A DNA stretch of 52,716 nucleotides, filler included, from Candidatus Limnocylindrales bacterium (GCA_035559535.1; 2 parts of 2 records of this genome joined end to end with filler, not necessarily neighbours in it); one strand, 5' to 3'; shown: positions 1 to 52,716, counted from the first letter of the whole stretch. Numbers and translations are program-made. The notes: a model not told the origin generated them from the sequence alone.

Positions 1-72
1 GCTGAGTTCCAAGGCGCGAAGACGGCGGCCTTCGCGCCAATCCTTAGTTTGGTTTGACAGGGTCAGTTTCAT
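1..72 (-). CDS. IS630 transposase ORF-A N-terminus (partial)
   Basis: Manual translation MKLTLSNQTKDWREGRRLRALELS matches the typical 'DWREGRRLRAxEL' start of IS630 HTH ORFs. Not in the ORF track. Confidence 0.75.
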   Translation of the reverse strand, partial: MKLTLSNQTKDWREGRRLRALELS

Positions 73-140
73 AAAATTTATTTTACTTCCCTGTCTAACT
101 TATAGCTAGAGATTATTAGCAATTTATGCAAAGATCAGTA
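1..140 (-). mobile_element. IS630-family element, left end (TIR CTGATCTTTGCATAAAT at 122-138, TA target at 139-140), truncated by window edge
   Basis: The 17-bp TIR is identical to the one at 52545-52561 and is flanked by TA. The minus strand opens a transposase N-terminus at 72. Confidence 0.8.
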
Positions 141-261
141 ATACGGATACGCCTGCTTTTTTCTATTGAATTCTAAAATAAGTTGGAGTTACAATATTTT
201 CTTGAAAGATTTTTATATCACTTTCCTCTTAAATTCCACCCTCTGGAGACCTTCTCAGGGT

Positions 262-1236
262 ATGAGGCAGCTTCAAAAAGTCCCGTTGGATAAGATCGAT
301 CTGAAGGATCACTTTTTTTTGATAACCTATCCATTAAATCCAGAACCCTTAATTCCCTCTGTGGATAAAGTAGGACTTCTTCAACCTGTTTTTCTCCGGG
401 AACTTCCTTCAGGCCACTACCAAATCGTTCACGGATTTAGGCGAGTTCTAGCCTGTCGAGATCTTCATTTTGAAGCCCTAGAGGCGTGGGTTTATCGTTT
501 GGAGAATCTAGGGGATTTAGAAGGATTCAGGATAAGCCTTCTGGATAACCTGACGCTGCGTCGTTTAAATTTAATAGAGAAAGCAACCGTCTTGTATAAG
601 CTTTTACATCAGTTTGGATTGGAAAAGCAGAAGGTGGTTCAGGAGTATATGCCTTTATTGGATTTAGAGCCGAGTTTGGAGGTTTTAGGGGGATACCTTC
701 AGCTTTACCAATTAAAAAACGAGGTCCAGAGTTATCTGGTTGCAGAGGAAATCCCATTGAAATTGGCTCTGGACTTGCTCCACTTTTCTCCAGAGGATCA
801 AAGGCAGCTTATTTATCTGGCCTCCTCTCTCAAGCTAACCGTCAATACTTTTAAAGAATTTATGACTTTCATAGAGGAAATTATCGGACGAGAAGAAATC
901 CCCCTCGAAAATCTACTTGACGATTTAAATATTCCAGCTATACTAGCAAACTCAGTACTTCCGGTTCCTCAGAAAACCGAGAAAGTTCGGAAAATTTTAA
1001 AACAGAGGAGATATCCTCTCCTGACCTCTCTGGAAGATCAGTTACAGGAAAAACTTAAGCAACTCAGGTTACCCAGGGAAGTGTCCATAGCTTTGCCTCC
1101 TTTTTTAGAAGGGGATCGACTGAAAGTGACCTTTCAATTTCGGAATATAAAAGAGCTGGAGAAAATTTTGACGAAACTCCAGGAACTGATGGATAGAGAG
1201 GAACTGGAGGATATTCTAAGATTACTGAGGGGCTGA
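262..1236 (+). CDS. ParB N-terminal (ParB/Srx) domain protein
   Basis: VGLLQPV...YQIVHGFRRV (GxRR motif), then NLTLRRLNLIEKA. ATG at 262 preferred over TTG at 166. Confidence 0.75.
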   Translation: MRQLQKVPLDKIDLKDHFFLITYPLNPEPLIPSVDKVGLLQPVFLRELPSGHYQIVHGFRRVLACRDLHFEALEAWVYRLENLGDLEGFRISLLDNLTLRRLNLIEKATVLYKLLHQFGLEKQKVVQEYMPLLDLEPSLEVLGGYLQLYQLKNEVQSYLVAEEIPLKLALDLLHFSPEDQRQLIYLASSLKLTVNTFKEFMTFIEEIIGREEIPLENLLDDLNIPAILANSVLPVPQKTEKVRKILKQRRYPLLTSLEDQLQEKLKQLRLPREVSIALPPFLEGDRLKVTFQFRNIKELEKILTKLQELMDREELEDILRLLRG

Positions 1237-1248
1237 AAGAGGACTACT

Positions 1249-1276
1249 GTAGGGGTGACCGGCCGGTCACCCGTTC
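1249..1276 (+). repeat. 28-bp GTAG-type REP-like palindrome
   Basis: GTAGGGGTGACCGGCCGGTCACCCGTTC; same length and architecture as four other copies. Confidence 0.7.
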
Positions 1277-1294
1277 TAAGAGAATAGTGGAAGG

Positions 1295-2359
1295 ATGGAA
1301 CCCTTTAGACCCGAAAGAATTTACATCGATAGAGAAGCCCGAGAAAAGGCTCTGACCCGACAGGTCCTGACCCGATTACCGGGGGTCCCGGTGGAGTACA
1401 TCGAAAACAAGGAAAAGATCGTCTCCAGGTCAGCTTCTGTTGAGGATGCTATTACGGAAGGGAAAAAAAAGTTATTGATCACAACCCAAAAAGGGACCTT
1501 CTTTAAAAGCTGTCCTGGTTGTGTTGAGAGGATGGTTCATTGTAACTATTACATCCTCAATTTAGGCTCCAATTGCCCTATGGAATGTACCTACTGCTTT
1601 CTCCAGGGCTATATCAACAATCCCTTCCTGGTACTGTATGCCAATCTCGAAGATATGATGGCGGAAGTTTCCGCACTTTTTTCGCAATCTCCTAAACGAT
1701 CTTATCGAATCGGGACCGGTGAGTTAATGGATAGTTTAGCCCTGGATGGACTGACTGCAACCAGTCGGGTCTTGATTCCCTTTTTTACGCAATGGGAAAA
1801 TACGTTGCTGGAGCTTAAGACCAAGACCAACCAGGTCGATAATCTTCTCGATCTAGATCATCGAGGTCAGGTGGTGGTTTCCTGGTCCTTAAATCCCCAA
1901 GCGATTATAGAAACTCAGGAATTTAAAACCTCTTCCCTGGAGGAAAGATTGCTGGCGGCCCAGAAATGTCAAGAAGCCGGATATAAAATAGGACTCCATT
2001 TTGATCCGCTTATTTATTATCCAGAATGGGAAAAGGATTATCAAGAATTATTGGATCAGGTATTTTCTCGAATCAACTCCCGGAACATTGCCTGGATTAG
2101 TTTGGGGAGCCTCCGGTTTACTTCGGAATTAAAAGCGGTTATAAGGAAACGGTTTCCGCAAAGTAAGATTCTCTTTGAGGAATTTGCTCCGGGAGTGGAT
2201 GGTAAGATGCGTTATCTTAAACCCATTCGGGTCTCCATGTATCTAAGAATGCTGGAGTGGATCCGAAGGCATGATGCGAAGCTAACCCCTTATCTTTGTA
2301 TGGAAAGTCAAGAAGTGTGGCATAGGGTTTTTTTGGATAGGGAGGGAAAAAAACGATGA
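1295..2359 (+). CDS. Spore photoproduct lyase-family radical SAM protein
   Basis: NCPMECTYCFLQ (CxxxCxxC), GELMDSL, ELKTK, SWSLNP and GLHFDP motifs of the SPL family. Confidence 0.85.
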   Translation: MEPFRPERIYIDREAREKALTRQVLTRLPGVPVEYIENKEKIVSRSASVEDAITEGKKKLLITTQKGTFFKSCPGCVERMVHCNYYILNLGSNCPMECTYCFLQGYINNPFLVLYANLEDMMAEVSALFSQSPKRSYRIGTGELMDSLALDGLTATSRVLIPFFTQWENTLLELKTKTNQVDNLLDLDHRGQVVVSWSLNPQAIIETQEFKTSSLEERLLAAQKCQEAGYKIGLHFDPLIYYPEWEKDYQELLDQVFSRINSRNIAWISLGSLRFTSELKAVIRKRFPQSKILFEEFAPGVDGKMRYLKPIRVSMYLRMLEWIRRHDAKLTPYLCMESQEVWHRVFLDREGKKR

Positions 2360-4431
2360 AACTTTCATTGAAGTGGAAGCTTATTCTAAGTATTGGACTT
2401 CTTATCTTTGTAGCTTTATCCCTGGGTCTGTGGCTCACAGTTCGAAGTATCAAAGAAACCGAATTGGAATCCATTCGACTTAGATCGGATGCCTTAGCCA
2501 ATCCCATCAAAATCCGAATTAAGGAGGTTTTCTCCAATAATTTAGGGGGTATTGAAATGGCTGCTCCGGGCCTTACCCTGGAGTGTCAGCGGATCGTGTC
2601 ATCGAATACTCTTGCCAGTCATTGTTTTGTATTTGATACCGCCGGTAGAATCCTGGCCCACGAGGATCCACACCTCATCGGAACAGCCGAAAAAAATCCC
2701 CAAGTCCTGGAAGCTCTTAAATCAAATAAGGTGATAACCCGACTCATTGAAGACAGTTATGATACCTTTATTCCTATTTTGGATTTGGACCAGCAACAGG
2801 TAGGAACCCTTCGTATAGACTTTCCCCGATCGATTGTGGACGAAAAGATTCGTAAAATTAGCCGGGATTTCGTTATCTTGTTTATCATTCTCTTTGGAGG
2901 GGTTTTGTTTGCCGGTTCTTTTCTGCTTCAGAGAACCATTAACAAGCCTATTCAGCAGATTGTCTCGGTCGCCAGGAAGATGGCCGAAGGGGATATTTCT
3001 GGAAGAGTTCCTGTTAAGGGTGAAGATGAAATTTCTCAGTTAGGGGCCGTCTTTAATCTTCTAATCAATTATCTACAGCATATTATTCAGCAGGTACGAC
3101 AAACCGTAGAGGAACTGAATCAAGCCTCTGAAAGGATGATTGCTTCCAGCACCCGAATCTATCAAGGTTCTGAATCTCAAAAACTCTTTGTGAGTGAAAC
3201 TGCTTCGGCTATGGCGCAAATGGATGGCTCTATTAAAGACACCACCCAACACATCAAGGATCTTATGACTGCAGCGGAGGATAGTTCTGCTTCCATTATG
3301 GAACTCAAAGCTTCCATTGAGGAGATTGCGGCCAATACCGAGAATCTCTCCACCTCTGTAGAACTAACCGTTACCTCCCTGGAAGAGATGAATGTATCCA
3401 TCAAGCAAATCGCTTCCAGTGTGCATCAGTTATCTACGGCAACGGAATCTACGGCGTCCTTTACGGCCCAGATCGATGCCCTGATCAAAGAGGTTGAGAT
3501 GAATGCCAGTGAAACGGCTAAACTCTCGGAGCGGGTTACCCTCAATGCCGAAGCGGGCACCCGATCAGTCCAACAGACCATCAGTGGGATATATAAAATT
3601 CAAGAAGTGACGAATAAAGCCGTAGAGGTGATGGGTAAGTTAAGCGAGAAGGTGGGGAAAATCGGAGAGATTCTCAACGTGATTGATGATGTGGCCGACA
3701 AGACCAATCTCCTGGCGCTTAATGCGGCTATTATTGCAGCACAGGCCGGTGAGCACGGGAAGGGTTTCGCAGTGGTGGCTGATGAAATCAAAGACCTGGC
3801 CGAAAAGACTACGGCTTCTACCAAGGAAATTTCAGATTTGATCCGGGGTGTCCAGTCAGAAACCAGCAATGCCGTTTCGGTGATTTATACCGGGTTAGAG
3901 CAGGTCAAGGAAGGCGTCAGGCTGGCCAATGAAGCCGGAGTCGCCTTGACAGAGATCCTCAATAGTGCCAAACAAGCCACCGATATGACCAGGCATATTG
4001 CACGGGCTACTACAGAGCAAACAAAGGGAAGCAAGCAAATCAAAGATGCCATCGATAACATGGTGGAGATGGTGGAACAAATTACCCGAGCAACGGCAGA
4101 ACAGTCTAAGGGAAGTGGGCAAATTGTCCAGGCCACGGAAACCATGAAGGATATGACCCATCAGGTCAAACGGGCAACCCAGGAACAGGCCCAGGGAAGT
4201 GACCGTGTAGTTCGCGCTACGGAGGATATACAGGGCCAAATCAGCCGTCTGCTTGCTTTAACCCAGAGTCAGGAGAGGGAAAGCGAACGGGTCGTTACCG
4301 CAATGGAAAATATCAAGAAAATCAGCTATTCTAATATAGAAAACATCAGCCAGATGAATGATATCGCCAAAACCTTAACCGAACAAATCAACATTTTGAA
4401 TCAACAGATTGCTAAATTTAAGGTATCATGA
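2356..4431 (+). CDS. Methyl-accepting chemotaxis protein (periplasmic sensor, HAMP, extended signalling domain)
   Basis: Two TM helices, HAMP, and the hairpin-tip motif TNLLALNAAIIAAQAGEHGKGFAVVADEIKDLA. Confidence 0.95.
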   Translation: MKLSLKWKLILSIGLLIFVALSLGLWLTVRSIKETELESIRLRSDALANPIKIRIKEVFSNNLGGIEMAAPGLTLECQRIVSSNTLASHCFVFDTAGRILAHEDPHLIGTAEKNPQVLEALKSNKVITRLIEDSYDTFIPILDLDQQQVGTLRIDFPRSIVDEKIRKISRDFVILFIILFGGVLFAGSFLLQRTINKPIQQIVSVARKMAEGDISGRVPVKGEDEISQLGAVFNLLINYLQHIIQQVRQTVEELNQASERMIASSTRIYQGSESQKLFVSETASAMAQMDGSIKDTTQHIKDLMTAAEDSSASIMELKASIEEIAANTENLSTSVELTVTSLEEMNVSIKQIASSVHQLSTATESTASFTAQIDALIKEVEMNASETAKLSERVTLNAEAGTRSVQQTISGIYKIQEVTNKAVEVMGKLSEKVGKIGEILNVIDDVADKTNLLALNAAIIAAQAGEHGKGFAVVADEIKDLAEKTTASTKEISDLIRGVQSETSNAVSVIYTGLEQVKEGVRLANEAGVALTEILNSAKQATDMTRHIARATTEQTKGSKQIKDAIDNMVEMVEQITRATAEQSKGSGQIVQATETMKDMTHQVKRATQEQAQGSDRVVRATEDIQGQISRLLALTQSQERESERVVTAMENIKKISYSNIENISQMNDIAKTLTEQINILNQQIAKFKVS

Positions 4432-4742
4432 CAAGTCAAAGAAATCAACCCCCGTTAAAAATAACCCTCGTTTACCGAACGGCCTGGTTATTGGGGCTTC
4501 TCCTTCTTATTCTGCTAAGCCTACATCCCTATGCTCATATCTTAGAAGCCCTGGGCCTGGATGATAATTCATCTTGCCACTGGATTCAAACGTCTTTATC
4601 TATCCTTGCCGTCATTCCCAGGCTAGATCCAGGCCTTTTCGCTATTCCGGTTGTTATTATCCTTCTGTCTTTAATCAGTTCTATACTCCTTCACGCCCCT
4701 CTTTCAAGAGCCCCTCCCCTGATCTTCCTGATGGTTATTTGA
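4428..4742 (+). CDS. Putative metal-responsive leader/arrest peptide (DUF2946/CruR-like), copy 1
   Basis: Hydrophobic N-terminus, LHPYAHxLEALGLD..CHWIQ, C-terminal SRAPP. Paralogous to 9070-9381 and upstream of a metal permease. Start overlaps the MCP stop (ATGA). Confidence 0.7.
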   Translation: MTSQRNQPPLKITLVYRTAWLLGLLLLILLSLHPYAHILEALGLDDNSSCHWIQTSLSILAVIPRLDPGLFAIPVVIILLSLISSILLHAPLSRAPPLIFLMVI

Positions 4743-4942
4743 TCCAAATCCATCAACTATCCAACCTTTGATGTCGGTGCTTTGGTTGAAGGTCTATTTT
4801 TTCTAAAAATGGGCTCTTGTACAATCTGGAAGATTATCCCTATTCAACCTTCGACCCTGGTTTTTTAAATATTTAGCTGTTGGCTTCTGATCAATCCAGA
4901 GACTCCCACACTGTTTACTTAGTTTTGCTTAACTTTTAAGTG

Positions 4943-5253
4943 GCCTCACTCCTGGTCCCTCTCCCACACTACGGGAGAGGAAAGTTGGGGAGTGAAGGCA
5001 GCCCTAGTAGGTCAAACATCCTCGTTTGATAAAAGAGCAAAATTAAGTAAACGGTGTACTCCAAGCTATCAGTGTGGAGAGTCCTTTGCCAGATCCTGTC
5101 CTGAGTTGAGGATAAGCTTCGCGATGAGCCATCTTCCTCACTCCGGGAGATAGTTTCAGTTGGACTGTCGCTGACCAGTGATAGTCCCAACCTATCCTGC
5201 TCAACTTAACCTGCTCCTGTCCCACAGCGTGGGAAAGGGGCCGGAAGTGAGGG
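4943..5253. repeat. Region bounded by inverted CCCTCACCCC..CCCTCTCCC-type palindromic repeats
   Basis: cctcactcctggtccctctcccacac (4944-) is the approximate reverse complement of gcgtgggaaaggggccggaagtgagg (~5227-5252). Relatives occur at 20110-20199 and 51573-51617. Confidence 0.55.
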
Positions 5254-5273
5254 GATTATGAGAGGATTCAGCC

Positions 5274-6137
5274 ATGACTCAGTTTTTAACCTTTATGTTG
5301 GCCCCCTTTCTGGCCTGTTTAATTCTCGTAGGGATCCATGTATATTTGGGCATTCACATCCTGGCGCGGGGGGTCATCTTTGTAGATTTAGCCCTTGCCC
5401 AGATTGCTGCACTGGGGGCAGCAACAGCCATATTATTCGGCTATGAGTTAGAAAGCTTCCCTGCCTACCTGTTTTCCCTGTTGTTTACCTTCATCGGTGC
5501 CCTGGTTTTTTCCCTGACTCGCATGCGCCATCCCAAAATACCCCATGAAGCCATCATCGGAATTACTTATGTGGTTGCAGCGGCTACCATCATTCTTATT
5601 ATGGCTAAAGCTCCCCATGGGGCCGAACATGTTCAAAGTCTTTTGGTTGGATCGATTCTATGGGTCAGTTGGTTTGTCGTGGCTAAAACGGCTGTAATCT
5701 ACTTGATGGTAGGAATTATCCATTGGATCCTCCGAAAAAAATTTCTGCTGATCTCCTTTAATCCCGAACAGGCTATAGAACAGGGAATCTCCATTCGGTG
5801 GTGGGACTTTCTTTTCTATGCCATCTTTGGCTTTGTGGTTACGAGTTCAGTTTCCATTGCAGGGGTTTTGTTGGTTTTTACTTTCTTGATCGTCCCAACC
5901 GTATTTGCTGTGTTATTTACCGATAATTTATCCTCCCGTTTAATCATCGGTTGGATTTTCGGTACCCTGGTCAGTATGATAGGGAGCGTGCTTTCCTACA
6001 CCCTGGACCTTCCCACGGGAGCGGCCATTGTTTGCACATTTGGAGTAGCCTTATTGGGAGGTGCAGGGGTTAAGAACTTTTTAAATAAGAAATACCTGGC
6101 AGAGAAACGTCTGGGGCTTGTGGAAAGGGGCTCCTGA
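5274..6137 (+). CDS. Metal ABC transporter permease (ABC-3, ZnuB/MntB family)
   Basis: HVYLGIHILARGVIFVDLALAQIAALG, EAIIG, GVLLVFTFLIVP, DLPTGAAIV; multiple TM helices. Confidence 0.9.
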   Translation: MTQFLTFMLAPFLACLILVGIHVYLGIHILARGVIFVDLALAQIAALGAATAILFGYELESFPAYLFSLLFTFIGALVFSLTRMRHPKIPHEAIIGITYVVAAATIILIMAKAPHGAEHVQSLLVGSILWVSWFVVAKTAVIYLMVGIIHWILRKKFLLISFNPEQAIEQGISIRWWDFLFYAIFGFVVTSSVSIAGVLLVFTFLIVPTVFAVLFTDNLSSRLIIGWIFGTLVSMIGSVLSYTLDLPTGAAIVCTFGVALLGGAGVKNFLNKKYLAEKRLGLVERGS

Positions 6138-6254
6138 TGGAAGTGTTCATAAAATACCCCACCTGAACCCTTTCAGAAGTAAGTTTTTTCACCCCATCCC
6201 CTTCCCGAAACTCGGGAATGGCCAGGGCTCCACTCTCCCCTCAACCTGGGCTTC

Positions 6255-6496
6255 CCTAGGCACCAGGTTGAGGCGCCCCCACCCGGTCCCTCCCCATTTC
6301 ACAAGGAAGCCTCCCTTTCCTTTATATCCCCCCCCCTTCCTCTGCATGCGGGGGGAAGGGGGCAGGGGAATTGAGGGGAGGGAATGTCGCTTCAAAGTTC
6401 CTTTCCCTGCATGCGGAGGAAGTTAGTAGGTTAAACGTCTCGTGTGACATTAAGGGGACACCCCTCAGGGATCCCACTCTTATCCTGGCGCGTAGG
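6255..6496 (+). mobile_element. MITE-like element, copy 1 (~240 bp)
   Basis: Imperfect TIRs (CCTAGGCACCAGGTTGAG / CTTATCCTGGCGCGTAGG); body homologous to 11344-11570 and to the reverse complement of 17153-17377. Confidence 0.75.
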
Positions 6497-6624
6497 CCCC
6501 CGGCCCCTATCCCACGCTGCAAAAAAGGACCGAAGGGTCAGGTTCAAAAAATCTACTCCAGAAAGGAAGAAGTGAGGCGGTCCTTATCCTCTATCCCTCC
6601 TTTCAATGCCGACCTACTATGACC

Positions 6625-7578
6625 TTATGGCTGGACATTGAAGGATTGCAATTGTTTAAACTCTGTCTCCAGCTTCGAAATAATCCGTTCAAAAAGTTTG
6701 GGATAGGTATCTATACCTTCTTCCCCTCCCACCGCCGCAGGTAAAATAACCAGCTTCGCTCCGGATTTATCGGCTACCAGTTGGGCAATTTTAGGATCTG
6801 TATAGTTACCGTTTAAGATGATCTTGATCTTCTTTTCTTTTATCAACTCAGTTATAAAGGCCAAATGTTTGGCGGTGGGTGGAATACCGGGCTTTTCTTC
6901 AATATATCCTGCGGCGGAAAATCCCAACCAATTCATGAGATATTCAAACAACTTATGGTAGGAAACAACTTGAGTGCCTTTGAACGGAGCCATCCGTTTT
7001 TCCCAATCTGCGATCTGAGTCGTAAGTTTATCCTGAAAATTTTTGAAATTGGACTCAAAGTAGGCACTGTCTTTAGGAGAGAGTAATTTGAGCCGATCCA
7101 GGATCTCCTGACCGACTATAATTCCGTTACGTGGATCCAGCAGATAGTGGGGATTTCCTTCCGGGTGAACGTCTCCCATACTTCGATCCACTTCACCGGT
7201 GGGAACTTCTAAAACCCGGATGGCCCGAGAGGCATCCAGATTTCCTTTACCTCCCAGGTTGATGGCCGGGTTTCGAGCTCCTTGAATAAGCAGGGGGAGC
7301 CAGCCTATTTCGAGCTGAAGGCCAGTATAGATAAGCAGATCGGCTTGATTAAGCTGGACCATATAGCTGGGTTTGGCTTCGAGAAAATGGGGATCTTGGT
7401 ATCCTTTGGCAATGCTTTGAACTTTAACCTTATGGCCGCCGATCTCCTGGGTAATGGCCGCTAAATCCGGAACCGTGGTCACAACTTTGAGTTCTGCTTG
7501 AGCTGGATTTATAAAAAAGGTTATTGTAAAAAAAGCCAGAAGACCGATCCAGATTTGTACTAACTTAGTAGATTTCAT
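6625..7578 (-). CDS. Metal ABC transporter substrate-binding protein (ZnuA/TroA cluster A-I)
   Basis: Signal peptide, QDPHF, GDVHPEGNPHYLLDP, YHKLF, EEKPGIPP. Confidence 0.9.
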   Translation of the reverse strand: MKSTKLVQIWIGLLAFFTITFFINPAQAELKVVTTVPDLAAITQEIGGHKVKVQSIAKGYQDPHFLEAKPSYMVQLNQADLLIYTGLQLEIGWLPLLIQGARNPAINLGGKGNLDASRAIRVLEVPTGEVDRSMGDVHPEGNPHYLLDPRNGIIVGQEILDRLKLLSPKDSAYFESNFKNFQDKLTTQIADWEKRMAPFKGTQVVSYHKLFEYLMNWLGFSAAGYIEEKPGIPPTAKHLAFITELIKEKKIKIILNGNYTDPKIAQLVADKSGAKLVILPAAVGGEEGIDTYPKLFERIISKLETEFKQLQSFNVQP

Positions 7579-7674
7579 GAGCAAGGAACAGGGTGAGTCC
7601 GGAGTGAAGAGACAGGAAGAAGAGGGTTCGGCTTCAAAGCTCTTAACTCCTGACCCCCTTACTTTTATTGGTTG

Positions 7675-8901
7675 TTAATACTGATGAGCCGGATGGGAAC
7701 CAATGGTGAAGTTCACCTGGGCGAGAACTTGATGAATTCCCTCCTCATCTTCGGGTTTTAAATAGTTATACTGAACCCGGAAGGCTGAAAACTCGGTAGG
7801 GACAAAGGCTAATAAGCTACTGACTCGATAAGTTTTGCCTTCCCCCTCAGCTTCAGGTATTCCCAGAAGATCATACCTTCCTTGAATCCACCATCGTCGG
7901 GCAAACTGGTATTGGACTAAGGTATAAAGACCTCCAACCTTATCAAAGGTCTGGTCTGCAGGGTCCTTCTTTGCAAAGAGATACTCGGTTTGCCAGATGA
8001 AGGCGCGATAGAGGGCGCGTTGGGGGGGTCTCCACTTGAGGGTCAGATCCACGCCCGCTGCCTGGGAGATTTCCTCAAATTCGTTCTTTCCAACTGCATA
8101 GGATTCTCCCAGTTCCAGCGTTGTGGCATCAGATAAATCCCACAAGTTTTTAAAGTGAGCTAAATACGCCAGGTCACTTCCTTTAGGACTATTAAAGAGA
8201 ACCTCGTTATCTCCGTTCAAAAGATCCAGTCTGACTTCTGAAAACCAGGGTAATTTGAGGAGATAACTTACATCGACACCTATCTCCGTGAGCCCTTCCT
8301 CTCCAAAAATCCTCTCATTAATCAGAGGCGGATCGATAAAAGGAAATTGATGGGTATGAAGCAAGTTATGTTTTCCGAAAGGATCATGGAGTTTACCTAT
8401 CCGGAGAATAACCGAAGGAATATTCAAGGTGCTTATATAGCCTTCCTCGACTTCAACTCCTTTACCTTCCGGAAGGGCTAAAATGACATCGGCCCGAAGA
8501 TAGGGATCTACAAAGGCCGAAAATTGAGCCTCTACTTCCTGAATGTGGACTCCGGTTGTGATTTCCTTACCGGGTCTTACTTCCGCCTCTGCACCCGGTT
8601 CCCAAGATGTATAGCTTCCCAAAAAAAGACCGTTTATACTGATGGCCGGATTAAAAGCCCGGGAAAGGCCGGTAGCCGTAGAACCACCGGTCCCTAAGGG
8701 GGGTGAACCGGTCTGGGTTCCAGGTTGTGGAGAAGCTGGCCCAGGTTGTTGGGGAGTTGGACCCGGTGCCGATGGGGCTTGCTCAAGAGCCTTTTGAAAT
8801 TCTTCCTCCAAAGATTTTGTTTTTTCTTCTGGTTGTTGCGCAAAGGAGGTGTTCAAAAAACAAATAAGACTAAAAATCGAAAGAACTCCTGCCCATTTCA
8901 T
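7675..8901 (-). CDS. Outer-membrane beta-barrel protein of metal-uptake loci (often annotated as zinc-regulated OM receptor)
   Basis: Signal peptide, Pro-rich linker, FNPAIS, VDPY, GKHNLLHTH, amphipathic strands, C-terminal IGSHPAHQY. Confidence 0.7.
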   Translation of the reverse strand: MKWAGVLSIFSLICFLNTSFAQQPEEKTKSLEEEFQKALEQAPSAPGPTPQQPGPASPQPGTQTGSPPLGTGGSTATGLSRAFNPAISINGLFLGSYTSWEPGAEAEVRPGKEITTGVHIQEVEAQFSAFVDPYLRADVILALPEGKGVEVEEGYISTLNIPSVILRIGKLHDPFGKHNLLHTHQFPFIDPPLINERIFGEEGLTEIGVDVSYLLKLPWFSEVRLDLLNGDNEVLFNSPKGSDLAYLAHFKNLWDLSDATTLELGESYAVGKNEFEEISQAAGVDLTLKWRPPQRALYRAFIWQTEYLFAKKDPADQTFDKVGGLYTLVQYQFARRWWIQGRYDLLGIPEAEGEGKTYRVSSLLAFVPTEFSAFRVQYNYLKPEDEEGIHQVLAQVNFTIGSHPAHQY

Positions 8902-9069
8902 CCTGTTAGCCTCCCTTCTATTAAGCTTATAAAGTCCGTAGGCCTTAATATCCAGGAATGGTCTAATTTCTTGGCAAAAGCAGGCCTTTCTACGTCCTTT
9001 ATAAGGATGAAAAACCCCTTTTACGGTAAGATAAAGTAAACGTGTGGGTCTTTATTTTTTGAAACGAAG

Positions 9070-9381
9070 TCAGGAGGCAGAGGAGGGAGGGGCTCTTGAA
9101 AAGAGAAAAGTAGGATGAATCAGAATGATAAGAAAAATTCTTTGAAATAGAGCAGGGATAATCAGAATGGTAAAAAAGACGAGGATAATACCTTCCAGAA
9201 TAAAAACGGCCATTTGAACCCATTGGCAATTTAAGTAATTATTATCCAGGCCAAGGGTTTCTAAGGGGTGGATATAGGGGTGGAGTACCAGAATGGCGAA
9301 GAAAAGAAGGTTGATAAATAGCCGACTTCTTCGGCCCGGCTGTAAGAAGGTTTTTAAGATCTGGAAATTCATAAGGTTCAT
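9070..9381 (-). CDS. Putative metal-responsive leader/arrest peptide (DUF2946/CruR-like), copy 2
   Basis: LHPYIHPLETLGLDNN..CQWVQ...SRAPP; first ORF upstream of the OM protein and SBP; paralogue of 4428-4742. Confidence 0.72.
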   Translation of the reverse strand: MNLMNFQILKTFLQPGRRSRLFINLLFFAILVLHPYIHPLETLGLDNNYLNCQWVQMAVFILEGIILVFFTILIIPALFQRIFLIILIHPTFLFSRAPPSSAS

Positions 9382-9462
9382 AGGTCCAGACTCTGGAACT
9401 TAAATTTTGGATGCCTGCAAGGATAATTTTCTTACCTTTTCCTTGTCGGTTCTATAGGTTTA

Positions 9463-9490
9463 ATAATACTCTCAACCTGAAAGAGGTCAA
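9463..9490 (-). promoter_or_regulatory. Candidate sigma70 promoter for the leader-OM-SBP unit
   Basis: TTGACC-N16-TATTAT on the minus strand, about 80 bp upstream of the leader ATG. Confidence 0.4.
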
Positions 9491-9918
9491 GTAAGAATTT
9501 ATTATAGTAACTGTAATACTCCCGAAAATTGCCTTACGATTTTCACGCTTTGTGGCGACCCAACGGGTCATGGCCATTTAGCAGGAATCACTTTTTTCTG
9601 TCTGAACACCCCTCTAATCCCTTTTTAAGGGTAGGTTTTTTCTAAATCTAACCCCATTGTCAATCGAGACGATCGACCTACTAACCCTATAGGCACCGGG
9701 ATAAGTAGGTTAACCGTCACAGTTGACGAAGAGGTTAGTCAAAGCTATGGCAACCTGTGGATAATCCCTGGGTAAGCTAGGGGAAACAGAATCTATCACC
9801 CTCTAAGCCTCAACGGGGCGGCCTGTTTAGCAAGCTGCTCCTATGGCGGGGGGTTCCAGGATTTAACCAGGGAATTTTCTGGCAAGAAGCAAGTTGATGG
9901 TGTATTATATAATACAAT

Positions 9919-10626
9919 ATGGATAAAGCCACAATCCTCCAAATTATCAAAGAGCACCTTCCTCAGCTTTTAAGGGAAGACGAGCGTTTTAGGTATGAAA
10001 TTAAGGGTCTGCTGGCCGAGACTTTTTCATCAAAGGAGGAGTTTCAGGCTGTTTTAGAGGAGGTTCGGGCTTTACGCGAAGATACCAACCGACGGTTTGA
10101 GGAAGTAAACCGACGGTTTGAGGAGACCAACCAGCGGATTGAAGCTTTACGCGAAGACACCAACCGACGGTTTGAGGAAGTGAACCGACGGTTTGAGGAA
10201 ATGAACCGACGGTTTGACCACCAGGATGACCAAATACATCAGATTCGGCTCGAACTGTCTGCGATAAGCGGACGATTGGGAAGAGGGATGGAAGAGGTCA
10301 TCCGACGAACCATCGAGAGATTCTCAGGACGACATTTCCGAGAAGTCAAACGGCTTGTCCTTGAAGATGAAGAGGGAGAGGTCTTTGGAACTGGGGCTCA
10401 AGTCGAGTTTGATGCTTATCTGGAAGACACCGACTCTTTTGTGGTCGAAGTTAAAACCCATATTCGAACGGATGATGTATACACATTGAAGAAAAAGGTG
10501 GAGTATGCCCAGAGGAAATTGCAGAAATCTTTAAATCCTGTAGTAATTTCCTCTAGTATTGACCAAAGAGCAAAAAGATTGTGTGATGAATTAGGTATTC
10601 AGGTCATCTCACGGAGTGTTTTATAA
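9919..10626 (+). CDS. Coiled-coil heptad-repeat protein with C-terminal PD-(D/E)XK nuclease-like domain (DUF3782-like)
   Basis: NRRFEE heptads, then GR(L)GRGMEE..., VEFDAY...VVEVKT. Confidence 0.75.
   Translation: MDKATILQIIKEHLPQLLREDERFRYEIKGLLAETFSSKEEFQAVLEEVRALREDTNRRFEEVNRRFEETNQRIEALREDTNRRFEEVNRRFEEMNRRFDHQDDQIHQIRLELSAISGRLGRGMEEVIRRTIERFSGRHFREVKRLVLEDEEGEVFGTGAQVEFDAYLEDTDSFVVEVKTHIRTDDVYTLKKKVEYAQRKLQKSLNPVVISSSIDQRAKRLCDELGIQVISRSVL
10069..10217 (+). repeat. Intragenic 21-bp heptad repeats nested in a 75-bp duplication
   Basis: aaccgacggtttga occurs five times; gctttacgcgaaga(t/c)accaacc at 10069 and 10144. Confidence 0.9.
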
Positions 10627-10664
10627 ATCTTTAGAGCTTACCCCATCGGTATTTTTCCTTGATT

Positions 10665-10787
10665 TCAAGTCAGGTTAAGGCTTCCCACCTCCTCTAACAA
10701 CGCCTTTGCCTCCTTCAAATCCGCCATATCAAACCCCTCTGTAAACCACCCATAAATCTCCGCTAGTATCGCTCTCGCTTCTTCTTT
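10665..10787 (-). pseudogene. 3' remnant of an adenylate-cyclase/AAA(STAND)-TPR gene
   Basis: Manual translation [40 protein letters not shown]; this is the conserved 'LAxIYxWFTEGFDTxDLxEAKALL' terminus of that family. Confidence 0.75.
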
Positions 10788-10834
10788 TATGTCAAACGGG
10801 ACGTTTAACTTACTATCCAAACAGGTATTGACAA

Positions 10835-10851
10835 ATGCAATCCAGTTGCAT
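10835..10851. promoter_or_regulatory. Zur box
   Basis: ATGCAATCCAGTTGCAT is one mismatch from the deltaproteobacterial Zur consensus ATGCAACnnnGTTGCAT. It lies between TTGACA (10828) and TATAAT (10858), just before zur. Confidence 0.75.
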
Positions 10852-10867
10852 TAACCATATAATAACT

Positions 10868-11290
10868 ATGGTAGAACTAACTCAAATCCTGCAAAACCTT
10901 AAGTCCCGCGGTTATCGACTTACCAAAACCCGAAAGCAAATCATTGGCATCTTCCTGGAGAGTAAAGTTCCCTTATCCGCTCAAGAATTATGGTCAGAAC
11001 TTCAAAGAAGAAACTACCAGGTGGATAAGGCAACGGTTTATCGAGAAATCGCCTTCTTAAAAGGACAAAAAATTGTGCGGGAAGTCCAGTTTGGGGAAGG
11101 GAAAAAGAGATTTGAGATTAATTTAACGGATCATCATCACCATATCGTGTGTATTCGATGTGAGAAAGTGGATGACATTGTCTTAGAAAACGATTTGAGG
11201 GATCAAGAGAAAAAAATTTTTGAACTTAAAAAGTTTAAAGTTTTGAATCATTCCCTGGAGTTTTTTGGTCTTTGTACAAAATGTCAGTGA
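10868..11290 (+). CDS. zur: Fur-family zinc uptake regulator
   Basis: GYRLT..R, ATVYR, HHHHIVCIRC, GLCTKC; heads znuACB. The track start (10835) lies inside the Zur box, so ATG 10868 is preferred. Confidence 0.85.
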   Translation: MVELTQILQNLKSRGYRLTKTRKQIIGIFLESKVPLSAQELWSELQRRNYQVDKATVYREIAFLKGQKIVREVQFGEGKKRFEINLTDHHHHIVCIRCEKVDDIVLENDLRDQEKKIFELKKFKVLNHSLEFFGLCTKCQ

Positions 11291-11343
11291 GTCATTGGGA
11301 TGGAATCTTCACTTGTCCTTTGATGGGAAAGGGGGTCCGAGGG

Positions 11344-11570
11344 CATAGGCGCCAGGTTAAGGCGTCCCCATCTGGTCCCTCCCTCGTTTCACAAAGAAGC
11401 CTCCTTTCCCCTATATTCCCCCGCACACAGGGGGAATTGAAGGGAGGGAACATTGCTTCAAAGTTCCTTCTCCTGCAAACTAAGGTAGGGGCGCAAGGCC
11501 TTGCGCCCGTACAATGTCTCGTTTGACATTAAGGGGGCTCATGGATCTCACCCTTATCCTGGCGCGTATG
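11344..11570 (+). mobile_element. MITE-like element, copy 2, carrying a nested REP
   Basis: TIRs CATAGGCGCCAGGTTAAG / CTTATCCTGGCGCGTATG; flanks gggtccgaggg / gggccagaggg. Confidence 0.75.
11485..11512 (+). repeat. 28-bp GTAG-type REP-like palindrome inside MITE copy 2
   Basis: GTAGGGGCGCAAGGCCTTGCGCCCGTAC; absent from the other two MITE copies. Confidence 0.8.
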
Positions 11571-11597
11571 GGGCCAGAGGGTGAGGGCCGGGCAGAT

Positions 11598-12524
11598 ATG
11601 CTCAGGTTTGTATCCTATTATCTGATTTTTAACCTGTTAGCCTTGACGGTTGTGCTTTCGGTGCAAGCCTCAGCCGAGGAGAAATTGAAGATTGCTGCAA
11701 GTTTTTATCCTTTGGCAGAACTGGCCCGGCAGGTGGGAGGAGATCGGGTAGAGGTTATCAATATGACTCCTGCCGGCGTGGAGCCCCATGACTACGAACC
11801 GACCCCACGGGATATCATCAAAATCCGTTCTGCAAAAGTTTTCCTTTTTAACGGGGGTAATACAGACGCCTGGGCGGAAAAGATTCAAGAGGATCTGAAA
11901 AACCGAGGCGTAGAAGTAGTAAATATCAGTGAAACGCTGGCTAAAAGTGGTGAGTTATTAAAAGGCCCGGAAGTGGTGGAGGCATCTGAAAAGGTCGGAT
12001 TCGATCCCCATTTCTGGCTGGATCCCGTATTGATGCAGAAACAGGCTATGGTGGTTCGGGATGTTCTGATAAAAGTAGATCCCGGAAATGCAGAATATTA
12101 TACCAAAACCACCGCAAATTATTTAAGTGAATTGGCGACTTTAGATGAGAAATACAGAGAAGGTCTGGCCCATTGTCAAATTCGAGACGTTATTACCTCC
12201 CACGCTGCCTTTGGGTATTTAGCCCGGCGTTATAATCTGAACATGATTTATATTTCCGGACTCTCACCGGATGAAGAGCCCTCACCCCGGAGATTAGCCG
12301 ATATTGCTACGTTGGCACGCCAGAAGAACATAGAATATATTTTCTTTGAGCCCCTCGCCAGTCCCAAACTGGCTCAAACCATCGCCCAAGAAGTTGGAGC
12401 AAAGACGTTAGTTTTTAATCCTATTGAAGGTTTGACCGATGAGGAGGTACAGGCCGGAAAGAACTATATCTCTATCATGGAAGAGAACCTGAAAAACCTG
12501 CGGATAGCTTTACGATGTCAATGA
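11598..12524 (+). CDS. znuA: Zinc ABC transporter substrate-binding protein
   Basis: GVEPHDYEP, DPHFWLDP, SHAAFGY, EP, NPIE. Start moved to ATG 11598 because the track's N-terminus is MITE sequence. Confidence 0.9.
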   Translation: MLRFVSYYLIFNLLALTVVLSVQASAEEKLKIAASFYPLAELARQVGGDRVEVINMTPAGVEPHDYEPTPRDIIKIRSAKVFLFNGGNTDAWAEKIQEDLKNRGVEVVNISETLAKSGELLKGPEVVEASEKVGFDPHFWLDPVLMQKQAMVVRDVLIKVDPGNAEYYTKTTANYLSELATLDEKYREGLAHCQIRDVITSHAAFGYLARRYNLNMIYISGLSPDEEPSPRRLADIATLARQKNIEYIFFEPLASPKLAQTIAQEVGAKTLVFNPIEGLTDEEVQAGKNYISIMEENLKNLRIALRCQ

Positions 12525-13276
12525 CCACTTCTCCTGTTTGCATAGAGGTAAAAAACGTTAGTTTTAGCTATAACGGCCTCCCCGTTTTAACCAATATAAG
12601 CTTTTCTGTAAAAGAAGGAGAATATTTAGGAATCATCGGACCGAATGGAGGAGGTAAAACCACGCTGCTTAAAATCATTTTAGGTCTCCTCAAGCCAACT
12701 TCTGGTGAAGTCCTCATTTTTGGGCAGAACATTCAAAGCTTTAAGAACCGTTTTTTAATCGGCTATGTGCCTCAGCGTATGGCGGAGGCCGGACTTCATT
12801 TCCCTGCGACGGTGGAAGAGATTGTAAGAACCGGACGTACGGCCAGAGTCGGATTGCTTAAAAGATTTAAGAAAGAAGATCTTGCAGCTGTGCAAAAAGC
12901 CATGGAAATTGCCGATGTTACAGACTACAAGAACCATCTGATCGGTCATCTATCCGGAGGTCAACGTCAGAGGGTTTTTATTGCAAGGGCTTTAGTAGGA
13001 GACCCCAAAATACTCATTCTGGACGAACCGACAACTGGGGTAGATATTTTATCTCAAGAGAAATTCTATACTTTTCTTCGGAATCTTAACCATCAAATGG
13101 GATTAACGGTCATTGTGGTTTCACATGATATCGGTGTCGTGATCGATGAAGTCAGTACCGTTTTGTGCTTAAATCGTACCCTGGTTTGTCAGGGCCCTCC
13201 CAACGAGTTCTTAAAAGATGAGTATATGGAAAAGTTGTACGGTAAAAAGGTAAAGTTCCTGATCCATAAATATTAA
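12521..13276 (+). CDS. znuC: Zinc ABC transporter ATP-binding protein
   Basis: GPNGGGKTT, YVPQ, LSGGQRQR, LDEP, SHD. Confidence 0.92.
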   Translation: MTTSPVCIEVKNVSFSYNGLPVLTNISFSVKEGEYLGIIGPNGGGKTTLLKIILGLLKPTSGEVLIFGQNIQSFKNRFLIGYVPQRMAEAGLHFPATVEEIVRTGRTARVGLLKRFKKEDLAAVQKAMEIADVTDYKNHLIGHLSGGQRQRVFIARALVGDPKILILDEPTTGVDILSQEKFYTFLRNLNHQMGLTVIVVSHDIGVVIDEVSTVLCLNRTLVCQGPPNEFLKDEYMEKLYGKKVKFLIHKY

Positions 13277-13280
13277 ACCT

Positions 13281-14114
13281 ATGTTTGAGATTTTCCAATT
13301 CGATTTTATGATTCGGGCCTTTGTGGCAGGAGCTGTTATTGCCCTCATTGCTCCCATGATCGGGATCTTTCTGGTCGTTCGACGTTATTCTCTCATGGCA
13401 GATACCCTGGCCCATGTGTCGTTAGCAGGGGTAGCCGTAGGTCTTCTGACTAAGATGAATCCACTGGTAACCGGCATTGTAACCCCTGTAATCGCGGCGT
13501 TTTGTATCGAAAAGCTGAGAAGTGCCAGAAATATATCGGGTGAATCCCTCCTGGCTCTGTTTCTTTCTGGAAGTCTGGCCATCGCCATCGTTCTTCTAAG
13601 CATAGCCAAGGGATTCAACGCCAGCCTTTTTAGCTTTCTATTTGGAAGTATCTCAACCGTTATGCCGAATGATTTATACCTGATTGTAGGCCTGGGAATT
13701 TTGGTTTTAGTTACCATCCTGGCGCTCTATAAAGAATTATTTGCCGTTTCCTTCGATGACGAATTGGCAAGAGCCTCGGGTATTTCCGCTCCGGTCTTTA
13801 ATCTGATACTCACCGTCTTAGCCGCCATAACGGTATCCCTGGCCATGAGAATCGTAGGGGTGTTACTCATAGGCGCTCTCATGGTTATACCTGTTATAGC
13901 TGCCATTCAATTTGGGCGTAGCTTTCGCCAAACCCTCCTTCTCTCTATCGCCTTTTCTTCCCTGTCTGTATTCCTGGGACTCTTCCTGTCTTTCTACCTG
14001 GATCTGGCCAGTGGGGGAACCATTGTCGTGATTGCCCTTATTATTTTTTTATTGAGCCTGTTAAGACAGACCTTGAAAAAAACTTTTCTCATTAAAGTCC
14101 AAAGTGGATTTTAA
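13281..14114 (+). CDS. znuB: Zinc ABC transporter permease
   Basis: RRYSLMADTLAHVSLAG, FLFGSI, FDDELA, VGVLLIGALMVIP. Confidence 0.92.
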   Translation: MFEIFQFDFMIRAFVAGAVIALIAPMIGIFLVVRRYSLMADTLAHVSLAGVAVGLLTKMNPLVTGIVTPVIAAFCIEKLRSARNISGESLLALFLSGSLAIAIVLLSIAKGFNASLFSFLFGSISTVMPNDLYLIVGLGILVLVTILALYKELFAVSFDDELARASGISAPVFNLILTVLAAITVSLAMRIVGVLLIGALMVIPVIAAIQFGRSFRQTLLLSIAFSSLSVFLGLFLSFYLDLASGGTIVVIALIIFLLSLLRQTLKKTFLIKVQSGF

Positions 14115-14235
14115 AACTTTGGGTCCCGTCTCTGGAAGGATTTGATAGAACCTTTTCATGGTGAAGGAAGTTCCCTCCCGGCTATAAACTGGTTGCCTCT
14201 CCGGAGTTAAACGAATTGGATTTTGAAATAATTTC

Positions 14236-15150
14236 TTAGCTGGAGATACTCTGCCTGACCGCTTCCCATCCCAAAATCGCCTTCTTCCTCGCCGTACCCC
14301 ATTCATAATCCCCTATCATACCTACTTTTCGAATAACTCTATGGCAGGGAATGAGGAAGCCGATGGGATTTTGACTAACCGCCCGACCCACCGCACGGGA
14401 AGCTTTTGGTTTCCCTAGATAAGTGGCAATATCTTCATAGGAAACCAGAAACCCGGGCGGGATCCTCAGTAAAGCTTCCCAGACCTTTATTTGGAAATTA
14501 GTTCCTTTTACAAATAAATTCAGTGGGCGTATTTCTTCCCGATTTGACGATGGATTTTGTAAAGACGTCGGTGATATTATCCTTAACCGCCGAAAAGGAG
14601 TAAATATTCGATTGATCAAAGGCTGGGTATCTTGAAGGCTCTCATAAAACTGTGCCTGCTTCCATTTGTTTTTTAGATTTTTCAGGGCACCTTCCCGATC
14701 ATTGTCCTGAACAAAGGCCAGATCGCAAATTCCCCTGTCCGTTATGGAAAGTAAGCACTCTCCAAAAGGGCTGGGATGAAAGCCATACAAAATGGTCAGT
14801 CCGTAACCGTTCTTTTTAAATTCCCCGGGGGTTACCGCTTCAAAATTAATAAACAGGTCATGGAGACGACCCGGGCTGGACAATCCGGTTTCATAGGTCA
14901 CGTCCAGGATACTTTTGGATTCCTTCAGTAATTTCTTTGCATACTCAAGGGTTAAAAACTGTAAGAATCGTTTGGGGCTAATACCGGCCCAGCGTTTGAA
15001 AAGGCGTTGAAAATGATACTCACTTAGATTGACACTTTGGGCGACTTCCTTCAAATCGGGTTGTTTAAGAAAATTCTTTTCAAGGAACAAAATGGCTTTT
15101 TCTATTCGCGCATAATCTAAAGATGATTGGAGATAATTTTGCGTTAGCAT
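14236..15150 (-). CDS. ada: Bifunctional AraC-type regulator / O6-methylguanine-DNA methyltransferase (Ada-like)
   Basis: HFQRLFKRWAGISPKRF HTH, GTNFQ..VWEAL, active site PCHRV. SD GGAGGAGGA precedes ATG 15150. Confidence 0.88.
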   Translation of the reverse strand: MLTQNYLQSSLDYARIEKAILFLEKNFLKQPDLKEVAQSVNLSEYHFQRLFKRWAGISPKRFLQFLTLEYAKKLLKESKSILDVTYETGLSSPGRLHDLFINFEAVTPGEFKKNGYGLTILYGFHPSPFGECLLSITDRGICDLAFVQDNDREGALKNLKNKWKQAQFYESLQDTQPLINRIFTPFRRLRIISPTSLQNPSSNREEIRPLNLFVKGTNFQIKVWEALLRIPPGFLVSYEDIATYLGKPKASRAVGRAVSQNPIGFLIPCHRVIRKVGMIGDYEWGTARKKAILGWEAVRQSISS

Positions 15151-15282
15151 GGTATCCTCCTCCAGGGTTTTGAGATTGTTCTTTATATCCAATATAAAAA
15201 CCCTGAGGAGGATAACCACCCAATTCTTGCTACTTTCTGATTGGAATTTCCTCATCCAGGGAAGATCTTTAACCTGGTCGGT

Positions 15283-16842
15283 TTACAAAGCTCGTAAAAA
15301 TGCAGCCAGGTCTTTTTTCTCATCTTCGGTTAACTGGGTTCCAAGGATGAGATTAAAAAACTCAACGGTATCTTCCAACGTGAGAAGGCGCCCGTCATGG
15401 AGGTAAGGCGGGGAATCTTTAATCCCCCGAAGTGGGAAAGTTTTAATAGCTCCTTCGGCGCGTCCTTTATAAAAGCGCTCTACCTGGAGATCATGCATGA
15501 GGTTATCGGTATAAAACGGGGCCGGATGACAACCCCCACATTGGCCTTTTCCGAAGAATATCTTTTCGCCCCGTAGTTCCTGCTCGGTCGCCTTTTTCGG
15601 ATCCAGTCGTCCCAGAACATCTAATTTCGGAGCCGGAGGAAAGTCGATTAAATCCTGGAACTGGGCCATCATCATCACTTCATTCCGGTTTAGATCTCTA
15701 CGTCCTTTCTTTTCAGCTGTGGTCTGGTCATGATCAAAATAGGCAGAGCGATTCTCAAACTCGGTGAAGTCCTCTACAGAACGAAGGGCCCGTTTAGAAC
15801 CGAAAAGCCGTTGAATATTCACCCCTCGCAAACTGGGTGTGTCAATCCGCAGTCGGGACATTTGAGGTCGAACATCCGGGTTTAGATGAAAGGCTCCGTT
15901 GGTATGCCCATTTACGTGACAATCAAAACAGGCAACTCCGCGACTCGGCTGAGCCGTCTTTCGATCATCGGTTGCATTGAACTGTTGTTGTGGAATCTTT
16001 TCCACTAAGAGCCGGACTCCTTCAAACTGAATGGGTGAAAGAATTCCATCAAAGAGCTTATAGAAATTCTCTATGGTAATCTCCTGTCCTTTTGAAACAT
16101 CCCCTAAATCGGGTCGACTGGTTAAAAATAAGGGTGGAGGAAATTCCGGTAAAAAAGGATCGGGAATATCAAATTCTACATCAAAACGCTCTCGCTCTGG
16201 ATGAATTTCGGTCATTACCCGGGGAAATACCATCCCACCGGTAGAATGAAGGGGATGGGGCAGGGGAAGATAAGGAAAAAGACCCCTGGCCTTGATTTCT
16301 TCAACAGGCATTCCTGCCAGTTTTTCAAAGGTCATCCCTTCTTTAAGCCGGGCCGTCGGTCCCATAGGAACTGGCTTTCCACGGGTCATGGTGACCCCTT
16401 GAATAAACCGGGGGGTGAGATCGTAGCGCTCTTCTAGTAATTTTCGCTGCTGAGCCGAAATCTGAGACCTCTGGGCCTTTTCTCGCTCTATGATCTTTTC
16501 TAAAGGTTCTGCAGGACTTAAATCAAAAATAAAGGAACTTTTACCTGTTCCTCCAAATCTAAAGATATCAGGTGGATTGGGAGTCCCCGGTTTGAGTTCT
16601 GGGGCTTGCTCGGTATCGCCTTTCCCAACGGGCTGATATTGAGGGTAGTTCCGTTCCCAATCGGGGACTACAGCCGGAGGACCTACTTCTTCAACTAGTT
16701 CTTTAGGACCTGGAATCGGCTCCCAGGGCTGCTTTTCCTGGGGATCTTTTCGTTCCTGGGCCGTTAGCTGCCAGAAAAACGACAAACCAGAAAACATTAG
16801 GAAAGTCACACCGAGATAGCGAATCCATTTTTTCTTTTTCAT
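15283..16842 (-). CDS. Periplasmic di-heme cytochrome c, bCcP/MauG peroxidase superfamily
   Basis: Signal peptide; CFDCH and CGGCH; DTPSLRG, KTFPLRG, SPPYLHDGR. Confidence 0.8.
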   Translation of the reverse strand: MKKKKWIRYLGVTFLMFSGLSFFWQLTAQERKDPQEKQPWEPIPGPKELVEEVGPPAVVPDWERNYPQYQPVGKGDTEQAPELKPGTPNPPDIFRFGGTGKSSFIFDLSPAEPLEKIIEREKAQRSQISAQQRKLLEERYDLTPRFIQGVTMTRGKPVPMGPTARLKEGMTFEKLAGMPVEEIKARGLFPYLPLPHPLHSTGGMVFPRVMTEIHPERERFDVEFDIPDPFLPEFPPPLFLTSRPDLGDVSKGQEITIENFYKLFDGILSPIQFEGVRLLVEKIPQQQFNATDDRKTAQPSRGVACFDCHVNGHTNGAFHLNPDVRPQMSRLRIDTPSLRGVNIQRLFGSKRALRSVEDFTEFENRSAYFDHDQTTAEKKGRRDLNRNEVMMMAQFQDLIDFPPAPKLDVLGRLDPKKATEQELRGEKIFFGKGQCGGCHPAPFYTDNLMHDLQVERFYKGRAEGAIKTFPLRGIKDSPPYLHDGRLLTLEDTVEFFNLILGTQLTEDEKKDLAAFLRAL

Positions 16843-17152
16843 AAAACCTCCTTCTCGGAAAGATCTTGCATACAAAGATTAACCAAATTATCTAAACGAT
16901 ATATAATATATTCAAAAATAACTTAAATGGTATATTTTTCTGTAAACATGGTTTTAATCCAAGGTATCCAGTTTTTGAATCCCCCGGTTTACCCTGAGTC
17001 TTGAGCTCTTTGTTGACAGCTAAATTTGTTTGGAAAATTTACGAGGGATTTTCGAAGAGTTTTTCCTTTTCATTCGTATTAATTTATAAAAAGGTGTGCA
17101 AAACCCTCAGTTCGTAGATATTTATGAAATGGTTCGTGGAAGGGTAGAGAGG

Positions 17153-17377
17153 CATAGGTGCAGGATAAGAGTGAGATCCCTGAGGGGTGTCCCCTTAATG
17201 TCAAACGAGACGTTTAACCTACTCACCTTCCCCCCCTTTGCAGGGGAGGGAACTTTGAAGCGAAGTTCCCTCCCTTCAATTCCCCCCGCCCCCTTCCCCT
17301 GCATGCAGGGGAAAGGGGGGCTTCCCTATGAAACGGAGGAGGGGACAGGGTGGGGCCGCCTTATCCTGGCGCGTATG
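17153..17377 (-). mobile_element. MITE-like element, copy 3 (inverted)
   Basis: Same TIRs; body reversed relative to copies 1 and 2; direct repeat ggtagagagg on both flanks (17143-17152, 17379-17388). Confidence 0.78.
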
Positions 17378-17473
17378 AGGTAGAGAGGTCAGACCGGTAT
17401 TCATTCAATGTCATTTTGGCCATCGCGGGTTACAACTGGGAGATACTATAAACATGGAGTGTAATTCACTTAC

Positions 17474-18031
17474 ATGGGTTTTAATCTTTCACATCTGGAC
17501 GATGAGTCGCTAATTCTTCAGATAAAGGAGGGGAAGCATCAAGCCTTTGAGGAAATTGTTAACCGTCATGCGAAACGATTTTACAGCCTTGCCTATCGAC
17601 TTGTTTTTAACAGGGAGGAAGCCGAGGATATTGTCCAAGACGCATTCCTGAAGTTGTGGAATAAGCCCGAACTATGGGACTCAAAGAAACGGGTAAAATT
17701 CACCACCTGGTTTTACAGAGTTGTTACAAACCTTTGTATTGATCATAACAAGAAGAAAAAGCCGGTACCTTTATCTGATAAGATCTCGATCCGGCATGAG
17801 CAACCCGGACAAGATGTTTTGTTAGATCATCAACAAAAACAGGTATTGTTAGATAACCTCATACGGGAATTACCCGAAAGGCAACAGCTTGCGATTAATT
17901 TATGTTTCTATGAAGGGTTGAGTAATGAGGAGGCTGCTGAAATTATGGGTGTGAAGGTCAAGGTATTACAGTCCTTAATCATGCGGGCCAAAATGACCTT
18001 AAAGGAGAAGATTAAACCGTATTTAGATTAA
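17474..18031 (+). CDS. ECF RNA polymerase sigma-70 factor
   Basis: AEDIVQDAFLKLW, FTTWFYRVVTNLCID, LPERQ...GLSNEEAAEIMG. Confidence 0.93.
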   Translation: MGFNLSHLDDESLILQIKEGKHQAFEEIVNRHAKRFYSLAYRLVFNREEAEDIVQDAFLKLWNKPELWDSKKRVKFTTWFYRVVTNLCIDHNKKKKPVPLSDKISIRHEQPGQDVLLDHQQKQVLLDNLIRELPERQQLAINLCFYEGLSNEEAAEIMGVKVKVLQSLIMRAKMTLKEKIKPYLD

Positions 18032-18045
18032 GGCGGGATAGGATT

Positions 18046-18474
18046 ATGGATCTTAAACAATTCAAAGAAAATCTATTATTATACGGTGCTGATGTGCATC
18101 GATGGCCGGAAGAAATAAGAAATGCAGGCCTGGAGGCGTTAAAGAATTCTTCTGAGTTTCGGTTTTTAGCCGATGAAGAAGCAAAGTTCGAGAGAGTTCT
18201 CAAAAGTAGAAAATATGAAGAACCCGATAGCTATCTCGAACGGCGGATTATTTCTGCAGCCTTGCGAATAAAGAAGAATCCACCCTCCAGTCTGGGTATC
18301 TTTCTTTTGGAGTTACTGGCCGAATTCAGATTACCCAGACCGGCGTTGATAGCACTTTCCATCTTGATCATTGGATTTACTATAGGTTTTTTAGATCCCA
18401 TAGCATCGGCGCCAACCGAACAAGACCCTACAACTTTACAGGCGTTTTTGTATTACGAGGAGGAGATACCATGA
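18046..18474 (+). CDS. Putative membrane anti-sigma factor
   Basis: Directly follows the ECF sigma; YGADxxRWP N-terminus and a single TM helix. Confidence 0.65.
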   Translation: MDLKQFKENLLLYGADVHRWPEEIRNAGLEALKNSSEFRFLADEEAKFERVLKSRKYEEPDSYLERRIISAALRIKKNPPSSLGIFLLELLAEFRLPRPALIALSILIIGFTIGFLDPIASAPTEQDPTTLQAFLYYEEEIP

Positions 18475-18950
18475 GTAGAAAAATAAAAATTTTGATGCTG
18501 GGTTCACTTTTCCTGAATATTCTACTCATTGGCGCCAGTATTGGACATATCTCGCACAGTCTTGGTAGAAATCATTGGGGTAGAAAGCCCGGGCCGGAAT
18601 TTACCGTTCAACTTCCCAAAGATAAAGAAAAACTGTTTTTTGAAACCATGGAGAAGGCTCGTCTGGAGAATAAAGAAATTTACCGGCAAATTAGAGAAAC
18701 CAGGGAAAAGGCAATAGCCATCTTAACCGCGCCGGAGTTTGATGAAGCGGCGTACCAGAGGGAGGTAGAAAAGCTGCATGAACTACGGGGTCAGATGAAG
18801 CAACGTTTTGCTAATGCTACCATCGAGTTGGCCAAACAGTTCAATCAAACAGAAAGAAAAGCCCTGGCCGAATATCTCAGACATCCTCCACCCCCTCCGT
18901 CAGGAGCCAGATTCAACTCTCCTCCTTCTGAGGTTTCTCTCCCTCGATAA
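18471..18950 (+). CDS. Periplasmic heavy-metal sensor (Metal_resist/CpxP-like)
   Basis: SLFLNILLIG anchor, helical body with LTAPEFD and 'TERKALAE'. Confidence 0.75.
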   Translation: MSRKIKILMLGSLFLNILLIGASIGHISHSLGRNHWGRKPGPEFTVQLPKDKEKLFFETMEKARLENKEIYRQIRETREKAIAILTAPEFDEAAYQREVEKLHELRGQMKQRFANATIELAKQFNQTERKALAEYLRHPPPPPSGARFNSPPSEVSLPR

Positions 18951-19504
18951 TCCATCGGAGTCTTAGAGGTTTGGGGATCCCCTTTCTCCAGCGATTGGGT
19001 CTTACGCAGGCAAGATGCCTGCGCTCCCAGGGTTATCTGGTCTGGAGGGTTTCCTTTCTCCACCGACCGGGGCAGAGGGAGTTCATAATTAAAAATTAAA
19101 AAAATATCTAAAAATTTCCGAAGACTTTTTTCCCTTTGTTCGTATCAATCTATAGAAGATGCAAGCTTACCATCCTCATCAGCCAGATCTGTCAGGACTG
19201 TAAACCCTGGGATACAAAAGTCCACCGTTTAGAAGAGTCACCTCCCTTTCATACCGGGGGTAACTCAAAAGGTTTTGAAGCGGATACCTGCCTTTTGGAT
19301 GGGCAGGGGGGAGGGTGTTAAGCAAGCACCGACTTGGATAAGAATGATCGGTGAGTGGACAACGTTAAATAAGTCCAGGTCCGTTAATAAGTTAGGTTTC
19401 ATACCGGAAAAAATAACGGTCGGGTAGATCCTTATTTTAAGGACTTACCCTTCCACTTAACCTGATCAAAGTAACCAAATTAGGAGGACTTAAGGAGGTT
19501 TTTC

Positions 19505-20020
19505 ATGAGTAGACGTTTAAGAAAAGTTCTGTGGATTTTGCCTGTTGTGGTACTAGGATTTACATCACTGGCTTATAGCCACTTTGACCCAAGGGGTTGG
19601 GGATCCAGATCCCGCATGTTTAAATGGTGGGAGCGTCCGGAGGTGGTTCAGCGATTGAAACTGACCGACCAGCAAATCAATCAAATTCGAGAGATTTATT
19701 CTGGAGAAACAAAGAAGTCGATCGATTTAAAGGCAGAGTTTGAAAAACAGCATTTAGAGCTTGAACAGCTTTTACAACAAGATCCTCTGGACGAGGACAA
19801 GATTGCCAAGCAGATCGATAATGTTCAGGCCGCCCGTGCTGCTTTAGCCAAAAATCAACTTCTTATGCGGGTTAAGATAGCCAAAGTCCTGTCTTCTGAC
19901 CAGCGAAAGCAGTTAGATACCATAAGAAAGGAAATGCGGGAACAGGCTATGAGGAGATACTCAGAGAGGGGTCCCAGAAGGTCTGAAGGGCCTCGTCCTC
20001 CTGAAGAACCTCATCCATAA
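19505..20020 (+). CDS. Spy/CpxP family periplasmic protein
   Basis: Signal peptide, LKLTDQQ and VLSSDQR (LTxxQ motifs). Confidence 0.8.
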   Translation: MSRRLRKVLWILPVVVLGFTSLAYSHFDPRGWGSRSRMFKWWERPEVVQRLKLTDQQINQIREIYSGETKKSIDLKAEFEKQHLELEQLLQQDPLDEDKIAKQIDNVQAARAALAKNQLLMRVKIAKVLSSDQRKQLDTIRKEMREQAMRRYSERGPRRSEGPRPPEEPHP

Positions 20021-20109
20021 GCCTGGCCATTTTATAAAGATAAAAAAATAGGAATGCACGGAAAAGCGTAGTACTTTGTAAAGTAAATTTAAATAACCGT
20101 TTTGCTCTG

Positions 20110-20199
20110 CCCTCACCCCCGGCCCCTCTCCCCCCTCGATTCCCCAGTCTACGAGGGGATGGAAGGGGGGGGAGGGGGAGAGGGGCCGGGGGTGAAGGG
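20110..20199. repeat. CCCTCACCCCCGGCCCCTCTCCC long palindromic repeat
   Basis: ccctcacccccggcccctctcccc ... gggggagaggggccgggggtgaagg inverted arms. Confidence 0.7.
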
Positions 20200-20254
20200 A
20201 AATCACGCAGAATTAACTTTACAAGGTAATCGTGCGTTCCTTTTAATATAATAA

Positions 20255-20653
20255 ATGAAACGATTTATTACGGTTTTAGGTATACTCGGCATAATTTTGG
20301 GTATCGGAGGCTATTATTACTTTTTTAAAATGAAAAACGAGCCGGTTCGATATAAAACAGCTCGTGTGGAAAAAGGAAATGTTGTTGCGATGATATCCGC
20401 GACGGGGACCATCAATCCCGTTATCAATGTTCAGGTGGGGAGTCAGGTTTCCGGCATTATCCAGGCTCTCCATGCAGATTACAATTCTGAGGTTAAAAAA
20501 GATCAGGTGATTGCTCAACTGGACCCTTCAACCTTTCAGGCTCAGGTGACTCAGGCTATGGCCAATTTGGAGAGCGCCCGGGCCAATCTTAAAAACGTTG
20601 AGGCCGATATCGCCAACCTTTCTGCCGGGATCGAGAATGCCCAGGCGAATTTA
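20255..20653 (+). CDS. Efflux RND/MacA-type periplasmic adaptor, N-terminal part (truncated by gap)
   Basis: TM anchor, ATGTINP..VQVGSQVSGII..DYNSEVKKDQVIAQLDP. Confidence 0.88.
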
Positions 20654-20753
20654 NNNNNNNNNNNNNNNNNNNNNNNNNNNNNNNNNNNNNNNNNNNNTTA
20701 ATTAATTAANNNNNNNNNNNNNNNNNNNNNNNNNNNNNNNNNNNNNNNNNNNN
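20654..20753. other. Artificial contig spacer (44 N + TTAATTAATTAA + 44 N)
   Basis: All-frame-stop linker at 20698-20709 between N runs. Confidence 0.97.
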
Positions 20754-21152
20754 TAAATTCGCCTGGGCATTCTCGATCCCGGCAGAAAGGTTGGCGATAT
20801 CGGCCTCAACGTTTTTAAGATTGGCCCGGGCGCTCTCCAAATTGGCCATAGCCTGAGTCACCTGAGCCTGAAAGGTTGAAGGGTCCAGTTGAGCGATCAC
20901 CTGATCTTTTTTAACCTCAGAATTGTAATCTGCATAGAGAGCCTGGATAATGCCGGAAACCTGACTCCCCACCTGAACATTGATAACGGGATTGATAGTC
21001 CCTGTCGCGGACACCACCGTGACAATATTCCCCCTCTCCACACGGGTGGTCTTATATTGAACCGACTTGCTTTTGCCCTTGAAAAAATAATAATAACCTC
21101 CAGCTCCCAGGATTAGGATGAGTAGACATAAAGTAATAATCAATTTTTTCAT
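20754..21152 (-). CDS. Second efflux RND/MacA-type adaptor paralogue, N-terminal part (truncated by gap)
   Basis: Same motifs; about 245 bp nearly identical to the left copy, with a divergent 5' end. Confidence 0.88.
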
Positions 21153-21358
21153 TTATTTATTTTTATTAAAAGGCCCAAACCTACTAAATATATTCCCTTA
21201 CCACTTCACGTATTAAGGGGTTTAATCTAAGGCGGGAAACGGTATAAACCATCTCAAAGGGGATATCCGGAGGATGGAATAGAGTGATACCTGTTACCTT
21301 TGCGATCGTTCGATCAGGCATCTGAGATAATCCTATGCCTCAACTTGTCAAAGTTTTA

Positions 21359-22441
21359 TCAACTTTTACTCTCATCTGATTGAGTAGTCTGGACCTCAAG
21401 TTTATTGATAACCTTATCCACTCCAAAGACATACCAGGCATCGAATTCTGCCATTTCTTTTACACTTTGATCGGGCACCAGACCTTCTAGAGTAACCACA
21501 CGATTTTGGGTACTGACGTGGATTTGATCTGCGTTTACGAAGGGATCCTTCTCCAATACAAGATACACGGCATCGGTTATTTCCTCATCGTTATCTTCTT
21601 CTGAAGGTATTACCTCCAACCCGTTGATGACATCCCGACTACCCGGTATCCACCAGGCCAGTACTCCGCACAGACGCTTGTGGGATAAGCTGATTACCTG
21701 TCCATTTAAAGTCACTACCCCATCCTCTACGGCTACCTCGATGATCCCATCGGTTTTTAACGGAGATTTTCTCAAGGTTTCTACCTGATCTTTAATTCGC
21801 ATTTGAATATCACAGTTCTCTAAGGCCGGTTCTTGAATAAGGGCCTGACAGACATGATCACGGATGACATCATCGCTCATGCGTTCAGCGGGAACTACCC
21901 GTAGACGGTCTACAATCCCGCTAATCCCGTGTATAGCAGCGGCTAATTCTAACGCAAGCTTCTTGGCTGCTATATTCTCCATTTCCCCCTCCAGGGTTAA
22001 GACACCATCGCTGAAGCTTATACGAATAGGATAATTATTCAGGTCAATACGGGGCTCTCGTTCAAAGGCTGCGTTGACTTCCCTCAGGATCTCTTCCTTG
22101 ATATGCAAAGGATCCTCGTCCTCAAAACGCAAAATGGTCTGACTGTTATCCTTAGCTATAACTTTCAACGCCCATGCTTTACCACTATCTGTATATGCCA
22201 GCCAAACGGCTTTAGGGGCTGTAATAGTATGGGTGAAAGTTTTTTCGCCTTGACTTACAGTCATGAGAATAGCATCCGATTTCGGATCAAAGTCCACAGC
22301 TATCAAGGAGATAGTTTGGGCAGCCAGGTCCGTACCCCATTCTTGACCTACTACCTCAATACTGACCGGTCTGCCCTGATTATCCTGGCTAAACTGCTCG
22401 AGGAAAGGCAACCAGCCATCCCGGCTAATTTGCTCGTTCAT
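21359..22441 (-). CDS. DUF5335-like domain fused to three BON domains
   Basis: N-terminal 'W..FLEQFSQDNQGRPVSIEV'; three 'GVVTLxG...GVxxVINxL' BON repeats. Confidence 0.8.
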   Translation of the reverse strand: MNEQISRDGWLPFLEQFSQDNQGRPVSIEVVGQEWGTDLAAQTISLIAVDFDPKSDAILMTVSQGEKTFTHTITAPKAVWLAYTDSGKAWALKVIAKDNSQTILRFEDEDPLHIKEEILREVNAAFEREPRIDLNNYPIRISFSDGVLTLEGEMENIAAKKLALELAAAIHGISGIVDRLRVVPAERMSDDVIRDHVCQALIQEPALENCDIQMRIKDQVETLRKSPLKTDGIIEVAVEDGVVTLNGQVISLSHKRLCGVLAWWIPGSRDVINGLEVIPSEEDNDEEITDAVYLVLEKDPFVNADQIHVSTQNRVVTLEGLVPDQSVKEMAEFDAWYVFGVDKVINKLEVQTTQSDESKS

Positions 22442-22484
22442 AGGACCGCCTTCTTACTCCCTTCCTTGTTTATGGCTTGCTGGT

Positions 22485-22841
22485 TCAATTCTTCAGTCCT
22501 GAAGCTTCAAACTGCTCCAGGGCTTCTAAGGCCTGGCAACCATAAATCGTTGCCGGTCCTCCTCCCATAAGGATGGCAACGCCAATCGTCTCCAAAATCT
22601 CCTGGCGTGTGGCACCTGCACGGAGGGCATCATGAATGTGATAGGCGATACATCCATCGCATCGAACAGCAATACCGATACCCAGGGCAATGAGTTCTTT
22701 AATCTTTGTATTCAACGCACCTTCAGCTACAGCATACTTGTGGAGTTGAACAAATCCGGACATTGGGTTTGGAATCTCTTTCCCTAATTTACCCATCAGG
22801 GTTTTAAGATGATTATAGTATTGGAGGTACTCTTTTTCCAT
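22485..22841 (-). CDS. Carboxymuconolactone decarboxylase/AhpD-like protein
   Basis: KELIALGIGIAVRCDGCIAYH, GAT..EI.E..GVAILMGGGP. Confidence 0.9.
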   Translation of the reverse strand: MEKEYLQYYNHLKTLMGKLGKEIPNPMSGFVQLHKYAVAEGALNTKIKELIALGIGIAVRCDGCIAYHIHDALRAGATRQEILETIGVAILMGGGPATIYGCQALEALEQFEASGLKN

Positions 22842-22945
22842 AATTTACCCTTTTATTCTAGATCCACTACTCCTGTAAACAAACCTTGATTGAACAGGGT
22901 GCCTACCGGGTAGTATCTGGTTAAGGATAATCTTCATCTACAGGG

Positions 22946-23494
22946 TTAAACCGACTGATGTTTACCGACAAGTTTTACTGTACTGGCTTGGGGGCCTTTT
23001 TCACCTTCCTCTTCAACAAAGCGTACTTCCATTCCAATTCTCAGATGTTTGAATCCTTCCTCCAACACACTATTTCTATGAAAATAAATTTCTCGCCCGT
23101 CGGGTGTTTCTAAAAAGCCGTAACCTTCTTCGGGAAACAATTTACTAACCCGGGCATGAGGTTCTGCCTCATGGGTTTTCACGGTCCCACGGAGGCGACG
23201 TACATAATCCTCCAACCGGCGACCCGCCGCATTAAAAGACTCTCGGATGGCTACATAGAGATCCTCTTGAGGTTCACGATTAATTACAAGTTCTGCACCG
23301 GGCACACCTATATCGATACGTACGTTATAAGGTCCTCCCTTCTGATGGTGTCGACCTAGAGCTTCTAGGGTTACCCGGCAACTTATAATCCGGTCGTAGA
23401 ACTCTTCCAACTTGGCCACCTTCTCACGGATTATTTTCTCATCCGCTTCAGAAAGAGAAACATTGTGGGCCCTGATTTGCAATGGAATTTCCAT
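22946..23494 (-). CDS. Ribosome hibernation factor (HPF/RaiA) fused to a cold-shock domain
   Basis: HPF fold with DLYVAIRESF; C-terminal GYGFLET...IYFHRNSV...GEKGPQA. Confidence 0.9.
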   Translation of the reverse strand: MEIPLQIRAHNVSLSEADEKIIREKVAKLEEFYDRIISCRVTLEALGRHHQKGGPYNVRIDIGVPGAELVINREPQEDLYVAIRESFNAAGRRLEDYVRRLRGTVKTHEAEPHARVSKLFPEEGYGFLETPDGREIYFHRNSVLEEGFKHLRIGMEVRFVEEEGEKGPQASTVKLVGKHQSV

Positions 23495-23509
23495 GATAAC
23501 CTCCCCTCT

Positions 23510-23857
23510 TTAAGGACAGTACTCCCCGTGTACCGGTTGATAACCGCAAGTTCTCAATTCTCTTTCCATCTTCTTCTCCATAACAACCGCTTCATCTTCC
23601 CTTAATTCTTTTTTTCTTATCTGATCATCAATAGTAATATGGGTAATAACAGGTCCTATTCGGTGTTTTACTACCTCCTGATACCTCTCTACAAGAGAAA
23701 ACACTTGCTGCCAAGACCCTTCGAGAATCGTTCCGGTGGAGGTAACCTGGTACTTTAAACTACTCCCATTGACAACCTTTAAAACTTCCGCTAAAAGCCC
23801 GCTCATACTGACACCTTTTAGGTTTCCAACTGGTGTGATGTTTAGTTTTACAGTCAT
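23510..23857 (-). CDS. Thiamine-binding/MTH1187-family protein
   Basis: 'ITPVG...SMS...SSLKYQVTSTGTILEGSW' pattern. Confidence 0.65.
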   Translation of the reverse strand: MTVKLNITPVGNLKGVSMSGLLAEVLKVVNGSSLKYQVTSTGTILEGSWQQVFSLVERYQEVVKHRIGPVITHITIDDQIRKKELREDEAVVMEKKMERELRTCGYQPVHGEYCP

Positions 23858-23903
23858 CTTAATTCCTCCTTATTCTGAAAGCCTCTTTTTACCTGGAGGT
23901 ATC

Positions 23904-23918
23904 GCAATTGATATGCCA
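23904..23918 (-). promoter_or_regulatory. Sigma54 promoter of the MTH1187-HPF-AhpD-BON operon
   Basis: TGGCAT-ATCAA-TTGC (-24/-12). Confidence 0.8.
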
Positions 23919-24213
23919 GAGATAAAAATACCCTTGTAGCATGTTAGAGAATTGAGGCTTACAGAGGCCGGGTTAAATCTGAGTATCGTATACTCAGACC
24001 ACTTCCCCACCGAAGTATCGCCTAAACGACCGGGGTGTCTCTTCTAAATACCCCACTAAAGGGTGATTATAAGGATTGATCCTATGTAATTGGGCAACAT
24101 TTTTACAGTGAATAAATATTAAACCTTCTTATTACAGAATATGCGCTATACCGTATACACCTAGAAAATCCCACACAATTCTATGGTCCTTATCTATAAA
24201 GCCGATTAGCTAA

Positions 24214-24309
24214 AGTCAGAAGTTAAGACAAAAATTTGCAACATTGGCAAAAACCACAGATTTGTGGGGAATATCGAGGGATATCCAGGAGGTGTCAGAA
24301 ATTAAGACA
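24214..24309. promoter_or_regulatory. Pair of candidate enhancer-binding-protein sites
   Basis: AGTCAGAAGTTAAGACA (24214-24230) and TGTCAGAAATTAAGACA (24293-24309). Confidence 0.55.
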
Positions 24310-24427
24310 AAAACAACTAAAGTGAATGTAAAATCAACTTCACAAAAGGATTTGCAATTTTGTTAAGCAGGTTTCTCATATCAAGACTTCCTCTATGATA
24401 AGTTCAGATTCATCACACAGAGTGGTT

Positions 24428-25783
24428 TTATGTAATCTTAGGAAGAAATATTTCTGCATCCACGGCTCTGGTTAGATCCTGGAGAGCTTGAGATATCTTT
24501 ACCGGATAAGGAGGTTCATTCTTAAGCTCTTGCAAATGTTCTGGCAAACGTGCCAGTTCTGCAGCAGCCCGTTTACGCAAATCAGAAAGTGGAATTGGGG
24601 GGTTTATTCGACGACCCGCTAACATAAACGGTTGAATTAAAGCCTCTCCCTCTTGGATATCTCCTTCGAGGGTTACTACGTCGTACCTCATACGACCATC
24701 GGTTCCCAGGTAACGATAAACCTGTTTACGACCCGGCCAGGTCGCCTTACCCTCCGAGCGCTTACGCCGTGCGCGTCCGGCATATTCTTGGAGCTTGTAA
24801 GCACAGTCCAGATATGGAGCATCGGAGGAGGTGTCCAACCGGCTACCAATACCAAATCCATCTATGGGGACTCCGGCTAATACAAACTCTCGTAGGGTAT
24901 ACTCATCCAGGCTGCTACTTGCGAAAATGCGAACTTCTGTAAGTCCGCCCTTATCCAGGATCTGACGCACCTTTCGAGCATGATCCGCCAGATCTCCACT
25001 ATCCAGGCGGACCCATTTGATGGAAATACCTTCTTTTTTAAGGTGAGGCGCCAAAGCTACGACCTTTTCGGCGGCGGCTTCGGTATCATAGGTATCGATC
25101 AGTAAGGCCACATTATCTGGTTGAGAATGAGCAAAGTTTTCAAAGGCTTTTACTTCATCCTCATGGGCCTGGATGAATGAGTGGGCCATAGTCCCATATA
25201 CCGGAACTCCGAAAAGAGGCGCTGCCAAGACAGTTGCCGAACCAGAAAGCCCGGCCAGATAACTCGCTCGAGCTGCTAGCAGGGCTGCTTCAGCACCATG
25301 GGCGCGGCGCATTCCGAAATCCACCAATAACTTCCCAGGGGCTACCAAAACCATTCGCGCAGCTTTGGAGGCAATCAGAGTCTGAAAGTGAAGAAGGTTA
25401 ATCAAACGTGACTCTACTAACTGGGCTTGAGGTAGAGGAGCCGTAATACGTAAGATAGGCTCATCAGGAAAGAAGATGGTTCCCTCCGGCATGGCATGGA
25501 CATCGCCGGTAAACCGTAATCCTTCCAGGTAATCCACAAAGCTCTTACTAAAACGGCCACTACTGGCTATCCACTCTAATTCTGGTGGGGTAAAGTGAAG
25601 ATTCTCCAGGTAATCCAAAACTTGTTCCAAACCAGCCGCCATCAAAAAACCCCGACTGGATGGCAATTTACGGGAGAAGAATTCGAAAACAGCTATATCT
25701 TCCATTCCTTGATCGAAATAAGCTTGGAGCATGGTCAGCTCATATAGGTCGGTTAACAGAACACTCGATTGTAGATCTATCAT
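24428..25783 (-). CDS. pncB: Nicotinate phosphoribosyltransferase
   Basis: LLTDLYELTM, DFGMRRAHG, GTMAHS, LIDTYD, RLDSGD, YKLQEY. Confidence 0.95.
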   Translation of the reverse strand: MIDLQSSVLLTDLYELTMLQAYFDQGMEDIAVFEFFSRKLPSSRGFLMAAGLEQVLDYLENLHFTPPELEWIASSGRFSKSFVDYLEGLRFTGDVHAMPEGTIFFPDEPILRITAPLPQAQLVESRLINLLHFQTLIASKAARMVLVAPGKLLVDFGMRRAHGAEAALLAARASYLAGLSGSATVLAAPLFGVPVYGTMAHSFIQAHEDEVKAFENFAHSQPDNVALLIDTYDTEAAAEKVVALAPHLKKEGISIKWVRLDSGDLADHARKVRQILDKGGLTEVRIFASSSLDEYTLREFVLAGVPIDGFGIGSRLDTSSDAPYLDCAYKLQEYAGRARRKRSEGKATWPGRKQVYRYLGTDGRMRYDVVTLEGDIQEGEALIQPFMLAGRRINPPIPLSDLRKRAAAELARLPEHLQELKNEPPYPVKISQALQDLTRAVDAEIFLPKIT

Positions 25784-25978
25784 GGGAATGAATGTAGAGC
25801 CTAGAGCTTAGAGTCTTTTTCCTGCTCTAGACTTTAGATTTTAATATCGAAAGATTTTAATATCGAAATATCGCAGTTCCAGGTTCATAGGTTTGATCAT
25901 CAGGAACCTTTTCTACACCAACCGCATAAACGGCTCCTCTGGAGCCCTGATTCGGTAGGATTTGGATAAGAAAATAAA

Positions 25979-25993
25979 GCAATACGTATACCA
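25979..25993 (-). promoter_or_regulatory. Sigma54 promoter of pncB
   Basis: TGGTAT-ACGTA-TTGC on the minus strand. Confidence 0.7.
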
Positions 25994-26159
25994 ATTTTGG
26001 AAAATACAGGATAAAGCCGATTCTGAACCTTTCATGATCCTTCGTGAATTAATATTTAAAAACTGCAAGGGTATAGCTGGATTTTATTAAAATTTACCCA
26101 CATCTTGTCCGGCAATAGAAAAGCGTTATTGCTTCTTGTTTTTTATCTTCAACGATATT

Positions 26160-26232
26160 TGTCGTAAAATCTTACAATCCAGCCAAAAGTTTACTTCTAT
26201 GAATCTATTTAAGAATGTCAGAAATTAATACG
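26160..26232. promoter_or_regulatory. Pair of candidate enhancer sites between divergent sigma54 promoters
   Basis: TGTCGTAAAATCTTACA (26160-26176) and TGTCAGAAATTAATACG (26216-26232). Confidence 0.55.
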
Positions 26233-26289
26233 AAATGACTTTTGTCTGTTTACCTGGTAAGAAGTAAAGAACCGTATTATTTGAGAGTC

Positions 26290-26304
26290 TGGTATATAGC
26301 TTGC
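26290..26304 (+). promoter_or_regulatory. Sigma54 promoter of the ABC exporter operon
   Basis: TGGTAT-ATAGC-TTGC. Confidence 0.72.
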
Positions 26305-26353
26305 TGTTTTTTTCATATAAACAAAGGCAGAGGACGCTTTAACTATTGGAAAG

Positions 26354-27133
26354 GTGAAAATTGAGATTATGAGCTACTCAAAAAATGAACCCACGACGGA
26401 TAAGATTAAAGTGCTGACTTCTTCTGGTCAGAAAGTCGTATTTGAAGCACGGAACCTCACCAAGGTTTATCGGATGGGAGAGGTGGAAGTACATGCACTT
26501 CGGGGTATCGACCTGGATCTTTTTGAAGGGGAGCTCGTCGTATTACTTGGTCCTTCAGGAAGTGGAAAGTCTACACTCCTCAATATTCTTGGAGGTTTGG
26601 ATGTACCCACAAGGGGTACCGTGCATTATTTGGATCACAATTTGACAACCTATGATGATTCGATGCTCACACTATATCGTCGGGAGCATGTTGGGTTTGT
26701 CTTTCAATTTTACAATCTTATCCCCAGCCTTACTGCACGGGAGAATGTAGCCCTCGTGGCCGAAATAGCCGAAGATCCCATGAAACCGGAGGAAGTTCTT
26801 CATCTGGTTGGTCTTAGTGACCGTATGGATCACTTTCCCTCCCAGCTTTCTGGAGGGGAACAACAACGCGTGGCTATTGCTCGTGCCATCGTAAAACGCC
26901 CCAATGTGTTACTTTGTGATGAACCCACAGGCGCATTGGATGTTAAGACAGGCGTCATGGTTTTAGAGGTCATTGAACGGGTCAATCGCGAATTGGGAAC
27001 CCTCACAGCCATTATTACCCATAATGCCATCATTTCTCGAATGGCAGACCGGGTGATTTCCCTTTCAGGGGGAAAGATCTCCGGTATACACCAAAATACT
27101 CAAAAAATAGCCGCCAGGGAGCTTATATGGTAA
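26354..27133 (+). CDS. ABC transporter ATP-binding protein (LolD/MacB type)
   Basis: [31 protein letters not shown]. Confidence 0.93.
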
Positions 27134-27183
27134 ATATATAAATTTTTTCCCCGCGAAGAAAGGAGGCTAAAAAATCAGAATAC

Positions 27184-29547
27184 ATGCCTATTCTCAACCG
27201 AAAACTCATACGCGATTTCCTTCATATGAAGGGACAGGCCCTGGCTATCTCCCTGGTAATTGCGGCCGGAATAGCTACCTTTGTCATGTCATTAAGTACC
27301 CTTGAATCTCTGAAGTGGACTCAGCAAATTTACTACGAACGTTATCGCTTTGCCCATGTTTTTGCCCATCTAAAGCGCGCTCCAAACTCTCTTATTGAAC
27401 GTATTGCTGAAATCCCTGGAGTTTCTCGGGTTCAGACAAGGATCGTGGTAGAAGTAACCCTCGATATCGAAGGATTGATGGAACCGGCCGTAGGACGACT
27501 CATCTCAATACCTGAAAGACCAACACCAGGCCTTAATGAACTTTACCTTCGGAAAGGTCGCTATATTGAACCAGGAAGCCGAGGAGAAGTTCTTGTAAGT
27601 GAAGCATTTTTTGAAGCTCACCATTTTAGCCTGAGTGATAAAGTCCTGGCTATCCTTAATGGTCGGAGGGAAGAGCTTAAAATTGTTGGGGTGGTACTCT
27701 CACCTGAATACATCTTTCAGATTCGAGCGGGAGATTTTTTACCGGATATAAAACGCTTTGGCGTCTTCTGGATGGGGTATACCGAACTTGCAGCAGCTTT
27801 TGATATGGAAGGTGCGTTTAACGATGTGGCGCTTTCTTTGATGTGGGGTGCCTCTGAACCTGAAGTTATAAAACGTCTCGATAATTTAACCAAGCCTTAT
27901 GGAGGAGTTGGAGCCTATGGACGTTCAGAGCAGATATCCCACCGCTATGTCACAGATGAAATTAGACAGCTTCGAGGTATGGGATTAGTCGCGCCGGTGA
28001 TTTTCCTTTCTGTTGCAGCTTTTCTCTTAAATGTGATGCTTTCTCGACTCATCAGTACACAGCGCGAGCAGATAGCTGTACTCAAGGCGTTTGGCTACAC
28101 AAGGTTCGAAATCGGCTGGCACTATCTTAAACTGGTTGGTCTGTTGGTCATACTTGGGGTTGGTCTTGGAACAGGGATTGGGGTTTGGATGGGTCGAAAT
28201 CTAACCGAGCTTTACACCCGCTTTTATCGTTTTCCGATATTTGAATTTCATCTCAAAATCGGAGTCGTCTTACTGGCCCTGTTAATTAGTATTGCGGCTG
28301 CAGTGCTTGGAACTATGGGCGCATTACGTCGAGCCATGAAACTTCCTCCAGCCGAAGCGATGCATCCAGAGCCACCTGCCGTGTACAGGCCAACCCTCAT
28401 CGAAAGAAGTGGATTACAACGCCTGTTTTCTCCGGGGGAACGGATGATCCTTCGGCAACTAGAAAGACAGCCCCTAAAAACCTTTTTATCTTGTTTAGGG
28501 ATTGCAATGGCCGTTGCAGTGTTAGTACTCGGAAGTTTTACAGAAGATGCCCTTGATTATGTCTTGGAGATTGAGTTCCATGCTTCGAAGCGTCAAGATA
28601 TGACGGTGACATTTATTGAACCGGCTTCCGCACCTGCACTCCATGAAATAAATCATCTTCCGGGTGTGCTTTACAGTGAACCCTTTCGAACAGTACCTGT
28701 TCGTTTACAGTTTAGACATCACTCGCGTCACGTTTCAATCATGGGACTTGAAACGGAAAGGGGATTATATCGCATCTTAGACAAGAATCAGCACGTCATT
28801 TTCTTACCCCCTGAAGGTCTGGTTCTTTCTGAAAAGCTCGCAGAGTTACTTGAGGTCCCAGTAGGCGAGACACTTCTTGTAGAAGTCCTGGAAGGTGAAC
28901 GGCCAGTTCGTGAGGTGGTTGTTACCGGACTGGTCTCTGATTTCTCGGGTCTTTCTGCATATATGACTGCAAATGCCCTCCATCAGCTCCTGCAGGAAGG
29001 TAAAACCCTTTCAGGTGCTTTTCTGGCGGTCGATGACAACCGTATAGAAGAACTTTACAAAACCCTCAAGACAATACCTAGGATTGCAAGTGTAACTGTA
29101 AAAAAAGCAACCCTGGAAAGTTTCCGAGAGACCGTGGCAGAAAATCTACTTCTCATGAAGGTTTTCAATATCCTTTTTGCGACCATCCTTGCTTTTGGGG
29201 TTGTCTATAACACAGTTCGGATCTCTCTGTCGGAACGGAGTCGAGAATTGGCTACCCTTCGGGTACTTGGTTTCACCCGAAGGGAAGTATCGGTTATTCT
29301 TCTGGGAGAACTCGCCGTTCAGACATTCATAGCTATGCCGTTTGGACTCATTCTGGGATATGGCTTTGCCGCTCTGGCAACGCTGACCCTTGATACCGAA
29401 ATTTATCGTATTCCCTTAGTTGTAAGTCCTTCTACCTTCGCCTTTTCAGCTACGGTTGTTATGATTGCAGCGCTTGTTTCCGGATTGATTGTACGACGAA
29501 AGTTGGATCACCTGGATCTGATTGCTGTATTGAAAGCAAGAGAATAA
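27184..29547 (+). CDS. ABC transporter permease (duplicated FtsX/MacB type)
   Basis: Two repeats with 'QREQIAVLKAFGY' and 'ERSRELATLRVLGF'. Confidence 0.92.
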   Translation: MPILNRKLIRDFLHMKGQALAISLVIAAGIATFVMSLSTLESLKWTQQIYYERYRFAHVFAHLKRAPNSLIERIAEIPGVSRVQTRIVVEVTLDIEGLMEPAVGRLISIPERPTPGLNELYLRKGRYIEPGSRGEVLVSEAFFEAHHFSLSDKVLAILNGRREELKIVGVVLSPEYIFQIRAGDFLPDIKRFGVFWMGYTELAAAFDMEGAFNDVALSLMWGASEPEVIKRLDNLTKPYGGVGAYGRSEQISHRYVTDEIRQLRGMGLVAPVIFLSVAAFLLNVMLSRLISTQREQIAVLKAFGYTRFEIGWHYLKLVGLLVILGVGLGTGIGVWMGRNLTELYTRFYRFPIFEFHLKIGVVLLALLISIAAAVLGTMGALRRAMKLPPAEAMHPEPPAVYRPTLIERSGLQRLFSPGERMILRQLERQPLKTFLSCLGIAMAVAVLVLGSFTEDALDYVLEIEFHASKRQDMTVTFIEPASAPALHEINHLPGVLYSEPFRTVPVRLQFRHHSRHVSIMGLETERGLYRILDKNQHVIFLPPEGLVLSEKLAELLEVPVGETLLVEVLEGERPVREVVVTGLVSDFSGLSAYMTANALHQLLQEGKTLSGAFLAVDDNRIEELYKTLKTIPRIASVTVKKATLESFRETVAENLLLMKVFNILFATILAFGVVYNTVRISLSERSRELATLRVLGFTRREVSVILLGELAVQTFIAMPFGLILGYGFAALATLTLDTEIYRIPLVVSPSTFAFSATVVMIAALVSGLIVRRKLDHLDLIAVLKARE

Positions 29548-29555
29548 AATTGTTT

Positions 29556-30773
29556 ATGAAACTCTCGATAAAGAATCTGTTCTACATTGGAGTCATTCTC
29601 GCTATTTTGACAGTGATTATTTATGCATTTTTACCTAAACCAGTGGACGTTGATTTAGCGTTTGTTATACGGGGTCCATTGCGCATAACCATTGATGAAG
29701 ATGGGAAAACACGAATCAAGGAGCGTTACGTGGTATCCGCACCCCTTGCGGGGCAATTGCTTCGGGTTGAAATACATGCCGGTGATAGGGTTCAGGCTGG
29801 AAAGACCCTGCTAGCCAGGATTAGACCGAGTCCCGCTGCCTTACTGGATGAGCGGACACGTACCGAAGGTATTGCACGGGTGAAAGCCGCCGAAGCAGCT
29901 CTTAAACAGATTAGCCCCCAGCTTGGACGAGCCCAAGCCGAACTCAAATTGGCCGAGTCCGAAAAGGAGCGAGCTGAGAAGCTTTTTCAAAATGGTGTGA
30001 TCTCCAGGCAGGAACTTGACAGAGCACTCACTCTTTTCCGAACTCGATTGGAAGAATTTAAATCGGCCAAATTCGCCGAGGAGATTGCACGCTTCGAGTT
30101 GGAGCAGGCTCGTGCTGCACTACTTCAACCAACACCTCAAATGGATGGTCAGGATGAAGATAGAATGAGATTTGATATCTATTCGCCCATTGATGGCCGA
30201 CTCTTGCGAGTATTTCAAGAAAGTGCAGCTGTGGTGGCTCCAGGGACGCCACTTATGGAGTTGGGCGATCCCAACGACCTGGAATTGGTAGTAGATGTAC
30301 TTTCTAGCGATGCTGTAAAGATTAGACCAGGAAATAGGGTAATAATAGAACGCTGGGGAGGGGAGTATTCACTTCAAGGTGTGGTTCGACTGGTGGAACC
30401 ATCTGCTTTTACCAAAATTTCTGCTCTGGGAGTAGAAGAACAACGAGTAAATGTCATTATCGATTTTGTGGATTCCCCTGAAAATAGGGCCGCTCTGGGA
30501 GATGGCTATAGGGTTGAAGCCCACATTGTTATCTGGGAAAGGGAAGATGTACTCAAGGTTCCGGTCAGCGCTCTCTTCCGAAATGGACCAGATTGGGCTA
30601 CCTTTCTCGTTGTTGAAGGACGAGCGAAGTTAAAGCCCGTCAAGATCGGACAGTGGGGGAGTCTTGAGGCAGAAGTACTTGATGGGCTTAACCTGAATGA
30701 TCAGGTAATTGTGTATCCCAGTGACAAGATCAAGGATGGAGTTGCTGTGACCCCTCGCAAGGGCTCCACGTAG
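29556..30773 (+). CDS. Periplasmic adaptor (HlyD/MFP) of the ABC exporter
   Basis: TM anchor, EDGKTR...VSAPLAG, SAFTKISALGVEEQRV. Confidence 0.9.
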   Translation: MKLSIKNLFYIGVILAILTVIIYAFLPKPVDVDLAFVIRGPLRITIDEDGKTRIKERYVVSAPLAGQLLRVEIHAGDRVQAGKTLLARIRPSPAALLDERTRTEGIARVKAAEAALKQISPQLGRAQAELKLAESEKERAEKLFQNGVISRQELDRALTLFRTRLEEFKSAKFAEEIARFELEQARAALLQPTPQMDGQDEDRMRFDIYSPIDGRLLRVFQESAAVVAPGTPLMELGDPNDLELVVDVLSSDAVKIRPGNRVIIERWGGEYSLQGVVRLVEPSAFTKISALGVEEQRVNVIIDFVDSPENRAALGDGYRVEAHIVIWEREDVLKVPVSALFRNGPDWATFLVVEGRAKLKPVKIGQWGSLEAEVLDGLNLNDQVIVYPSDKIKDGVAVTPRKGST

Positions 30774-30813
30774 GTTATTCATCCCTTAGTTCAGATAATT
30801 CCCTTCCAACAGA

Positions 30814-31380
30814 TTATTTAAAACGAGAACGTGCCTGCTGATAAGCCTTCTCTAAAGCCTCAACAGCCGCATCAATTTTGGGTTTTATATCCTCCCAAAC
30901 TTCCGTACCAACCGATTTCAGTTCTTCTAGGTACTTCTCGGCAACTTCCTTTTTTTTAAGTAAGTCGTCGACCCTCTTGTTTAGTTCATCCTTCACTTCC
31001 ATCCCTATTTTTTCACTCTTAGCCCTCAGCTCATCTATATGAATACCGAATTCAGCTAATTTAGCTTCTACCATCTTTTGATAATCTTGTTTGTATTTCA
31101 GCATCATAAGATCCCAAGCACCTTTTAATTCCTCCCAAGCTTTCTCCATACCTGCTTTGAGATCTTCCCAGGCTTCACCACTCGCTTTTTTCAGTTCTTT
31201 CAACTTCTTCTGTGCAGTTTCTTGCTTGGGACCTAATGCCTCAATCTTCTCGTTAAGCTCAGCTCTCACTTTCTCCACAACTTTTTCCCCGGTCGCTTTC
31301 AACTCATTGATTTTGGCATTCAATTCATTAAGTTGAGCTTCCATCTTCTTCTGATAAACCTCTTTTTCGTTCGTTTCCAT
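30814..31380 (-). CDS. Coiled-coil stress protein with two tandem 'YQKKMEAQL...AWEDLK' repeats
   Basis: Internal duplication visible in the translation. Confidence 0.7.
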   Translation of the reverse strand: METNEKEVYQKKMEAQLNELNAKINELKATGEKVVEKVRAELNEKIEALGPKQETAQKKLKELKKASGEAWEDLKAGMEKAWEELKGAWDLMMLKYKQDYQKMVEAKLAEFGIHIDELRAKSEKIGMEVKDELNKRVDDLLKKKEVAEKYLEELKSVGTEVWEDIKPKIDAAVEALEKAYQQARSRFK

Positions 31381-31431
31381 AATTTTCCTCCTCTAATTTA
31401 ATTTAAGATAACTAAAACCGTCAGCATTATC

Positions 31432-31881
31432 TTACCCCTTGAGCTTCAGTTTCAAATATTCACCCATCAATATGGCTGCAGGATACAAAACCTCTTCCTC
31501 AGTCCGTGCATGTAATATCAATTTTTCGGCAAAGTGGACATATTCTATCTTATTTTCTTTCTTTGCTGCCTCCATCAGATTCTCCAATGCGCCCACAATC
31601 GCTTTGTGTTCCTCCAGCATCTGAGGAAGTTCCCTTTTCAGTTTATCCGTCATGGTTAGAACGTCCCTCATTTCCGGGGTGACCTTCCCTTCTGCCAGGA
31701 CTATCAATAATCCAAGGGGTGGTAAGGCGTATTCTTCCTCTTTTATAAAATGAGGATGTAATACTCCTGCGACCGCTTTGGCGGCATCCCCAGTCTTTCC
31801 ACCTGCCTTAGTCGCTTTAACAAGGTCTGAGTGAAGCTCCTCATGTTCCTCTTTTAAGGGTTGGGGAATCTTGAATTCCAT
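31432..31881 (-). CDS. Hemerythrin-like (HHE) domain protein
   Basis: EHEELH, HFIKEEE, EHKAI, HARTEEEVLYP. SD GAAAGGAG precedes ATG 31881. Confidence 0.85.
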   Translation of the reverse strand: MEFKIPQPLKEEHEELHSDLVKATKAGGKTGDAAKAVAGVLHPHFIKEEEYALPPLGLLIVLAEGKVTPEMRDVLTMTDKLKRELPQMLEEHKAIVGALENLMEAAKKENKIEYVHFAEKLILHARTEEEVLYPAAILMGEYLKLKLKG

Positions 31882-32097
31882 AATCTGATCTCCTTTCATT
31901 TCATGGGGTTTAAATTTATCCAAGATGTAGATCTGGTTGATACCCTCCGAGCATTAATTCCTTGGTCTTTTATTTACAATAATTGTACCAGACGTTTTTT
32001 TATTTCTCGAACTTTTATCCTATGTAATCAACCTGAGGAATTCGATCATTACCTCCCATTAACAAACCATGATTCTTAAACAGTAAAATCTGTCTTT

Positions 32098-32172
32098 TGT
32101 CCTGATTTCTGACATTATTTGATCTGTTTTTCAGATAAGATGTTTTTAAAAGTATTGTAAGATTTTAAGACA
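32098..32172. promoter_or_regulatory. Pair of candidate enhancer sites (inverted version of the 26160-26232 pair)
   Basis: TGTCCTGATTTCTGACA (32098-32114) and TGTAAGATTTTAAGACA (32156-32172). Confidence 0.55.
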
Positions 32173-32264
32173 AAAAAACATCCAGGGAGATCTTTACTTT
32201 TATTTTATTTAATCTATAATAATTTTTACTACGATACTTTGCGCCATTTCTAGGTATTGAAATC

Positions 32265-32279
32265 TGGCATATCCATTGC
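32265..32279 (+). promoter_or_regulatory. Sigma54 promoter of the usp-antiporter-nrfHA unit
   Basis: TGGCAT-ATCCA-TTGC. Confidence 0.8.
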
Positions 32280-32525
32280 GATAGCTTCTTAGAAAATGAG
32301 GAAGTGAAATCTTCTTTGATGGTCATGACAAAAGTTACCCGGTCGAAAGATTAGACCTCAACCCGCTCACGTGGAGGATCTTAAATCTAATAAAAACTCC
32401 GGGGAATGTTTATTAAAACGAGAGTCTAGGGCGAAGACCTCTCATCCCGATAAAACAGAAAGTAGAAGACAGGGGACAACTTATCACCTAACACCTGCTG
32501 TCTTCTAAGTCTAAGGAGTATAGCT

Positions 32526-33461
32526 ATGTATCGATCTATCCTGGTACCCCTCGATGGTTCTACCTTTGCAGAACATGCTTTGCCCATAGCCCGCAGTATT
32601 GCACACCGGGCGGGTGCAACCCTTCACCTGGTCTCTGTACACATGCCCGTGGCAATAGGATATGTGGACGACCTGGCAACTTTAGATGACAGGTTAGAGG
32701 CTGAGAACAAAGCGCATGAGCGGGCGTATCTCGATGAAGTAATCAAACGTCTGGCAATGGATCCCAAGGTCCCTGTTACTTCTACGCTGGTTGAAGGGTG
32801 GGTTGGGCGGGTGGCCGAAGTACTGCGGGATTATGTGATGGCTAAAAACATAGATCTGGTGGTAATGACCACCCATGGACGTGGCGCATTGAGTCGGTTC
32901 TGGCTGGGCAGCGTTGCCGATGAGTTGGTACGACAAGCACCGGTCCCCATCCTGTTGGTACGACCCAGGGAAGGGGAAGAAACTCCAGATATTTCCCGGG
33001 ATCAAATCTTCCAGCATATCCTGATTCCCCTGGACGGATCTACGCTGTCTGAAAAAATACTGGAGCCTGCCATAACTCTGGGTAGATTAACGCAGGCCGA
33101 TTACACATTGTTACGGGTTATAGAGTTGATGTTACCGGCTAACTTCTCACCCGAATATTCGGTTGGGGTTGATCAGCAGTTGTTAGAGCTCCTCCAGGTT
33201 GATGCCCGGCATTATCTGGAGGAAGTAGCTGAACGATTACGTGGGCGAATGCTTCAAGTCCAGACCAAGATAGTTTTCAACTATCAACCGGCTCTCGCTA
33301 TCCTTGAAGAAGCCGAGAAGCAGGGGAGTGATCTGATTGCCATGGAGACCCATGGGCATGGAGGTTTAACCCGATTGTTGGTAGGGAGTGTTGCCGACAA
33401 GGTGTTGCGGAGTGCTCCCGTGCCGGTGTTGTTGCATCGTCCGCGTGATAAATCTTCGTAA
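32526..33461 (+). CDS. Tandem universal stress protein
   Basis: Two ILVPLDGS...THG.G...GSVAD.. domains. Confidence 0.95.
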   Translation: MYRSILVPLDGSTFAEHALPIARSIAHRAGATLHLVSVHMPVAIGYVDDLATLDDRLEAENKAHERAYLDEVIKRLAMDPKVPVTSTLVEGWVGRVAEVLRDYVMAKNIDLVVMTTHGRGALSRFWLGSVADELVRQAPVPILLVRPREGEETPDISRDQIFQHILIPLDGSTLSEKILEPAITLGRLTQADYTLLRVIELMLPANFSPEYSVGVDQQLLELLQVDARHYLEEVAERLRGRMLQVQTKIVFNYQPALAILEEAEKQGSDLIAMETHGHGGLTRLLVGSVADKVLRSAPVPVLLHRPRDKSS

Positions 33462-33524
33462 TTGGGCTGAGGAAGTAAAGAACTGAGAAAGTCGGTTAAA
33501 CCTAAATCTAAGGAAGAATAATCC

Positions 33525-34526
33525 ATGGTTCTGGGGTTCCAATTTATAGTTTGTACTGCTCTCATATTCTTCTCCGGGGTGAAGCTTTCAAAGTACGGGG
33601 ATATTATTGCCGAAAAAACAGGCTTGGGAAGGACCTGGATTGGGGTGATGTTGTTGGCCTCTGTCACTTCTTTACCCGAACTCATTACAGGAATAAGCTC
33701 GGCTGCTATTTTTGGTCTTCCAGATATTGCAGCAGGAGATGTTCTAGGTAGTTGTCTGTTTAATATTCTCATTATTCCCATCCTTGACGGTCTAGGGGGC
33801 TCTCTACCCATCTCTACAAGGGCACACCACGGACACATACTTTCGGCAGGTTTTGGAATACTTTTGCTCGGGCTTGGAGGTATCAGTATTTTTGCCGGTG
33901 TAAGAGTTCCTTCCGTAGGTTGGATGGGCCTATATAGTTTGCTTTTTATTACCATTTATCTGCTGGCCATGAGGATGATTTTCCTGCATGAAAAAAGGCA
34001 TATAGCTAAATTGGTCAAAGAGATGGCCGAAGAATTACAACATCAACACATCTCTAAATCAAGGGCTTATACTCTGTTTACATTAAATGCCTTGACAATA
34101 GTAGGAGCGGCTACCTACCTGCCTCATCTGGGAGAGAGGATTGCTGAAATTACCGGTCTTGGTCAAACTTTTGTGGGGAGTATCCTTATAGCTGTATCCA
34201 CTTCACTTCCTGAAGTGGTTGTTTCTCTGGCTGCCGTCAAAATCGGAGCCATAGATCTGGCGTTTGGGAACATTTTCGGAAGCAACCTCTTTAACCTTGG
34301 TGTTATACTGGCAATTGACGATATTCTTTATGCAAAGGGACCACTTCTTTCAAGTATATCAGGAAACCACATTTCTACCGCAATTTCTGCCATGACCATG
34401 ACGGCTATTGTAATTATTGGTTTGACTTATAAAACCACTAAGAAGCCTCTTTTTCTTGCTTGGGATTCCCGGGGTATTTTAGGAGTTTATGTTATAAACA
34501 CTTTTATTTTATATGCCGTGAGATAA
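33525..34526 (+). CDS. Sodium:calcium antiporter (CaCA family)
   Basis: Two TSLPE alpha-repeats, GSCLFN and GSNLFN. Confidence 0.9.
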
Positions 34527-34630
34527 AAAACTAAAACAGCGGGAATTTACTACGAATCGACTGCTTTATCTTCTTGGTCCCGTTAAATTCACAGAAGATA
34601 AGGGATCTATTACGGTATATAGGCTCCGGT

Positions 34631-35095
34631 ATGGGAAAATTCCTGAAAGGACCTACTCTGGAAGGAATCATTCTTGGGATGGCGATTGGCCTTATTACCG
34701 GGGTTGGGGGTTATACCTTCCTCTATGCGAAGGGGACTTCCTATCTGACCAATAACCCTGAGGCCTGTGCAAACTGTCATATTATGCGTGAGCATTATAA
34801 TGGATGGATTAAATCAAGCCATCGGATTGTAGCGGTTTGCAATGACTGTCATACTCCTTCTGGTTTCTTTGAGAAGTATGCCACCAAGGCTTCCAATGGA
34901 TTCTGGCACTCCCTGGCTTTTACGACCGGACGATTTCCAGAACCTCTACAGATCAAGTCCCATAACCTGGAGATTACCGAGAATGCTTGCAGGAAATGTC
35001 ATCAAGACATTGTAGAAGCCATGGAAGGACCTTATCCGGGAAACATCAGGCTATCCTGTGTACGTTGCCATAATTCGGTAGGACACCTGGAATGA
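34631..35095 (+). CDS. nrfH: Cytochrome c nitrite reductase small subunit (tetraheme)
   Basis: TM anchor; CANCH(IM), CNDCH, CRKCH, CVRCH; VGH terminus. Confidence 0.92.
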   Translation: MGKFLKGPTLEGIILGMAIGLITGVGGYTFLYAKGTSYLTNNPEACANCHIMREHYNGWIKSSHRIVAVCNDCHTPSGFFEKYATKASNGFWHSLAFTTGRFPEPLQIKSHNLEITENACRKCHQDIVEAMEGPYPGNIRLSCVRCHNSVGHLE

Positions 35096-35132
35096 AAGGT
35101 CTGGAGTGGTAGAGATTTTTTGAGGTAAAAAA

Positions 35133-36542
35133 ATGGCCCAGATTCCCGACAATGCTCCTTTACCTGACAACCCTCGACGTAGTTATCGTGTTTTGTTGAT
35201 TCTAATCACGGTGCTTGTAGCAGCTTTAGTTGCCGCAGGAGGGGTTGCGTTATTGGTTAATATCCTGGAGCGTAAACAGGAAGCAAAGAATCCGTTTTAT
35301 CGGGTGGTTGAACTTACCGATGAGACGGAAGATCCTGCCCTTTGGGGTAAAAACTTCCCCATGCAATATGATGGTTACCTTCGCACGGTAGATCAGGTCC
35401 GCACAAGATTTGGTGGAAGTGAAGCCCTACCCCGAACCCCTACCGACGTGGATCCTCGTTCAGTGGTTGCGCAATCCCGATTAGAAGAAGACCCTCGCTT
35501 AAAGATAATGTGGGCTGGATACGCCTTTTCCAGGGATTTTCGGGAGGATCGGGGTCATGCTTACATGCTTGAGGACCAGACTTACACCGAACGTCAACGG
35601 GTGGCTTCGCAACCCGGAACTTGCCTTCACTGTCATGCGTCGGTTTACGTACCCTATAAGAGGCTTGGAGATGGCGACCTTATCAAAGGTTTTGAGAAGA
35701 TGAATCAGATGCCTTATCATGAAGCCAGGAAGCTGGTGAGGCATCCAGTTGCTTGTATCGATTGTCACGCACCTGATACCCTGCAACTTCGGGTGACGCG
35801 ACCGGGGTTTATTGAAGGAATTCGTCTCCTCAAGGCATCTCAGGGTATTAAGGATTATGATGTAAACACCATGGCAACACGCCAGGAGATGCGTACCTTT
35901 GTTTGTGGTCAATGCCATGTCGAGTACTACTTCAAGGGGCCGGAGAAGCGTCTGGTTTATCCGTGGGCCAGGGGGCTGAAGGTAGAGGAAATTCTGGCCT
36001 ATTATGATGACGAAAAAGTTAAGGATTGGATTCACGCCGATACAGGCGCAGAGGTGCTCAAAGCGCAACACCCGGAGTTCGAGATGTGGAATCAGGGTAT
36101 CCATGCACGTTCAGGAGTAGCCTGCGCTGACTGCCACATGCCTTACAAACGGGAAGGTGCCTTGAAGATCAGTGACCACCATGTACGCAGTCCGCTTCTG
36201 AACATCCCTCGGGCCTGTCAGACCTGTCACAAATGGCCCGAAGCTGAACTCAAAGCACGGGTGGAAACTATTCAGGAGCGAACCTTCCAGATGCGTAACC
36301 TGGCCATGGATGCGTTGGTTGACCTGATCGGTGATATAAAAACGGCTCGCATGTCGGGCAAGAGCGATGCGGAATTGGGAGTTGCTCGAGATTTTCAACG
36401 CAAAGCCCAGTTTCTACTTGACTTTGTAGAAGCAGAAAACTCAACGGGCTTCCATGCCCCTCAAGAGGCAGTGCGGATTTTAGGCAAATCGATTAACTTC
36501 TCTCGGCAAGGACAGATCGCACTCCGGGATATGGGTCATTAA
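35133..36542 (+). CDS. nrfA: Ammonia-forming cytochrome c nitrite reductase (pentaheme), CxxCH active-site variant
   Basis: WAGYAFS..RGH, CLHCH, CIDCH, CGQCHVEYYF, KAQHPE, CADCHMP, CQTCH, ENSTGFHAP. Confidence 0.93.
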   Translation: MAQIPDNAPLPDNPRRSYRVLLILITVLVAALVAAGGVALLVNILERKQEAKNPFYRVVELTDETEDPALWGKNFPMQYDGYLRTVDQVRTRFGGSEALPRTPTDVDPRSVVAQSRLEEDPRLKIMWAGYAFSRDFREDRGHAYMLEDQTYTERQRVASQPGTCLHCHASVYVPYKRLGDGDLIKGFEKMNQMPYHEARKLVRHPVACIDCHAPDTLQLRVTRPGFIEGIRLLKASQGIKDYDVNTMATRQEMRTFVCGQCHVEYYFKGPEKRLVYPWARGLKVEEILAYYDDEKVKDWIHADTGAEVLKAQHPEFEMWNQGIHARSGVACADCHMPYKREGALKISDHHVRSPLLNIPRACQTCHKWPEAELKARVETIQERTFQMRNLAMDALVDLIGDIKTARMSGKSDAELGVARDFQRKAQFLLDFVEAENSTGFHAPQEAVRILGKSINFSRQGQIALRDMGH

Positions 36543-36584
36543 ATGGAACTGTAACAATTTAGTAGCTGTCACTTTTTCTGTCTG

Positions 36585-36672
36585 AACACCCCCCATCCCT
36601 CCTTCAGGGGGGGACTGACGTGGGATTGCTGCTGCTGAAGTCCCCCCTGGAGGGGGGATGGGGGGGGGTGTT
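36585..36672. repeat. Long GC-rich palindromic repeat downstream of nrfA (possible terminator)
   Basis: aacaccccccatccctccttcaggggggga ... tcccccctggaggggggatggggggggggtgtt. Confidence 0.6.
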
Positions 36673-36826
36673 TCTTTTCCCCCTACTAAACGGTCATGAC
36701 CTTTTAGGACCTTACGAAGCATGAAAATCGTAAGACGATTTTTGTAAGAAATTGATACGGATACCGTTAAATAAACATAATATTAATTGCTAAATAAACC
36801 TAATATGATTATTATGTCAATTAAAC

Positions 36827-37927
36827 ATGCAAATCATAGATCGAAATTCATTGGGTATTCTTTTTGATACGCTGAAGCGTCGAGGCTTTAACCTCATTGG
36901 GCCTACGATTCGTGATGGAGCCATTGTGTATGACGGGTTAACTTCTACTGCTGATTTGCCTATTGGATGGACAGACGAACAAAATGGAGGGACTTATCGT
37001 CTCAAGAAGCGTGCTGATGAAGCCGTCTTTGGTTATACCGTGGGTCCGCACTCGTGGAAAAAGCTGCTGTATCCGTCTGTTCAGCGCCTATGGCGAGCTA
37101 AGCGCGATGGGGAGAGTTTCCAGTTTATTACAGAGGATGAGGAAGTGCCCAAGTTTGCCTTTATTGGTGTTCGCTCCTGTGAGCTGCACGCCATGGCCAT
37201 TCAAGATAAAGTTTTCATAAACGGGAAATATACTGATCCGGTTTACAAAGTGCGACGCGAGAATATCTTTACCGTGGCAGTCAACTGCGGACAAGCCGGT
37301 GGTACATGTTTCTGTGTATCGATGAATACAGGACCGAGAGCAACTTTTGGGTTCGATTTGGCTCTGACCGAAATTCTGGAAGATAATCACCATTGCTTTA
37401 CAGTGGAGGTGGGGACAGAACGGGGTGCGGAAATTCTCCGTGAGGTTCCACATAGAGAAGCGGAGGAGGAAGAAAAGGCTAAGGTTGAGGATATTGTGGC
37501 GAAAACTGCCAGACAGATGGGCAGGACTCTGGATACCACCGATATCAAAGATTTGCTTTATCGTAACTATGAACATCCTCGTTGGGACGAGGTGGCCAGT
37601 CGCTGTCTCACCTGTGGTAATTGTACCCTTGTATGCCCAACCTGTTTTTGTACTACCGTAGAAGATGTTACCGACTTGACGGGAGAACATGCCGAACGCT
37701 GGCGGAAGTGGGATTCCTGTTTTACAATGGATTTCTCTTATATTCACGGTGGTAGCATCCGGTCCTCTTCGAAGGCTCGCTATCGTCAATGGATGACCCA
37801 CAAATTGGCTACGTGGATTGATCAGTTTGGCACTTCAGGTTGCGTCGGATGTGGACGGTGTATTACCTGGTGTCCTGTTGCCATTGACATTACAGAAGAG
37901 GTCCGTGCTATTCGTGGAAGGGAATAG
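36827..37927 (+). CDS. Group 3b (sulf)hydrogenase beta subunit, 4Fe-4S
   Basis: [42 protein letters not shown]. Confidence 0.9.
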
Positions 37928-37935
37928 AAAGCAAT

Positions 37936-37963
37936 GTAGGGGTGGGAGGCCTCCCACCCGTAC
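37936..37963 (+). repeat. 28-bp GTAG-type REP-like palindrome
   Basis: GTAGGGGTGGGAGGCCTCCCACCCGTAC. Confidence 0.78.
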
Positions 37964-38020
37964 TTGGAGCGTGAGGGATATCCCGCCCCAGGTTTCAGGC
38001 TTCCAACTCCCGGTTATCCC

Positions 38021-38482
38021 ATGCAAACCCTTGAACCCATTTTAGTTGAGCATCCTTTCTTTAAGGGTCTTGAACCTCGTTATCTTCAACTGATTGTTGG
38101 ATGTGCGTCCAATGTGCGCTTTGATTCCGGACAGTTTATCTTCCGCGAAGGAGAAGAGGCCAACCAGTTTTACCTCCTGCGCCAGGGCAAAGTAGCCCTT
38201 GAGGTATTTTCTCCTGAACGAGGAGCCATCACCCTCCAGACTCTTGGAGAAGGTGAAGTCCTTGGTTGGTCCTGGCTCTTTCCACCCTATCGATGGCACT
38301 TCGATGCTCGAGTCCTTGAACCCCTGCGAGCTATTGCCTTCGATGGGGAATGCCTTCGTACCAAGTGTGAAGAGGACCATGACCTGGGTTATGAATTGGT
38401 GAAGCGTGTGGCCCATATTGTTATCCAGCGGCTCCAAGCTACCAGGTTGCAACTTTTGGATATCTATGGCCTTCATTCTTGA
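38021..38482 (+). CDS. Stand-alone cyclic-nucleotide-binding domain protein within the hydrogenase operon
   Basis: [26 protein letters not shown]; no HTH. Confidence 0.88.
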
Positions 38483-38489
38483 AAGATCG

Positions 38490-39365
38490 ATGCCAACGAC
38501 AAACCTTCCTGACCCGATGCTTCCCGATCTTTATCGCGTTCAACGGGTACGGCAAGAAACCCATGATACCTTCACGCTTGAACTTGAGCCAATGAGCAGT
38601 GAACAACAGGTAGCAGCGAAGGGGGTTTCATTTGTTGCCGGACAGTTCAATATGCTATATATATTTGGTGTAGGTGAGGTACCGATTTCTATTAGCGGTA
38701 ATCCTACTCCACGTAAGGTGGGAGTCTCTCCACCCCGATTTGTACATACAACCCGTGCGGTCGGAACAGTGACGAAAGCTATGGGTAAACTAAAGCGGGG
38801 GGACGTACTGGGAGTGCGGGGTCCCTTCGGGAGTCACTGGCCCATGGAAGAAACGGTAGGGAAGGATATCGTTATGGTGGCAGGAGGTATTGGATTGGCC
38901 CCCCTACGTCCGGCCTTATATCAATTCCTTTCTCAACGGGAAAACTATAAGAGGATCATCCTGCTTTATGGTACTCGCAGCCCTGCAGACATTCTTTACC
39001 GGCGTGAACTCGAACAATGGCGAGCACGTTTCGATCTTGAGGTCCAGGTTACAGTGGATCAGGCTAGGGGTGCCTGGCACGGTAACGTAGGTGTGGTTAC
39101 AACACTCATTCCAAGGATATCCTTTGACCCGTTAAGAACCATAGCACTGATTTGTGGACCCGAGATTATGATGCGTTTCACGATTTTAGAACTTCAGAAG
39201 CATGGGGTAGGAAAGGAAAATATTTTTATCTCTATGGAACGTAATATGAAGTGTGCTATTGGCTTTTGCGGGCATTGCCAGTTCGGACCTACTTTCATCT
39301 GTAAGGATGGTCCAGTGTTTCGCTATGACCGCATCCAAGAATGGTTTGGAAAACGGGAAATTTAA
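38490..39365 (+). CDS. Group 3b hydrogenase gamma subunit (FAD/NAD(P)-binding, 2Fe-2S)
   Basis: [46 protein letters not shown]. Confidence 0.9.
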
Positions 39366-39374
39366 ACCGCCTCT

Positions 39375-40154
39375 ATGACCCGAAAACGTAAACCAAAACT
39401 TGCTGTCTGGAAGTTCGCCTCCTGTGATGGTTGTCAGTTGAGCCTCCTCGATTGTGAGGATGAGCTGCTCACGGTGGCCGATGAGGTTGAGATTGCATAC
39501 TTTCTTGAAGCGTCGCGGGCTGTGGTAAAAGGTCCTTATGATCTTTCCCTTGTCGAAGGCTCCATCACAACTCCCCTGGATATCCGACGAATTCAACAGG
39601 TACGTCAGGCCTCAAAGTTTTTAGTTACAATCGGTGCATGTGCCACGGCTGGAGGCATTCAAGCCCTGCGTAATTTTAAGGATATCAACGAGTTTATCTC
39701 TGTGGTATATGCCAGACCGGAATATATCGAAACACTTGACAAATCGACCCCCATTGCCAACCATGTTTTCGTTGACTTTGAGCTGCGTGGTTGCCCCATT
39801 AATAAAAAACAACTCGTTGAGGTTATCAGTGCCTTCTTGCAGGAACGTAAGCCAAATACCCCAGCGCATAGCGTTTGCATAGAGTGTAAACTTCGTGGAA
39901 CTGTTTGCGTGATGGTTGCCCATGGCACACCCTGCCTTGGTCCCATAACCCATACAGGTTGTGGTGCAATCTGTCCCGCCTACTACCGTGGCTGCTACGG
40001 ATGCTTCGGGCCTATGGAGACACCAAATACAGCTTCATTAAGCGCCTGGTGGAGTCGTCTGGGAGCAAAGGAACAAGATATTCTACGAGTCTTCCGTGGA
40101 TTCAATGCTTACGCAGAAGCGTTCCGGAAGGAGAGTGAGGTTCATGAAAAGTAG
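39375..40154 (+). CDS. Group 3b hydrogenase delta (small) subunit
   Basis: [29 protein letters not shown]...CYGCFG. Confidence 0.92.
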
Positions 40155-41454
40155 AACAATAAAAGTAGATTACCTTGCCCGGGTTGAAGGAGAAGGAGCC
40201 TTGTATGTAAAGATCAAGAATACCACCGTTGTAGATGTCAAATTAAAGATTTTCGAACCACCACGCTTTTTTGAGGCATTTTTGCGAGGGCGTGCTTTCA
40301 CGGAAGCACCGGATATTACAGCTCGTATCTGTGGTATCTGCCCTATCGCCTATCAGATGAGTGCTGTGCACGCCATGGAAGATGCTTTGGGTGTTGTGGT
40401 CGACGGACAACTCCGTGCACTGCGGCGACTTATCTACTGCGGAGAGTGGATAGAAAGCCACTCGCTTCATGTCTACATGCTCCATGCCCCAGACTTCCTC
40501 GGTTATGAAAGTGCTATTCATATGGCCAGGGACTACCCCGAGATCGTCCAGCGTGGCTTGCAACTGAAAAAGGTTGGAAACGAAATTGTAACCCATCTCG
40601 GTGGACGAGAGATCCATCCCATCAATGTACGGGTCGGGGGATTCTACAAGGTACCAACAAAGCAAGAACTGAAGCCGCTTGCGGAACGGCTCAAATGGGC
40701 CCGAAATGCTGCCTTTGAAACAGTTCGCTGGACTGCAACCTTACCCTTCCCAGAATTTGAGCAGGACTATGAATTCGTCGCCCTTCAGCATCCTGAAGAA
40801 TACCCCTTCAATGAAGGCCGGCTCGTTTCCAATAAGGGCCTAGATATCGCTATACGCAACTACGATGATTACTTTGTCGAAGAACATGTACCCCATTCCA
40901 ATGCCCTGCATTCCGTACTCAAGGAACAAGGTTCAGATAATTTGACAGGTCGCCCTTACCTGGTCGGTCCGTTAGCTCGCTATAACCTGAATTTTCATCG
41001 TCTTTCTCCTCTGGCTCAAGATGCAGCTCGCTCAGCCGGACTTTCGCCAGTATGCCGTAATCCCTTTCAGAGTATTATCGTTCGTAGTGTAGAAATCCTC
41101 TACGCCTGCGATGAAGCCTTACGCATTATTCAAGAATATGAACCGCCAGAAAAACCTGCGGTGGAGGTTCAACCGCGTGCAGCCACAGGGTATGGCTGTA
41201 CAGAAGCACCCCGTGGCATTCTCTACCATCGCTATCGCATTGACGACGACGGCACCATTCTCGACGCAAAAATTGTTCCCCCAACCTCTCAGAATCAAAA
41301 AATTATCGAAAGGGATCTCTATCAGTTTGTTTCAAAAAACATCGAATTACCTAAACAAAAGCTCACACAGCAATGCGAACAAACCATACGTAACTACGAT
41401 CCCTGTATTTCATGTGCAACGCATTTTTTGAAACTTAACATTGAGCAAGAATAA
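40144..41454 (+). CDS. Group 3b [NiFe]-hydrogenase alpha (large) subunit
   Basis: RVEGE, L1 RICGICP, EAPRG, L2 DPCISCATH plus cleavable C-terminal tail. Confidence 0.95.
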
Positions 41455-41488
41455 GTAAGACAAATCTGGGTAAGGTTGTGAAAGGACC

Positions 41489-42001
41489 ATGGAATCGCAA
41501 ATTTCAAATTTCGAATCTCCTATTCTTCTTATCGGTATCGGTAATAAATACCGCAGCGATGATGGAATTGGACTCGAAATTGCCTGTAGACTCAAGGCTC
41601 TAAATTTACCTGGTATCAAGGTCATGGAGGAAACAGGGGAAGGAACTACCCTGTTGGAGGCATGGAAAGGCGTTGATAGGGTCATCCTTTTCGATGCGAT
41701 ATGTTCTGGTGCTATGCCAGGAACCATTTATCGATTTGATGCCCGTAATCAATCAATCCCTGCAAAGTTTTTTCACCACTCAACCCATGCCCTTGGTATT
41801 CCTGAAGCCATTGAGCTTGCTAGAGCCCTTCATCAACTTCCAACTTACCTCATCGTTTATGGTATCGAAGGGAAAAATTTCACTGCAGGTCTGGGATTTT
41901 CCTCGGAAGTTGAAGCGGCTGCCCAGGAAGTAGTAAAACAGGTGTTACGCGAGATTCAACCCCTTTTGTTACCAAACATGCACAGCAAAAACCTTACCTA
42001 A
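41489..42001 (+). CDS. Hydrogenase maturation protease
   Basis: GIGN..RSDDGIG, DA, STH. Confidence 0.92.
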   Translation: MESQISNFESPILLIGIGNKYRSDDGIGLEIACRLKALNLPGIKVMEETGEGTTLLEAWKGVDRVILFDAICSGAMPGTIYRFDARNQSIPAKFFHHSTHALGIPEAIELARALHQLPTYLIVYGIEGKNFTAGLGFSSEVEAAAQEVVKQVLREIQPLLLPNMHSKNLT

Positions 42002-42052
42002 GAAGGTTTGCTCTTCGAATGTTTTGAATTTCGAAGCTGTTCAAGAGGAGCT

Positions 42053-43834
42053 ATGAGGACCCTTAAGCTTTCCGAAAATGCGCTTCGAGTTTTAGAAGCC
42101 CGCTACCTTCGGCGTGATACGCAACGCCGAATCGTTGAGACACCGGAACAGCTCTTTGAGCGGGTCGCCAGGGCTATTGCCCATGCTGAACTTCTGCTGG
42201 GCAATGCCCGGCAAGCTGCTTATTGGCAGGACGAATTTTATAAGTTACTGGTATCCCTGGAATTCATACCCAATAGTCCCACGTTGATGAATGCCGGGGT
42301 ACCGCTGGGGCAGTTGAGCGCTTGCTTCGTTCTACCGGTGGAAGATACAATGGAAGGGATCTTTGAAGCCATTAAGCAGATGGCCCTGGTTCAACGAACG
42401 GGTGGGGGAACAGGTTTTTCTTTCTCTAAACTGCGGCCCAAAGGGGATGTGGTAGCCTCTACAGGGGGTGAAGCGTCGGGACCGGTCTCGTTTATGAAGA
42501 TCTTTGACTGTGTAACCGAATATATCAAGCAGGGAGGGAAGCGGCGAGGCGCCAATATGGGAGTCTTACGCGTGGATCATCCCGATATCCTGGAGTTGAT
42601 CACTGCCAAGCTCGATGGAACCAGCCTGCAGAATTTCAACATCTCCATAGGCGTTACAGATGCCTTCTTGAAAGCTGTCCGGCAGGATCAGCGATACGAC
42701 CTAATTCATCCTGGTACCGGAAAACCAGTGGGTCAGTTAAGGGCCAAACAAGTCTTCGACACCATCGTTGAGGCAGCCTGGCGGGTTGGGGATCCTGGCC
42801 TGCTCTTCCTGGATACGATCAACCGTGCCAATCCTACCCCTCATCTTGGCTCGATCGAAGCAACTAACCCTTGTGGAGAGATCCCCCTCTTACCCTATGA
42901 GTCCTGCAACCTGGGCTCCATCAACCTGGCACGTATGGTACGCGAGTACAATGACCATGTCGAAGTGGATTGGGTAAAGCTTCTCGATACAGTACGAAAA
43001 GCCATACGCTTCCTGGATGACGTGATAGAGGTCAATAAGTATCCTGTTCCTGAAATTGAACGCATGACACGGGGTAACCGCAAGATTGGTCTTGGTATAA
43101 TGGGCTTTGCCGAACTGCTCATCCGACTTAATATTTCTTATGATTCGGAGGAGGCTGTCGGATTAGCGGAGCGGATCATGCATGCCATTGCTTCTGAGGC
43201 TCTTAAGGTAGCTCAGGAGCTTGCTGAGGAACGTGGGGTTTTTCCAAACTGGAAGGGGAGTATTTACGAGACCAGGGGCATAAAAGTCCGAAATGCGACA
43301 TGTACGGCCATCGCACCGACTGGAACCCTCAGCATCCTGGCCAACACAAGTGCGAGTATCGAGCCCCTCTTTGCACTGGCCTACCAACGTAAGCATGTAT
43401 TGGGCGATCAGACACTCCGCGAAATCAATCCTATTTTCCTTGAGTACCTCCAACGCTATGGTCTAAATGTAGAAGAAATCGTTGAGAAAATTCTGGAAAA
43501 AGGTCGGCTTAAGGATATAGAAAAAGTACCTGAAGGACTCAAAAGGCTGTTTACAACGGCTCTGGAGATACCTCCCGAACGACATCTTCAGATTCAGGCA
43601 GCTTTTCAACGTCACGTCGATAACTCTGTTTCCAAGACAATTAATTTACCCCAAGACGCCACCCCCCAGGATGTGGCTCGTGCCTATTGGCGGGCCTGGG
43701 AACTGGGTTTAAAAGGCATCACCATTTATCGCTACGGAAGTAAATCGACACAAGTCCTCGAGTTGGGTGTCAATGAAAAGGCACACCACTATGATCACGC
43801 ATCCAAATGTGATCCCGAAGAATGCAGGGTATGA
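42053..43834 (+). CDS. nrdJ: Adenosylcobalamin-dependent (class II) ribonucleotide reductase
   Basis: PNSPTLMNAG, SACFVL, QGGKRRGANM, TNPCGE, SCNLGSINL, IAPTGT, SKTIN; C-terminal CDPEEC. Confidence 0.93.
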   Translation: MRTLKLSENALRVLEARYLRRDTQRRIVETPEQLFERVARAIAHAELLLGNARQAAYWQDEFYKLLVSLEFIPNSPTLMNAGVPLGQLSACFVLPVEDTMEGIFEAIKQMALVQRTGGGTGFSFSKLRPKGDVVASTGGEASGPVSFMKIFDCVTEYIKQGGKRRGANMGVLRVDHPDILELITAKLDGTSLQNFNISIGVTDAFLKAVRQDQRYDLIHPGTGKPVGQLRAKQVFDTIVEAAWRVGDPGLLFLDTINRANPTPHLGSIEATNPCGEIPLLPYESCNLGSINLARMVREYNDHVEVDWVKLLDTVRKAIRFLDDVIEVNKYPVPEIERMTRGNRKIGLGIMGFAELLIRLNISYDSEEAVGLAERIMHAIASEALKVAQELAEERGVFPNWKGSIYETRGIKVRNATCTAIAPTGTLSILANTSASIEPLFALAYQRKHVLGDQTLREINPIFLEYLQRYGLNVEEIVEKILEKGRLKDIEKVPEGLKRLFTTALEIPPERHLQIQAAFQRHVDNSVSKTINLPQDATPQDVARAYWRAWELGLKGITIYRYGSKSTQVLELGVNEKAHHYDHASKCDPEECRV

Positions 43835-43885
43835 CGGAGGCCTGGACATTATTTCCAGTATTCAATCTGTTGAAGTCGTAAGAGG

Positions 43886-43913
43886 GTAGGGGCAGGTTTC
43901 AAACTGCTCCTAC
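43886..43913 (+). repeat. 28-bp GTAG-type REP-like palindrome
   Basis: GTAGGGGCAGGTTTCAAACTGCTCCTAC. Confidence 0.65.
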
Positions 43914-44022
43914 TCCAGGTTTTTACATAAATCCTTATTGAACTCCCGCCACCTGAGTCGATAGGCAGTTGTTTTCCCTTTTATCCCTAAGGGGTGAGAA
44001 GAGGGAAACAGGCGGATTTTAA

Positions 44023-45723
44023 CTATAGACGTAGGGGCACACGGCCGTGTGCCCCTACAAAGAGGATATTTTTGAAGGTTGTATAGGTTTGCATACCACC
44101 CGACAGATTCCTGACCTTGAATCCATTCTGTAAGAGAACACGGGTAGCATAATAGGCCCGTTGACCCACTCCACACACTAACCAGACTTCTCGATCCTTT
44201 GACAATTCTCCCAGCCGACTCCGTAATTCATCGATAGGGATGTTTTTGGCCCCGGCGATATGACTCCTTTCGTACTCAGCTACGCTTCGTACATCAATAA
44301 GCTGCACATCTACCTTGTTTAACTCTTCCCAATCGGCTAAAGGTAGATCACCTCGTAAATGGTTGGCGGCGATCATTCCAGCCAGATTGACCGGGTCCTT
44401 GGCAGCTCCAAATTGGGGGGCATAACAAAGTTCAGCTTCCTCCAGGTCATAGACTGTTCCACCCATCTGGATAGCCATCGAAATAACATCGACGCGTCGG
44501 GCCACATCCGATTCACCCACGGCCTGCACTCCCAATATGCGGCCATCATCCTTAGAAAAGAGCAGTTTGATATGGATCGGCTTTGCACCAGGATAATACC
44601 CTACATGGCTACCCGGATGCAGGTAAATCTTCTGGTAGTTTTTTATTCCTGCACGTTTTAAAGCCTTTTCACTTGCACCCGTCATTGCCACAGTGAGACC
44701 AAAGACTCCACAGACAGCCGTACCCTGTACACCTCGAAAGTGTATATCGGCATTTGTACGGCCCAGTATGGCCGCTGCCGCTATACGCCCCTGTCGATGA
44801 GCAGGCCCTGCCAGAGGAACCAGTTGCCAGTTACCGGTAATTACATCCCGCACTTCCACCACGTCACCTACCGCCCAAATATTTGGGTCACTGGTCCGCA
44901 TCTGATCATCTACTCGAATGCCCCCGTGCTCACCTAAGACTAATCCAGCCTCTTTTGCTAAAGAAGTTTCGGGGCGCACCCCTACACTCAGTATCACAAG
45001 GTCTGTATCGATTTTGTCTCCTGACGCAGTATGGACGGATAAACCTCCTTGGGAACGTGGATAAAAACCCTCTACGCGGCTGTTGAGGCGCAGGTTCACT
45101 CCATTTGTCTGGAGATGCGCAGCTACAAAAGTCGCCATCTCGGGGTCAAGGAGAGGCACAACCTGGTTGGTCATCTCTACAATGGTAACGGATAAACCTC
45201 GTCGTACCAGATTCTCGGCCATTTCCAATCCAACAAACCCACCCCCTACGATAACGGCTTGAGAAGCATTTTCCACCGCCTTACGAATCTTCCGGCTATC
45301 TGGAATGGTTCGCAGTGCAAAAATACCTGGGAGATCGATCCCGGGAATCGGAGGCCGTATGGGTTGTGCACCCACTGCGAGTACTAAAGCGTCATAAGGC
45401 TCCCGGCGAATCTTACCGGTTTTGAGATCCCGGACTTCAATCTCTTTCTGGTATCGATCAATACGGGTAACCTCGGTTTCTGTATAAACTTCAATATTAA
45501 ATCGATCCTTGAAAAGTTTCGGTGTTGCTACCAGTAGATTTTCCTCCGTTGTAATGACATCCCCCACATAATAGGGTAAGCCGCAATTAGCAAAGGATAC
45601 ATAGGGACCTCGATCAAAGATCAGGATTTCACACTGTTCACAGAGACGTCTGGCCCGTGCTGCACAGGTTGCCCCTCCTGCAACACCCCCAACGATGAGA
45701 ATGCGCTTCTTGCTCATATCCAT
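44023..45723 (-). CDS. CoA-disulfide reductase / persulfide reductase with C-terminal rhodanese domain
   Basis: GGVAGG, SFANCGLPY, GGGFVGLE, YAPQFG, rhodanese CGVGQR. Confidence 0.92.
   Translation of the reverse strand: MDMSKKRILIVGGVAGGATCAARARRLCEQCEILIFDRGPYVSFANCGLPYYVGDVITTEENLLVATPKLFKDRFNIEVYTETEVTRIDRYQKEIEVRDLKTGKIRREPYDALVLAVGAQPIRPPIPGIDLPGIFALRTIPDSRKIRKAVENASQAVIVGGGFVGLEMAENLVRRGLSVTIVEMTNQVVPLLDPEMATFVAAHLQTNGVNLRLNSRVEGFYPRSQGGLSVHTASGDKIDTDLVILSVGVRPETSLAKEAGLVLGEHGGIRVDDQMRTSDPNIWAVGDVVEVRDVITGNWQLVPLAGPAHRQGRIAAAAILGRTNADIHFRGVQGTAVCGVFGLTVAMTGASEKALKRAGIKNYQKIYLHPGSHVGYYPGAKPIHIKLLFSKDDGRILGVQAVGESDVARRVDVISMAIQMGGTVYDLEEAELCYAPQFGAAKDPVNLAGMIAANHLRGDLPLADWEELNKVDVQLIDVRSVAEYERSHIAGAKNIPIDELRSRLGELSKDREVWLVCGVGQRAYYATRVLLQNGFKVRNLSGGMQTYTTFKNILFVGAHGRVPLRL
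44031..44058 (+). repeat. 28-bp GTAG-type REP-like palindrome overlapping the reductase 3' end
   Basis: GTAGGGGCACACGGCCGTGTGCCCCTAC, a perfect palindrome. Confidence 0.8.
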
Positions 45724-45816
45724 AGACCTTCCTCCAGTTATCAGATGTTTTTTCTTTAGAAAACGTAAGTAATATTGGCATTATAAATTGCCATAACTTA
45801 ATTGCCATAACTTACT

Positions 45817-45831
45817 TCAATAAACGTACCA
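45817..45831 (-). promoter_or_regulatory. Possible sigma54 promoter of the CoA-disulfide reductase
   Basis: TGGTAC-GTTTA-TTGA (imperfect -12). Confidence 0.45.
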
Positions 45832-45840
45832 AATTCTTTT

Positions 45841-46120
45841 AAGCTTCGAATCGGACAGCGAATCATTGCCATTGGTAATCCTTTGGATTGGAACAGTGAA
45901 GGTCCTTTGATCAACTCAAGGAGGAGAAGTTATTGGAAACACGGCTATGTTCTCTACTACAGGAAGGGCTTTTTTGATAGGTTCGCCATTTCCACTAATA
46001 CGGTGAAGGGAGAAGCAGCCCAGTCAATTACAAATCGACGGGTAATTCGACCCTGGATGGGGATCATCGGAGGAGTTACTATAACTCCTGAGTTAGCCAA
46101 AGTCTTGAAACTCTCGGTTA
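45841..46120 (+). pseudogene. Degraded HtrA/DegP serine protease remnant
   Basis: KLRIGQRIIAIGNPL, then NSEGPLINS (from GNSGGPL), frameshifted GEVIG-NTA, then FAISTN...RVIRPWMGI...TITPELAK. Confidence 0.75.
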
Positions 46121-46234
46121 TGGACTTTCACTTGAGTACCTGTTAGGAGTTTTATAGAATGAATCAATACCCCTTTGTATTTCATAAAGTAAGGGATTCT
46201 GTGGTTATTCCATGAAATGCGGATTAATGGAAGG

Positions 46235-47347
46235 TTACTTTTTTTTTCTTTTCTCCAGCGTTCGCAAACGTTGATAAAGGTTGCGTTCATCCTGGGAGAG
46301 TTGCTCCGGTATGTGCACCTGGACTGAGAGGTAAAGATCCCCTCGCTTTTTACCACCGAATTCTGGCAAACCTTTACCTTGCAAGCGTAACAAGGTATCT
46401 GGTTGCGTCCCTGGAGGTATCAACACTTCAACATCTTCTTCAAGTGTTGGGATGGACAATCGTGTACCGAGTACAGCCTCGGTAACCTGAATGGTCTTCC
46501 TGTGAAGGAGGTCCGCACCATGTCGTTCAAAGCGTGGATCAGGGGCACTGTGTACGACAACATATAGATCACCTGGAGGGCCTCCACTTTCTCGACTTGG
46601 CTGGCCGTAGCCCGGTATGCGCAAGGCCATTCCTTCCTCGATACCAGGGGGTATTTTGATGGTCAGCGTCTCCTCACGCTCAACCCTGCCTTGTCCCTTG
46701 CAGTCCGGGCACGGCATATCAATTACCGTTCCGCGACCGTGACAGGTACCACAGGCGGTAATCTGCCGGAAAGTGATGCCTCCCTTTTGCTGACTCTCAA
46801 CACGCTGGCCTGTCCCTTTACAAGAAGAACAGATAGGGGGTTGTGTGCCCGGCTTCGCCCCGATACCCTGGCAGGTCGAACAGGTTACTGGACGACTTAT
46901 ACGAACAGTTTCTTCACCACCGGTGAGCACACGTTCAAGCGGAATCACCAGCTCAACCTCGATATTGTCGCCAGGTTGCGGCCCTTTGCGAGGCCGCTTG
47001 CCAAAGAAGCGATCAAAGAAACTCTCACCAAAATCAAATCCAAGGTCAAAATCAAAACCGTGTCCACCGAAGATATCCCTGAAATCGATTCCACCAAAGA
47101 GATCTTCTGAAGAGAAACCAGAAACACCAGCAAAGCCAGCGGCATCATATTGTGCACGTTTCTGGGGATCCGAGAGAACCGCATAAGCCTCGGCAATCTC
47201 CTTAAAGCGCTCTGCAGCGCCAGGCTCTTTGTTACGGTCTGGGTGGTAACGCAGCGCAAGGGTCCGAAAGGCATCCTTGATCGTTTTTGCATCGGCGTTA
47301 CGAGGAACACCCAGGATTTCGTAGTAATCGCGTTGTGTGGACGCCAT
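46235..47347 (-). CDS. dnaJ: Chaperone DnaJ (class A)
   Basis: J-domain HPD, G/F region, four CxxCxGxG repeats. Confidence 0.95.
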
Positions 47348-47369
47348 AACCAGAGTTACCGTTTATAGA

Positions 47370-49238
47370 TTACGGTTTCTTTGTATACTCTGCATCAACA
47401 ACACGACCGTGCGGGCCAGATCCACCGGGCCATGCTTCACCCTGAGGAGTACTTGTACTCGATCCGGTTTGCGATCCACTTTGGGTCGATGACGAGGTTT
47501 GACCATAAAGTGTTTTACCGGCTTCCTGTAAGAGGGATTGAAGGGTAGCTGAGCGCTGAGCTGCCAGAGAAGCATCTCGCTTTGAGTAGGCTTCACGGGT
47601 TTCACGAAGAGACGCTTCGATCTTACTGCGTAACTCAACACTGAGCTTATCACCAAAATCGGCGAGCATCTTCTCAGCCTGATAACAAATGGAGTCAGCC
47701 ATATTAAGTTTTTCAGCTTCTTCACGGCGCCTGCGGTCCTCTTCAGCGTAACGTTCAGCTTCTTGGATCATGCGCTGCTTCTCCGCTTCTGGCAGTCGTG
47801 TAGAACCGGTAATCCGGATGGACTGTGACTTCTTGGTTGCCATATCCACTGCGGAAACGCTCAAAATACCATTCGAGTCGATATCAAAGGTAACTTCTAT
47901 CTTGGGAATACCACGGGGTGCAGGCGGAAGACCATCCAGGGTAAACTGACCAAGGCTGATATTGTCGGCTGCCATTGGTCGCTCACCCTGGAAAATATGG
48001 ATCGTGACGGCAGTCTGCATATCTGCAGCGGTCGTAAAAATCTCTGTACGCTTCACCGGAATGGGAGTATTGCGTGGAATTAAGGGTGTTGCGATGCCTC
48101 CCAGCGTTTCAACACCTAATGTCAAGGGTGTCACATCAACCAATACAATATCTCCCACTTCACCAGTAAGCACACCACCCTGAATGGCTGCACCTGAAGC
48201 AACACACTCCATGGGATCGATGCCTGTCTCGGCCTTTCTACCCAACAAATCCTCAAAAAAGGCACGCACTACCGGCATACGCGTCGGCCCCCCAACAAAT
48301 ACAAGACGATCGATATCCCGTGCGGTCATGTGAGCGTCTTTTAGTGCCTGCTCCACAGGGCCACGACACCGCTCAATGATGGGACGGACCAGGCGCTCCA
48401 GTTCTGCACGTGAAAGCTCTAATTCTAGATGACGAGGCATACCACCTGCAATAGTGAGATAAGGCAAGCTAATCCGCGTGGTTGTACTGGTGCTCAGTTC
48501 GATCTTTGCAATCTCGGCTGCTTCACGAAGGCGTGCCATCGCTTTCGGGTCACTTCGCACATCTACCTCGGTTTCCTGCTGAAAGTGCTCTACAAGAAAT
48601 TCGACAATCCGCTTGTCCATGTCAGTACCACCCAGTTGTGTGTCACCGCTGGTTGCTTTTACTTCAAATACGCCTTTCCCAAACTCCATGATTGTAACAT
48701 CAAGGGTTCCTCCACCCAAATCGATCACGGCAATTCGCAAATCCTGCCCAAGCCGATCAAGTCCGTAAGCAAGTGAAGCTGCAGTAGGTTCATTAACAAG
48801 CCGGGCAACTTCTAAACCCGCGATACGACAGGCATCTTTGGTGGCACTTCGCTGATTATCATCAAAGTACGCTGGAACTGTCACGACCGCTTTTTCGACA
48901 GGTTCACCAAGATATGCCTCAGCATCTCGTTTGATTTTTTGGAGCAAGAAAGCAGACAATTGTTCCGGCGAGAATTCTCGACCTCGCAGCCGAATTATTT
49001 CACGTCGCCCCATGAGCCGTTTGAAAGCAGTAGCCGTTCCCTCCGGATTCATTGCGGCTTGTCGCCGAGCAAGCTCCCCAACAAGTAACTGACCATCGGC
49101 TGTGATGGCAACGTAGCTGGGAAACGCCTTACCACCCAAACTAATGCCTTCAGCACTGGGAATAATCACCGGACGCCCTCCACGGAGTACCGCGGCAGCG
49201 GAATTTGAAGTTCCAAGATCGATTCCAATAATGGCCAT
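47370..49238 (-). CDS. dnaK: Chaperone DnaK (Hsp70) paralogue
   Basis: [45 protein letters not shown] precedes ATG 49238. Confidence 0.95.
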
Positions 49239-49520
49239 ACCTGTATCCTCCTTCACTAAGCAATTACCAGAAGTCCTATCATTTATAGGAATAGGTTACT
49301 GGAATCGCTTTAACCGTTATATAATAACACAACCCCCTTATTAAGCGGCTGTCGACAACTTCGACCTGTTTAGGTCTCACCCCCCATTAATTGGGATTAA
49401 TTCTTTCACTGGATTTGGGAAAGCCCTTTTGGAGAACTCCTGAGATTCTGATAAAGAAAGAACGCTGCCATTTTCAATTGCCAGAGTTCTGAGCTTTTAG
49501 TTGTTTAAAAAAATAATTTC

Positions 49521-49535
49521 GCAATCATTATGCCA
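49521..49535 (-). promoter_or_regulatory. Sigma54 promoter of dnaK-dnaJ
   Basis: TGGCAT-AATGA-TTGC on the minus strand. Confidence 0.78.
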
Positions 49536-49622
49536 AAGCTTTAAAGTAAAAGCTTTTCTCTTAAAAGCTAACCCCCCAGCATTTAAGATTTATAAGTATC
49601 TGTAACCCATTTCTTACGAAAA

Positions 49623-49637
49623 TGGCACAATAATTGC
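49623..49637 (+). promoter_or_regulatory. Sigma54 promoter of the THUMP-SDH protease unit
   Basis: Consensus TGGCAC-AATAA-TTGC. Confidence 0.82.
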
Positions 49638-49791
49638 GAAATTTAATAACGTAAATAAAATGTATGGCAAAAGAAATCAGAATAAGGATTGAAGGGATAA
49701 TCTTTATCAAGAGGGTGGAGCCTCTGAGATGCATAGGATTATCCCCCAATTACCCAAGTATTTAGCTTAGCAGGTAATGGGAGAAAACAAA

Positions 49792-50331
49792 ATGCACGAC
49801 TGGAATGTAGTGATCAGCGTTCATGAACATGGTTTTATCTCGGCTTGTGAACTCCTCGGTGAACTTGGACCAGTCAGCCGGACAGAGTTTCGTAATGTTT
49901 TAGTGATGAAAGTAGAGGATATTTCCTCCATGATGGAGACCTTGCGAGAATGGATATCAAAAAACCCTGGTATTCTTTCTTTTCTGGCTCGAGTAGTACC
50001 TGTTACCCATACCTTTACCTTCCAATTGCCTGAGGAATTCGAGGCTAAGGCTAAAGAAATTGTTCTAGGATGGGTCCCCCGATTAGCGGGAAAAAGATTT
50101 CATGTGCGGATGCATCGCCGTGGATTTAAAGGAAAACTTTCCAGTGTTGATGAAGAACGTTTTCTGGATAAAATCTTACTCGAGGCTTTAGAGAAGGCTG
50201 GAACTCCAGGTCATATTACCTTTGAGGATCCGGATGCAATTATAGTGATTGAAACAATTGGACAACGGGCTGGTCTTTCGTTCTGGACCCGTGAAGATTT
50301 GCAGAAGTATCCCTTTTTGCGACTGGATTAA
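49792..50331 (+). CDS. THUMP domain-containing protein
   Basis: FHVRMHRRG...PDAIIVIETIG pattern. Confidence 0.75.
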   Translation: MHDWNVVISVHEHGFISACELLGELGPVSRTEFRNVLVMKVEDISSMMETLREWISKNPGILSFLARVVPVTHTFTFQLPEEFEAKAKEIVLGWVPRLAGKRFHVRMHRRGFKGKLSSVDEERFLDKILLEALEKAGTPGHITFEDPDAIIVIETIGQRAGLSFWTREDLQKYPFLRLD

Positions 50332-50412
50332 ATTTTCGATCATAGGATTTGAAGCTTTGATAGAATCGTTGGAGTAATTTAATTTATTAAAGAACAGGTT
50401 AAGGAGTTAACT

Positions 50413-51246
50413 ATGGGAATCCTCGATTTGTTTTGGTTTTTCCTTGTAGCTTCTACCATAACCCCTTTTCTTAAACAGAAAATCCTGGAGATGAATCGGA
50501 TGAGAGTTCTCCAGAAGCTGGAAAAGAAGCGAGGCTCACGGGTTATTATTTTGATTCATAGACAAGAAACCATGAGCTTTTTGGGATTCCCATTGATGCG
50601 ATATATCGATATTAATGATTCTGAGGAGGTTCTACGAGCGATCCGATTGACTCCAGATGACATGCCCATCGACCTGGTTCTCCATACACCGGGGGGTCTG
50701 GTCCTGGCTGCTGAGCAAATTGCCCATGCCCTCTGTCGCCATAAGGGGAAAGTAACTGTCATGATCCCCCATTACGCCATGTCTGGTGGAACCCTGATTG
50801 CGTTGGCAGCAGATGAAATTCTCATGGATGAGAACGCTGTGCTAGGACCGTCAGATCCTCAATTGGGTGAGTACCCGGCTGCATCACTTTTGAAAGTGAT
50901 AGAGCAAAAACCTGTTACCGAAATAGAGGATAAGACCCTCATCCTGGCAGATGTTGCCAAAAAGGCTATGGCACAGATCCGACAAACAGTTAAAGAGATT
51001 CTGATAGGCAATCAGATGGAGGAAAAGAAAGCTGAGAATCTGGCTACTCTTTTAACAGAAGGACGATGGACCCACGATTATCCGATCAGTTTTAAGGAAG
51101 CACAAGAGTTAGGATTACCTGTAAGAGCCGATTTACCTAACGAAATTTTCAGGCTTATGAGCCTATACCCCCAATCAGGTCAAGGACGACCCTCTGGGGA
51201 GTATATTCCAATTCCCTACCAATCACAAAAAAATAAAAAGAGTTGA
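50413..51246 (+). CDS. SDH-family ClpP-fold serine protease (DUF114-like)
   Basis: IHRQETM, LHTPGG, AMSGGTLIALAA, LGPSDPQ, WTHDYPI. Confidence 0.9.
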   Translation: MGILDLFWFFLVASTITPFLKQKILEMNRMRVLQKLEKKRGSRVIILIHRQETMSFLGFPLMRYIDINDSEEVLRAIRLTPDDMPIDLVLHTPGGLVLAAEQIAHALCRHKGKVTVMIPHYAMSGGTLIALAADEILMDENAVLGPSDPQLGEYPAASLLKVIEQKPVTEIEDKTLILADVAKKAMAQIRQTVKEILIGNQMEEKKAENLATLLTEGRWTHDYPISFKEAQELGLPVRADLPNEIFRLMSLYPQSGQGRPSGEYIPIPYQSQKNKKS

Positions 51247-51301
51247 TGCATCAGGATTAACCCTGTTAATTTTACCTGTTTCGTCACTTCATCATAAGAA
51301 T

Positions 51302-51481
51302 TTATAAAGATTTGTTTTTTTCTATTACATGAATTATATTAACACCGCCACTCTTATCCAGTTCGTAATACCCTGCTCTGATTCTTTCCTGGGCAATACG
51401 TTTAGCCTCATCTGCACTTTCAGCTTTTATAATAAGATAGCCGTGTCGTACTTCTTCGAGTTGTATAAGGTATTCTTTCAT
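51302..51481 (-). CDS. Small 59-aa protein (below the ORF-track cutoff), weakly DpnD/PcfM-like
   Basis: Manual translation MKEYLIQLEEVRHGYLIIKAESADEAKRIAQERIRAGYYELDKSGGVNIIHVIEKNKSL, with SD AAGGGAGG upstream. Confidence 0.55.
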   Translation of the reverse strand: MKEYLIQLEEVRHGYLIIKAESADEAKRIAQERIRAGYYELDKSGGVNIIHVIEKNKSL

Positions 51482-51834
51482 TTCATGTCCCCTCCCTTTA
51501 GATTCGGCTCATAAGCCGATAATAGTTTCTTAATTGGTACTTTGTAAAGTTAGATCTGAATAACCGTTCTATCCTCACCCCCCCAACCCCCTCTCCCACA
51601 AGGGGAAAGGGGAGTGAAAGTAGCTCTATAAAGTCAAAATTAAGATTAAGTAAACAGTATACCAGGTTTTGAATGATTTAAGGGTTTAAGTTAAGATCTA
51701 GAAGATCAAATCCAGGGATCTATCACTGGGGGGTTAACTGGAAAATAGCCCACAGAATTCTCCTCCAGAAAACATAGGGATTGAGTAAGTCCCCAGGGTT
51801 TCTACGATAGTACTTCTGATACTTCTGATTCCGA

Positions 51835-52544
51835 TCATTTAGCAACCTTTCCTTCACGATCCTCAAGCGGAACGACCAGGGATAGTTTACGCGGTTCGGT
51901 TATCACTTTTGTACCCATCTCCGCACAAAGGGTCGTTATTCGTTGGGCAAACCAGTCATATTCTTCTCCTTCTGCCAGGTTTACCTGTTCATTGCTGATC
52001 TGGACAGGTATCAGCTCAAGATTCTCGATATGAGGGGGTCTAGCCCTCACTAAGAATAAGGCCGACAGATCATTACGCTCCTCTGGATCAACGGCATAAT
52101 CATCTATGAAATCCCCTGTATCATATAAGATTGGTTTCCCTTGGTAGAACTCGATACCTTGAACCAGGTGGGCACTATGACCCCAGAAGAGGTCAGCTCC
52201 TGCAGTTATTACCTTGTGGGCAAAGTCCCGGAAGGCTTTCGTAGGTCGGGAACGCATATTAGGTCCCCAATGGATAGAGAATAAAACTAAATCCGCTTGC
52301 TGACGTACTACCTCCAAAGCATGTTCTACTTTAGCAAAATCTTCTGGAGCAGTGGATATGGGTGTGTAATTGATACCCGGTGATGTTGCCGTGGCTGCCC
52401 AGGCAAGAGGATAGTCCGCAAAGGCTACAATGCCAATCCGCACCCCTTTTGCAGTCAGGAAAGCAGGAGCTTGGGCTGCAGAAAGGTTGCTGCCAGCACC
52501 GGCATGGGCAATGCCGGAACGATCGAGGACTTGCAATGTCTCTA
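51835..52544 (-). pseudogene. CapA-family metallophosphoesterase, 3' part, interrupted by IS630
   Basis: GIAHAGAG, SIHWG, GHSAH, YDTGDF are present, but the N-terminal GD/NLE/ANNH motifs are absent. The ORF is cut at the TA next to the IS TIR. Confidence 0.85.
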
Positions 52545-52716
52545 CTGATCTTTGCATAAATATCTAATAAAATCTAAGCTGTTTAATACAACCTTGGATC
52601 ACATGAATTTTATGTCGTAAACGTTCCTTAGCCTTACGAAGTTCATACCGTAACTGACAAAGATGTTGACAACTCAAATTCTTCAACTCAACCCGTTTCA
52701 AGTAGTTCCAGATCCC
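52543..52716 (-). mobile_element. IS630-family element, right end (TA + TIR 52545-52561), truncated by window edge
   Basis: TIR identical to 122-138; transposase C-terminus lies inside. Confidence 0.85.
52564..52716 (-). CDS. IS630 DDE transposase C-terminus (partial)
   Basis: Manual translation GIWNYLKRVELKNLSCQHLCQLRYELRKAKERLRHKIHVIQGCIKQLRFY*; this is the segment that follows the NPxE motif. Confidence 0.8.
   Translation of the reverse strand, partial: GIWNYLKRVELKNLSCQHLCQLRYELRKAKERLRHKIHVIQGCIKQLRFY

Follow-up and report, generated by a model that had tools for sequence, protein, structure and literature searches.

Paralogous candidate ribosome-arrest leaders with a single cysteine precede both halves of an apparently split zinc-type importer operon in a Candidatus Limnocylindrales bacterium

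Two small paralogous open reading frames (ORFs) of a Candidatus Limnocylindrales bacterium (GCA_035559535.1) stand before the two halves of a zinc-type importer operon, which appears to have been broken into facing, convergent parts with one copy of the leader each. Both lie in a stretch of 52,716 nucleotides, the whole of which is here called the window. It is very probable that they are regulatory arrest peptides, and the best explanation, held with moderate confidence, is that both act in cis as ribosome-arrest leaders of the CruR/CutF type equipped with a metal switch. That they sense metal is, taken by itself, somewhat better than an even bet, and that this metal is zinc specifically falls a little short of one. 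The principle of such control has already been published, in print or in source data, as has the association of this outer-membrane family with RAPP leaders, and the new element would be the variant with one Cys.

Leader 1 (4428-4742, plus strand) encodes 104 aa and consists of a hydrophobic segment, His33, His37, Glu40 and Cys50, a hydrophobic spacer, and RAPP at residues 94-97 (4707-4718, plus strand), followed by a seven-residue tail. Leader 2 (9070-9381, minus strand) encodes 103 aa, its likely start being Met4 at 9372, where its homologues begin; it has a hydrophobic segment, His34, His38, Glu41 and Cys52, a very hydrophobic spacer, and RAPP at residues 96-99 (9096-9085, minus strand) before a tail of four residues. 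Two ORFs of about 104 aa were found where the initial annotation had placed them, and the elements that it described as common to both (LHPYxHxLExLGLDxN..CxWxQ and SRAPP) are present, with paralogy confirmed by BLASTP (34/84 identical residues, ~40%, E 2e-14). In a tblastn search of the 5.6-Mb genome, the leaders are each other's sole significant matches. The 17-residue Kyte-Doolittle means of the N-terminal segments, recognised by hydropathy alone, are 2.17 and 2.21. Against a same-genus genome, leader 2 has a dN/dS of 0.09 and leader 1, the faster-evolving of the two (range 0.35-0.48), one of 0.35, compared with 0.04-0.12 for neighbouring genes; both ORFs are real, paralogous and under purifying selection. 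Wider homologue searches return this lineage only (three proteins, three clusters of 1.84 billion and one metagenome locus), and Pfam and NCBIfam profiles give no match to either leader. The ESM Atlas returns unnamed clusters (0.92) and DUF2607 (0.90), which serve as leads only.

RAPP is strongly avoided in the proteome of this genome. Since RAPP and RGPP occur once each across ORFs of at least 200 aa, against 14 occurrences of AAPP, 11 of KAPP and 13 of QAPP, the leader RAPP motifs are more than chance. S-R-x-P-P is invariant in all ten aligned leaders, and the tails after RAPP, RGPP or RDPP span 4-8 residues among lineage members. The leaders resemble ApdA, ApdP and SecM in having an arrest core of RAPP type in which G and D occur as variants at position 2. 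Arrest of the ApdA/ApdP type is defined by a stall with motif codons three and four in the P and A sites. Mutagenesis of ApdA/ApdP found Ala->Gly fully and Ala->Asp partly arrest-permissive (PMC12992588). In the diverged relative L028, RAPP is replaced by RGPP and RDPP, and the natural variants appear to stay within this permissive set. RAPP by itself is insufficient for arrest, and ApdA, ApdP and SecM, unlike the leaders here, are described as preceding genes of the Sec/YidC machinery, without a metal-ligand cluster (PMC12992588).

The permease, of ABC-3 (ZnuB/AztB) type, lies at 5274..6137 on the plus strand, inverted with respect to the usual operon, and faces the ZnuA-family solute-binding protein (SBP; 6625..7584, minus strand) and the outer-membrane protein gene (7675..8901, minus strand), the latter separated from leader 2 by 168 nt. 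All three loci of the lineage (the window, G001 and L028) have this split, convergent arrangement with one leader per arm, and elsewhere the importer is collinear, in the order leader, outer-membrane protein, SBP and permease. An ORF with a transmembrane (TM) segment and RxPP was found upstream of 43 of the 67 testable outer-membrane genes, 0/71 SBPs, 0/78 permeases and 8/399 other ORFs, the control motif of the same test occurring before 6/67 outer-membrane genes. The expectation that RAPP leaders hold a conserved position upstream of the importer is borne out by these relatives, and so is the idea that duplication accompanied the split of the operon. Because collinear relatives carry the leader before the outer-membrane gene and never before the permease, it was probably duplicated at the time of the permease inversion. 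A tree separates the leaders of arm 1 from those of arm 2 (support 91/88, unstarred); its outgroup, 8 of the 44 relatives, lies on long branches and leaves it unrooted.

Zinc is the likeliest metal, judging from the transporter type. At its third ligand position the SBP has His, in place of the Glu found in the Mn-binding PsaA/MntA of the cluster A-I SBPs. A separate Fur-family gene with znuACB adjoins the locus. This gene heads znuACB, and the stretch that separates its -35 from its -10 holds a palindrome, AATGCAA-N5-TTGCATT (10834..10852, plus strand), which is a putative Zur operator. No copy of it was found near either arm at up to three mismatches in the window, G001 or L028, in agreement with the earlier remark that neither arm has a Zur box. 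An Rfam search over positions 1-16000 found no riboswitch, its six weak matches all falling under the gathering score.

Like CruR of Bordetella pertussis (Bp2923; DUF2946/PF11162), the leaders are small upstream ORFs with an export/TM segment and, at a constant spacing upstream of a C-terminal RAPP, metal ligands (putative in the leaders here), followed by a C-rich 3' end, a long gap (162 nt in CruR, 168 nt on arm 2) and an outer-membrane metal importer (PMC9426467). They differ from CruR in their one Cys, their His-x3-His-x2-Glu, their very hydrophobic spacer and their lack of a DUF2946 score, and also in the importer, which is of ZnuA/ABC-3 type and not a copper TonB-dependent transporter, and in the presence of two paralogous copies, one internal to another operon. 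The suggested DUF2946 membership failed at the profile level, with 0/10 aligned leaders matching at E up to 10 and no match in the genome either; CxxC-type positional relatives score weakly (7/44 at E up to 0.1). Among 25,115 genome segments scored with a profile of 44 CxxC-type leaders, leader 1 comes first (E 0.0015) and leader 2 third (E 0.31); with the RAPP end removed, neither is in the top 15. This last result and the missing DUF2946 score count against the best explanation, and so does an hhalign comparison, with no more than 58.7% probability over the C-terminal half.

The leaders are also predicted to resemble CutF of Rhodobacter capsulatus as nascent exported sensors with a proline-rich stall motif and control over the next ribosome-binding site (PMC9973294; bioRxiv 2025.02.05.636593). 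The CutF-like class is defined by fewer than 150 aa, PP among the last 15 residues, an export signal, a same-strand downstream gene within 1000 nt and a Cys/His motif, and its survey includes clusters of His alone, for which sensing of Ni or Co is suspected (PMC9973294); the leaders have 103-104 aa, PP 4-7 residues before the C terminus, gaps of 168 and 531 nt, His/His/Cys, and an export signal by hydropathy alone. CutF itself, unlike the leaders, has CxxxC and PPP, and copper induces its stall, the target being a detoxifying oxidase (PMC9973294). Because an importer lies downstream here, the stall would be expected, unlike that of CutF, to mean ON in low metal. ORFs surveyed by Fujiwara et al. 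are similar too: they are small, encode membrane or secretory products, carry RAPP/RGPP at the C-terminal end and precede metal genes; a motif search of the rows listed from supplementary file 8 gave none for the single-Cys family, and the 21 'permease' rows among those listed are all RND efflux permeases, none ABC-3 (PMC12992588).

The two His, the Glu and the Cys do not vary in the aligned leaders of both paralogue groups (10/10), and the spacer from Gln56 to Ser95 has no invariant column in the same alignment; the spacer appears to be constrained in length and not in sequence. From the single Cys to the Arg there are 44 residues (43 intervening) in 11/11 lineage sequences, and from the second Cys of the CxxC relatives a median of 44.5 (range 42-47, n=38). 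In CruR the spacing is 46 (45 intervening, +/-1-2), a change of -2 kept regulation and one of +5 impaired it (PMC9426467). The first Cys of CxxC is absent from all 11 lineage sequences, leaving one conserved Cys, and the proposed reduction of CxxC to a single Cys is supported, the remaining residue being the second Cys at the family spacing. The ligand set had been described as HxxxH plus acidic residues: the two His and the Glu are invariant and Asp is not. The proposal that Cys loss retuned the sensor to Zn, Co or Ni is not supported, as relatives before the same importer keep His and CxxC (38/44), and for this reason the zinc reading is based on the transporter and not on the ligands.

The missing Cys also bears on an unlikely alternative, in which the leaders stall yet no longer sense metal and are constitutive keep-on elements that cover an anti-Shine-Dalgarno or Rho site, the downstream genes having grown reliant on this shielding. 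CruR requires its Cys pair for copper control, one of which is missing here; in CruR, CxxC->SxxS kept expression and lost copper control, and RAPP mutants lost expression (PMC9426467). The absence of the first Cys throughout the lineage and the separate Fur-family gene and znuACB next door would fit keep-on elements, yet a dead sensor would not be expected to hold His, His, Glu and Cys invariant while its spacer drifts, nor to keep a spacing of exactly 44.

An AlphaFold model of leader 2, of low confidence (pTM 0.31), has predicted helices at 17-43 and 53-88, with His34, His38 and Glu41 on one helix and the helix 53-88 beginning ~43 residues before the arrest site. At 44 residues from that site, the Cys could lie on either side of the membrane, and the suggested sensing of periplasmic metal is not supported. 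The best 19-residue Kyte-Doolittle mean of the spacer is 2.4-2.9 in 9/10 leaders, against a median of 1.2 and a maximum of 2.29 in CxxC relatives (n=38); the spacer of the L028 arm-1 leader is weakly hydrophobic (1.49). A spacer more hydrophobic than that of the relatives and a long predicted helix would suit peptides monitoring membrane insertion or secretion in a MifM/SecM-like manner, the translocon pulling the second hydrophobic segment so that envelope synthesis is tied to insertion capacity. The weakly hydrophobic L028 spacer, the His and CxxC of the positional homologues and a downstream metal importer in place of Sec/YidC speak against such monitoring, which is held to be unlikely.

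The description of the leaders as heading both arms stands for arm 2 and not for arm 1. Arm 2 has a sigma70-like promoter, TTGACC-16-TATTAT (9463..9490, minus strand), of which TTGAC and TATTAT are kept in 3/3 loci. The ATG of leader 1 overlaps, also in 3/3 loci, the stop (ATGA) of a methyl-accepting chemotaxis protein (MCP) gene (2356..4431, plus strand), the last of a ParB-like, spore-photoproduct-lyase-like and MCP run; the first-gene-of-operon trait of the CruR class is found in leader 2 and not in leader 1 (3/3 loci). A sigma70-like match at 4401-4429 was rejected as a promoter, as it overlaps the ATG and the 11 sites of the scan compare with 9.6 in shuffles. Nor is there support for an internal promoter at the 3' end of the chemoreceptor gene: the 101-nt identical run at 4258-4358, the longest between the window and G001, lends it no weight because 117 differences in 2076 nt make such a run expected about one third of the time. 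The gap between leader 1 and the permease (4743..5273, plus strand) measures 531 nt, against 387 and 165 nt in two relatives, and is inflated by repeats: the part at ~4902-5057, missing in G001, matches a repeat found across the genome (up to 77 further hits), and a second repeat lies at ~5203-5262 (22 hits). A coding remnant in this gap was rejected, six-frame reading finding no frame open in both genomes. The tolerance of the gap to repeat insertions was counted against the best explanation, as was the faster evolution of leader 1.

Internal, translationally coupled placement of leader 1 and a permease gap varying over 165-531 nt, together with two predicted helices bearing a His/Glu/Cys loop, would agree with finished peptides acting in trans as small membrane proteins, either accessory subunits of the importer or metal chaperones, with an inherited RAPP and no control by leader 1 over the distant permease. 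We rate this about as improbable as insertion monitoring: a trans-acting protein needs no second copy before a relocated permease, R-x-P-P is invariant in a proteome that avoids RAPP, and the spacer is constrained in length only. That a second leader was kept before the relocated permease is evolutionary evidence for action in cis and for the dependence of each importer part on a leader. It is very unlikely that the arrest signal is thiol redox of the single Cys, by modification or intermolecular disulfide, and not metal occupancy: although this Cys is invariant at its ruler position and CutF release is proposed to be aided by disulfide formation (bioRxiv 2025.02.05.636593), one Cys per window leader allows no intramolecular disulfide, and the invariant His-x3-His-x2-Glu would be left unexplained.

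The last codons of leader 2 contain a candidate anti-Shine-Dalgarno, GCCTCC (9073..9078, minus strand), whose pairing is predicted and alone not significant, and the outer-membrane gene has the Shine-Dalgarno (SD) GGAGGC (8909..8914, minus strand). In predicted folds, the leader 2 tail pairs with this SD (z -2.83) and the L028 arm-1 tail likewise pairs with an SD (z -2.03). Against synonymous recoding, the pairing in the window was not significant (arm 1 p 0.76; arm 2 p 0.16), and a wider test window picked afterwards gave p 0.12 and 0.34; over six arms, p was 0.03-0.86 with the 20-nt and 0.05-0.34 with the 32-nt test window. The same test gave p <0.05 in 10/44 CxxC relatives, and the first Pro codon of their motif is CCT (giving CCUCC) in 25/44 versus a background of 24.5%; in the genome as a whole, Pro-Pro already begins with CCT more often than with any other codon (1371/3267). 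Blocking the leader end hardly altered predicted SD access, which went from 0.29 to 0.24 (window) and from 0.41 to 0.40 (G001) on arm 1, and from 0.41 to 0.43 on arm 2 in G001. C/G ratios near the leader ends are 2.6 and 3.75, none of five neighbouring genes exceeds 1.84, and a rho gene is present in the genome. Such features would be compatible with the metal-dependent relief of arrest and Rho-dependent termination of the CruR class. The bias of C over G at leader ends is partly expected from hydrophobic codons.

As cis-acting metal-responsive leaders, the peptides would work as follows. The N-terminal hydrophobic segment would direct the growing peptide to the membrane, and a ribosome stalled at RAPP would cover the C-rich leader 3' end and keep the importer arm ON in low metal; once uncovered, this end would pair with the following gene's ribosome-binding site and/or load Rho. 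With plentiful metal, His-x3-His-x2-Glu on one helix face would bind it together with the Cys, and metal-driven folding would pull the chain, the ribosome would finish and the arm would turn OFF. A more specific version, possible but doubtful in its full detail, is an arrest peptide that senses zinc through a new His2-Glu-Cys site. Binding of the metal would close a membrane hairpin of two helices and pull the chain from the RAPP stall. The peptide would have been copied when the operon broke, leader 2, under its own promoter, gating porin and SBP, and leader 1 serving as an internal gate for the permease on the chemoreceptor transcript.

In the papers cited here, nascent-peptide metal sensing is shown for copper alone (CruR and CutF; PMC9426467, PMC9973294), and this pair bears on the question of how a bound ligand ends or extends the stall. 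With one Cys, the intramolecular disulfide route proposed for CutF is impossible, and the 44-residue ruler is kept exactly. The two paralogues, with their RAPP, RGPP and RDPP variants, constitute a natural test. If the proposed mechanism is true, two convergent transcripts would be under Zur-independent, coordinated control by nascent peptides.

Both open reading frames that the initial annotation described as RAPP leader peptides are present, leader 1 at 4428-4742 on the + strand (104 aa) and leader 2 at 9070-9381 on the - strand (103 aa), and public collections also call both as genes. They share 40% identity across 84 residues (E 2e-14), and in a tblastn search of the 5.6-Mb genome each was the other's sole significant match. 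RAPP is rare in this proteome, where ORFs of at least 200 aa contain it once and RGPP once, against 14 occurrences of AAPP and 11 of KAPP. Measured against G001, a genome of the same genus, dN/dS comes to 0.09 for leader 2, 0.35 for leader 1 and 0.04-0.12 for neighbouring genes; both leaders are real genes, with weaker constraint on leader 1.

On the + strand, leader 1 follows a ParB-like gene, a radical SAM gene resembling spore photoproduct lyase and a chemoreceptor gene, in that order, and is itself followed by an ABC-3 permease. Leader 2, an outer-membrane protein and a ZnuA-family substrate-binding protein (SBP) are encoded on the - strand, converging on the permease. The third ligand position of the SBP is His, where Mn-binding PsaA and MntA have Glu, which we take to place it in the zinc-type subgroup. 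This split layout with two leaders was found in three loci: the window, G001 and the diverged metagenome locus L028, whose synonymous sites are near saturation. In all three, leader 2 keeps both hexamers of a sigma70-like promoter. No promoter is supported for leader 1, whose ATG overlaps the stop codon of the chemoreceptor gene in 3/3 loci; it is therefore probably transcribed with the chemoreceptor, as an internal gene. The proposal that the leaders head both arms thus stands for leader 2 and not for leader 1. The ParB-like/radical SAM/chemoreceptor run (166-4431) is likewise conserved in 3/3 loci, with no evident tie to metal uptake.

The gap between leader 1 and the permease measures 531, 387 and 165 nt in the window, G001 and L028, respectively, and about 156 nt of the longest, matching a genome-wide repeat, are missing from G001. 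Intergenic hairpin repeats at 4902-5057, 5203-5262, 6200-6560, 9480-9800 and 11300-11600 have 20-77 other matches in the genome, and their presence differs between the two congeneric genomes. Leader 2 and the Fur-family gene have a DUF3782/PD-(D/E)XK coiled-coil gene (9919-10626) between them, behind which lies an apparent gene remnant on the opposite strand. The N run at 20654-20753 joins contigs C31 and C41, whose facing ends have in common a 410-nt inverted sequence (89% identity).

Beyond the importer lie the Fur-family gene and znuACB (10835-14114). In the window (10834-10852) and in G001, the promoter of the Fur-family gene holds a palindrome, AATGCAA-N5-TTGCATT, between its -35 and -10 elements; the true start of this gene is probably a later ATG at 10868. 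No copy of the palindrome was found near either arm at up to 3 mismatches in the window, G001 or L028, which, assuming that the palindrome is the Zur operator, agrees with the earlier observation that neither arm has a Zur box. The whole genome holds one perfect site, which suggests a very small regulon.

Of 590 relatives matched in a scan with the permease, the best 80 were retained for locus comparison. Wherever genes were visible in these 80 loci, outer-membrane protein, SBP and permease were collinear, and none contained the chemoreceptor gene. A hydrophobic RxPP ORF preceded 43 of 67 testable outer-membrane genes, 0/71 SBPs, 0/78 permeases and 8/399 other long ORFs, with a control motif upstream of 6/67 outer-membrane genes, which bears out a conserved position of such leaders before this metal importer. 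An earlier pass had found the motif in 48/67; dropping 4 without a hydrophobic segment left 44 leaders, 38 with CxxC, on which the profiles were built. No candidate leader occurred within 450 nt of 17/67 outer-membrane genes, and in at least 2 of these the leader lay one gene further upstream. Four unrelated genomes, found via the outer-membrane protein, also carry a His/CxxC/RAPP leader upstream of that gene. The most economical account has the permease inverting in the window's lineage and a copy of the leader coming to precede it. The leader tree splits arm-1 from arm-2 leaders (support 91/88, unstarred); since it is unrooted, the order of duplication and inversion is one that we infer.

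Several neighbouring observations concern the importer family more broadly. The window importer itself lacks an ATPase gene; among the 80 retained loci (L033-L112), any ABC ATPase match was seen in 7, and one directly behind the permease in 1. The module (5274-8901) may borrow an ATPase, here perhaps ZnuC (12515-13276), or work without one. A paralogous importer (G000:C50:1-2247 and G001:C24, L023) has its ABC-3 permease fused to an outer-membrane-protein-like domain, with an ATPase adjoining; the fused permease is 681 aa in G001, and many of the 80 loci have long permeases of comparable length. In L027 (G037) the leader is internal, in the order SBP, permease, leader, outer-membrane gene; in L083 a second CxxC/RGPP leader follows the permease, ahead of an 888-aa TonB-receptor-like ORF; in L025 (G023) the operon continues into what are presumably a CbiMQO-type Ni/Co transporter and NikR.

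Across ten aligned leaders, His34, Tyr36, His38, Glu41, Cys52, Trp54, Gln56 and S-R-x-P-P (leader 2 numbering) are invariant in 10/10; Asp46 varies, and the spacer from Gln56 to Ser95 has no invariant column, its hydrophobicity exceeding that of the relatives in 9/10. The distance from Cys to Arg is 44 residues in 11/11 sequences of both paralogue groups, and for the 38 relatives with CxxC the same distance, counted from the second Cys, is 42-47 residues (median 44.5). In CruR the distance is 46, and according to PMC9426467 a change of -2 kept copper control and +5 impaired it. Because its spacing matches relatives and CruR, the single Cys most likely corresponds to the second one of CxxC, in keeping with the suggestion of a CxxC reduced to one Cys. 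His34, His38 and Glu41 fall at i, i+4 and i+7 of a predicted helix (pLDDT 64, pTM 0.31), and on one face they could form, with the Cys, a four-ligand site. At the C-terminus, L028 has RGPP on the permease arm and RDPP on the outer-membrane arm; PMC12992588 reports that in ApdA/ApdP mutagenesis Gly was fully and Asp partly permissive at the second position, and that Arg was irreplaceable.

Sequence homology to the CxxC leaders is weak. Against 25,115 genome segments, the relatives' profile ranked leader 1 first (E 0.0015) and leader 2 third (E 0.31), without the RAPP end neither reached the top 15, and hhalign gave 58.7%; what ties them to the CxxC leaders is position, architecture and spacing. 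A second, related leader pair (G000:C55:30320-30682 + and 32166-32555 +, ranked 6th and 2nd with this profile) precedes genes for a small membrane protein and a porin-like protein at one locus, with a TM segment, His/Cys, His-x-Cys 46 residues before Arg, and ends in RSPP and RAPP. The DUF2946 profile, to which kinship had been proposed, matched neither the leaders nor the genome, and as the leaders fail on both this score and CxxC they are set outside DUF2946. They satisfy the looser CutF-like rules, and by every testable sequence criterion would resemble CruR and CutF in working.

How stalling might reach the downstream gene was considered for each arm. On arm 2, the last codons of leader 2 pair with the Shine-Dalgarno (SD) of the outer-membrane gene in the predicted fold (z -2.83), and a stall at the first Pro would bring the ribosome as far as this helix; in L028 the tail of the arm-1 leader is predicted to pair around the start of the permease gene (z -2.03). 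Synonymous recoding of six arms gave p 0.76, 0.16, 0.86, 0.17 (0.06 with an alternative start), 0.03 and 0.04 for a 20-nt target, and 0.05-0.34 for a 32-nt target chosen afterwards. Among the 44 relatives, whose loci include kin and are non-independent, pairing reached p < 0.05 in 10 and the first Pro codon was CCT in 25, against 24.5% of local Pro-Pro pairs; in the window's genome CCT is already the commonest first codon of Pro-Pro (42%). On these recoding values, counts and codon usage, an anti-SD switch is supported in the wider family, suggestive on arm 2 of the window and unsupported on its arm 1. Rho termination, as in CruR, is an alternative to anti-SD pairing, and the genome has a rho gene and the leader ends are C-rich.

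Non-copper CutF-like members have already been proposed in PMC9973294, and motif searches of the listed rows of supplementary file 8 of PMC12992588 returned no member of the single-Cys family. A literature search, with subscription journals mostly outside its coverage, found no test of a zinc-sensing arrest peptide and no description of duplicated leaders on a split operon. Stalling, the identity of the metal and the membrane side of sensing are what we infer for this real, conserved pair of probable arrest-peptide leaders. What they add to the family is a leader duplication tied to operon inversion, a site with a single Cys that keeps the family's exact spacing, a hydrophobic spacer and, for leader 1, an internal position.
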